Origin: Bispira polyomma
Taxonomy: Eukaryota
Length of the DNA: 64,000 bases
Reading direction: 5' to 3'
Assembly: GCA_965649765.1 (NCBI GenBank)
Contig: OZ287755.1
Coordinates: 63,860,001 to 63,924,000, forward strand
Shown here: piece after piece, positions 1-64,000 of the stretch
How positions within the stretch are numbered: position 1 is the stretch's first letter
How the letters are laid out: every line of letters begins with the position of its first letter
The notes under the pieces: generated by a model
Told to the model about the DNA's origin: nothing
What the model saw: the letters and a program-made list of their open reading frames with translations, nothing else
The model's database searches: none
Program-made: the position numbers and the translations under genes

Positions 1-1169
1 ACACCATTAAGTTCTCAGCCACGTTTATACCAGATAACCCCTGATCATGAGAATGTTTTCTGATCTGGAGAAAATGGTTAAAAATGCTCATTTGCATACA
101 AGTAACTAGATCATGTCGAGGATATTACCACTTTATGCCCAGGCTATGGCCAAGATATGCCCAGTTTTAACCAGACCTCCCAAGATTATGAACAGCTTAT
201 GCCCAGACCATACCAGATCTAAGCAGATCATCCCACGTTGTGGTCAGTTTATGCACTGTTTAAGCACCGACCACACCTGTTGACTTCAGTCCCCTCCAAT
301 TGTGACTTTTAGAGCAGACCATCAACAAAGTTTTGCCGATCTCTCCAGTTTATTCCCCGTTTATTCCCTGTTTATGCCCAGATGGGGGGCTGACTGTTGT
401 TTTATACATAATGTACTGAACACAATGTGTACATTGTAGAATGTGAATTGAATACTCTACAAAAATTCAATGTAACATCAGTGAGAAAAAAAAAATAATC
501 AATACTTGTATGCATCTAGTTGCTGTGTTTATCTGGGCTAAGTGATGCCTTGGCCTTTTAGCTCACACATAATGTGGTGAACTTTTAGGGGACTGAAGTG
601 CTGTGATTATTATAAGCTGTTGCTATGCAGAGTTAAGTGGGAGATCTGCTTTTGCATTACATTCTGGTAGTACTGGCTCCGTAGAGAATGTGGCTTTTGT
701 TTAGTAATTTAAAATTAATACCATATTTTGTTGTAACAATTCACTTTAGCATTAGTTTGACGTATCAACTATATATTTGGGCTTTATGGTACTACATAAA
801 CACACATAACATTACTGCTGCCAGTGTGTTCAAGTTAAATAAGCGAACGTCAACAAATTTCTATAGCCAGTAAAGCTATTTGTACTGACGTTTAAACCTT
901 TGGAAGCACAGTATGTAATTATTGAAATAGATGAAGTATTTTGGTAATGGTATATGCTACATTGCTGAATTATTATCCTTTTTTTTTCAGTTTGGCACGC
1001 CATAACGATCTATTTATGTATAGCCAAAGTTTATCTGCAGGGAACCATTCGATCAAAAAGTAATTTACTTGATAAGAAAGGTCAGTGTAAGGGGACGTTA
1101 TGATAGCCCCATTTCCAACCGTTTAATTCAAGAAAATGGCCCTGTTCAACCTTAGTATGCAGTTGTTAT

Positions 1170-1600
1170 TGTATTTTAAATTTTGAACACAACTTATTGA
1201 TGCGAGGCATCTTCTAAAGTGTAACAATAGAATCAATCAACCAATTGAGAAGTAAAAAAGAAAAACATTGCCAGGTCGTAAGGAAATATGTGGCGTGTGT
1301 TGGGAGGAAACTAAGGGAGATTGAAGAGGTGGGCTTTACGTTTCTCCTGAAATCAAAGCCCAAGTGGTTCCAGTGATCTAAGCTCTGCTAGGAGACTATT
1401 CCACAAGATATATGCAGCGATTAAGAAAGCTTTAGATTCAGCCCTCTTGGTGGGTTTAACAAAGGACACAGAAAGTATATTTCCCCTCTTACTGAAGAAA
1501 AGAGGAGTGACAAGGTAGGGAGGGCTGTAGGAGAGACAACAACTTTGAAAGTGGTAACATTGATTTTAAACAGAATATCTATCAATCTATCAACGAATAT
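1170..1600 (-). mobile_element. CR1/L2-type LINE 3' remnant
   Basis: Contains the recurrent 3' tail (tttagaagatgcctcgcatcaataag on -) also seen at 4290, 16220, 31050 and 45180. Confidence 0.7.
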
Positions 1601-1960
1601 TCTTTTCACTTTTTGGTACGGCGGTAAATTGGATTTGACACACAGAGCGGGAGAAAAAAAAACAGACGTTATTGGTAGGATATTCCTACCTACTACTACG
1701 TAGGTTTACTGTATGCTACTTACGGCTGCGTTCTGGTGCGTTTTGCTACCTAGTGAAACGTTTCTTGACTAACGGAGACGAGTGGAGACGATCTCACTAC
1801 TTACTGGTACTTCCTTGCTATCTAGTACTATGTAGAGCTACTTTCGGAAACGTTCCGGGACGAACAGAGAAACAGGAGCTGTGACACAATTGTTTCAAAC
1901 AGTTTGAAACAATCGTTGCAGCAGACAAAACATAGACATTTCCGGAACAATATCATCCGT

Positions 1961-2209
1961 TGAATTTGGATATTTAACGTCCACTCTAGTACATTTTAGT
2001 AGGTGATATTGGGACGGGTAGTTGGAAACGCTGGAGGAAACACTGCATACAGTCAGTCAAGGTTCTGCACTGAAACCAGCGGCCCACAGTAAGGAACTAC
2101 CACCTTTCCCACATAGGCGTCGACGGGATTCAAACTCACGCCGCCCAGAGGTCAGAGACCAGTGATTGTGAAGCGCAATGCTTGCTAACCACTAGGCCAC
2201 CGCGGCCCC
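1961..2209 (-). mobile_element. tRNA-derived SINE family 1
   Basis: Head GGGGCCGCGGTGGCCTAGTGGTTAG (A box) and GAGTTTGAATCC (B box); highly similar to copies at 31.7, 34.5 and 46.9 kb. Confidence 0.9.
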
Positions 2210-3049
2210 CCGAGGGCTGTTGAGAGACAACAGCTTTATAAATGTCTTGATAAAAGTAGTATTATTGTTATGTTCCCTGAGAAGGTTATATTTTCAGCTA
2301 TGTCCTTTATTTTTTTGTCACTGGGATTACACAAAAACGTACATGAAATTGTTAAAGGAAAAGGGGAAAAAAATTGTTTAAATTTTGTATCGGATACAAC
2401 TGCAATGGTGAACCCATGAATTTTTCATTTTTGAGGGATCTTGGTGGAGGTATGCGTCCAACTGAATGCCATTCTAGTTATTTGATGTGATTAGAAAAAC
2501 TATAGAAAGTATTTTTCGCAATAATGTTGTTTGGCACACCATAATGATGGATTGATAAACTATTCCATCAAAAAACCATTTACTTAATGTCAAGGTCACT
2601 GTAGGAGGACATTATGATAACCTATTATCACAGGTTAATTCAAGCAAATGGCGTTTGCTTAGCCTACGGTTCCATGTATCAGTCGACATTGGCCATTTAT
2701 AAAAAGTTCTAGATCCAGCCCTCCAGGAAATGAAAAGTATCTTAATCTATTAAGATTACTGATGGGAAGACGAGTATCAAAGTATGATGGCTGTTGGAAG
2801 ACATACATTTTAAACAGAATTTGTTAATGAATGGGATGCCGATGTAATTTTTTTTTAGGTATGGAGAGACATCAGAATGGATACCTAGACGAAAGATGGT
2901 TTTAAACACAGATAGTTTTAAATGGACAGTAAATGGAATGGAATGTAATCGTCCTCATTACTGGGAAGGCCTCCAGGTTGAAAGACGGATCAGGTGTTTT
3001 CTCCGCCAACTTTTTGGCCTTGGTGGATGGATGCACTCTACTAAGTGCC

Positions 3050-3600
3050 ATTCTAATCTAATCTAATCAATTCCGTAATGACGCCTAATATACATACTGG
3101 CGGATTCTCAGGCGCAAAAAAATCAGAATCGTTATTTGGCAATCATGTTATGGTGGACGGAAAAGGGGTCATTACCAGGGGGGGGGTGGGGGTGGGGGGG
3201 TGGGGGGGTGGTGCTTTTTGATAGAGATAGGTCTTGAGCTTCTAAAAGTCGAAAGACAGGGAGAGCATGTAATATCTTGTGATAGATCATTCCATAACTT
3301 CAGTGTAGTGTATGATAAACTACGATTGAAATTGATTTTTGATCTGTGTATGATACGATCAAAGGTGGGAACATTGAGAAATAATTTGTTGGGATTACCA
3401 CAACGGGTACTGACTTGCTGAGAGTAAGGGGTGAGATATAGGCTGAGGTATTTTAGGAGGCCTGTATTAAGAGATGTGTAGACCAATGCGGCAGTTTTAG
3501 GATATGTAGGAATATTTTGAGGTATTAGTGACGATACGAGTGACAATTCTAATTGACTAAGCAAACTAATTCTATATCCTGTTTCTTTTCTCGTCACACT
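3050..3600 (-). mobile_element. CR1/L2-type LINE 3' remnant (RT C-terminus)
   Basis: KTAALVYTSLNTGLLKYL...RSLSYTTLKLWNDLSQDI...LSTFRS is a typical ORF2 C-terminus; attag-type microsatellite tail. Confidence 0.75.
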
Positions 3601-3989
3601 GATAAAATGTTTTCAGTTGGTAATATGAGTGTCGACATTTATTATATTCACGAGCATTTGATGGAAATGACCATATTAGTTATTTCAGAAAGTGTTCTTA
3701 ACTCTTTACAACATACTTAGCATTAAGTGCTGTTTGCTGAGCTCTTAACTATCAACATGTGATAAGTTTTCTGTGAAAAGCCAAAGACACAATATAAATC
3801 AGTACATATTCAATATCCCCTATGATTTACTGCAACAACAAAGAGACATGTTACCTCTCCCACTTTTCAATCATTTATGACAAAATAAATCAAAACCAAT
3901 ATTTGAACAGACTTTGATTCTCTATAACTGTCCAGACAAGCTAAAACACGTTGCTCTAATAAGTAAAATATACCCTATATTGATGAAGA

Positions 3990-4350
3990 TATCTTCTTTC
4001 CTTTAGTAACCGCAAGAGAGGCAACAGACTCTCTGTCACTTCGGTCAGACCAATCAGAAAGGCGGATTTCAGAGCGTTCTCCACCGCAGCTCCACGGTTA
4101 TGGAACAGTCTCCCAGTTGACCTCAGATCAGTTGACACAGTTATCGGTTTTAGGAAAAAGCTTAAAACCTATCTTTTTAATCTTGCCTACCCACCTTAGC
4201 TTTCCTCGTGCATGCTCCCACTTCCTTCCTTACGACTCTGCAATTTCCATGGACTTAATGATTGGACTAATGATTCTGCTGTTGCGCTTTAGAAGATGCC
4301 TAGCATCAATAAAGCGCGTTAAAAATCTATAATAATAATAATAATAATAA
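3990..4350 (+). mobile_element. CR1/L2-type LINE 3' end
   Basis: Encodes RAFSTAAPRLWNSLPVDLRSVDTVIGFRKKLKTYLF*, followed by the conserved tail and (taa)n. Confidence 0.85.
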
Positions 4351-6177
4351 AGTTCAAGGACGCATACATTAGAAATAAAGTACAAGCTCGAGTACGTTAT
4401 TTCTATTAGAAAGATTGACAACATTATATTTAAAGCAAATAATAAGATATTTTCCAACGTACTGTGCAACTTATTTTGTACGTACTGCAAACTATTTATA
4501 CATACATTATTCTTTTAGACAAAGTATGGCTATGAATTGCGCACTGACGGCTTTTGTGTTTGATGCGCACTTCTGGTCTTTCTAACGTGCATGGAAATTG
4601 ACTAAATATAGAGGGTACTAAGTATCGCTTTCAACAAGAAAACCAAGTAAAATGTGAAATTTAAATTTAAGTGCAGTGCTGAAAGCTCTCCTAAAACAAA
4701 CGGTTACAATAGTGACTTATTTCTACTTACAAAAGTGACACACATCCTTCACTTGAGTGTGAGTTTGGAAGAATACATGCCCAGTTATCACACCCACCCA
4801 CTGATTACATGCCAGAAAATTCAATAGCTCATCTCTGGAACATGCCAGAAGACTTGTATACCCTTTAGTTCATGCATTCATCAGCTAGATAAAGAGTCCC
4901 CTAAGTGGTCTTAAACCCATCTTTTAATATATATTTTCGTCACTAATGTTCTGTTCCAGTTTATTATTATTATCATCAAACTTTTTAAGCCCTCTTTTTT
5001 TAATTATATCAAATTCGAAAGAGTTCGGTAAAATTACAATCAGAATCCAAAAATCAGAATTAATGAAACATAAAAAAAGTCTATATCAAAAACTAAATTC
5101 ATAACCGAGAGACGACTATATGGGGAGAAATCATTAAACAAAAAGGTCTTTAATCTGCATCTGATACTGTCTAATCTGTCCCGATACAGTGACTGTAAAC
5201 TAATCGATAGGGCAGCACCATTAAATTACAAAACATTTTTATCAGGATAAACCTTTAACCTGTGTTTCTTAGACTTAAAAAAGAGTAACCTAAAGGAATT
5301 CATTTGGATGATTTCCTCTGCTGGTTCTAAACCACTGCAGTATTTGAAGATAGAATTTAAGTATGTAGGCAGGCCAGAATTAAACAAATGGGATCCAAAC
5401 CCACATTGGTGAGAGGTTAGTGATTGTGAAGCTGGCACTTCTAACCACTCGGCCACATCGCAACCCCTGCATGGGTGAACATGCACACATATACAGCATT
5501 AATCCTGTTGATATTGGAATAATTCACACTGAGATGCATTAAGTTCTTTGATCTACAACACGGCTGTTAACCCTCAAGTGTTCAATATTCTCAAAGTGGA
5601 AGTCCGGGCGGTGATTACTAAAATGCATTAACCCCGGTTTTAGTTCTCTCTAAACCCTCCCACTGTCTGTCCTTTGATTGGGTTGTTTCCTCTTGAAAAG
5701 TTTCCCCAATCCAAAGTCAGCTCCCCCCCCTCTCCTCACCAATTCTCTTGTCGGAGGAAAAATAGTCAATTTCGGACTTAAAGCCATGGATTTTGTTTTT
5801 GCTTGTTTGAAAAAATTGCGATATATCTTAATATAAATTAGAAATCAAAGTTTCAGTACAACTTTACATAGATATATATGAAGTCAGCAGTCAGTTTTGA
5901 AATATCACACCTTTTTTTATTTGCAAATTCTCATTTAAAATTTTCTAAAATGAATAAAAAACCTCCGAAAGATTTGTCTTTTGTAAGTTTAAGGTGAATT
6001 TGTGGATTACTGTATTTGGGGGAAATTTTTGCTCGGAAAGAAAATTTTAATTATTCCAACAATTTGTAAGAGAGATTCACTAAAATTAATTTTGATTGTT
6101 TGTCAATTTAAAAAAAAATTTAATTATTAATACAAGTTTAAAAATGGTTCACTGGGAATTTAATTTTGACTTTCGGA

Positions 6178-6335
6178 GGGGCCGCGGTGGCTAAGTGGTT
6201 AGAAGCGTTTGTCAGGTACTTGCCGTTGGTCGGTGGCTTACAGTGGCTCTAGCCATGGTTTCTTCTACTATTAAATCTGGTCATCATGACCTTAAAAGCA
6301 ATTAAAAGTGATGCGAAACCAAACTAAAACAAAAT
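6178..6335 (+). mobile_element. tRNA-derived SINE family 2 (internally deleted), resembling mollusc Meta-type SINEs
   Basis: gggggccgcggtggctaagtggttag-type head joined to tttgtcaggtacttgccg..ggtcggtgg..ggtttcttctacta..aaagtgatgcgaaacc. Related pieces at ~5392-5465 (-), ~7118-7225 (-) and ~9270-9480 (-). Family assignment is from recalled resemblance only. Confidence 0.65.
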
Positions 6336-9269
6336 TCATTAGATAAAATAGCTAAATATTAATGCCTCGTGGAAATTTTCACTTTTACAGTGTATTGGCC
6401 ATCTTTCATTTATATGGGCGGAAATTCACTAATTCTGAGTTTGGCAGAAAGAAATCAATGTCAACTTAATGGGAGGAAATGTAATTATGAGCATTTGGAA
6501 GGAGTGGTGGGGTGGAGGGGGGCATGGATTGAAGGGGGGAGGAGAGTATTTTTTAGTTGGGTGCCTGTGGCGTCTTAATTTGACATGTAATAAGGGGCAG
6601 AGATTGGCACAAAACAAGGTTATAAATTGCATCAATTTCTGGGATAGAAAGACAGACGATAAAAGTGGAAAACTAGAAAAAAAGAGAGAGAACATTCCAA
6701 TACATGTGCCCCAGACAGATGCAGACACACGAGCAAAGGCCTAAATGAAAGCACCAATTAGAATAGGAGTAGAAATAATATAAGAAAAATAATAAAAGAA
6801 TCAGTGAATCATATGATAGGGTTATTCAGCTGTTTTCTCTTGACAGAAAGATAAGGGTATTTTTTTAAATAAAAGTTGAAAATTATAAAATTACAACATA
6901 AAAATTCTTTAATGTGGCCAATAGTAATAAATGTGTATTATTAAATATGACAGTGTTACTAACTTAAGATAAAACTGATAAAAAAGTCTTTTGCATCCTT
7001 GTTTTTCGATCCTGACATCAGCTGATTTTATGTACGACGATGAGATACATTTTTGTGTCAGATGTCAGCCAACTTTATGACTCCATGCAGTCACATTTCA
7101 TTGGATTTGAACTTGAAATTTTTTGGGTTTTACATCGCTTTTAACAGTTTTTTTTATTTATATTGCGATGGCCAGGTTTAGTGGTAGAAGAAACCAGTGC
7201 TGAAGAGACTGTGCAAACCACTGAACTAAATATTAAAGAAGTACATTCAAGCGGCAAAACTCTGTCAGACGTGCCCCAATTTTTCCGCTCTCTGGCCGAT
7301 AAAATCTGAAGCTTCTGTCAACATCTGCCAAGATCTGATCTTATCTGCTATACAATCTTAATACAGAAGTGCCTATACACGTTAATGTGACAGATGATTT
7401 ATATTGTATTTTTAATTTTTAAGGCGGTTTATTAATGCGAGGCACCTCCTAAAGCTAAAACAGGGCGAACATGGACGTCAGGAAGAATATCAAACACGTT
7501 TGATATTTTCAAAAAGTCCCCAGACTAGCTCCCCAGACCCAAAAACTGGAAGGTCGGTATTGCCAAATAAGTTCGATCGGATTGTCATTATGTTCTGTCT
7601 TATAGGTCCTATCTCACTCCAGGCCTAGCCTAACATTGGCCCGTTAAAACGTATAGGTCGGGGGGCGAAAATGAGGCAAACGGGGTGGTGTGGAAGAATA
7701 AAAAAACATTTTATCAGTTATTTTGCCATAGCAGTCCTGACCTTGATTATTACAAGTACGATCGTGAGAGGGGTATAGATCCATCAGATCCTATGGATGA
7801 TATGATCGATCCTAAGACAATACGTCAGGTCGTATCGCCAATAAGTTTGATCCTAACCGGGGTCGGGGAGGCCGGGGCAGTTTTAGTACAGACTTCAAGG
7901 TGGATCGTGGTCGGTATCCTGTCAAAACAGGACGCAATCAGTTTGATTGAGAAGGTCGCCCCATACTTTTATTTTCCCGCCCAAAATATTAAATTTATTA
8001 ATTTTTCGCCGCGATCTCGAAATTGGGCCCATTATGCCGATTGTACTTGGTAGATAAACTTGATAGAGAAACATTATTAATCCCTTAACTGAAGAAGGGA
8101 TTCATCTATTCAAGATCATATTTGTCTGAGATTCCACTCATCATATTTAAATGGTCAATAACAACGCCAATGGATACTTAATGTAATGAGCCTGAAATAG
8201 CAATGTAGTGACGTCATCAATGGCTTTATGTACGGACTAATCACTGCAGTGACGTCACCTATGGCTTCTATACGACTTACTAAGCACTGCATTCCCAGAA
8301 AGTGACTAAATGTCCCAAAATTGTTTGCTACTTGCTAAATGTTTAACCGTTTAACTTGTATTTCTTTTGATGACGAATTTTACCCCCACTATATTACAAT
8401 ATCAGACTTATTAGATACAATTGAACTCTACAAAATGTCACTCTATTTTGGTGATAATTAGTGTTCTTGTAAATTTATTCATATGTAGACATAAATTTCT
8501 GTATTTGACCTGGTAAAGAAACTATTAAAAGTAAACGTGAATCTACATTGTAATTGTAATCAGATTTATACCGCGCATATATCTACCTTCATTTTGGTAT
8601 TCAGAGAGCTAATTAACCCTTTTCTAACTGCAACAGTCAACTGCCTTAGTCATTCCCCTAGCTGAAGACAGAGGCTTGAGGGTGACCATTTATCTAGTCC
8701 TAGTAAATGCATATAGGCATCGATTATCGCCCACACAGACTTAATGTATCAGCCGATCCATCACAAAAACCAATTGCAACTACATTAAGTGCTGATACAT
8801 TCCTAAACTCAACTACTTTTTATTTATTTCCACGGTGTAACTTCAAATTTAGGTGTAAGACGAACGTGAAGTTATCTATCTCATTATTTATAATTTGCAT
8901 TACCAAAAATGTGCGTTTGTTCACATACTAAAATTCGGCCAATACAGAGTGAAATATACATCATCAAGTCGCAAACACTAGACTCGAAGCGTGGGTAACA
9001 CATTTACTTAGGACTGCAGAGGATCTGGGTTTGATCCCAGTGGCTGGGTCACTAGGTACACAAACAGAGATCCTTAGTGACTCAGATGACCACTTAAAAT
9101 AGTATAGGTGTCCTATGTCATTGGATCCTATCTCAAGTGGCAGGTTAACGAAAAACCTTGGGGCCATTTGATAAAAATGGTGTGTCATCCTCAAGCCTCT
9201 CTCTTTTCAGTTGGAGGAATGACAGTTACTAGTACCAGATAAAGGTGGGTTGAGTACAAATGCGAATTA

Positions 9270-9480
9270 AATTGGATTTTGCGTCACTTTCAACAACTTA
9301 TTAGATTGGATTACGATAGGCCAGATTTAAAAGTGCTGATGTCACTGTAAACCACCCACCTACGACAAGTGCCTGACAAACTTTCCTGCATGAAGAAACA
9401 AACAGGAGTCAAACCCACATTGGTGCGGGTCCAGTGATAATGAAGCCAACAATTCTAACAACTTGGTCACCACAGCACCT
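9270..9480 (-). mobile_element. SINE family 2, degenerate copy
   Basis: Reverse complement shows the ggtgctgtggtgaccaagttgttag head, gtttgactcc B-box-like motif, tttgtcaggcacttgtcgtaggtgggtgg core and gttgaaagtgacgcaaaatcc tail. Confidence 0.6.
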
Positions 9481-10195
9481 TAATACAAAATTGAATGCAA
9501 TATTTTGCAATCCTTCAGCAAATCCACTGCCAACTTTCTTCACATACATACAGTGGCAGAGATACGAACCCACGACTTTAGAAATGGGAGACGTGAGATC
9601 TTACAGACCCAATCCTATGTAGGCAAATTGGCTAGGCGACAAGTCACAACATTAAACGTAGTGTAATCACAAAAGGTTTTGTCCATTGTCTCCTTGACGT
9701 CTCCTTAATTCCTTTTGGTGTCTCTATGTTGTCTCTTTGTTCTCTCCGCTCAATTGTCAATACATCTTTGTATCATCTTTGAAGTCACCACCCTGTCGGT
9801 TTACTGTCATTGTTTTTATTGTCTTATATTGTCACCAAACCAATTAAAGTTGGTGACAATAATTGACAAGCGTGATACCTGAAAGAGACAATAAGGCAAT
9901 AATGTTGTACAAAAATTGAAATAATGTCTCACAGTAGTCTTACCACTGTCGTGCAATAACCAAAATTGCCATCTGTTGCCATTGTATTGTCCAATCCTTG
10001 TCTTAGTGCTGTCTCACTGTGGCCTCCTAAATGTCATACTGTCTCAACAAGGGTAGTGGAAGGCCCCTTTTGTTGTTCACCAACCACTTATCAAATCATT
10101 TTTGTCGCCTATGTTGGACGCTAGGTTTAGTCTACAACACTGAGACCCAAATAATTTAATTGACAAATTAGTCTCACCCAATATATGCATGTGAT

Positions 10196-10355
10196 TGACG
10201 TGCAAACTGACGTACAGGATTTTTCAGTTCTTACTGAGATTCTGAGGACTTATATAAAGGGAGACTAAACTGTAATAGGGAACCAGTGGTCTAGATTAGA
10301 CTGGTAGTCAGTTTTCAGGGCTCAGAGACAAGTTTGTTTTATTTGGTAGGTAAAG
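10196..10355 (+). promoter_or_regulatory. Possible promoter and first non-coding exon of the SLC46 gene
   Basis: Two TGACGT motifs (10196, 10208), TATATAAAGG at 10251-10260 and a donor-like AG|GTAAAG at 10350. Motif-based inference only. Confidence 0.3.
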
Positions 10356-12035
10356 TCCGTGTGCTACCAATGGTAATAGGGTGTTTTGATATATTGATAT
10401 ATGATGATTTCATGGTTAAAATATGAGAGGATATTGTATGTACTGGATAATTGGGCAATTAAGAATATTAATATAGTAACAATAACAAAATTAAGACTTG
10501 TATTAATCTAATCTAATCAAATCTAATCTAGTCGTACTTTTATAGCGCTTAATCTTTGTACAACAAATTCTAAGGCGCAACAAACCCAAAACGTTAATCG
10601 CAAATCAAAAATAGTGGGCGGATGGAAGTCGTAACCAGGGAGACTACCGTAGATGGTTGCGACGGCTAAGGTGGAAAAGCCTGCTGAAAAAGATAGGCCT
10701 TCAGCTTACTAATACATTATTAATACATCTGCAACTAAAGTAGTGGGTTTTTGACGATATATAAAGTTACTTGAAAGTTTACTCATGTTGCAGAAATACT
10801 TTATGTAGTAAATTGTTGCTGTGTAATTTATGTGTTTATAGCGTGTCTTGTAAAACAACGATGATAGGCATATATAAAGCTAATTTAATATAATTTTGAT
10901 TGACTATAGTTACACACATAAGTGTAGAATTTACAGCAAAGGTAAAAATAGAGATGGATTATCATTAAAATATTAAATTTACCAACCATCGGCTGCAAAT
11001 TCTAGACAATTAAACAAATGTATGTGAATTATATTCAGCTAAATGCTGGTACCCGTTATTTTTTTCGTGGGCTGGTTTAATCATATAGCTACATTTATAG
11101 CTACCCCCAGCTCCTAGATGTTATAACAACTGTGATGGATTGAGTTATTTTTACTGTTAAAATATATAAAAATAACTATACACACAATAGTGCCAATATA
11201 TATATATATACATTACTTTCACACTAAATGAGTGTATACATTATTAAATATAATTTAGATACTTTTAGGTAGGTGGGCACAACATACCAGATTTGTTCAG
11301 ACTTCACAGTACAAGCGAGTGCATGTGTTATTTTGCTTAAAAGCTGTGCACAGTTATTTAATAATTCATTTACTGTTGTACAAGTTTGTTGGACAATCTT
11401 TCACGACAGCTAGGCGGAGTCATAGTTATATTCAATAATTTACACCAAACAAGGGAGATTTTTTTTTCTGAAATAAAAAGGACTTGCTTTAACTCATATT
11501 ATATATTAGTCTCCATCTAAACCTATGGTAATTTACTCATTGTAACAGTAAACCTTAAAAGTGACGTCATCAATAATGGAACTAAATTATACCTTCAACA
11601 TTTCAACTGTGTGGGGTGTTTTTCTTTGTCTGGGGTTCGTCTTTGGTTAATTATGGATGGCTATATAATGGTCAATGTATGTAGACTATGAAAAGACTAT
11701 CTGTCATAGTATATATGACAACAATGGGGATGATTTTTTTTCTGTAATCTATATAAGTGAGTTAAAAGACAGTTATTGCTATAAGATTGATTAACTCACC
11801 AAGAACTGTTTTGATTTATGTTTTTCGACCAGAATCCAGAGGTTTCAAATTGTTTATTTGAAAGCAAACCCACCCGTGACTGTGTTGTAATATTAACTCT
11901 ATACAACAGATCAGGAGTAGTAATTAACTGATTAGGATTAAAATATAAAATACAACTTAAATAAGAGAAAAAAATGAGCTTAATTGCTTAGTTTGTATTC
12001 ATCACTTGTAACAGTGTGACTTGTAACTAAAAACC

Positions 12036-13481
12036 ATGGATAAACTTGAAAATTTCCGGCTTTGGAGTAATCCGTGCCACAAATACGTGGCTGAAATCAT
12101 CTTCTTTCTGTTCAAAGTGGCCGATGCTCTTCTAGAACCTTCCATGAGGCTCTACATCTATGAACTCACTGGCAGATTACATCGCAAGGACAACGAATCT
12201 GCTCTACAACAACACGCCGCCACCTACTTAATGGTCTACAAGATCCTTGTCAATCTACCTGCTTTGTTTCTTGGCTTATTCTGTGGGGCCTGGAGTGACA
12301 GGATAGGCAGAAAAGTGCCGGTAATGCTGTGCTGCTTTGGGACCATCATAGCATGCCTGTGCTTTTTGGGAAGCCTGACTTTGGAACAGTTCCCGCCATA
12401 TCAGTTGCCAATGATATTCATGGGCGCGGCTATTCGAGGATGCTTTGGCCGGTCCGCATTAATCAGTATGGCCCTCCATAGCTACATAGCTGATATGACC
12501 TCTGAGAAGTCAAGGACAAGGAGGTTGGCAAGGTTACTGGCCATGAACTATTTCGGGTACTTTGTTGGATCAGTATCCATGGGTTTGGTTATGAGCACGT
12601 CGACCTATGACAAGGTGTTTACCATTGTTATTTTGCTGAGTGCCATCTGCGTCTTTCTTGCAATGTACGGTATCTATGACAACACCACCGGAAATGATGA
12701 CACTGACTCCGAGTTCAGCTCCAATAGTTCTAGTCTCAGCTCTTGCCAGTTTGATGAAGCAGAGAATAAGCTGTTCCAGGAGCCCGTCGGTAAACTGGAG
12801 CAGCCGTTCCGGTTGAGTAATATTAAAGAAAGCTTCCAGATACTTGGGAACAAGAGAGACGGTAACCAGAGGTGCCACCTGCTGTTGCTGTTCTTCGTGA
12901 TTGTCATGACACAGTTGTGCAAATCTGGTGAGGTAGACATCACTGTACTTTTTGTGGAGAGGCAACCTCTTCACTGGCCAGAATCCGCCTACGGCTACCT
13001 TTTGGCGACGGACTACGCCTGTATGGGTGTCGCAGTGCTGACTGTCCTACCTTTACTCACCCGTGGTCTGAAGTGGCAAGACACCACCTTGATATTTACT
13101 GGCTTGGTGTTCAAGATCCTCCGGCTTTTTGTTCTGGCCTTTAGTAGTCATACCTGGATGGTCTATGTGGCCATTGTGTTGGGATGCCCCTTGTCCTTCA
13201 TTATATCCGGCGTAAAATCCATGATAAGCAAAGTGGTGTCCGACGATGAGATAGGCAAGACCTTCTCCATGTTATCTTGCGGAGAGACCATGTCTAATCT
13301 ACTGGGCTCCGTTATCTTCAACAACATCTATGCTGTGACAGCAGATACACTGTTCCCTGGGTTTATGTATGTCGTGGATATGGTGTTCCATTTTGTACTC
13401 TTGTTTTTGGCTTGTGCATTATTCCATGATCAAGAAGAACAAGCGAGGAAAGCTTCTGAAAAAGACAAACTGGTGAAATAA
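12036..13481 (+). CDS. SLC46-family MFS transporter (proton-coupled folate/heme transporter-like), intronless CDS, 481 aa
   Basis: About 12 hydrophobic segments; MFS/SLC46 loop motif GAWSDRIGRK; 'SYIAD..SEKSRTRR' and 'SMISKVVSDDEIGKTFS' segments typical of SLC46A1/A3; good start context AAAACCATGG; GC-richer than flanks. Confidence 0.9.
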   Translation: MDKLENFRLWSNPCHKYVAEIIFFLFKVADALLEPSMRLYIYELTGRLHRKDNESALQQHAATYLMVYKILVNLPALFLGLFCGAWSDRIGRKVPVMLCCFGTIIACLCFLGSLTLEQFPPYQLPMIFMGAAIRGCFGRSALISMALHSYIADMTSEKSRTRRLARLLAMNYFGYFVGSVSMGLVMSTSTYDKVFTIVILLSAICVFLAMYGIYDNTTGNDDTDSEFSSNSSSLSSCQFDEAENKLFQEPVGKLEQPFRLSNIKESFQILGNKRDGNQRCHLLLLFFVIVMTQLCKSGEVDITVLFVERQPLHWPESAYGYLLATDYACMGVAVLTVLPLLTRGLKWQDTTLIFTGLVFKILRLFVLAFSSHTWMVYVAIVLGCPLSFIISGVKSMISKVVSDDEIGKTFSMLSCGETMSNLLGSVIFNNIYAVTADTLFPGFMYVVDMVFHFVLLFLACALFHDQEEQARKASEKDKLVK

Positions 13482-14299
13482 TATGTAGGTAATTTTATGA
13501 ATTGAATATGAGCTGGTATTCATAAAGATGTTTATTGTTTAAATAATCAACTTTATTGTCTGAAAATAGTCTTTCAAAGAATCCGATTGGCTGAGACTAA
13601 GACGAATTAACAAAACTGTATTCTGAGAAAGTCAGTGAATGTAAATAAACACTTTAATATTTTTGGAGGGGTCAGACGTTATAAATCAATGAACTTGATA
13701 ACATATTTTGAATTGGTGCACATAAAAAATTAATCAACAAATCTGCAATGAGTTGAAAAGTCTAAATAATGGTTGATGTTTTATAACTTTACAAGTTTCA
13801 TTTGGGTCATTGCAAAAAGTGATTTTCCTGTGGTGGGCTTTAGAAAATACAGGATTCAGAATATAATAATGATATTATTGATATGTTACAGTCACATAAA
13901 GTATTACCCTCAAAATCAGAACTATCTTTTTATTTCCAGTAACACAATTAGGGTTTGTCCCAATATTGACCAGTGCTTTCTTTCAAAATGAGTGGTCATC
14001 ACCCTCAATATTTGGAAATCACTAATGAATGGATATCAGGTGGTTGAGTTCATATACTATGAATCATTTAGTGGAACAGTGCACTCATTAAACTTTGAAA
14101 CAATAAATGAAAAACATGTTTTGAACAATATGTATCACACAAACAGCAGTTCTAAGGCATCCAAAATAGTCCAAAAAGCTCCAAAATTATACATCTTTAC
14201 TCATTAAGCAGTTTCATATTTTTAGAGAAGTTATTGATTGATGTCAGGCATATACAAGTGCAACAACAGAATTAGTTAACCAATAGATGTAAAAAAAGG

Positions 14300-14570
14300 C
14301 AATTGGAAGAAACAAATGGGTTTTAAGCTTTTTTTCCTTAACATAGGGACAGCAATAGAGCGAACTTTAGATCCAGCCCTCTTAGTAGGTTTAGCAGAGG
14401 AAACAAAAGATTCTTTCCTCTTGTTTAAGGTTACTGAAGAAAAATCGAGCAGCAAGGTAGGAGGGCTGTTGAAAAAATAACAGCTTTGAAAGTAGTTACA
14501 TGACTTTTAAACAAAATATGATAATGGATGGGAAGCAAATGTAGTTTTTGAGATATGGAGAGACCTCAAT
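14300..14570 (-). mobile_element. CR1/L2-type LINE remnant
   Basis: Shares blocks (aaggtaggagggctgt, atatggagagac) with other LINE remnants in the window. Confidence 0.6.
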
Positions 14571-17500
14571 ACCAAGCCCAAATAATAAATAGTAGCTTAT
14601 CTCAGGATGTAAATGGGCTTGTGTGTGCAGACAAAAAAAAAAATATTTAAAAACACAAGAGCACATCCATTCATCAATTGCTTTTAGCAAGAACCTTAGA
14701 AACATTTAGTTTATTGTTGCCTTTGTTTCTGCTCGTTGAATATTAAATGGACTGAAATCATCTCGCAACTGCTTGTTTATCTCAATTCAGTGGTGCAATA
14801 TTGTTAAAGAATAATTGATGATTTATTTCCCATATTAAGGTTCACTTCTAGATCTATTTTTTATGTAAGAGCGTTTTTTTTTTTGCTTTCACATACTGAC
14901 AACCTGATTCACCAATCTTTTAAAAAAGACATTTATTATTGTTATTACTAGCCAGTGTGTGATGACAATGTGAGTAGATCAAGCCTTGTATAGAGCAGCA
15001 CCAACTCAACTCATTTGCATACTAAATACCAGTATTTGCATATTTATAGAGGAATCAAAGCATAAGAGTGTGTTTCCTTTATTGTAGTAAATAAGCACAT
15101 ATTAAAAAATGGTAGTTCAGTAGGGGGTTTCTACCACACATATCTACAATGTAATCTCATAAATTGTCCATAGCCTAGTTTTAAGTGTTCAAATGGGACA
15201 GCTTCAGTACATTCCTATCTTGGATAAAGGGAATTAGGATACAAGTTTAACATTTTCTGTAGAATCCGGGTATGGGCCTGATGCTATATGAATCAAGTTA
15301 TAACAGTGATCATTCCACCAATAGTATTATTTTTCAACAACTTTTATTGTCACATTAAGACATTACAATATATTTACCAGTCTTCATGAAATATTCGAAA
15401 GTCTGACCATAGGTGTCAGATTTAGAGAGTGGTGACCTTCTAGGGGTCATAAGTGATAATTATGTAATATAAGAGGAAAGTCGGATGCAGTTTGGGATAC
15501 TTTTTTTACAAGTTTACTCTGCTTCAGTATATACATCTGTACACAAAAATTCAAAATTAAAATTTTTAAAATGCCATACACAAACACATACAATACACAA
15601 AGTCAAAATTTTATTTAGCAAAAATTCAAACAAAAATTCAATGTAGCAAAAAATAAAGAAAACACGCCACATTACCATATTAGGACAGAAGCAACTTTTT
15701 CAGTTAGTATAGATACATGATATGTGGCCTATTTAAGCTATGTTATTAGGTACAAAAAAAAACCCCACACAGAAACATATCTTTTTACAATTAACTTATA
15801 TCCATGAGTTGACCAAAGCAATCTTTTAAACATGAAATTGTTCATTTTTACTGAATGGCTGGAACTTTGGCTTGAGTATAAGGGTAAATTCTATAAATAA
15901 TAGTGGTTTATTTGGAGTTTATTTGTTATTGGTATATCATTCCCTTAATAAATCAGATAATTCAATCTAAGCATGTATTTATTGCTATAAAAAGGCATAC
16001 CAAGTCATATTTTACATAATGTAAGGCTGAACTTTGTCTCAAGAGTGTTCTTACTAAAACATACATCTTTAGCACTGGCTGAGCCACCACTTTTGCGTAT
16101 TTCTCCCGTGCCAGATGCTTTGGTCCTTTTACTTTAAAGTGGTTTAAACAAATGTAAATAGTACTGACATTTAAACTATGTTATAGATACTATTGTATTG
16201 GAGTTTTATATTGGCGCGAGGCATCTTCTAAAATGCAAGAACAGAATCAATAAACCAAATGTGTAGGAAAAAACATAGGCTGGTTGCAATGAATGAACAT
16301 GGGTGACCACAAAGGAATTAAAGTGGGTAAGACTTTCCAGTGATCTAAAGGCCCGGTCTCATTAAGACGTCCTCCCGTGACCCTTTTTAGTGACAATACA
16401 GACTGTAACAAGCTCCCACTAATACATCACTAAGCACAATGTGTTCCCTCACTGCTACTAAATGCAACTAACATGAAACGAGCCAGAATGAATCACAACG
16501 AGCCAGCACAAACTGCTACTGATGAGAAACGAACCCAAACTAATCAAGACATATACCACTCCCCGCCACTTCTTCCACAAAACCCCTCACGAATAAATAT
16601 TCATCACCAAAATTTTTCACCAAACTTCTGTGAAGGCAAGACCAATGTTCACAGATATCAACGAAAACTTCCGAAGTACTCTTGATGTAGACAAACTTGA
16701 AACAACCTGGATTCTACCCAAATCTGCTCCAATATTCAATGGATCCATTCTTGTGTTATGCCCCCCCCCCCAGCCCACCACCATCCCTGGCCCTATGTCG
16801 TATGATGGGTCTAAGATGAACCATTTAAAGATGTATTGGTACCATATTTATAGTTAATATATTTCTCTTATATATCTCTTATATATGTGGACTGATAAAA
16901 GTTTATTTCCTAAAAAACTGATGGTTACAGTTACATCAGAACCTTGCAAACCCATCACAACTTTATTATGGTAATTTCAGACACAGACGTGCTGTAAAGC
17001 ATGTAATATTTTTCTCCCAATATGAAGAAATTACCATAAACACCAGAAGTAGTTGTCAAGTAGACATTACCATAAAACCCCATTATTGATCGATTATTTA
17101 TTAATCCATTAACTTGTACTCAGAAGCAGAAGTTACCTCTTAACTAGAACTAAATTGCTCTTGGTTTTTTTACAAGACAGCACTAAAGGAGCCGGCTTAA
17201 AAAAACAACTAAGGTTGGGCATGGTTTGACATAGTAACTTTGGTTAATTCATCTGGAAAACCCCCAAATACCCAGGCTTGTATATGATGAAGGGAGAAAA
17301 ATGTACTGTCAGTTATAATGCCCATTCTGCACTGTTAAATCAACCTCCTCATAATTACGAGGGATAGTATGTTCAATTTTAATAAAGCCTATGTGTATTG
17401 GTTAAAGATAATGTATTTCGATCAAACTACATCAAAACCTTAAGATGTACTCTAACACCAATGCTAAAGAACATGGGGTAAACTAAAATTGAAGGGGGTA

Positions 17501-17929
17501 ATCAGTTTTATATTATGGGGCTGTCCCACTATCAAGGCCTATCAGAAGGAGACCCTGATAATGCAGTTGAGAAACGTTATGTCACACGACTATAATCATA
17601 TTGGTTAACGATTGTAACAATATGTCGGGAGCAAGGCCCGATAGATCAGGTCAGATTGGGGATTTTACTCGTACGAACAAAATATATCTGCCCGATTGAC
17701 AAAGATAAGTCGTTACAACCACTTACGATTGTAAAGATTGGTTGTTGTCATTCCCGATAGGTCGCTACCTCGATACTGATAGGTCGCTACCTCGATCCGG
17801 ATTGGCAAGATAGATTTTTCAATTTTGCAATTGGTAGACGTACGGAACCTCACAATTCACCTCCAAAACCATATATAAAGGAGCAAAGCTCACAAATCCA
17901 GACAGTTTTTATTGAGAAGTCGATTGAGC

Positions 17930-18870
17930 AACATGATATCACAAAGGATAATATATATGGCCGGAATTCTACAAGCTTTATCTGAATTTATGCGGATACA
18001 ATTACTTATGGATTACCAAGGCCAAACAAGAAGAAGACAAAATCTCATACTGGCAAAGAATCAGAATCAGGATAATAATGTATCAATCTGGAGGCAGAGC
18101 ATGAAGGAGTTTCTGGGTGAAACCATTGCTCAGGGATAGGGAGGAGCACGGTCACTACTCGGCACTTCTGCCATAGATGGAGGCTGAAGATGTACGCTCA
18201 TATAGGAACTTTTTGAGGATGACCTTAGGCTTATTCCAAGAACTGGAGAGGAGGGTGGCCCAGAGGGTTGGGAAAATCATGACATGGTACCACAAAGCAC
18301 TGTCACCTGAACTGAAGATTGCAATAAATTTAAGACATTTTCCGACTTGGGAGTCGTAGACCTCACTTCCCAACTCACTTCCTCAACTTCTCTCCTCCTC
18401 AACCCATAGGCCCTGGTAGGCCCCCACCCCTTAATTCATCATGGGAGACGACACATTTGCCTTAAAGACCTGGATGATGAAACCCTTCTCCAGACAAGGG
18501 CTGGACTCAAATTGACGCATGTTTAACTACAGAATATCCGGGGGCAGAAGGGTGGTGGAGAATGCCTTTGGAATGCTAGTGGGGAGGTTTAGACTTTTAC
18601 TTTTAACAATGCAACAGACACTACCTGTGGTAGCCACCTTAACCCTATCCTGTGTAGTCCTCCACAACAACCTGAGAAGTGCAAATATCAACCAGGGAGG
18701 AGATCACCCAAACCTAGCAGATGACCCCTCCCCCCCCCCCCCCCCAGGATGCACTGCTGGGAAATCAACACCACACAGCAGAAATCCTAGCCGAGTAGCC
18801 AAGAAACAGACAGACCCCCTCATGGACTACTTCATGAGGAGCAGTGCCATGGCAGAACGACTGTGTTTGA
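17930..18870 (+). pseudogene. Harbinger (HARBI1-like) DDE transposase remnant
   Basis: YRNFLRMT..F.EL, LSPELKIAINLRHF, IMGDDTFALKTWMMKPF, FNYRISGGRRVVENAFGMLVGRFR and CVVLHN motifs. It has in-frame stops and lacks the central catalytic segment. Confidence 0.85.
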
Positions 18871-19198
18871 AGCGTCCCCTGAGCCTGAGACAGAAAAAAC
18901 AAATCGGCTCTTTTCAGGGCCACCCAAAACAACCAAGACATGTTTTGAGCTGTTGTTAAAAAGTAAAATAAAACAAAAACCCCTTATGACAAAAAACAAA
19001 TTATCCCAACAACACAAAAAAAAAAAACCCATGTAGAGACAAAGAAAAAACATTACCCCCTTACATACTTAATGAATTTTATTTGGACAGCATCAAAATA
19101 AATTTCCCAGTTCTTTAATTTTGCAAACCACTTCAAGTAGAACTATTTTACTGGGACATTGTTTTAAAAAGACTTCTACTTCAATGGGTTTTCAAATT

Positions 19199-19360
19199 TA
19201 AAGGGGATTATATTTGGAAGGGCTTCAGATTATAAAGGGGATTATATTTGGAAGGGCTTCAGATTATAAAGGGGATTATATTTGGAAGGGCTTCAGATTA
19301 TAAAGGGACTTTCACTTGGAATGGCTTCATATTATAAAGGGGATTTTATTTAGAAGGGGT
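19199..19360. repeat. 34-bp minisatellite, ~4.5 copies (taaaggggattatatttggaagggcttcagatta)
   Basis: Three near-perfect and 1-2 degenerate tandem units between the two Harbinger ORFs. Confidence 0.9.
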
Positions 19361-19604
19361 TTCGTATGTTTGATGTTTTAGAAATCATTTTCATTCTTGT
19401 GTGTGGGGGCAAGTATATTTTGTTTAGTGTATAAGTGAGATAAGTTATTTGTGGGGCCAGTTTGCTTCTTGTCATGAGGTTTTTTTTAATAATAATAAAT
19501 GTCAGCAATATCCCCAAAGCCTGCAAGAGTCCGAATGTTCTGGTAGCTAGTGTCTGGTGCGTTCAAATCTAAGCCTCTCGCAAATGAGGAAGCTTCCGAG
19601 GTAT

Positions 19605-19916
19605 TCAGGTTGTCACTGGCCGTCTAATATGCTGCTTCAGGAAGTCGAAGTTGGTCTTCACCCACTGCTGTTGCTTGGTCAACTCTAAGGCAGCTTGCCC
19701 AGACATGCCAACACTCAGCTTGCCGAAGATAGTCCTCTGGGATTGGAACCACTTTATCACTTCTGTGTAATCCAATCCCCTGGCCGTGCAGTACTCTTCC
19801 AACACCATGTTCTTCTTCTGAGTGTCTTCATACAGTGGATCATGCTTATTGTAGGACCACTCATGGTCCTTCAGGAAGTCGACACAGTCCTTATCTTCCC
19901 CTTCTTCTGTTTGCAA
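19605..19916 (-). pseudogene. MADF/Myb-SANT-like DNA-binding protein of the Harbinger element (partial)
   Basis: FLKDHEWSYNKHDPLYEDTQKK...IKWFQSQRTIFGKL...SGQAA...WV...FDFLKQHI is the typical second Harbinger ORF; it lies inside the TIRs, convergent with the transposase. Confidence 0.8.
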
Positions 19917-22900
19917 CCGAAGGCCGTCACCTCACTGTCCTGTGTATCCCACATATGTTGGGTATCCTTGGTATCCTGGAAAGTCTCATGGTTCAACCGA
20001 TGAAAAAGTTCAAAAAAAGTTCTGATGTGTCTTTGCTATCATGGACTGTTGAGTTTCTGGAATAGTCCCCTCATCATCTGTGTCTCTCACTTAAAAATCT
20101 CTCTCCTCCTCATGTACTGATTGTATCCTCCTCTTCTTTGTAACTCTTCTTTTTCTGGCATAATTGCAATATTTAATAAACGTAGTCTCACTAATTCTTA
20201 AAATATAAAAATAAAACCCTTTTATAATCAAAAATAATAAAAATTGCCAATAGATGTTTCCTCTCTGAAAGCTGGGATGAATCTGTTAAAGGAAGAGTGT
20301 CCATTCTGCTTTTTATACAATCTGCTTCCCGTCCACGATTGCGGCCAAGTTATCATTTTCACTCCTGAGTTATCCTTTGTTCCGCCCAACCTATCGTTAG
20401 TCTTTCCGAGCTATCATTACAATCGGGGTGTCTTAATGATATATCGGCCACTTCTCTTTAGTTATCTTTAAAATCGAGATCTTGGTAACGACCTATCCTT
20501 ATGACATTCCCGAGTTATCTTTGTAATTGGGCAATTTTTCACGATCTATCCTTAACATTTGACAGGATGACTCCGGAAAAGTGTATGATAACTTATAATG
20601 CCCTCGAGCAATCAGGACAGATAGGATGATAAATCCTTATCATAATGGCCAAATTTACTCTTGATTTAGATCCCGACAGAAAAGATAGGTCGTTATAAGG
20701 TAAAGATAAAAACTCGGTAGCAGCTTTCAATTGACCTCGACCTATCAAACGAAGGTCATCCAATCGCAGAGGTTTTTTAACATGTTAGTTAATTTGTACG
20801 AGTGACCAAGAGTGTCCCAAGTGAACACAATAAGTCGGGATAACCCACCGATTGTCCCGAATATTGTCCCAATTAGCTGATGGTCGGGAGCTATGATTGG
20901 GATAGTGGGACAGCCTCATTACAAATGGTAATGTAAATTCGATTTTAAATTGTTAAGATATTTTGTTTTTGCCTTCAGCAAGTTGAATGCCAGTTTTTCC
21001 ACATGCATGCATGGATACATGCTCACGACTGAATATGTGGCAGGTTTGAGTGTTGTTACCCCTACATCATGAAGGCGTAACTTCCCAGAATGACGTATCA
21101 GATCTAAGTCTTCATAGTTCTTAACCCTTTTCGACTGCTGTGTTGTTGATTAGTAGCAAACCGCATTCCTAGCTTCCAGAAGCTAGGTCTGTCGACCAAC
21201 AGCTGGCACCGCAACCAATAATTTGTTTCCCTTCAGTGCAGTTCAGTGCTGCATTGTAGCAGAATTCCTGTTTAGAGAAGTATGTCTGAGGCCCTTATTA
21301 CATGACGGAAGCAGTCTGTGGTGTGTGTTTTAGTAACTCCATCTATCTCTAAGCTATACCCTGAAAAACTTTCCTTACAGTTTCCAGCAATAGTTTATTA
21401 TTAATGTGTATCAAATATATTAATATTCGATGGAGTCATATTTGTAGGATTAGAGAACACACTCACTCTTAACATATTATTGAAAATATAAGATATTGTA
21501 AGAACTAAACATATTAGAAAAATTTGTAATAAAACATTTAATGTACAGATCATGTCATCGGGTGCTCGCCCTGTATCCCCAATTATTGGATTGATTTTTA
21601 TGTCAAAAAGTAAGAATGGGGGAATATCATTGTGTTGTAGTCTTCAGACATCAGTGAGGTTTTACTGGAGAGAGCATTATGAGTCATCAAGGAAATGGGT
21701 TTGATAATATTTTTTATCATACATGAGTGGCTTTAGAAACATCGGCAAAAACATATAGTATAAACATCAGTTACAACAACAAATCACAGTGCTAGTATGC
21801 TGCAAATGACATTTAGGGCTCATAATAGATATTATGACCTAAAAGGGGTCTGATCCTTCAGTTCACCCCAAGTCACTTATATTGTGTCCTATCTTAATCC
21901 TTGGTAACACAGTTGATTTAGCTTTATTATGTGTTATCAAACCACACATTCGACCATTCCTTTGTGTAGTCTCACAATAAGGTTTCCATCCTTTTTATCT
22001 GCCTTTATACTTCTCGACACTGTAGTATACACACAGGAAAATTGCCCACCTCCTCCCCTTTACCAGAGCGATTTGAGGTCTTTTCACTGAACTGTTGTCT
22101 TGTAATACTTCGTAGTCTACTTCCTGGGCCGAGTGTGGGTTTGATTCAGTCTTCTTTGACTCTCCCCTGAGCATCACGTCTAAGGAGCCAGGGTTGAAAG
22201 AGGGCTCTAAGAGGCTGAATCTCCCTTCGCCAGGCGGTTGGTGTTGTAGACCCACAGGGCCAACTCCAATGTTGTATCAGTTATCAGAGTATCAGTTAAA
22301 TAAGTTACTATATATGTTGTCAAACTTTTATTTCGGCCTTCTGTCATAGCAGGTCCAAGCCTTGAATTTTGGCTAGTCCGTTTTGTCATCATGACTAATG
22401 TGAATGTAAGTGTTGAAAGAAGTGCATTATGGTTCCGAAGATAATAGAAACTGTCAGTGGGTCGTCTAGCGAACGTGCTACACTGTTGTGAACTCTCTAG
22501 ATAGAGAGGTTGTCTTCTTTGTTAATCATGTTACTTGAAACGATTTCTTTTAAGCAATGTAATCGTACAGCACTGTGATTAACAGTAAACATTATTATTG
22601 TACGACGTTAAGAGATTATTATACTATAGGATAGTCTATTATACTGTTATAGACTCGTTATGGGTGTTTTAAAAATTATATTTACAACTTTTTAAATCTA
22701 CTTTTAACCCTCTTTTGACTGTAAAACTAATGTCCTTACATGTACAGAAATAAAAACCCTTTAAATGAATAATTTACTACATTTTCTCTTATACCACACA
22801 AATGGCTCTTCAGACCTAAGTGACCTCTGTTACTTGACTGACCTCTAACAATTGGGCAAACTGTTATGATAACTTTAGTAATCTGTTTGCGAATTCAGAT

Positions 22901-23459
22901 AATGTTGTCAGTGAACAGCTATTTCAGTTGTAAGGCTAATAGTTTTGATGAGATGGCGTGGGGGGAGAAGAGGGGGGGGGGGGGGTTGTCACGTGATTGC
23001 AATCACAAATTGGATGACGTTTGAATGTCACATCAGAATATTTTTTTGCCAGTAATCCAACTTTGTGAGAATGATTTATTCAAACACTATTATGGTTATT
23101 TCAAAGAACCAATGTGAATATATTAGCATTCTTAGCTAGAGTACGTGATTGGCTTGACAATCTAGTATCTAGTTGTGGTTGCAATGTCAAAAAATGTGGT
23201 CACAGAAGATAAGTAAATTAATGTATGTCCAATAAACTGTCAAAGGTAAAAAATACCTCCGCTTTAATTAGATCAGAAAACCATGGCTTGTACTAGCTTA
23301 GATTATACAGCAGTAGTAGGCAGGCACTAACATTTCTGATACTAATACCTGTGATAATGTCAAATACCAACAACTCTGATGATCATGCAAAGGTAGGTAG
23401 TGATAGTAATTATGGCTTCGAACTCATCTTCGTCTAAATGGTACCATGAATTAGACCTT

Positions 23460-23613
23460 TTAGACATGATTCAGGCAGAAAGTACTACCAGCAACAAAGT
23501 CACCGGTTTTATAACAAAAAGTAGTACAGACGTTCACAATGTGTTGGTCTTCACAGGAAACCTGAAAAAGACCTACGTCCTTTCCTTGACATTGTTAAAG
23601 TGTATAAAACATC
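23460..23613 (-). pseudogene. Possible WSC-like exon remnant
   Basis: After the acceptor cag at 23616-23614 it reads GCFIHFNNVKEKDVGLFQVSCEDQHIVNVCTTFCYKTGDFVAGSTFCLNHV*, resembling the WSC pattern GC(F/Y)...C..FC...G...AG...C. Confidence 0.35.
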
Positions 23614-23949
23614 CTGTCTAAGCATACCACAAGGCTATAAGTTTCTCATTGAGTCCAGTTTTAACATTGAAGCATTACAAAAATACTTACTGAATTAGGA
23701 TGACAAATTACTCATTCATTCAGTACCTACAGTTTGGTTTCCCCTTGTCCCTTACTGAAAATAATATAAACTTCATAATTAACATATATGAGCCCATCAT
23801 TTAGTTACTTCTCATCCTGAAAGTGTCAATAATTACATCAGTAAGGAATGTGAGTCAGAATCAATAACGGTCCATTTGATGATATAGACCATCTAGATTT
23901 TTATTATTCTTCATTGTTAACCCATCCAAAAGATAAGGACAAAAATTCA

Positions 23950-24245
23950 CCCAGTCCCTCATGGTGTCCCACAAGATTCTGTATTTGGCCCTCTCCTTTT
24001 TACCATATACACCATATTTCTCAGTAATAAAATATGTCCGTTTTAACGTTACGCATAATCTGTATGCTGACAAAACACAAATTTACTTAACACTAGATTC
24101 AAAAAGCCTGACTCAAACATATTAGAGCTGGCACAATGCCTTGCGACTGTGCAAACAATAGATGGGAAGTGTCAAGCTCAAAGTCAATCCAGACAAAACT
24201 GAATTTATTACCATAGGTGACAATGCTACTTGAGAAAGTTTAAAA
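23950..24245 (+). mobile_element. LINE RT fragment
   Basis: GVPQDSVFGPLLFTIYT, LYADKTQIYL and LKVNPDKTEFI motifs. Confidence 0.8.
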
Positions 24246-27200
24246 TAAATGAGGGTCATGTTTTTAATTGATTTACTTTTAAAATTCTAACAAAGTTTAA
24301 CTAATTTTCTATTGGCAACAGACTATATTTTGACAATTACATATTGGAGCTATTTTGCGTTTCCCACAATTCTATGAAGGTGGATGTGAAGCATCACAGT
24401 TCAGTTTGACCAACATTTAGGTACAATTGGCCTAGTATATAGGTTTGGCCTTGTTAAAGTACAACCCTTGAGTTGAAGAATCTTGGAATAACAGTTTGCC
24501 CATATGGCTACTACTATCATAGTTTACACATACTGATCAAATCCTAAGGGGTTCAAATTTGTAATTTCAAGGACATGATGTGAAGTATAGAATGTATCAG
24601 ATTTAAGGTTGAAGCCAAACAGTTAACATCTTTTTCACCCTCCAACCTCATAGGATAGGACTTACCCATATATTCGTTTGGTAGAACCTTAGGACCATGT
24701 GGATGTATCGCCTTCTTAGCTTGAAGACCTATTATGTTACTGCCAAGCCAGTGTATCACTGTATGTGTTCAGTAATAATCAATGGAATTGTCAATTTATC
24801 AGGAATAACATGGAATTGTCTTCATATCAGGAATTACATTATATCATGGACGGTTGACAACAACTGTATTATAGAAGAACTCTTTACGAGGATGGACGTT
24901 TTATTAGAATAATGTAAAGAATTAATTATAGACTACAAACTCTAGTATAGTATGGGCTTCGAGGCTGTGTCTGTGCCTACGGACTTTGCTATAGCCTGCT
25001 TGCTTGTTTGAGGACGGACAATTTGTAATGTGTAGTGAGTTATAGTGTAATAAACTAAAAACTAAATGCCCAAACTGTTACCTGTGTATCATTATTGGCA
25101 TAATTACAGTTGTTATCAACATCATTATGTAATATTCAGTTAGCACGATTTAGCATGGTGCATAATGCACTCATGTGATTGTGATTGCATCTTCTCCTTC
25201 AAATTATTACTTAATTTCATTGGATCCCTTATCTGTAATTCTTTTATTCTTGGTAGCTGGTAAAATCACCTTTTCAAGTAAGACATGTGGGTTGTAATCT
25301 CCGGTCATTCATTACGAATATTGTTGTGATCTACAATGATGTCTTGCTGGGTCAGTTATTGTACTAAATCTTGGACTTAGACTGGGACTGTTTTGCCTGA
25401 CAAACCATGATGTCATAAAGATGGATGTCTGCCTTAGTCTTAGACTCAGACTGTTATGGATTGTTTTGCTTGACAAACGATGAGGTTATGAAAATGGATG
25501 TCTGCCTTAGTGCTCAAAAGTATAATGTTATGTCATGTTTGGATCGGCTTAAAATGTTAAATGAGTATTCCTTGACCAAGGAACCATTCTACACCAAAAG
25601 TTACATGTAATTTGGTAAAATACATTTTTTTGTAATTTTGATGACAACCAACCAAAAGATACAGGCAAGGTAGTTCTGATTGCTCAATGATTGAGAGCAT
25701 CTGTATATAACATATTCCAGCAAAAACTATCAAATTATACTCTGACAGAATATAACTGACAGATTCCAGGAAAGAAAAGTGTCAATTTACTAGAGACAAA
25801 AACAATCCATGCCATCATATGTCACCCAGTCTCTTTTTACTCCCTACAAGGCCTCCCTGCATTAAACATATCCGGGCTGCAGCTTTGACATAATTTAATG
25901 TGGTCGAGAATGATATGACACAATAATATGACACAATTGCTACACCTTCATAATGTTTTTTGTCTACTTTCTTCAACATGATTATTGGATCTTCTATAAC
26001 AAGAACTACAGGAAAGTACTTTATTATTGTTTTATTACAAATTTCAAGACACAAAATCCGTAGGTGTAGGTGGGCTATAGTTAAGCTGGTAAATATATGT
26101 TTAAATGTATATTTTTCATATATTTGACACTCCATAAATCGCCAATACATCTTACATATTTGATGTTAAATTTTGCAATATCACCGTGCAATGGAATTGC
26201 CTGGCAAAACTAGGTAAGGCAGATACATACTGACCGGATGATTACTTTCAATTGCAGTCCTATTTCACTGGGTTCTATACCCAATGGAAGATCTAAAAAC
26301 TATGGGTATGTTAATAAATAGTCATTCTCATATCCCCGTATTTAACTGCCTTTTAAAGGATAAATAATGCACTCTGTTCTTTCACAACGTCAACATCCAG
26401 TTTTTCAATTTAAACCTTTCCTGCCCTGCCTTCACTACTCCTCTAGGTTGCAGCAGATGAATTTCATTTTAGTGCTTATATAATAATTTTTCTTTTTTAA
26501 AATATTCAAGTATTGAACTTTAAAAGTGATTTTTTTTCTTACTAATATAACTTATTTCTTACTTCAATAATATCAAGAAAAATAGTGACTCTCTCAATTT
26601 ATGCTCTTTCAAACAAGGATGTCACAAATTTCATCAGAATTTGATTAGGTATTCATGTATTCGAGTTTGCTGGTGTTTTGTGGAAATTCAGAAATATCAA
26701 ACTGTCAAACTGTCACTGAATTTATTTAAAATTCCCCACCGGTAAATATATCAGTAAATGGTTCAAAAAGATATGTAAAGTTGGTATTTATATGGCTGGC
26801 ATAGTCCAAGTCAGATTCATTATAATTTGTAGTCTTCTGCTGGCATAACCGGTATGTATATATCATATTATTCTACAGAAGTAATGTACCAAAGTACCAA
26901 TATGCAAGTATACTCAAAGATGTAAATCAAATGAAAGAAAAGCAGTGATTGTAAGTAGTATGTACAAATTATTCAGGAACAACATTAAAGTCCCTTTACA
27001 CTTAATTATTTTTACTGTTTGCCATTTGTATACTTACAAAGAATATCTTGTAATTACTTTCACTGTTGACAATCACCAAAAGAAATATCTCAACTTAATT
27101 CCTAGCAAAAGTCCCATGTGAAGTGAGGTAATAACCTACTTCAATAATAAATATCACTAATCACTCAAAACTAGAATGGCACGTAGCACGACCCGTTCAA

Positions 27201-27420
27201 AATTGTTTCTTCCTTTGTCAATCTTTCATCCCAAACATTATAAAAATTCAAAAAAATGTTTTTTATAACTGGTGAAAATCAAAACAATACATACAAGAAA
27301 AAGCATGAGCTCATTGCCAGAGGTAACGACATATGAAAAATCAAGAAACTGGTAAGTTTACATTTGTTTTCTTTTGCTTTATAGTTTTCTAGTTGTAATT
27401 TTCTGCCTGGCACACTGTAG

Positions 27421-30400
27421 TCAAAAGATAGCAAATACAACTAACAGGTCAGCTTTTACTAATCCTAAAAAACAAAAACAATTAAGAATACTATACTAAC
27501 AATGAATCTATAAACTTTTTGTGTACAAATAGTAATTGTTAGTTGCAAGTTTTGTACAATATATAATTAGAATAGTATATAAAATTGTGGAGGTAAATTG
27601 ACACATCCATACACAACTACAACTATATATATACATATATAAGTGTGTCACAGAATAAGCTGGCATTGGTTTCAGATAAAAATAACATCATCAAATGAAG
27701 CTAGGAAAATCTAAATTTTCGGGGATTTATCTGGAAAACTTTATCATGTTAGAAAATTATATGCAAATTTTATGTATAGTGGAGGCGATTATTTATATTA
27801 TAGCTTTTCTATACATTATGCCATTTTTGTCGAGTTGGCAACACATTCAAATTTTAATGCACATAACCTAGGTTTGATTCCACTTGTCAATCCAAAGAAT
27901 TTCCTTTTTTCTGTGTCAAACTAAGGGATATGACAGTTTCAGGTGCGGTTGGCTGGTTTTGTGCAAGGTTAATTGGCACTCTGAACAAAAAGTAATACTA
28001 GATACTGAGTATAAATTTGAATACAAGATAATACTGTTACTCTTCACATCTTTTCTGTTAGAGAATTATTTTACCAGAAAACGACTTTGCAGTTGGAGAC
28101 TCTGACACATAAAAAGCAGGCAATTCTTCCTTTTCTGCAGCAATCGCATCGTCACAAGGTGCATAGGAGTCTTGATAACTCCCATGATCAATGATGACCA
28201 TCCACAGAAGAGATTCACAGTATATGGAAGATGATGATGCACTTTTTAGGTAAAACGTCCGCTTTACTGCAGCATGGGGATCACTTAAATGAGGTAAGAG
28301 TGACAGTCATTCTAATGAACTTTGAACAGAGACAAATATCAAATAGGTGGTAGGTGTCTACTTTTAGCTCGGTAAATGACATTCGTAAATGGGGTTAAAG
28401 CATAAACTCAAACGAAAGAATTGTCCATCAACATACCATGATAGATATGTTTATTCCAGGCCAAGGACACATATAAAAGGTATGTAAAGAATTAAATCAA
28501 CAATGTATAATAAATGATATACAAATGCTCAGATACAAAGTAGCATGAATGAGCCAGATAAGTAAATACTAAAAATACTACAGTTGATAAAACTTTCATC
28601 CATATAATAAACTGAATATTTGTGACTCCCACCGTCTGCTTACAGAACATTCCAGTCCACAGAAAGTGCTCTCCTTTTCATCAGTGATGACATAAACCTT
28701 GCTTCGGATCAGGATGAAACTGTAGCCCTCACCCTTCTATATCTTTTGGCAGCTTTTGATACCATAAAACATGGTCTACTGTTCGACACCGTAAAACAGT
28801 GGTTTGGACTTGATGGCACTGTCCTTGTTTGGATTAGTTTCTATTACGCTCTCAGATCCCAAAAGATCAAACTGGATAATTACTTCCCATCCTCTTTCGA
28901 TCGACCTTTATTAGTACCCCAGGGGTCAGTCCTAGGGCCTTCATTTTGTACCCGCTTAGTGCAGTCATCAGTGCCCCGGGGTACCAAAGATATGAATTAA
29001 GTTATATGGACATAACAATTAAAGTGTAACACCATCAAAGACTTGCGGTTAAATTTATTTAGGTCTATGGTTTCTTATATACAGTTGTCGCATAAGGAGG
29101 GGGGCGTAAGGTCACCTCCAAGTCTGCTAGCTTGAATGAAGGTGTGTAAGGTCACCCTAAACCAAAGAAGAATGAGGGTGCCATATGGTCACCTTAACTT
29201 TAAGTTTAAGAATTACTAAAGGTGCCATGAGGTCACCTTAAATTAATTACTAAGAGTTGCGGTCAGACAACGCTGACCTTAAAATAGTTTGAATGTTGAA
29301 ATAGAGGTCAGACAATGCTGACCTTAAGTTTTAGTTAGGTAGGTCGCCTGTAAGGTGACCCTACCTTGAGTTTGAGATAATTGTAGATTTTGAGGGTATG
29401 CCACTTGAGTTTCAGAGGGCATACCATAAAGTATGTAATAAGTTCAAGCTAGACTAAGACTGTAAAAGAGTGCATTATGCACCCAGCAGTTAGGTCGACC
29501 TTATGCCCCCCGGACAGTCATTGCTCTGCACTGTCCACATTTAGACTTTATTATGGATTAATATATTATATTTTATTATATTTACAGCTGAGACATAAAG
29601 AGCAGTCCACCAAACCCAAGACCCTAGGAGTAGTGCTGAAGGGCCGACCTGAAGGAGTCCGCAACCTGAGAGCCAGCCTGAGCCGAATCAGTTATATACC
29701 TCCACACACAATCCGACATCCAGGTGCCATGTCGTTGAATGTCCTGTATGTTGACACTATTGTTAAAGGCAAACGTGGCACCTGAATGTCGGAAAGCATG
29801 GAAAGTAAGACTGGTCTGCCGGCAACCTGCAAGCCGCAAGACATTCTTCAGGTGACGCCTTACACGGGTGACAATAGTCACAATGTTAAACACCATATGC
29901 ATGCTGTTGGTGCTCAAATCTATCTCAGTTCACTTGCGAACTGCCTCTCCTTAGCAGAGACTTGAATGTCCTTGGTGTCACCATTGACATTCGTGAGATC
30001 AAAAGAATCAGAAATCATTTGTCACTAGATACTGCCATCACTGTGACGAACTCCCTTGTTAGCAACCACTTAGACTACTGCAATCCTCTTTTGCTTGAAG
30101 CAAAAAAGTCTCACATATACAAGTTGCAGTCTATTCAAAACCAGCTGTGCAGAGTTATCTTTCGTCTGGGTATCCGTACTGACGTCTCTCCATACATTAA
30201 CAAAATACATTGGATTCCCATTCACTATTGAACTCTCTTTAAAGTGTGAGTCACCAATTTCAAACCTGTCGTTTCTTAACAGCCCTCTTAAAACAAACTG
30301 AAAATTGATAAAACTGAATTCATTGTCATTAGTAACAAGAAACACGGTGAGTATTTAATATCATTATTCCCCATTACACTACTTGGCAATGATATTCAGC

Positions 30401-33400
30401 CCTCCGATACTGTCAAGAGCCTTGGTGTCACTATTGACACTCATGACATCAAAGGAATCAGAAATCATTTGTCACTACATCCTACAATCACTGTGGCTAA
30501 CTCCCTGGTTAGCACCTGTTTAGACTTCTGCAATTCCCTTTTGCTTGGAGCAAAAACGTCTCACATAGACAAGTTGCAATTTATTTAAAACTATCTGTGT
30601 CAAGTTATCTTTCATCTGGGTATCCATACTAATGTTTTGTCATACCCCAAAAAATTACATTGGCTTCCCATTCACTATCAAATTCTCTTTAAAGTGTGAG
30701 TTACCAATTTCAAACCCGTTATTTCTTAACAACTCTCTTACCTCGTTGCTCGCCTTTCCATCAGCAACCTTAAGAGGGGAAATAGACTTTCTGTTTTCTC
30801 TGTTAGACCCACCAGGAGAGCTGGCTCAAGAGTTTTCTCTACTGCCACCCTATGTTATAGAATGGTTTCCTAGTTGAGCTAAGATTCCTTGAAACACTAT
30901 CTGGGTTTAGAAAAAAGCTTAAAATCCATATTTTTAAACTCACCTACCCCCCATACTTTTCCCCCTGTACAGCCCTACATCCTTCTTTACGACCTTAGCT
31001 ATGCTTTTGGTTTTTTCTATTGGTTTACTGATTCTGTTGTTGCGATTTAGGAAATGCCTGGCATCAATAAAGCATGTTAAAAATTCAAAATCCAATATAA
31101 TACAACAGTTTCCAATCATCAAATTTAATTAGATGGAGCACCTGATAAAATTGTTGATTTACTGTGGAATGATAATCCTTGACTGTAATATGGCGCAGGA
31201 ATCTCTATATATCGCTGTTCGTCTAGTATTATAAACATCTACATTTTACACCATGTTTTTTTTTAGTTAAAAGTGACTTTAAAAATTGACTGTGGAGTGA
31301 GAATCCATAATTCAATCAGTTTATCTGCAAATGAGTTTCATTTCAAAAATACTAGTAATTATACTATCAGTTTGGGTTAAGATACTTAATAATGGAACCT
31401 GCCAGGTACAATGTTAGTAATATTTATTCTGTTTATAAATGCATTTGACATCTTAATACTTGAACATATTAAAGTGGTGTACAGCTAATGTATTGAAATC
31501 TAACTCTCTTCTCTTCACATGTATCTTTTGGGTCTCAACAGTATGTAATAATAGGTTGTTGACAGTGTTTTAAAATATACAAAATAAGGTTGAGTCACTA
31601 AATCTTCCAGTGTAAGGGTTACTGATATTGACATTGCTTTTAGGTATACTTAAATAATTGTTAGTTTTTTTTAAAATTTGGATATTTAACGTCCACTTTA
31701 GTACCTGTTCAGGTTATATTGGGACCGGTAGTTAGAAATGCTGGAGGAAACACTGCATACAGTTGATCAAGGTTCGGCACTGAAACCAGCAGCCCACAGT
31801 AAGGAACTACCACCTTTCCCAAATAGGCATCGACGGGATTCAAACTCACGCCGCCCAGAGGTGAGAGACCAGTGATTGTGAAGCGCAATGCTTGCTAACC
31901 ACTAGGCCACCGTGGCCCCAAAAATGATTGTTAGCAAATGATATATAGTTTAATGACACCCAATAGTAACTAACCCAGAAACCCCGGAATCTTCTGCCAA
32001 ACCATTATTAAATACATCATCCCAAACACTGCGTTCTATATGTGCGGATGGGTTGATCCAGGTCAGCTTATCTGTGCCTTCTGTATTAAATACTATAGCT
32101 CTTTCTTTACCGCCAATGTACATGGAGAGTTTTACCTTAAAATAAAGAAAATGTTGTAATTACACACATACAGTTGACCATGTGTAATTGGCAAAGGTTA
32201 TATATAGATTATACCTGTAAATTTTTAAGCTTAAAAGTATATGTGATTTATAATGGCTAAAAGGAAAGTAATCATTAGCTATATTAAAAGCAAAAACCAC
32301 ATAACGAAGGAATATTTGGATATAGATTTGATATTAAGTGCAATTATCTTTTCATTCCATTAAGTAGAAATGTCATGATGTAAAATATGCAATGATTTAT
32401 TATTTTTTACAGACATTTACAATGCAAATGAGATGTAATATTTATAAATAAACACAAAACTTTATTAATGACTGATCTGAATAACCTACCCGTTTAAAAC
32501 TTTCCCAACTGGTGTCTATCAGAGAACTTTTAAAAACACCAATTAGTCCAGGATCTGATAACCTTGACCTCCAATCTAAAACTTTGAAGGAACTGAAATC
32601 TGTCATCCGGGTCTCCTCCCAGAGATTATAGAGATTTTGACCGGTTCCTTGGGTACATCTGAAGACTGGTATCCATGTGTCTACTTCCTGTATCGTATGT
32701 CACAACATGATCAGCTCGTATCAAGACCAAATTCTCTGCCAAAGTGAACTTTTAATTTTAAACTAAAATGCTTTAACAAATAGCTAAATAAAAATATTTA
32801 ATATTATACAAATTTGAATTAAATCAGATTTTCTTAAAATATATGTTTAACTGAAATTAGAAACAAAAACAAAGTTGATATTCACACTGTGGTATACTGC
32901 AACTACTATATTGTAATATTAGTTAGATAAGAACAAGATTGTTTGCAATGTAAATGAATGTAAGGAGAAAGCAGTTTCTTTTTCAGAATAACCAGAATTA
33001 GATGTACAAAATATATACCCGATACTATGCATTGGCAATAGTCCCACCCATTGCAACATAATTATTAAAAACAAACCTTTAGAGTGGAGGTTGGAAGTCT
33101 GGTACTGGTACGTGGTGGTGTTAAATCAGGCCCTCGAAGAGTTGCATTGTCAACCAAATCTCCTGCAACAACATTTACTGATATTGTTGGTTTGGCAGAT
33201 CGTGTGGTAACCACAATGCCTTTTGTTGTAGACCCAGTTGTTGACTGTATTATGTCAGCACCAACTTTATTAAATAGAGTTGTCTGTTCGGCCACAGCTG
33301 CATTGTTTCCAGCACCATTTAGTACAGGCATATCTCGAATCAGTAGTATGCAGGTATGATTTTGCCGGGTATAGAATATGCCCAAGCACTTTTTTGTTCC

Positions 33401-33613
33401 AAAACTGCACTCTTTTGCACAACTAGTACGACTGACCGCTTTATATTCATGACACACATTTTGCTGAAGTACAATTTCCAAGACTTGTTTTTGGGCCTTG
33501 TATATTTCCCAATTAAAACCTTCCTCAAAGGTATAATAAACTTTCTCTTGATTTGATTCTTCTACAAAGAAATAGTTTGCCAGAAGAATTAAAAGAATTG
33601 GTGTCATACTCAT
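27421..33613 (-). CDS. Secreted PAN/apple-like protein, paralog B; exons 33613-33077, 32687-32490, 32135-31975, 28283-28075, 27464-27421 (382 aa)
   Basis: GT-AG introns with the same phases and exon 2-5 lengths (198,161,209,44 nt) as paralog A, and an open frame. Signal peptide MSMTPILLILLANYFF; CAKECS..KCLGIFY..HTCILL; Thr-rich stalk; ends ADLLVVFAIF*. Confidence 0.85.
28620..31100 (+). mobile_element. Decayed CR1/L2-type LINE, interrupted by a DIRS fragment and internally duplicated
   Basis: QSTESALL, LLYLLAAFDTIKH and PQGSVLGP motifs; resumes at ~29877 with HHMHAVGAQIYLS (decayed YADDTQIYL); ~320-bp duplication 29968-30290 vs 30420-30740; conserved 3' tail at 31040-31100. Confidence 0.85.
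28968..29875 (-). mobile_element. DIRS-order retrotransposon 3' fragment (tyrosine recombinase C-terminus + 3' repeat array)
   Basis: TFHAFRHSGATFAFN...IQRHGTWMSDCVWRYI contains the YR HxxR, H/W and Y residues; non-coding tail homologous to 40340-40860. Confidence 0.88.
31665..31919 (-). mobile_element. tRNA-derived SINE family 1 (in intron 3 of paralog B)
   Basis: Same ~245-bp body; A-rich tail; imperfect 13-bp TSD aaat(a/g)attgttag at 31652-31664 and 31922-31934. Confidence 0.9.
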
Positions 33614-34447
33614 ATCCTCAGATAACTAGTGAAATAAGCTCTTGAAAATTGTTACCTTTGTTGAAGGCTGTACTTTTACATAAGAACTCTATGCATCAAT
33701 GTCTTATACATATGTAAAAATATATAATTGAATGACCATTACAAATGACACCCATACCTCAAAACTTCCCACTTCTATTTAAATTAATCCTGCTTTATGC
33801 TGCAGTTTTATAGTCATTAGTAGTCGGTAGCATTGAGTGTCTTGGCCGGGTTATTAATGTTAAATGCAATGGAGATCTTGAAAATAATAAAGGACAGGAA
33901 TTATCTGAAGTACTATGCATGTCTATGTTACATTACAAATGATATAATGCTTTTGTGTCATTTCAGAAGGAAGCTATATATAGCCTTATCTAGAGAACTA
34001 ATGTTCTAAAAGAGTGATTTTTGTAAAGATACCTTTCAGACACAGTTAAATCTAAACATACTATCTCATGGTATTTTGGGTCTCAAAAGTATTAAACATT
34101 AAAAGTAATAAAATGTTAGTTGCTTCAGAGGTTTCCTTTCATACTTTAAGTATGGTCTATTTTTTACTTCAATGACGTTCAGAGAAATAGTAACTATGTC
34201 AAGTGAGGCTCTCTAATGCACAGGCAGGATGTCACAAATTTGTTCTGGAACTATCTAGGTCTTCTTGTTGTACAGTTCTATGACATGAGTGTTCAGTGGA
34301 AATTCAGAAATATCAGAGTATCGAATTGTCAGTAAAATTGGGCTAAAGATGTATGCTGCTATTTATATGGATGGAATATTCTAAGCCAGATTCATTGTAA
34401 ATTTAGTCTTCTACTGGCGTAAATGTGTTTTATTTCTACCGCTATCT

Positions 34448-34717
34448 GGGGCCGCGGTGGCCTAGTGGTTAGCAAGCATTGCGCTTCACAATCACTGGTC
34501 TCTCACCTCTGGGCAGCGTGAGTTCGAATCCCGTCGATGCCAATGTGGGAAAGGTGGTAGTTCCTTACTGTGGGCCGCTGGTTTCTCTGCAGAACCTTGA
34601 CTGACTGTATGCAGTGTTTCCTCCAGCGTTTCCAACTACCCGTCTCAATATAACCTACTAAAAGGTACTAGAGTGGACGCTAAATATCCAAATTCAAGCG
34701 TATTAAATTTAAGCGTA
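34448..34717 (+). mobile_element. tRNA-derived SINE family 1 with perfect TSD
   Basis: A box TGGCCTAGTGG, B box GAGTTCGAATCC; 14-bp TSD ttctaccgctatct at 34434-34447 and 34718-34731. Confidence 0.93.
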
Positions 34718-35165
34718 TTCTACCGCTATCTTTTTTAATATGTATAACCACGATAGTACAGCAAAGTACACCATATTACAGCAAAGTACATATAGTTCAA
34801 AAAGGTACACCATAGTACGGAAAAACCAAATGGTGGGTACTGATACTTACATATAACGTCTTATTCACCAAGTACCAAAGATTTAATGAGAAAAGATTTA
34901 GAAAAAATATAAACTAAGTAAAGCAGATGTAAATGATCACTGGTAATAACAAAACTCAATTCCAACTAATAAATTATCTTGCTTAATAGGTCCATACACA
35001 TTTAGATGTGGACTTGCTGTGTTATTGAGTTAATTATCCATGTATAGTAAGTCAATGCTCCACCCTAAAAATACATTTTACTACTGGCTCTCAATTTTGT
35101 ATTAAATGTGTACGCTTTTGCTATATTGTGTTTATTCTTTTAATTTACTGCTAGGCCCACAGTCT

Positions 35166-38100
35166 TCAGATGTTCGCAAATACCACCAACAAGTCAGCTT
35201 TTGTTAATTCTGCAAAATCAGAACATTAAAAATAATGTTATACTAACAATAAGTCTACAAACTATATGTACAAATTTTTATAGTTAGTTTCAACTTTTGT
35301 ACAATATATAACTTGACATTGTATAAAATTGTGGCGATAAATTGTCTTTTTTATATACAGCTATACATGACAGTAACTAAAATCAATTTACATATTTTAT
35401 TATTTTTATTATTGCTCTCTGAATATTCAGAGACATAAAATGTCACTACTGGCCCAGTCTAACCAACTATGGCCATGTCCAACCAATCCATGAAGACCTA
35501 GGGTTGATCCTAGGTAAACGGTGATATTTGGTGTCTTGGATTATTTAACATGTTGGTAGCCTGTTATTTTGTGCTACGTCCAAGTCGACTGCACAATACA
35601 ATTTAACAGTTTCACGTGCATTTCGGCTCTACCTGTGCAATAAAAGTAAGGTTAATTGATACCTAGAATCCTAAGCAAAAACCTAAATACAGAGTATAAA
35701 TTTCACTTAAGTGTCAGTGCTATATCTTATTTGTCAGATAATGTTTTACCAGAGAATGATGCTGCATTCGAAGACTCTGAAACATAAAACGCAGGCAATG
35801 CTTCCTCTTGGGCAGCAATCTCATCATCGCATGGCAAAAAGGAGTCTTGACGACTGCCATGATCAAGGATGACCATCCACAGCAAAGATTCACAGCGCAT
35901 GGAAGGGGATGATGTACTTTTTAAGTAAAATGTCCGCTTTGCTGGAGCAGTGGGATCCCTTAAATATGATTAGACTATCAGTCAGTACAAACTAATGGCA
36001 TTTCAAGAAACAGAGCTATCCACTGGTTGGTAAAGGACTAAAAAATTACACTATATCTACATACTATTTTAAACATTGCAACATGTCAAAACCAAAGTTC
36101 AAACTATTTAAATTTTTCAACATATCATTTGTGAGTTTGATGTATGCTCTTCCAAAATTTATTATCTGACTTTTGACTTAACAAGATATAAGTATTCAGG
36201 AAATACAATATTCTTTTTCTCATTTTATTTCTTAATCAAAAAAAGTAATTAATGGTTTCAAATATATCATCATCAGCTGATTGAATACCAAAAAGAATCT
36301 CACAAACAGTACAATGGATCTTAATTTTCAAGATTCTATTTAACCAATCTGACAGTTTGTCCCAAAACTGAAAACTGTCAATTTGATGTACAAATAATTG
36401 GCTTTCTTTGGTAAATGGAACTGAACATGACTCAGAAGAAAGAACTGTCCAACAACATACCAATATACCCATGGCTCCAGACCCATATTAAAACATGAAA
36501 AAACTAAATCAACAATATATATACAGTATACAAAATACCCAAATGTATATATAGCATAAAATTTTTTAAAAAGATGGATAAAATGCTAGAAATGCTACAG
36601 AGGCTAAAATGGTAGCTATTATCTGGACAATAAACTGAATATTTGTAGATAATAGCTTTATTTAAACCATGGGAATTTTCTGTCCCTCAATCAGCTTACA
36701 TTATTATTCATTTAAATAATTACCAATGAGTAAATTAAATTACAACTGCTAGATGGTATACATGGAACCTGTGGTAAAATTCTTGTTTTACCATTGATTG
36801 ATATTTTTCCTATTTAGTGATATCACAATAACTAACCTAGAAACAGAGGAATCTTCTGTCAAACCATCAGTTAATACATCATCCCAAACACTACTTTCGA
36901 TATGTGAGGATGGGCTGATCCAGTTCAGTTTGTCAGTACCTTCTGTGTTAAATACTATCGAAAGTTCTTTACCATCACTGTACATGGACAATTTTACCTA
37001 AAAACAACAACATGGTAATACGTTTCATAGATTTTTTCCCATGATAAAGTGTTACTAATATTATGGCAGTTTTGTTGAAGATGCCTACCACTTTTTTTCT
37101 AAAAAATTACAATATAGCATAGCTACCGTCAATTCTAAATACTACTAAATACTAAATCTAAACATTACTACGACTGGTTAAGCCTGAAACCAATCAAAAA
37201 GTATCTTATATTCACAGAAAGCACAAGCTTTTATCAATTTTACCATGATTTTTCTGTCACTTCTGAAAGTCATGAGCACAATTGTGTTGTTGATATGACT
37301 TGATTTAAACAACAAATATTTGATAGTACAGTATATAGTTACTAAAATAAAAAACCTATCAGTGTGTATTTTTTGGTACCAAAAGCAGTAATAAACACTT
37401 AAATAAACACAAAATTTGGACAAAGTTGATCATAGTAACTTACCTGTTTAAATCTTTCCCAACTGGTGTCTATCGAAGAACTTTTATAGACACCATCGAA
37501 CCTTGGATCTAATAATCTTGAATTCCAACCAGAATCCTGAAAGGAACTGAAATCTCTCATCCGGGTCTCCTCCCAGAGATTATAGAGGTTTTGACCGGTT
37601 CCTGGGGTACATCTGAAGACTGGTGTCCATCTGTCTACTTCCTGTATCATATATGTAACAAAATCCACTCATTACAAGACCAAAATCTGGGTTTAAGTGA
37701 ACTGTTAAGTAATTAGTATTTTAAAAATATTATAGCAAATTTACAGACTAATAAATAATTGAAAACTTATGTATATTCTTAATGAAAGTATTAGCTACAC
37801 AATTTTTAATTAAATGTTAAAGATATAAGAAAAAACGGGTGCTAAATTTAAATGAAAAATAATATTTTAATCACTGAACCACATCAAATCAAAGGCCATT
37901 TTGCGAAAGTTTGTAACCAAAGTTGTAACAATCATTTGTGTATAATGTCTTTTGTTATAATCTGTAAGATTATATTTCATTATACTACATGAACCTAATT
38001 CTATTCATCATATTAACTCAATTTTTCATATCAGAAAGGAATTATTGTCTTTTCCCTTATACATCAACCATAAAAAATTGAGGTATTTCTATTCTTTTCT

Positions 38101-39059
38101 AGATTTTGTTTTCTTTTATCAAGATATAAAGATTTCCGTGTGCAATGTCACCAGACCTTTACCCTATTGGAAATGTTTAGGCCATAATTGGAAATAAAGT
38201 CAGACAGCAAAATCCACCCATTTGATCTGGGATGGATGGGAGAATCTTGACCGTAAGTATTCCAAACGCTGTTCTGTGCTTGTAATTTTAAATTTCATTC
38301 CCATCACAGGTGAATCAAAAATAGCTTAGAAAAGTATATATTCATAGAATTGCATATCAAAACAATTTTTATTTTTCACAAATTTAAAATTTCCAACCAT
38401 TGTATTTCACCAATGCCTTATTTTGTGTTAATGAGATTCTTTCGGAAACATACTCTTGTTCATAATGTCTATTATTTACTTACAAATAAGGTTGGTAACA
38501 TTGTGGGAACATCATTCAACGCCCCTTTTGACAATTGACTGGTGCTTATGTCCTTCACCTCTATAGTGGAAATTTCCTCTGTGCTGGATATCACTCCTGT
38601 GGTGCAAATTTCCGCTGTACAGACATCACTTGTGACTGGAATATATGTGTCGCTGTAAGCATACTCAGTCTCACCGAGGTCAATGTTTTTCCGTAAGCCG
38701 CTAGATATATTCTTTCTGAAATCACTGATGACTCTTAGAGTTGGAATAAGTCCCTCTGTAACCATCTCCTCGGGAAGCTGGAGCAACATACAGCAAGTTT
38801 TATTGGCTCCGTAGAAAATAGTTTCAAAGCAGTATTTTCTGTTGATGCTGCAACTGTATGAACAACTCACCTTAGTTTTGGTTCTATATATGTAGTAACT
38901 ATTGTTGAGAAGCAGAGGTGCTGCAGGAACTCTTTTGACTTTATACAGCTGCCAGTTATGGCCACTGTCATATCTATAAAACACCCTGACTTTCTCTTCT
39001 AGACTGGTAGAGATTTCAAATGTAAGGCTCAGTAATAACATACTCCACAATATTGACAT
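35166..39059 (-). CDS. Secreted PAN/apple-like protein, paralog A; exons 39059-38484, 37641-37444, 36997-36837, 35958-35750, 35209-35166 (395 aa)
   Basis: All introns GT-AG with compatible phases (0,0,2,1) giving one open frame. Signal peptide MSILWSMLLLSLTF; Cys pattern CSYSCS..YCFETIFY..TCCML; T/S-rich linker; C-terminal domain WTPVFRCTPGTGQNLYNLW...VKLSMY...KRTFYL...WMVILD...ADLLVVFANI*. Exon 2-5 sizes identical to paralog B. Confidence 0.85.
36060..36480 (-). mobile_element. L1/Tx1-like LINE 3' fragment in intron 3 of paralog A
   Basis: FWDKLSDWLNRILKIKIHCTVCEILFGI...TINYF resembles the ORF2 C-terminus downstream of zf-RVT. Confidence 0.55.
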
Positions 39060-40336
39060 AGTTCAGGAAATTACTAAATATAATTTTAATTTTAGCCTAA
39101 AACAACAGCATATATTTGATAACAGGTTTATAGTTCAAAACGTAATATCAGTTACCATAAGTCACTGTAATATGCTGTAAATATGCTTCCTGACACATGT
39201 TTTGCACTTCCAGTAATTAATGTAACTATATAAATAAAAATGAATTAAATTGAATGCCAATATTTCACATTGAGAGCATATGCTGGTAATTCTAAAGTTT
39301 CAACCTATATGGCTGTATATGAATCAGTTCAAAGAAGAATACGAGTGACTCATTATTACAATAAAACCTTCCTGCTGAACTAAAAATATAAACAAGTTAA
39401 TTGTACCATTGTTAGAGTCTAACGATTTAATGATTCTTTTCTCTAATGGCCACTTGTCTCCACATAAGACAGGAACTGTATGGAGCACATAGCATGCTAA
39501 TTTGTGTGACGAGTAAATGACAATGTACTTCCCTGGTATTGATTTAATAGCTTGCATAATCTGAAAGAATCTTAAATTTGATGTACAGCTAAATTATGAA
39601 AGGGTTAATCAATAATGACATTTTCAAATGATTTTTTTTGTTTTTAGTAATCACACTCAATGAAAATTATGGTGCAATTTTAGACACACTATAAGATATA
39701 TTCAGGCTTAGTGTTAATATTTAGTACAGTATGTCAATGAAGGTTATAGAAAGGCTGGCACAATAAGACTTGTTTTAGTGGATATACTGACCAATATAAA
39801 GTAACATCAAATAAAGGTTCTTTGTAAGGTTAACACTTACTCTTACTTGTTACAATGTTGTGGCCATATATTCATGTTTAGCAGTTCTAGTTTACAGGGT
39901 TTCTGTTTACTTAAAGTTTTCTGGTATCATAGTTTTCTCTAATGTCGCTAATGATGTTACATGTGATGGACATCATTTCATAACATGCGAACCATATTAC
40001 ATGTAATGGGCTTTAATTAGTTGACATCCTGACATGCAAAAAAAGCCGCTGTTGTAGTATCTTTCAAAGATTTTTTGTGGTATGTTGTGTTGGTATAGGG
40101 CACTTGATGTATGCTGTGCATTGTCTAAAGTATTCCACTATTGTTTTCTGGCTCTGACGTTACCTTACTTTTACCGATTGAAGCAGTCACAATTTTCTGC
40201 AGTTTAAGTTTTATTAAAAATATTTTTCCATTTCCAAAAGTGGTAGGCTTAAAATTGCTATTACAGGATCTATATTGTTAAATAACGAGATAATATAATT
40301 TTTGCTTGTTTGTGTCAAGTAACATAAATCTACCCC

Positions 40337-42427
40337 TCAGTTCCCAGGAACCAGAGCAAAGCTATGAGATTTTAATATGTAATACAGAAAAAGGCTGCGG
40401 TTCACAAGTTTATTAGTATACTAGCATGTTAGACAACTACTATATACAGTTAGTAAAGGGGCATAACGTGACCTTAAGTTAAGATAAGTTGGGGTAGCCC
40501 TAAGGTGAGTATAAGTTAAGAAAGTAAGGTTACCATACATTAAGTTCTTAAACTGGAGTTAAGCTGACCATAATCTTGAAGAGGAAAGAGGTAACCCTAA
40601 CTTGAATTTAAAAAGTTCAGTTTAAGAATTAAAGATTTAAATTAAAGTCGATTAATTAAGATTTTGAAGAGAGATTAGAATTTAAAAATTTTAATAAGTG
40701 ATGTGTAAGAGTACATAATGTACTCCCCAAAATAAGGTGACCTTATGCCCCAAGTACTGTGATTATTTATTTATTGACCTTTGGTATTCCTTTATTATTT
40801 AACAGATAAAATTTTAAAGTTTGAGGTGAGAAGAGATGTCCCAAACCACCAAGACCAAATCTTTCTAGGGGTAGTTTGTAGGGCCATAGCAAAGGAATCA
40901 GCCACTTGAGTGCCTACCTGAGCAGAATCGGTAATATATCGCCACACGCAATCCGACGTCCAGGTGCCATGCTGCTGAATGTCTTGCCAGCTTGATTTGC
41001 GTCCCGAGAAACACCTTGCCGAGGTTTTTTAACCACTTCACTATATCTTTGATTTACACCTCTGTAGTACTGACACATTTTTGTAGCGACATTCCTGTCT
41101 AATAACTCAAAATTTTTAAAACCTGTCCTGCAGAAATGTCTAATGCCTTTATTGTCGCCCACTGCCTTGCTGCAGTTGGCTCCTAATTTTTTGCCAATTT
41201 TTTCGGTTACAATTACTGCTTTTATGTGAACCCAGCACAAGTTTCACAAACATGCTGAAAAAAGGTATTTCCACTCTTGTGGCTGGAAGGAATTTTGCAT
41301 GTGCCTTCCTGATAAAACTTATAGTTGGCCGAGCCCTGGTTCCCCATCCCCATAGTCTTGTTACTACTACTGCCACTACGAGTACTATTATAGCTACTGC
41401 TACTACTAACGACCTGTCTCTGGGCATGAGCTCGCCTCAACCGGTCTAATTTTTTGACTTCCGTCCATTGAAGTTTGTCCATTTTCATCGTGGTCAACAC
41501 AACCGCATGGCAGGCTTTGGCTGCCTCCCAGGAAAAATCCTGAGAGTCCTCCATTAAGCCTGCCATATAATCTAACATGATTTCTTTAATTTCCAGCTTT
41601 TTCTCATCTTGAATTATTCTGGTAAAGCCACAGACCCACTGGCTAAGGGACAGATCATCATAACTCGGACGTGTTTTAAAATTGCCCAACAGAACATGAT
41701 TTTGGGGCCATTCGACTACCCTCTTAACAACATGTCGACCCCCCCCCTCTCTGGGACTTAATCTTACCTTTTTTCGGGTTTTCATTAATTTCCTTAAGCT
41801 CGACTAGCCGCTGCTCGACCTGGGTCTGTATGCAGGTATTTTTCTTCAAGAACTCGATGCTAGGAATCACATTATCATCACTTATAGTATTGACCTTTTC
41901 AACCGAAGCAGTCATTGGACTAGCGTTGCAAATCGAACTGTCCTGAGTTTTAGAAGAGTCCGTGCTCAGAGCCGCCTCCATGATCAAGACACGTTTGTCA
42001 AGTCGTTCCATCATCTGGCTCATACTTTCTAATTTCAACAGTATTTTACTAGAGACAACAGCCAGACTATAAGGAGCTTCAGACACTGCCCCTTCGATTT
42101 TGTCCTCAGAAGCGGACTCCTCATGTAACACTCGAGTACATTTGTTACCAACTGGCCTAGTGTGTTTTCCCATACATTTTGCACAACTATAGACTTTAAT
42201 TCGTGGCATTATGAGAGAGGTTACACTAAAAATCTAAAATTGTAAAAATAGTAAAATATAAAAATGTAAAACACAGAACATAAACTCTCTGCCAAACCCT
42301 TCAGGTTATTCTATTTTGAAGTTGTTCTTCTGCTGACGATTGATGAAAAGGAGGGAGATTTGAATTTTCCTGCCTTTTATAGTGAAACACAGCCAGGCGT
42401 GACGAACAGTCTGGTACCCCGAACTGA
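40337..42427 (-). mobile_element. DIRS-order retrotransposon, internally deleted (gag + YR end)
   Basis: Gag 42209-41222 (N-terminal CAKC..KH..PVGNKC, WPQNHV, LSLSQWVCGF, FSWEAAKACHAVVL, C-terminal C/H finger; frameshift in G-run at ~41740). YR end QQHGTWTSDCVWRYIT at ~40980-40870. RT/RH is missing. TATA-like CTATAAAAGG at 42382-42373. Confidence 0.88.
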
Positions 42428-44000
42428 ACCCACCAACGCTAGGGCGTTGCCTTGTAAACTTTTCACTGTTCTCATTATTGTGCTTTATGTGGGTGTTTGT
42501 TTGTATATCTTAAGAATTTATCCCTTATTACAGATTCTGGTTACAGTGATGACATACTTGCCTCCTATTTCTGCAGTCACAGGTTGGAATCTTAGCCCCT
42601 GACAACTATGTTGGAAATGTTGGCAGTAAAGTTTATGAATGATTATGGTTTGCAGAGCAGAAAACTTTGACCAACTACCTTGCTCTGATTTCCTTTACCA
42701 GTGCACTGCCTATCGTGATATGGCACACAAGACACGTTAAATTTTCTTGGAAAATTATGACATTACTTACAAATAACGACACAATCCCGATTAATGTTGA
42801 CATCACTTGGGCTATTTTTATAGTTTATATGTGTAAAGAGAGAAGACATATTAAGTGAGTTATAGGTGAATACATGACTTCAGCCCAGCGGGAAGGGAAG
42901 ACAAAAATATAGGTCAAGTTTTAGATAAAACCCATGAGTTTTTATTATTAGTTTTAGCCCTATAGATACGTACACAACAATCATTGTTATGACTTTTTAT
43001 TAGTGTTGTTCTTTAAAACTGTTACTACACCAAGTTAATGAGTTGCTTTTTACTATTTTTACTTTTTTACTACAATGATTACATCAACTATATACATTAC
43101 AGCTAGGAAGCGTTAACTCAACAACCGTTATAGGCAACGCTAGAACAATATACTTGCATGTTAAATTTATTACAAATTACTGTTCAGTCATTACGTTACT
43201 TACAGAGTTTTAACTGTAAGTCAGCAAGGTATAGTCTAAGTTTAGACTAGATAAAGTTGAAGTATAAAATAAAATAAAGGGCCCAACTATTAGGACAATA
43301 TTTTTTGAAAGGTTGTAGAAACCACACATGAGGCTTTAGGGCCAATGAGGCCCCACTACATCAAAATGTGTGAAAACCAAAATGTTTTGGACGAAAATCA
43401 ATTTTTGTTATAACCAATTTTAAAAAGAAAGAGCTTTAAAAGCTGTCACAGGCATTAACTTTTTTTTGTTTTAAATATAAACAAAGACATTCTTGTTCTG
43501 CAAAAAAACACTTGATGACGTGTTACTGTTCTGACTCTTGCACACGTCATAAGTACATGTACTCCTGGTGCATCCCAAATCAGATCAGCCCTGGATGGAA
43601 AGTGTGTCATATCAAAATACTTTATAGCAATAGGTATTAGTGAAGCAAGTTGAAACCCTCCCCCCAAAAAGACATATAAGAAAAGTGCCTTATATGTTTC
43701 AGAATTAGGATTAGACACCCTTAAATTGAAGTCTGATGGGAGCATTGATATGCACAGATTTTACTAGCATTTGCACTTTTTGACTATATTTTTTTTAGAT
43801 TATATGTAGACCAATCAAAAAAGGCCCAAAAATGAGACAACACTGAAATGTTATCACTAATTATTAAGGCAGCCCCCAAACCATTTTGAATTATATATTC
43901 TATATAGTAGACAATTGTTCTAGAGCAATGAGGTACTGTGAACTTCATGTAGATCATAAAGGCTATGTAGAATTGAAAGGTGAAGTCGTATGCATTCCTG

Positions 44001-44674
44001 GGCCCTGTAAATCAAAACCTTCGTTAAAATGCTAACTAACGATCGTGTAATGACAAAACTACTAGGAAGTAACTAAACAACTCTGTGGGTAAATGAAAAC
44101 CATTGGTTAGGTTTTCGTTAGTCTAGTCCAAACGAAGGGCTAACTAATGCGGTTGTATGGCATCATATGATGTGATTATAATATAAATGTAGAAATTATG
44201 CCTCTTTTAACAAACACCAAGATTTAAGATGTCTTACACAGAGTTATTGATTGATATAGTGTACCAAGAAGTTAAATTATCATATATCTAAAACTTTAAA
44301 ATATACGTAAAACACAATGAACTCATGTACATCTCCCAACAAATCTTATAAGAGATATCAAGACAAATATGTATGGGTGCATTTGCCATATAAATACGTG
44401 AACCAGTGTTAACTTTATTGATTATGACAGACTGTTTTAATAAAAAATATTTTTTTTCTGGCTTTTTACCATTGTTTTCATTGATAAATATATGGTCTAA
44501 CTAACAGCTAACGACAGGGTCTGAGTTGTTGTTCTATTATGGGGGTTTTATGAACAACGTTAACCAACAGTAAACTAACTAAGGCTTCTATTTGCACAAA
44601 AATTTGCGAACTAAGCCTCAACTAAGACCTAACAAAACATCGTCAGTGTAACGAATGCTTTGATTTATAGGCCC
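44001..44674. mobile_element. Non-autonomous DNA transposon (MITE), Harbinger-type with CWG target site
   Basis: 26-bp TIRs ggccctgtaaatcaaaaccttcgtta / gggcctataaatcaaagcattcgtta (22/26 match); CTG on both flanks (43998-44000, 44675-44677); no coding capacity. Confidence 0.8.
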
Positions 44675-44989
44675 CTGGTTTGTGGACGCATTGCAGAAGG
44701 TATACGCTGTAAGGCTTTTTTTTCCAGAAATATGTCACCGGTAGGACATGTGTACATTATGTTTATATATAGAAATTTGGTAGTAACATTTCACCATTGG
44801 TATATAACCGTTTACAATTTTTTAAATGGTTCACGTCTATCATGTCATAATCCTGATACATGTGCCACCTGGACAAAATATCGGTATATTTATTGTGTAC
44901 GCCTGGAATATGCTTTGCATTAACCTCTATATTAGACGCAGCTTTATAATACCAAGTAGTTCTTAGCTATTAGCCATTGGTCTTTAGCT

Positions 44990-46420
44990 TTGCTAGAAGT
45001 GAAAACATCAAGCACTGCAAAGTTATCACACTATATAATTACATTTGCATTGACCCATTTGTTGCACCATAACTTAAGGGCTATCAGCCCTTAAGTTGGC
45101 CGCCTCAAAATGCACTATAGATCTACAATTTTTAACATATTATTATGATACATTATTTTTAACGCGCTTTATTGATGCCAGGCATCTTCTAACGCGCCAC
45201 AGCAGAATCAGTGATCCAATCGTAAAGTCCATGGGCATAGCAAGGTCATAAGGGTAGGGGGGTTAACAGCTGGTTAATCAGCAAGCAACCAGACTCGGTA
45301 TTAACCCACCCCGTAGCACCTGGCGGCAAGGGGTGCAACTCCCTTTCACGCTTCACATGGTGAAGGGTGCCGTAGCCGTGATTTAGTAATATCTTTGGAG
45401 TAAACCATGCCATTATGATAACCACCCTTTTGTAGGGATGCGTCTATGCAAGCCACAATTTATTTTTTCAGTATTAATCTTAATAAACACTTCTAAAAAC
45501 TGGTTAAACCAGGAAATGTCTTCATAAAATATTTGTGGAAACTGAATATAATCCTTATTACGGGCTGAACGCAGAACTTGTAGAATACGATTAATAAAAA
45601 TCCTGGCGTGTCGTACACAACTATGAATATAGAGGAGTTTACCCATTAATTTTTGTAACTGGTTTCTAGTGGCTTGTGTACTTCATAATTTTTTTAACCG
45701 GAACAGTTAGGGTACCTGTGGCAGCATTGATAATAATAATACCTATACCGTTGATTTTGGCCACAGGCGGCTCCAGTTTTTCATGTTAGTAGGCAAACCT
45801 AATATTTATAATAATTTTTTCAGTGACATAAAATTACTATTAGCTTGATGAGGGGGACAAGCTCTAATAAAATCATAGTTCATAACCCATATATTACGTT
45901 TACATAAGACTGACGTCACCGCAAACGTGCCTAACTAGCACCCCGCCGCTCCCACCCAAAACCCAAACAGAAGACCAACATCAACATAAGTACTATATAC
46001 TACCTTGCCCTTGTAAACCAAGCCCTGGGTAATCATAGGGGTCTATTCTTAAATTTCTAAAGGCTCGTTGAAGATCTATTTTAAACAATTAGGTATCAGA
46101 ACCAAATATTTTTATTTTTTCAACCACTTGAGGCATGAATGGGAAAAATGTAATTTTCTTAAAAAGGGAGTCTTGAATAGGACCAATCATAGCTGTATGA
46201 CGTACTTCCACTTTAAAATATTCATTAACGCCCTTAGGGCAACATAAAGCTGATTTATGATTTACAATATTACTATTATATGAGAATGCTATAGAATCTA
46301 TGTTCATTGGGAACCCAAATTGAAGTTATATTCGGTTAGTAACTTTCTCCAAGCAGGAAGATTCAAACCTGAAGGGGCGTTAATATGTGCCCTTTATAAT
46401 TTCGAATACCATGCTTTTTT
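44990..46420 (-). mobile_element. DIRS-order RT/RNase H remnant
   Basis: QFGFP, NHKSA, EVRHTAMIGP, IDLQRAFRNLRIDP, MGKLLYIHSCVRHARIFINRILQVLR and I.CDNFAVL motifs; heavily frameshifted and interrupted by a LINE tail at ~45150-45270. Confidence 0.85.
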
Positions 46421-46840
46421 AATTTCACTATGTACTGTAGTTAACCATGCCTTAGTAGTAATTTAAAGTATTGAAATGGGTGTTTTTAACAACTGGATGA
46501 CTGGTGTATGGAATTTTGTTCACTGTTTCTTTGTGTTCCCCTCCCCCCTTGAAGTCAGATTTGAAAACATGAGCTGATTCTGCAAATGATTTGCAAGCTT
46601 TCTATTTGGAGTAAAAAATGTGACATTAATCATTTACAAACTATCTAATGAATGTATGTAGAGTCAAAAAATTATTTTGGCTTCCCATTCATGATCAAAT
46701 TCTGTTTTAAAATCTATATCATGACTGTCACAGCTATTATCTCTCAATAGCACCCCTATCTTGCTACTCATCTTTCCTTCTGCCATTAAGGAAAGATGCT
46801 TTCTGTTTACCCTGTTAAACTAACCAGGAGGATCTATAGC

Positions 46841-47108
46841 TTTTTTTTTCTTTTTTTGAATTTGAATATTTAACGTCCACTCTAGTACCTGTTTAGATTA
46901 TATTGGGACAAGTAGTTGGAAACGCTGGAGTAAACAGTGCATACAGTTGCTCAAGGTTCTGCACTGAAACCAGCGGCACACAGTAAGGAACTACCACCTT
47001 TCCCACATAGGCAGGGATTTGACAGGATTCGAACTCACGCCTCCCAGAGGTGAGAGACCAGTGATTGTGAAGTGCAATGCTTGCTAACCACTAGGCCACC
47101 ACAGCCCC
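46841..47108 (-). mobile_element. tRNA-derived SINE family 1 inserted in a LINE tail
   Basis: Same body, poly(A) tail (T-run 46841-46857), A/B boxes. Confidence 0.9.
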
Positions 47109-47214
47109 CCCGTTGAGCTGGAAACTGGATTACTGGAAACACTTTCTGGGTTAAGGAGAAAACTTCTCTTAAGCTGTCTCTTAAAATTACCATACCCAAC
47201 AGTTAAGTCTGAAG

Positions 47215-47642
47215 AAGGTTCAATAAAGAAGTCTGTCTGGATAAAATATTTATACCAGTTTTAATCTTTTATAGTTTACAATAGCATATAATATAAAACA
47301 CTGATTAAGTCAATATATATTACATGATAAAAAGAATATGTGATACACAATTATACAACTAACACGATTGAGAAAAAAAACAAATAAAAAAAGGCTAGCC
47401 CAATATTTAAACATACTTAAACTAAATATGGAAGCTAGACTAGGCTAGTGTGAGCCATGAAAGCTCAATAGTATCATCTAAGATGTAGATTATATTGCCA
47501 AATTTGACCAGTTTGTTCCAACGCCACGTTGTTAGTGTATAGTTGCTACCATATAGTCTTAATTACATACACATGTTACATCCTTTTCCAGAAAAGCTGT
47601 TGTAATTTAACTCTCACCCCTTATTTTGACTTCCGGCCATTA
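47215..47642 (-). pseudogene. Degenerate duplicate of the TLR 3' coding end and 3' UTR
   Basis: 47461-47530 aagctcaatagtatcatctaagatgtag...tttgaccagtttgttccaac matches 48367-48435. The WPE, LFW and RLYGSNY codons are recognisable but frameshifted. UTR blocks at 47220 and 47300-47360 match 48044 and 48225-48285. Confidence 0.8.
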
Positions 47643-48354
47643 ACAATGTTTTTCATAAAGATGTATTCATCTCTGTGTGTTGTGAAAATTGGGCTTTTGT
47701 ATGTGTATTGTGGAAACTTTGGCAAGAATACATCATAACCACACGTGAATAGCAACACATGGGGAAACATTTGAAAATATATGCACAAAATACACTGTCA
47801 ATATTTATGTTTGGTGTAATCCAAAAATATTTGATGGTGTTGTTAGATAAATCTGTGATTTTCACTAATTAGAAAGTGCTGGAAAAAATCAATCTTCAAT
47901 GACAAACATAGGCTAAACCAATGTAATTCCATTAAAGGCATTTGGAATATTCCATTTCTGAAATAATGGAGTTTCTTTAGGATTGATGTTTCTGTCACCT
48001 TCAGACAAAGTATCCACTTTCTCCAAGCAAATCTGAATAAGTTTCAATAAAGAAGAGTGCTGGGATGAAATATTTATATTTGTGCTACATCAACACATCA
48101 CTTTTAATGACCTTGGCTATTTTTTGGTTAATTGATTCTTTTGTTGCACTTTAGAAGATGCCTCAATAGATTGTCTTAAAAATGCACAATACAATTACTT
48201 TGACAATAATATAAAACTTAAAATACTAATTAAGTCAATATATTTTACATGCTAAAAAGAATATGTGATACACAATTATATAACCTTACATAGCATATGA
48301 AAATGCATAATACAATTATAGTTACAATAATATAAAACATAAAACGGGTTTGTC

Positions 48355-51300
48355 TCAGTCTTCAAGAAGCTCAATAGTATCATCTAAGATGTAGTTGATG
48401 TTTCCACCTTTGACCAGTTTGTTCCAACACCACGTTCTGAGATAGCAGGGATAGTTGCTACCATATAATCTTGATGACAACCTTGCCCAGAAGAGCTCTT
48501 GTCGCATGGTTTGTTTTTTAGTTCTCACCCCATCTTTAGCTTCTGGCCATTTAAGATATACTTTTGCATCCAATATTTGATGAACCAGCCCAGGCAAAGA
48601 ATTGGATGTAATATCGCCAAACTTGATGACAATCAAATCTTTATGTTTATTTATATGTTCTGTGTAGGCTCTCTTTAATTCAAAAGTAGGCCATGGTTTC
48701 TTCACAGAGTTCTCACTGATGACAACAATGTGGACTCTGCTCTGAGACATGTGTTTTACTATCTCATCGTCAATGTCTTCTCCAAGGATGAAGTCCCTAA
48801 ATATGAAAAAGACCCGAAATATAAGTATGTGTGTAAGCTTTGGTTTGATGCTGAACATAAATTAGAGAAAAAATTGTGTATAGTTTTAGTATTGGCATAA
48901 AGTTTTGGCAGAAATGATCAGCATCTTGAAAATACATGTTATATTTACTCATATACAATGACAATATTACGTTAAAACATATCAACTTAGGTAAATTTGT
49001 ATTTGCTACAGTTATACTTTGAATAATTTGGAACCAGTGTACTTTTTGGTAGTATGGTTTTGCTTAGAGGTAAATATATGCTGACTGGTTGTGTAATAAA
49101 CATTGAACATACTTTAAATCTGATTACGTACCACATAAATGTTTTAGCTATTGATCTTTAATACCGCTTAGATTGCAGCCATAATCAAAAATGATTGTGC
49201 AATTAAATATTATGAATTTAATATTTTGTGAAATTGCTTGCCAAATTACCTGTAATGAATACAAAGCCTGAAGTTATACTTGTCTTCGAGAGTCTTCATA
49301 AGTACATCATGAACCCAAAACCTGTCTTCACTGCAGTAAGCCACAAACACATCGTATTTAAATGTTGCCTTCACTGTGGAAGTACACCAGAGCTTCATGC
49401 GATAGTATGAGGTAAACAGGTAAAACCTATACTTCCACACCAAGGCAGTGCAGCAACAAACAGCAACAAGCAATGAAATTCCTGTCACTGTGATCAACAC
49501 CAAATTGGTATGTCTTGGATAACACAATGAATTCACATCTTCTAGATTTATTGTCTTAATGAACTGATATCCTCCACCACCGAAGTATGTTTGAAAACAT
49601 TCATAACTATCTTTTGCCTCCAATGACAGCTGAGCAGTATCCTGTATCTCTTGAAGAAATCTTATGGTTTCCACAGAGTCATCAGAGCAGTCACATGTAA
49701 AAGGGTTGCCAGTGAAGTCTAGTGTAACTTTGGTATTTGCTTTCTTTGTCAATAGGTCCCTAACATCTTGTGGAAAATGGTGGATTTCATTGTGTCTTAG
49801 ATTTACTTTTTCTATATGTATAAAGTCTTGCAAATGCCTGCTTAGATCTGATTCGTCCAAGTAGTTATTTTGAAGGTTCAAATCAAATAGACTATCACAA
49901 TGACTAAAATAACCCTCAGGGATTTGCTTTATATCTCCAGATGATATGTCTAAAAAATGAAGTTTGGTGTAGAAGCTACATAAGGATGTGCTATTTAGCT
50001 TAACCAGAGTAATTGTATTTCCTTGAAGTTTTAGTGTTTTTAGTTTAACAAAGTTGCCAAAATTATTCATTGGTATGGTTATATTATTTTGGTTAAAACT
50101 CAGGTCAATATAGGACACAGTCTTCAAACCTAAAATTTCAAGCTTCTGTATTAATTGCATCACTAATCTAAATTGTATCAGTTCTGAATTTTGAGCCAAT
50201 GATATCTTTTGAAGGTCATTGCTGGAAAAGCAGACTTTAAATTTATCTTGTAAACCAAAATGTCTTTGACGGGGCATCAAATTCATATCATCGAATATCA
50301 GCTCCTTTAAGTTTCTGCCAAAGGGTATTTTGATTGGTGGTGAGCATGCAAAATCAAGTAAAGAGGAGAGTTGTATACTTACAGGAATTAAGGAACAAGA
50401 AATAGATGCACAATCCAGTCGTTCACATAATGCTGATCTATTGTTAAGGAAAATGGCTTGTGCAATACTTTTAAAACATCGATCATGAGTAAAGGGATCC
50501 TGTGAAAAAACTTTTGTATCCCTTTTAGCCAACTGATGAAGTGATCTTCTGTGTTCTACCAAAGGCATATGTAAGCCTTGGTGTGAAATATTTATAATTT
50601 CAAGAATTGGATGCCATAATAGTTCCAATACAAATGTTATAAAAGCATTGTCAGAGTTTAATAAATTCCTAGAAACATTAAAAATCCTGATATTTGGTAG
50701 TATATCTGACACATTACCAGAAACTGACATAAGGTTATTGCCACACAGTTCCAGACACAGAAGACCTGATGTATTTACTGGATCAAGAAGTGTTCCAAGA
50801 TGGACATGTAATATGGCGACAGATGTCAACATTTGGAAATCATTAAGTATTAAGACTTTCAGAGGTTTGTTCTGCAAGGCTAGCATTATTGCACTAAAGT
50901 TTGCTTTGTGATAATGAAGTCCAGAAAAATCTAATAATTGTAAGTGAGGCATGTTTTGAACAATGCGAATAAGGTCCCCTTCATCACCATTGTAAAAAGC
51001 ATGAAAGTGAAACTCTCTTACATTTATTGGGAAAGTAGTGTTGTCATAGGCAAAAGCCAGTCTGTTCCTCTGTAGTTTTGTGTTCTGCACTATCCAAAGC
51101 TCAGACAGATTTTGCAATTTGTACAATTGATCCACATTTATCCGTTCAAAGATGTCATTTGGACTGGGCAGAATTGAAATGTGTAACTTTGTCACATCTT
51201 GGGTTGATAAATTGTCCAAGTATCCACTCATATACAACGGTTCCAGTTGTTTATAAGTCATATCAGGTCTACTCAATTCCCTTGGATAGCAATATGATTT

Positions 51301-51423
51301 TAAATCTTGAAGATCACTTCCTGAAGAAATCCTTGTATCTGCACAAATTATCTGCATGCTCAGCATTACATATAACAATATAGCGACAATGCTCATTGTA
51401 CTGGTGAAGTGACCACAAGACAT
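48355..51423 (-). CDS. Toll-like receptor (LRR ectodomain, LRR-CT, TM, TIR); exons 51423-49250 and 48796-48355 (~871 aa)
   Basis: Signal peptide; LxxLxLxxN repeats; LRR-CT NPFTCDC; TM (LVLITVTGISLLVAVCCCTALVW); TIR box 1 YDVFVAY. Phase-2 GT-AG intron 48797-49249 joins LCIHYR to DFILG. The second exon has YLKWP and box 3 LFWARL. Confidence 0.93.
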
Positions 51424-52392
51424 TTTGTGAATATAGAAAGTTAAAATTAGTTTTAATCAGCTTGTACTTATGATAGAAACAGATCTTTGAGTTTGTCACT
51501 GATGTAAGAAATATTGCGGTGTGTAACAAAAGTTCAGAAGCAAATGCTGACTGGTGTTTGTTATAAATACGCCATTCTAAAGATATTCATGAATATTAAA
51601 CTTATCAGCACATGCAAACTGTGTTGAATAAAAGTGTTTACTAAATCTCCATTATATAAAAAAACATATCTGAATGTAAGTTACAGTACTTGGGTTATTT
51701 TATTCTATTTATATATTTATTCTATCTCTCAAATTCCATTGGGGTGGTGTGATGCGAGTGTGAGATCATCTTAGTGTGATGAATGCCCATAAACACAAAA
51801 TATCTGAATATTCATGGGGCTTGAACAAATATGACATGTTGGAATCCCGCCAAGACAGAAATATATGACAGTGACAAATACACATTTTGATTATATTCTC
51901 TTGATACATTTTTCTGTAACCTTTCTCCAAGCTTCTGTAAATGGCAGTGTGGATATTATTTGAATAAAAGTAGAGTAGATGTGCATGAGGATTACAGTAC
52001 CCATTTCAAGATGAATCCACATAGGTCAATTGAAGAATACCCTGTCCCGTCAAACTCCAACATGAGGGTTAAAATATTTTTTGTTAGTCGCTACATTATT
52101 TACAGTCTGGTAAGTGATGGTTGTCATACTACAAATTCTATAACTTTACTTAGGAGACCATAAATTAATATTTGATTTAGGTTTACAATAAGTACATACA
52201 ATTTATGTTGCAGTAATCTTAAATAAATTAGGATAATACACTATTATCTAAGTTACATATTTATCAATAAAGATGCTTTAACTATAATTTTTAAAGCAAT
52301 AACTAAACAACTAACTAAGCATTAATTGTTTCAAAACACCAAACTCTTAGAAGTGTATAACAATAGGGTCTTTACTGTGATAATAAGTATAT

Positions 52393-52652
52393 ATTAGCAT
52401 CCATCTTCACACGTCCTCGCTCCTCCGATGGTGTGTTTTTTTCTGAAGGAAACAAAACCTAAAGTAGACAATAGTAGACAAACCTAGTTTGGCAGCAAGC
52501 GTATTCATGATAAAATCTATGAGAGTCGTCAAGGCTAATTGAAGGCATAAAAGAAAATTTTGAGGGATAGGCCTATGAAAATTACCCACCCATTATGTAC
52601 ATGAGTCATATATGTATTCATTTCATGCCTTAAATGAAATCTGGTTAACTTG
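52393..52652. repeat. ~250-bp dispersed direct repeat, copy 1
   Basis: Closely matches 63368-63622 (cctcgctcctccgatggtgtg; aaggaaacaaaacctaaagtagacaa; ttacccacccattatgtacatgagtca). Confidence 0.9.
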
Positions 52653-53559
52653 TAGAGTGAATGATGGGCATTCTCTCTATATAGCCCCCTCGGGGAAATC
52701 CCCTCTAAGAAATTATTAAGTAGCACAACATGATCACTATCAATGTACACGCTTATTCGTATAAAATGTGAAGGAAGATTAATGGAGGTGTTCTTTGATG
52801 GGGCTTTCTATATAATAAAACACAATGGCTAGGTTTTAGGGAGGTTAATTTTGAAAGGTTAACATAAAGTGCATTATCAGTATAAGTTCAGTGGTATAGT
52901 ATGATCCTGAAATAGAGATAAGTTTGACCTTTACCTAAAATTTGGAGGTCAATTGAAATATGAAGTAAAAATATTTTGAATGTTAAATGAAGGTCAAAGA
53001 GGGTTGTTTCTTTGATTAGACTTTTAATATTAGGAACTAGGGGCTAGGTCTTTTGGGGGTTAGTTTTGAAAGGTTAAAAGAAAGCTTTCTAACTGATGTA
53101 ATTTTTGATGTAGAATATATCTTAGTATAGTTGTATCCCCACTAGATACAACTATACTGTGTAGCACAATTACCTTGTAAACAATATGTAAAAATTATGA
53201 ATAAACATAATGGTGTATTTATTGTATCATTGTACCACCTTAATAATGCCAGAGTATAATATTGGCTTCATTTGACCATTGTGGAATGTGTATTTAATGT
53301 ATCATTATAAATCCATTGTGCAAATTGAGATTGAAATCACCGTATGCAGATACACAGCTTCAGCCTGGACATGGATAAGCTCAACTCTTCATCCCAAAAC
53401 CACTGTGGCTAACAGTCTAAGCCAGTGACCTTGTGTGAGTTTAGAATCAGAAGACCATCTTGTGGGTAATATTTTGTTTATTCTAACTAGTTTATATATA
53501 TATATATATATATATGTATATACATATATACACACAACACCGAAGTAAGTATTTATTTA

Positions 53560-54870
53560 CAGGTTTAAGGTAACCTTAATGTTTAAGGTTCAACAACCAA
53601 ACTGTAGGTAGGAGCTAGTAGGTTCTGCAACTTGTGGGTTACCTGTAGCCCAGACTCTTGGGTGTCTAAAATACTTCCAGAGTAATCAGATATCCATGTT
53701 CCATGTTTTTTGATTTCCTGCATGGACACGTTGGAGTTAAATGCCAATGTGGTGCCCGAGCATCTAAAAGGGTGGAAGGGGTGTATAGCAGGGTCAATGC
53801 CACTAGCTAGTAATACTTTCTTTATATGCCTTCTAAGCATTGCATCATTTAATGAGACTCACACCCCTTTGTTTTTTTACCTGGAATAGCTGATCATTAT
53901 CTAAGCCTGGTATTAACACTAGTATATTTCTAATAGCTTTTACTGGACACAGAGAAGAGGAGCCAAAGCAGGGAATTTTGATTGATTGAATTTTGTTTTG
54001 GAACTGCATGGTTTTTGTCCATTTCAGGAGAATAGGAAGACCAGGAGTAGCAAAGAAAAAATCCCCTTTGGTCAAGTGTATTGATGGATCGGTGGTGGAA
54101 GCATATAGAAGCATGTGGGACTATGTTTGAAATTCTGAAGAAGGCATACATGCCAGAAGATAGGAGGCCTTGTACATCAAGCCATGAACATACAGTCACA
54201 TGCGGAGACAATCTTTAATAAATCATTTACCTTGCACACCTCCCCTTTTCTGTATGGTGAGAGGCCTATTTATTAGCAAGGACCTCTGAAAAAGCCTAAT
54301 TATATCATCAGAAAATGCTTGTATTGATACACCATAAACTGTTAGACTGGACTTCACTGCCGCCATGTAGTTGGCAACTGTATGAGAGAGGTCTTTTTGA
54401 AGACTAAAAACTCCATAAAGGTCACCAACAGTGGCACTATTACATTTTTGACAGAACATGATACAAAACATGCAAAACCTATAAATATTTTATACATCAC
54501 CATGTATGCCCTATGTGTGGAAAGCCTGAAGACAGTGGCTAGCCTGTCCCTAGCACCAGTTGTGAAGGCTCTAAGAAGGTGACTCTTACCTAAAATGACA
54601 TTTATAGTTTAGATTGACCAATCTAATTCGAATATACCATACATGTTCCCAACACACTTTTGTATTATGTCAACTTGTGCCTTACTACCCACCCATGTGG
54701 ATAAGGCGTTGGCTACTGTATTTTCTATACCATGTACATGCACGACATTGAGGTCAATATTGTATTTAGCAGTGTGGAGTAATACATTCCTTGCACAGGC
54801 TGCCAGGTATTTGTCACTGGTTCTACCTGTGTTCAACACAGACACCACTGACATGTTCAGTGAGGTTGCG
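53560..54870 (-). mobile_element. DIRS-order element 3' part (RNase H end + tyrosine recombinase pseudogene)
   Basis: HVHGIENTVANALS...LDWSI* followed by YR fragments (NYMAAVKS, FFRISNIVP, LKWTKTMQ, LCPVKA, FHPFRCSGTTLAF, HGTWISD). Confidence 0.9.
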
Positions 54871-57800
54871 AGAACACCAGCTAGTAGCAAACTCGTTCAG
54901 TGACTGGGGGTGAAGGATGTCTAGCCGAACTACTTTTGTAGAAGGCTGTAGTTGTCGCAGTACATTTTTGGCACCAACTGGGACGGACGTATAATTTTAT
55001 TGGTAACACCGGATTTGTCTTCCAGAGAGATTTTATCTATTTGTGTCAGTCAGAGATTTTATTGGTAACATCGGATTTGTGTTCCAAAAATGTGGTGTAG
55101 AAAACGTTTACAGAGAGGATCATATACTAGTGTTCCAGTTGGTGCCCAGTAATTTTTCGAAAGACTTGTGTTGTTTCGCTTCTAATTTTGACTGTGGTCA
55201 GCAGTTATGTGGAACTTCAAGAAACCTAAAGGATTAAGTGCTGGTCGGATAGTAGCGATTAGAGCCAGCAAAGTGACTGTCCCAGAAACGGCTAGCATGC
55301 TAGGGGAGAATCTAAGAGAACCAAGCAGAAAGGGACCAACGACAGCTTGTTCAGACTGTCAGGTGGAGCACAGGGTCGAGGTCCGATAGACATTTCAATG
55401 CCAACGTCTGTGGCAGCGTCAAGCAGTCAGTTTCCTAGTCGTACGGGAACGAGAAGTGTAGTCAAGGCGAGACTCGCAGCTGAGGCTGATAACAGGCTTC
55501 CTGTGTCAGAGCTAGCTGGTCAGATGAATTCACAGCAACGACTTGGCAGTGATGGGCATCAGATGTTAGATGTCGGTCAACAGCTTACCAAGGGCAGTGG
55601 TGATTCTGACGTCAGATGTACTTCAGCAGTTGGGCCAGTTGACGCAGGCGGTGCTTTCTTTGAAGGATGTTAACTCGCAGCTGATGAAACGGGTGGATAC
55701 TATTGAATCAAGTACAAGTTCGGATGTTGTGGCTGAGTCTGGTGACAGGGCAGCAGTCCCAGTAGTATCCGTTAACCCCTCCGAAGATTTCTCCCTCACT
55801 GGGTGGGGCGAAATCGTCACTTGAACAGTTACAAACTTTTGGATCCGGTTTGAGTGGTGTTAGTTCGGATCTGGCTGTGCAGCAGGAAGTTCAGAGGAGA
55901 CTACTGGTGATGGAGGACCAGGAGGATCAAGTACTGGACTTTGGTATGTCAAATTTTAAAGCTAGTAATTGAAAAGTTACGTCTGTTCAGAGTTTTAGGG
56001 GAAACCCCATGTACGAGGTTGGTGTATTGGCCTCATGATCTGTGTTTCATTGGAAGTGACTGTGAACGAGTAATGTATGATAAGCTTACATTACTACAGT
56101 GGTCATTAGGTTTCAATAGATGTATTCTTAAAGAATCTGATTTGCAAGTACAGCAAAACATGCTTAAGTATAGTACTGAGTTAATGCAAAATGCCATGGA
56201 TCTCGGTTGGTCAGTAGCAAAAGGGGCTCACAGGGTCGTTATGTGCAGTATGAAGGACGGTTTGTTGACCTGGGCTGAACGAGATGAAGTGAACGAGATT
56301 AGGCGGCAGTTTGCCCAGAGACAAGTAGTGGCTAATGCCAAGTCGGGTTATGTTAAGTCAGCTTCCGGTTTCTCCAATAACAGGGAAGTCTGTACCAAAT
56401 TTCAGTCGGGCACTTGTGAATCTAGTGTAGACCACAAAGTAGGCAATGTTTGGCTCAGGCACGTTTGTGCTTATTGTATGAATACAGTGAATCGACCATA
56501 TCCTCATAAGGAAATAGACTGTCAAAAGAAAAAAGCAAAAAATGGCGGCACTACCTCTCGGCAGTAAATAAGGCAGTAAAAGTTAACAATTATAAGAATG
56601 TTGAGAGGCCTAGTCAAGTCACTGAAAATATTGTTTCACCACCGGCAGTACAGCCGAGTTGTAATGTTAATGTAGGTAAAAGTGTTCATAATGTTAGAAA
56701 TAAGGTTAGCTGTAAAGACAATTGGGACAATGATAGCTTTAAACAGTCCAAACAGGACATTAAAACTATTTTGCAAGGCAGTAGTACTGATAAGTTTATA
56801 GACATTGAAGTGAAGTTAGCCAGTAATGGCTGTGCATGTTGTTTAAAGTGACAGCAAGACATGTGTACTTGCATAAGATGTATATATTGTCTGGTTAAAC
56901 AATCCCTTATGGGGAGGGGGCATGATAGTTTGCTTGAAGGTGAGCAGAAACCCATGTTAAAACAAGTATTTACTGTCAAAAATACTAGTTGTCTGGATTT
57001 TCATCGGGTTATGTCAGGAACATGTGTTAAATATACACAAAATGGCTGGATTTCAGCAAGTCCAGTATTTCCTTTCGCTAGCAAATCTCAAATTCACATC
57101 ACTGCGAGACAGTCTGCGCAGAAGCCTGTAAATAGTTTGGGCGGAAATAATCACACTCACTTGAGTTTAGGCGGCAATACTCCCACTAAATTCTGTCGGA
57201 ACGGTTGGGGAATGCACTTTAATCCTCGGAAACTTGGTTTTTTACTTTGTCCTTCCGAGGGAGGCACACGCACCACTTTTTGCGACACGTGTAGTATTGT
57301 TGTGTCTGGAGTGTTCCATAGTTTGGCGCGTGGCGTTGTTTGTCACGCATTAATACATTTTCTCTTATATGCTACACCAAGTCTGGTGAGGTGGTTGGTG
57401 CGTGTCACTGGTGTGCACGCAGGTATATGTCTGACTAGGCGGCAATGCTCTGTCAGCACTGCTAGAGTGCATACCATATTTGGACACACACTGAAGTTGT
57501 ATAATACAAATGAGTTTAGCAACTTTATTAGTAGAATTTGTGTACACATGTATGGCTCATGTACGAGCCTGGTTTATTTTCTGTATTTTCTATGACAGCA
57601 GTCTTATCTCTAAAGCAATAACCACAGGTCTTATCAGTATTTCAAATACAGACTTAACTGGCAGTTGTATTCATAGCAAGGTTTGACCATGTATATTTGG
57701 CCCTGTTATTGGACAGTTTACACTTGGTTGTATTAAAGCAGTGTGTCATAGTCATGTTACCCAAAGTCTGTGTAGTATTATTAAATATGTATATGGCAGT

Positions 57801-60800
57801 CTGTGTAGTATTATTCAGTACCTATATGGCATTTCCATCCTTGTTATTAAATGTTGTACTTATGCGTGTACTTATGTGTATATGTGGCAATGGTTACACT
57901 TGTGTAAGTTCACTCTTGTTCGCACAGCACAGGTTGTACTTGACAGGATGTACAGTTTAGTTGGTCTGCACATTTGGTGGTTTTTGTATTGGTTCTATAC
58001 ATACGTTGGGTATCTTATTGTTCACATTTGTCGGCATACAGAAAGTCATACTGTATACAGTAATGTCTCACCAGGTACTCATATAGACAGTAGTCAAGAC
58101 CTTTCTTTATATTATAATGGTCATTATATAAAATGTACATATCCTGGACAATTTAAATTTGGTTACTTACCAGCAGGTAGTCAGTTGATGCCAACTAATG
58201 GCAGTTGCAATTCAATTACTTGTGATTCAGCAGTACAGCTGAACAAAGTTGTTAATAGTTATGGTGGTTGTTTTAATTTTCTGTATCCACGTATTCCAGT
58301 TCAGTCTACACTGAACATATCGGTTTGGAGAAAGTTATTGGACAATTATTATGACAAACAGTTAGTGGAATTATTGGAATTTGGTTTTCCTGTTGATATG
58401 CAAGACCGGTCTGTTTTCACTCATCAAGACAGTAACCACCCTTTAGCAGGTTCTTACCCGGATCATATTGCACATTACTTAAACACTGAACATAAACATG
58501 GTGCTATTGAAGGTCCTCATGAGACCCCCCCTTGGATAATATGCATATTTCACCTATGCTCACTCGACATAAGCCTAATTCCCTCAATCAATGGGTGATA
58601 ATTGACTTGTCTTGGCCTAGAGAACATTCTGTGAATGCTAGTGTAGCTAAAGGTGTGTTTCTAAATACTAAGTTTGAATTGACTTATCCAACAGTGGATC
58701 ATATGGTAGATTACATACAACAGTGTGGATCAGATTGTTACTTGTTTAAAGTGGACCTCCAGCGGGCGTTCAGAAACTTAAGAGTTGACCCTCATGATTA
58801 TCACTTACTAGGGCTATATTGGCAACAGCAGTATTATATTGATAAAGCGGTCCTCTTTGGTTTAAGATATGGATCTCATTATTGCCGGAGAATGACTGAC
58901 AGTATTTGCCTTATTATACAAACACAGGGATATGGTGTTTTTAGCTACAATTAAGACATCATAGGTATCGATGCCTCTTATGATGAGGCTATGGCAGCGT
59001 ACACTTTCTTACTAAAACTGCTGGCAGATTTGGGCCTTCCAGTTAGTCCGGCTAAGTTGGAGCCCCCTAGTAAATGTATTACTTGCTTAGGACTTAACAT
59101 TGATGTTGAAAAGGGTATAAGTTTGCCACCAGATAAATTACTTGAGATCACTGATTTGTGTGTTAATTGGTCTAGTAGAAAGTTTGCAACCAAAAATCAA
59201 ATTCAGAGCATTGCTGGTAAGCTATTGTATATTAGTAAGTGTGTGAGGCCTGCTAGATTATTCATCAATAGAATCTTACAAGCGCTTCGCACTTGCCCAG
59301 AAAGAGGCAGGTTTAAGATAAGCAGTTCTTTCAGAGCAGATGTCAGGTGGTTTGTACAATTTCTAGCACAATTTAATGGTGTTGTATTGTATGATAAGCC
59401 ACTTCAGCATGGTAACATTGTATATGTAGATGCTAGTTTAACTGGACTTGGGGCAGTATATAAAGACACTGGTTATCATGTAGAGTTGTCCAATCTCAAG
59501 GATCCACCTAAACGTATTGTTCACTTAAAAATGCTTAATGTGTTCACTGCTCTCACTGTGTGGTTGTCTTCATTCAAAGGTTCTCATGTAATTTTGTATT
59601 GTGACAACTTGGATGTAGTCAATGTACGAAATTTTAACAAGGGTAAAGATGCTTATCTTTATACAGTAGCTCGGCACATTTGGTTACTCACGGCGTCACA
59701 TGACATTACTTTGCAGGTTAAACATGTGGCGGGTGTGGATAACTTGGGGGCGGATCTGTTATCTAGGTACTCAGACTCAGCAAAACGGTCACAATTTGAT
59801 GCCAGTTTTCAGCAGTTGCAACTGCTCCAGGTTCCCTGTCATGCCACCTCCCTCACTTGGGACATTTAATGATTGTTATTAATGATTGTGTATATGTTTG
59901 TTCTTACAGGTTCCACCCAGTTAAAACAATTACTGTCTGTGGCTTCAGCCCGGGCTAAAATGGCGTATCAGTCCAAAACTCGGGCTTTGTATTATAGGAC
60001 TATGTCCACCTTTCTTAAGTTTTGTGTTACCAATTCTGTTTCACATCTTCACTACTCACTTAGTGTGGTTCTGGCTTACATTGAGCACTTTGTTTAAATT
60101 GGGCTCACTTATTCCTCCATTTAAAATCATTTGTCAGCCTTAAAGCATTATTTCAGAAGGTTTGAATTGGATATGGAAATTTTTAGTCATGTTCATGTAA
60201 TCATGCTTCTCAAGGCTATCAACAACAATGTCACTAGACATGTTAAGGTAAAAGACATTTTTGGGGTACAAGATTTAATAAATATTTGTGCACAATCTGA
60301 CAGGTTCACCCATGGTATAGTTTTTAAGGCTGTGTTCTTAGTGGCTTTCTTTGGCCTGTTTAGAATAAGTAAACCAGATTTGGTAATACAGGTTAGATGG
60401 ACTAAAACCATGCAAAGTAGACAGACTAGTGTGTTGTTACAGTCACCTTTTATTGCCGGTTCTCCGCTTTGTCCAACACAAGCGGTTGAATGAATGTTTG
60501 ATTGCTACCCGGCTTCTCCAGATGCACTACTTTTTGTATTACCTGGCTCACAAAGTCAGTACAAAATTTTGACGGATGTCAAAGTGTGTTAGGTGTTAAA
60601 GGACATTTTAGGAGGCCTTGGCCTCAATATTCATACTCTTGGTTTTCAGGCGTTCAGGGGCTTCCCTTCTGTTTCAAAATAATGTTCCCTTGCAGTGTCT
60701 TCAGGCACATGGGACTTGGACCTCAGATGCAGTTTGGGCTTATTTGCAAACTGGGGCCAATCTTTCCACCATCCCTCAAGCTCTTCAGGACATTAAAAAT

Positions 60801-60990
60801 CTAGTAAGTATTCCAACTCTCTTCTTACTTACTTGTTTGGCTTGGGGTGGTTATTATTCTAGTATTCACTTCAAATATCACATAAGCTGTAATGGTGGTA
60901 GCCATTGGCTAATACTTGTGTGTGGTATAACCACAAACTGTCAGTGTAGTGACATAGTGGCTACCATTTATGTCATTCTATAAAAGAATG
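54870..60990 (+). mobile_element. Near full-length decayed DIRS-order retrotransposon (gag, RT/RNase H, YR)
   Basis: Gag ~55400-56567 (YWPHD, LTLLQWSLGF, LGWSVAKGAH, CCCH/CxxC fingers); RT/RH ~58150-59869 (LEFGFP, KVDLQRAFRNL, YVDAS, YCDN, HVAGVDNLGADLLSR); YR ~59910-60800 (FFGLFRIS, WTKT, FRRSGA, HGTWTSDAVWAY). The YxDD motif is disrupted by a stop at ~58952. No methyltransferase ORF is visible. Confidence 0.93.
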
Positions 60991-61639
60991 CATGGAAAAT
61001 AAAAAAAATATACAAAGAGATATTGTGTTATATATTTGTGTTACCTCAAGGTCAAAAATGGATTGGTCACTGATTACATGTAATGACAATCCTAGAGTTT
61101 TCCCAATACTTTCTCCACGTTCTGAGAACTATTACTATGTTTATCATTTATAACTTGACTATTCCTATATCGTCCATCTACATAGACACTGTTAGTGCAT
61201 ATACACAGTTATTGAACCTAACCCCACCCCTTTCAGACGGCTATCCAACTTAATTATGGCAGTGTTGGATTTTTTGTAGTTGAATATGGTAACCTGTTAA
61301 ACTCGGCTACTAAACAAATCTTCATCTAGTAGCTACTAAACAAATCTTCATCGCCTTGGGTTAGCAGCCCTCTTTACGGTTGTTTACATTCGATTTAGGA
61401 ATATTCTAGAAGGTTCACAGCATTTTGCTATGTTTCGCAGGGAACCTAGTATGGATTGTAGTTTGAATTTTGTTGGGGGTTTTTGGTTCTTTTACTGTGT
61501 GCATGTTTTGACTATTAGTAGTAGTTTTTTATGTGGGATGACAGTGTCTTGTTAGTGTCAATTAGTGTTCCAAGGCACACACATTGAGTGCTGGGAGGTA
61601 CCAGTTTTTTCTCACTTATTTTGAGACCCAACTCTTAGA

Positions 61640-62969
61640 TTAATTGATTTGGAAATTTGTATGTTGTACTTTGCTGGAAAGGCCACAGCCAATAAGATCA
61701 TCACTATATTTGATCATTCTTTTATTGTGTATCTTACACTTGCACTTAGGCGTTGGAATATTTGGCTTCCATGTGGGCCAAAGGGAAGACATGTATCAAC
61801 ATGGAAACCATCCCAGTACAAGTCTAGTAAGTGATGATCCCAAAGATCCATTTTTATATGCCTGAATTCTCTGGAACTGTCTATTTGATCTTCCGGCCAG
61901 CTCATGTCTATTATGATCCGTCTATTGACACAGTTTGGTGTCTCCCGGGTCATGAAGGGTGAACAATGCAAGTTGGTTATTGGATTTTTTGAGAATGGAC
62001 CTACTGCGTTGTAGTGATTTTATTCCTCCAGGTAGGTTTTTATAAGACTATGGTATTGTTCAGCCGAATTGTGATTGTTATAATCACAGTTTAATGGTGT
62101 TGCACGATTAAAATATAAGGGAAATCCGAATTTTATACATTGCAATAATTGGGTGAGATATTTCTCCCACTGATCAATGTGTAGTTGGAATCAGACTGGA
62201 CCAGGGGTTCGACGGAAGCAAAAATTCACGTCCCGAATACAGTTTGTCAAAAATCTGATTCCAGGATACCGCAAACCAAATAAACCCAATTACAGCCAAA
62301 CGAATAGACCCTCCAGAACAGGAAGTACTCGAAACCAAACCAAAACAACATGAGCAGTTTGCCTAAATACAACTAAAATGTACTAAAAACTCACAAATAC
62401 CGGCATTGACTTTTGCACTCGGCCGGCACATAAAATGGTCTCCAACAGACGATATCAGCAGTGTTGACACAGCCCTAAACTGGACACCATGCATTTTAAA
62501 AGTTAAATTTACCTGTACTGCTGAGAAATTTATGTAATGCAATTGGATCTGTGCTACCGTTTTCAGTGATGTCCTCATGATCCGGATACACTGAGAATTC
62601 TGTAAGTGAAATGAAGCCAAAACCTTGTTTATTCTGTTGCATGCACTTCTCATATAATTCTGAACCTTGGGCCAACTCAGATGGGCTCTTTTTGTTAAGG
62701 TTGCCCATAAATTCTAGTTCATCATAACTATCTTCCATACCATTGTGGTGTAAGTCGTTCGCCTTATTTACATTGCATTGTGTTGTGTTTTCTATACAGA
62801 CCTGTGGCTGTTCAATTATGTTTTGACTTTCTAATTCATGCACACTTTTATATAAATCGGTTTGTGTACCACAACTAGTTTCACATGAAACTTTACCATT
62901 TTCAATAATACTATGTTGATTTTCTCCCACTATTTCTAGGTTTCTACCTTCACTACTTGTCGTTCCCAT
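61640..62969 (-). mobile_element. DIRS-order RT N-terminal remnant
   Basis: GFGFISL...LHKFLSSTGKFNF, IKFGFP, HCSPFMTRETPN..RRIIIDMSWPE and DTCLPFG motifs. Confidence 0.85.
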
Positions 62970-63367
62970 AAATTGGAGGGTGGGATTTTGCGGGGGCCTG
63001 ATGGTGGGGGGTCTGGTCTTGACCTCTGTTTGTCGTGACTATTATATATTTGTGTCAACCCTAGCCTGGTTTCCTTATTGCATCATCTGCTCCCACTTTT
63101 GCATAGCAGTGTATAGATAGACAGATAGACTTTATTTCAGGCCCAAGGCCCATATTAAAATATAATTTGTACAAGATAAAACAGCATCACACAAAAACAT
63201 AATAAATATGTACACTAGTAAAAAGGTTCTGTATGAAAGGCTTTAAAATATATGACATACAAGATAAAAGACATATCTGATAATACCACATATGCTCCTG
63301 TACAAATTTCTCCATGCACCTGATGCACCACAACTATATATATATATACTGTGATATTAAATATAAA

Positions 63368-63622
63368 TTAGCATCTACCTTCACACACCCTCGCTCCTCC
63401 GATGGTGTGTCTTTTTCTAAAGGACATTTAAGGAAACAAAACCTAAAGTAGACAACAGTAGACAAACCTAGTTTGGCAGCAAGCATATTCATGATAAACT
63501 CGTCAAGGCTAATTCAAGGCATTAAATTTTGAGGGATAGACATATGGGATTTACCCACCCATTATGTACATGAGTCACACATGTATTCATTTCTTGCCTT
63601 AAATTAAATCTGGTTAACTTGT
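63368..63622. repeat. ~250-bp dispersed direct repeat, copy 2
   Basis: Same orientation and sequence blocks as 52393-52652. Confidence 0.9.
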
Positions 63623-64000
63623 GGTATATACTAAACCTTGGACTGCACTGTCCAACTTTGACTTACTTAGACAAATGTGGCGTAAAGTGGCGTAGCTTAT
63701 GTTTTGGGAGGGGGGGGGGGCAATTAGGCGGTGCAAAAAGGGGGAATGGGTAGGGGTAAGAATTGGGGTAGGTGGGACGAGGATTAATTAAATATATTGG
63801 AGGGGGGATGTGGAGGGGTGATAAGTTTTACAAGGTATAATTGACACCACCACCTTTTATTGTTTGTGGAGGGGGAAATGGGGAAGGGTTAGAAGTGGTG
63901 TAAGTTGGACAAGGATTAATAGGCCCAACTTGGACTCTATATTATATATGTCATATATGTGTGGGCTTGATATTTACAATGGGCACTTAGATATTACTTT

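Follow-up and report, generated by a model that had tools for sequence, protein, structure and literature searches.

Ngaro-type tyrosine-recombinase (YR) retrotransposons are defined, in the accessible portions of three sources, by the gene order gag, RT/RNase H and YR, by split direct repeats and by the absence of a methyltransferase (PMC4157794, PMC3783388, PMC7192593). An SGNH hydrolase ORF is optional and is described, as far as the accessible accounts go, in some Ngaro-like members only. The YR ORF is given as in frame or frameshifted in the accessible text of PMC3783388, and in such descriptions the YR of Ngaro-like elements is an ORF that is separate, in frame, frameshifted or overlapping. 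The elements considered here share the ORF order, the split direct repeats and the lack of a methyltransferase with the Ngaro-like group, whereas their YR is proposed to be a second exon. PAT-like and DIRS-like elements likewise share a YR integrase, an RT/RNase H and Gag Cys/His motifs with the elements studied here, and split direct repeats occur in PAT-like elements too; both groups, however, carry a methyltransferase behind RNase H, according to the accessible text of PMC4157794, and DIRS-like elements have inverted terminal repeats as well as an internal complementary region (ICR) rather than direct split repeats.

A gag-to-YR splice was not described in the literature that we searched, a scope outside of which lay two key reviews, supplements and Repbase. 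Retroviral env and foamy-virus pol are made from spliced subgenomic mRNA, neither of them as a Gag fusion, and retroviral integrase is delivered via Gag-Pol, which arises by recoding and contains the whole of Gag. The proposal made here resembles these viral systems in having a spliced RNA for the 3′ gene and an enzyme that would reach the particle as a Gag fusion; Gag-Pol, however, uses recoding and all of Gag, whereas splicing here would give half of Gag joined to a tyrosine recombinase. In plant Ty1/Copia elements, a conserved alternative splice sets the protein ratio (Oberlin et al. 2017, PMC5580714), but in the accessible part of that account its product is a short Gag-only RNA, whereas here half of Gag would be joined to the integrating enzyme and RT skipped.

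A nested Ngaro-type element in Bispira polyomma

The window, a stretch of 64,000 nucleotides from Bispira polyomma (GenBank assembly GCA_965649765.1, contig OZ287755.1, positions 63,860,001 to 63,924,000), harbors a decayed Ngaro-type YR retrotransposon on the + strand, nested in an older YR element (Table 1). The insertion lies within the RNase H of this minus element, which is broken off at 61073 and continues at 54857. Stops and frame breaks are found in all of gag, ORF2 and YR of the window copy, which is therefore unable to make a Gag–YR fusion itself.

Table 1. Window coordinates of the + element and of other elements; a slash marks a predicted splice position
Feature	Position	Strand	Remarks
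+ element copy	54859..61072	+	3′ end approximate; A2–B2 repeats of siblings absent here
A1 split direct repeat	54859..55001	+	recurs in sibling copies as A2 behind B1
gag 5′ part, predicted first coding exon	55207..55943	+	broken in window copy; start approximate
Phase-1 splice donor TTG/GTATGT within Gly codon	55941..55949	+	intron from 55944
gag remainder, excised by the proposed splice	55944..56567	+	helical core (KSG...WP), with Cys/His fingers at the C terminus
ORF2	56510..59869	+	RT and RNase H behind an N-terminal part that varies; methyltransferase absent; broken; overlap with gag end
T-rich spacer, 40 nt	59870..59909	+	terminates in phase-1 acceptor TTACAG
YR coding region, predicted second exon	59910..60805	+	lacks its own start codon; broken; end approximate
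B1 repeat	60845..61072	+	AATAAA at 60998
Older YR element, 3′ part	53601..54857	-	end of RNase H, with its stop at 54609; acceptor AG at 54591-54590, phase 1; YR remnant
Older YR element, RT part	61073..62250	-	far side of + element insertion
gag of third, internally deleted element	41225..42233	-	phase-1 donor AAG/GTAAGA at 41768/41767

The gag, RT/RNase H and YR ORFs occur in that order on one strand. Pfam analysis found RVT_1, with Phage_int_SAM above the cut-off and Phage_integrase at 26.3 bits versus a cut-off of 27.1; gag is without a Pfam match and is named from its position and Cys/His motifs. Sibling copies carry split direct repeats in the arrangement A1...B1 A2 B2, the internal repeats lying 3′ of YR, and L092 of family B shows the arrangement as well (A, 1353-1497 = 7744-7888; B, 7547-7750 = 8000-8203). 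There is no Dam or methyltransferase match in three ORF2s, ORF2 terminates 29 to 36 residues past the ADxLSR motif of RNase H in 17 of 17, and intact copies have no fourth ORF of at least 120 aa between YR and B1 that could correspond to a hydrolase. With repeats that are direct and split and with no methyltransferase, the label "DIRS-like" of the preliminary description gives way to "Ngaro-type," which fits better. The elements are best classed as Ngaro-type YR retrotransposons on their structural features, and structure alone may mislead in the classification of YR elements, as noted in the accessible text of PMC4157794.

A common layout had also been suggested for the minus element and a second gag. 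The minus-element acceptor is present as described, at a distance of 19 nt past the RT stop rather than about 18, and the donor AAAG/GTAAGA is present in the second gag; however, the two belong to different elements, this gag lying downstream of the YR of the minus element, and the reading of both as one layout was rejected.

Conservation of the donor and acceptor sites

Both splice sites proposed for the + element were found where they had been placed. The acceptor reads ...GTTCTTACAG/GTTCC at 59909/59910, 40 nt past the RT/RNase H stop (TAA 59867-59869) and in phase 1 relative to the YR frame; the donor, on re-reading of the sequence, is TTTG/GTATGT at 55943/55944, within a Gly codon of the gag frame and likewise in phase 1. 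The predicted intron in the window copy is 3966 nt long. Of the 29 sibling loci of the window family, 24 extend over the acceptor, with YAG retained in 23, and 20 extend over the donor, with GT retained in 19.

We grouped YR sequences from the Bispira polyomma genome and from metagenome contigs at 65% identity into 37 clusters. A phase-1 YAG lies 1 to 12 codons ahead of the YR anchor in 36 of these 37, whereas two sets of control windows had one in 43% (n = 148) and 27% (n = 246), and 32 of the 37 clusters have their best-scoring AG in phase 1 (p = 3e-11 versus 1/3; related families are not fully independent, and p-values here and below therefore overstate significance). The acceptor profile is TTNYAG, with T at −6 in 34/36 and at −5 in 33/36, and AG is depleted upstream of it (3 seen versus 33 expected). 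The junction falls within a codon for G (20), D (11), E (3) or A (2), of which the first base alone is thus fixed. The single exception, L176, has no AG in the interval searched; outside these counts are L109, L161, L167 and L177, which gave no match to the YR N terminus, and L116 and L178, in which the match begins too late.

On the donor side, the Gly that follows the Q..V..RL helix is encoded as G/GTA in 19 of 20 gag families versus 33 of 339 other Gly codons (p = 1e-18), among donor-bearing families whose median YR identity is 30%. After this Gly comes K, N, T, M or I, with a codon that begins with A every time; position −2, the third base of the preceding codon, is A in 15/19 donors versus 82/339 in the background, and +5 is G in only 9/19. 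In gag proteins from other assemblies, Gly is followed by an A-codable residue in 31 of 38 versus 224 of 529, 11 of the 49 proteins being without the motif and hence outside the 38. L118 and L139 lack the donor Gly, and in L161 the first Gly is GGC, yet the Gly three codons further reads G/GTA. Four loci that failed the helix pattern (L136 and L141) or were not picked up (L138 and L146) stand outside the donor counts though each shows CAG/GTA at the corresponding Gly; L132, from which no gag motif was recovered, is outside them as well. Because the donor Gly is invariant at the protein level too, part of its conservation may be structural.

At donor and acceptor, the amino acids vary and the splice bases stay constant. 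Conservation of the GT and AG, which had been questioned as a possible product of codon constraint, exceeds it, as seen in G/GTA with varying residues, in the TTNYAG profile and in the AG depletion. Conservation of site and phase had been predicted beforehand and held on the later-fetched loci L130-L149 (acceptor 20/20, donor 14/15) and on the metagenome loci L150-L179 (25/26 and 4/5, respectively). Both sites are present in 4/4 metagenome contigs that have the gag helix and their own YR start, and both are in phase 1 wherever both are readable. The splice signals are common to many distant families across the clade.

The Gag N-terminal region and a proposed Gag–YR fusion

The preliminary description had interpreted the sites as a splice that joins the Gag N-terminal region in frame to YR, a reading that the comparison of sequences supports. 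Overall, the best explanation, which we consider likely, is that three proteins come from one transcription unit, a spliced GagN–YR among them. Unspliced RNA would serve as the genome and as message for Gag, and RT/RNase H would be reached from gag by recoding, either by a −1 shift at A AAA AAC or by readthrough of a stop. In part of the RNA, the phase-1 donor, which lies in a linker that follows the Gag helix, would be spliced to the phase-1 acceptor just past the RT stop, removing 2.6 to 4.4 kb and joining 118 to 370 Gag N-terminal codons in frame to a recombinase of about 325 codons. The recombinase would thereby be provided with a start codon and with the coiled coil of Gag, via which GagN–YR would probably coassemble with Gag and Gag–RT, so that YR would travel with the cDNA to be integrated. 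That the splice takes place is, from the sequence signals, very probable, and we infer that the helix donor pairs with the YR acceptor; recruitment of YR by the coiled coil is a step that we favor with less assurance. The clade-wide form of the model, in which, over many genomes, there would be no free-standing YR gene, the YR "ORF" of present annotations would be a second exon and GagN–YR would be loaded onto the particle or RNP via a trimeric Gag coiled coil common to Gag, Gag–RT and GagN–YR, has in our view slightly better than even chances.

The retained part of Gag had been described as a zinc-finger/coiled-coil region. In the window family, the coiled coil is indeed predicted, between a basic N terminus and the Q..V..RL helix, but the zinc finger is absent; its pattern is matched in 11 of 19 donor-bearing family representatives and is lacking in the intact families B and C. 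In the Gag model, predicted domains are separated by a linker of low confidence (pLDDT <50 at 189-200), and the donor Gly, at about 193, falls within it. For residues 86-196 in three copies, a parallel coiled coil is predicted, with a score of 0.55 versus 0.01 for the best control, agreement between runs in at least 79% of contacts and a pLDDT of at least 51; the mark for this score was calibrated on two copies of microbial proteins, where 21 of 30 solved homo-pairs attained it, as against 0 of 23 single chains. The predicted trimer supports possible binding and is the sole basis for the proposed tethering of YR to the particle. In the search for a retroviral or LTR-type capsid fold in the Gag core, Foldseek gave no match at E ≤ 0.001, and the best VIA Z was 4.9 (rmsd 3.5, 85 aligned), obtained with a whole-length model that has a pTM of 0.35.

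Alternatively, the splice may be real but supply only a start codon, perhaps with a nuclear-localisation or zinc-finger segment, the fusion then not coassembling with Gag. The part of Gag upstream of the donor is poorly conserved in sequence and length, as such a minimal role would allow, and the lack of the zinc-finger pattern in families B and C points the same way, as do further phase-1 donors nearer the gag start in some families, which would yield shorter fusions. The conserved donor, however, lies behind the coiled coil and helix and not near the ATG in 19/20 families, and the retained part is predicted to trimerise; we regard this alternative as rather unlikely.

Proposed pairing of the sites and possible other routes into the recombinase

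Further searches concerned spliced products. Exact patterns for intron-less genomic copies gave 0 matches for the window family and family B, and no GagN–YR fusion protein is present among the protein-search matches (98; 49; 3; best 150 of 27,548), of which six unusually long ones were examined in full; most protein matches derive from contigs of assemblies, in which a spliced product would go uncalled. Three sequencing runs of unrecorded kind behave as DNA, with a unique-flank depth of about 13-24 in two and about 74-86 in the third and an element depth about 30-fold above the unique flanks; the absence of the L092 2342-6520 joint among 15 of 56 joints listed for these DNA-like runs has no bearing on splicing.

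If the sites are used but mainly not with each other, an upstream donor, host exons or a trans-spliced leader would be joined to the acceptor on its 5′ side, and the donor would be joined to another acceptor, for example one before RT. Two coral gene models that fuse a TNF-receptor-like N terminus to a YR-like C terminus speak for this, but the agreement in phase of the two sites argues for their pairing and makes this reading improbable. RT, moreover, is served by separate putative recoding signals, which are A AAA AAC in part of the families and one in-frame stop in others, and an acceptor upstream of the RT core is without clear phase bias in 17 long ORF2s. For this clade, a three-acceptor model with a second acceptor ahead of RT was rejected, weakly, on the same 17 ORF2s in 14 windows, in which the highest phase counts were 11/17 at +60 and 8/17 at −60.

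The remaining question is how else YR might be entered. An in-frame ATG is not conserved: 22 of 37 clusters are without a usable one, and 15 have one at or ahead of the beginning of YR. That of family C overlaps the RT stop, and in the intact family B, the first Met is about 95 codons inside YR. An overlapping ORF leading into YR finds no general support, the RT-to-YR frame not being fixed (of 23, 3 are in frame 0, 7 in +1 and 13 in +2) and the spacer varying from 0 to 122 nt, but RT and YR do share one open frame in P0148 (a cluster of 45), P0293 and L125. Translation of unspliced YR, by readthrough or frameshifting from RT or by re-initiation, with the sites as by-products of codon use and AT-rich spacers, would accord with these open frames and ATGs and with the published in-frame or frameshifted YR, but is very improbable given the differing frames and spacers, the clusters that lack an ATG, and TTNYAG, AG depletion and G/GTA with variable residues far above the same-element background. 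The sequences offer no common route into YR other than the proposed splice.

YR is drawn, in the accessible accounts, as a third ORF with no translation route given, and many families here are without a YR start codon. The exact predicted junctions make the question of YR expression testable. If true, the clade-wide model would explain, in a way not described before, how the integrase of YR retrotransposons is expressed and delivered, and the protein for biochemistry would be one of about 440 to 700 aa, not 325. A nuclear-export problem would then be predicted for the unspliced RNA, as in retroviruses, and a strong acceptor ahead of YR would make host genes possible recipients of recombinase exons from these elements.

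Ngaro-type elements in the window

The plus-strand element is a decayed copy in which stops and frame breaks interrupt gag, ORF2 and the tyrosine recombinase gene (YR). Its relatives are numerous in the same 1.04-Gb genome (75–94% identity), and sibling copies carry split direct repeats in the order A1...B1 A2 B2. It interrupts the RNase H of an older YR element on the minus strand, whose match at protein level ends at residue 172 and picks up at residue 173 across the insertion edges (54857/54859 and 61072/61073). The donor claimed in the preliminary description is present as TTTG/GTATGT at 55943/55944, cutting a gag Gly codon after base 1, as is the claimed acceptor, GTTCTTACAG/GTTCC at 59909/59910, which is in phase 1 to the YR frame and lies 40 nt past the RT/RNase H stop. 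The minus-strand element has its acceptor AG at 54591–54590 as described, but 19 nt past its RT stop rather than ~18 nt, and the gag with a donor at 41768/41767, which had been read as its partner, is part of a third element with an internal deletion. Among 29 sibling loci, the GT is kept in 19 of the 20 covering the donor and the YAG in 23 of the 24 covering the acceptor; because these loci are siblings, this retention shows inheritance, not selection.

Features of the window (positions in window coordinates)
Feature	Position	Strand	Remarks
Plus-strand Ngaro-type element	54859 to about 61072	+	
Decayed YR-element pieces	40867–46325	-	RT/RH 46325–44766, YR 43788–43325
gag, then directly a YR end	42233–41225 (gag), 41028–40867 (YR end)	-	part of the 40867–46325 pieces
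Lone YR end, near 29.8 kb	29636–29902	-	
Host-type ORF	49246–51456	-	736-aa leucine-rich-repeat frame
Host-type ORF	12027–13481	+	484-aa MFS transporter frame
~260-nt dispersed repeat copies	31658–31920, 34447–34697, 46842–47108	both orientations	88–93% alike

The order of a YR and then a further gag recurs in the metagenome loci L153 and L161, and three YR matches on C8 are spaced 5502 nt apart; this order and spacing suggest tandem arrays of YR elements.

Protein searches revealed younger families with open frames in the same genome, and the locus set comprises 60 loci fetched from this genome and 30 from metagenome contigs. In the intact family B (L090–L102), the RT of which is ~66% identical to that of the window element, gag encodes 434 aa, ORF2 ~1190 aa and YR ~322 aa, with the first Met of YR ~95 codons in. 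The Pfam matches comprise RVT_1 and phage-integrase domains, with none to a methyltransferase, and in all 17 long ORF2s the frame ends 29–36 residues past the RNase H motif. The elements are of Ngaro type by the structural definitions in PMC4157794, PMC3783388 and PMC7192593. In L092 (2914–4700) and its relatives, ORF2 begins with a long, variable, Cys/Val-rich part with tandem repeats, which has no Pfam match and is uninterrupted in intact copies (1173, 1191 and 1209 aa).

Conservation of the acceptor and donor

Donor and acceptor sites are conserved in position and in phase; this arrangement of sites is genuine and strongly conserved, in an element class that is itself already known. We anchored YR starts by profile and clustered elements at 65% identity, which gave 37 clusters, 17 of them from the element's own genome; six loci without a YR N-terminal match were left out of the acceptor test. 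A phase-1 YAG lies 1–12 codons ahead of the YR anchor in 36 of 37 clusters, compared with control rates of 43% in 148 windows inside YR and 27% in 246 inside RT. When AGs are ranked with a simple pyrimidine rule, the top one is in phase 1 in 32 of 37 clusters (p = 3e-11 versus one third) and in 21 of 24 at 50% clustering. T is found at -6 in 34 of 36 acceptors and at -5 in 33 of 36, positions that were not part of site selection; T content is 59% in the acceptor tract versus 31% upstream, and AG is depleted in the 16 bases upstream of the acceptor (3 seen versus 33 expected). Since the residue spanning the junction varies (Gly in 20, Asp in 11, Glu in 3, Ala in 2), it is the base G that is conserved, not an amino acid. 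In L121, and by eye likewise in L146, the acceptor AG is supplied by the RT stop codon TAG itself.

The donor was read as the first Gly at least 6 residues behind the Q..V...L helix in every gag found. In 19 of 20 families (16 from the own genome, four from metagenome contigs) this Gly is encoded by GGT with A as the next base, the 339 background Gly codons of the same frames including 103 GGT and 33 GGT+A. The preceding codon has A as third base in 15 of 19 cases versus 82 of 339, the Gly is followed by Lys, Asn, Thr, Met or Ile, and the donor profile is (A/C)AG/GTAA, 9 of 19 sites having G at +5. Gag proteins of other assemblies agree at the protein level (31 of 38 versus 224 of 529). The conservation proposed in the preliminary description as a check recurred in loci retrieved once the prediction had been settled, both in the same genome (L130–L149; acceptor 20/20, donor 14/15) and in metagenome contigs (L150–L179; acceptor 25/26, donor 4/5). 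Exceptions to the site rule are L176, L118, L139 and L161, in the last of which a Gly three codons on fits. Median YR identity among donor families is 30%; the p-values are inflated by relatedness, and judged from these sequences the signal nonetheless spans families at ~30% identity.

Other routes into YR and RT

A conserved in-frame ATG leading into YR, which had been named as evidence against a splice, is absent before or at the YR start in 22 of 37 clusters, and in the 15 with such an ATG its positions are scattered. A common frameshift or readthrough into YR is likewise disfavored, because both the YR frame relative to RT (n = 23; 0 in 3, +1 in 7, +2 in 13) and the RT–YR spacer vary (0–122 nt; for decayed copies, a few of the assigned RT stops may be wrong). 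A single open RT–YR frame is found as an exception in the database proteins P0148 and P0293 and in L125. P0148 (cluster of 45) has a hydrophobic “...FCVAVVD” ahead of YR that resembles the translated acceptor of other families.

The clade seems to have changed its recoding route to RT from family to family: A AAA AAC lies ahead of the gag stop with ORF2 in the -1 frame in L092, L119, L122, L126, L134 and L171, a lone TAG/TGA separates gag from an in-frame ORF2 in L104, L105, L125, L151, L155 and L160, and ORF2 is in the +1 frame in L117, L124 and L128. No clear acceptor was found ahead of the RT core in 17 long ORF2s, and a three-acceptor layout was not seen.

The predicted GagN-YR protein

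Where readable, the predicted exon 1 comprises 118–370 codons and the predicted intron 2.6–4.4 kb. The AlphaFold model of the intact Gag of L117 (pLDDT 66, pTM 0.35), for which a fold search gave no match to a known fold, runs from a small N-terminal finger through a long helix (96–129), a helix (164–192), a low-confidence linker (189–200) and a helical core to C-terminal Cys/His fingers; the donor Gly falls inside the linker, so the splice would keep whole predicted domains. For three copies of Gag residues 86–196, the predicted assembly is a parallel coiled coil spanning 95–124, with a score of 0.55 where the best control had 0.01, contacts agreeing to 79% or more and a pLDDT of 51 or higher. 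In the calibration, on two copies of microbial proteins rather than the three copies modelled here, 21 of 30 solved homo-pairs attained the score mark and none of 23 single chains did. This model supports a putative self-association of the Gag N terminus. The zinc finger previously ascribed to this region is represented by a pattern in 11 of the 19 representatives that carry the donor, several of the pattern-less ones being shortened by stops, but not in the window family.

The three sequencing runs examined behave as DNA. Exact patterns for family B and the window family returned no processed (intron-less) genomic copy, and no GagN-YR fusion is among the database matches listed, each a weak negative. 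Two 624-aa NCBI gene models from two Montipora corals (P0149, P0151), which combine a TNF-receptor-like N terminus and a hydrophobic segment with a YR-like domain at the C terminus, possibly represent a host gene with a captured recombinase exon.

The portion of the literature searched holds no description of a gag-to-YR splice. A spliced gag RNA of plant Copia is described in PMC5580714. Spliced ESTs from certain YR elements may have been noted by the Poulter group, and an earlier notice of the splice is therefore possible.

Splicing very probably occurs in these elements, and we infer that the donor pairs with the YR acceptor; the moderate donor strength would fit a need to retain unspliced RNA. 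Most likely, unspliced RNA would yield Gag and, via recoding, Gag-RT, and would also be the reverse-transcription template, and partial splicing would yield GagN-YR. Through the fusion YR would acquire a start codon together with the coiled coil common to Gag, Gag-RT and GagN-YR; recruitment of YR through this coiled coil is a reasonably likely outcome, by which GagN-YR would travel with the cDNA to integration.
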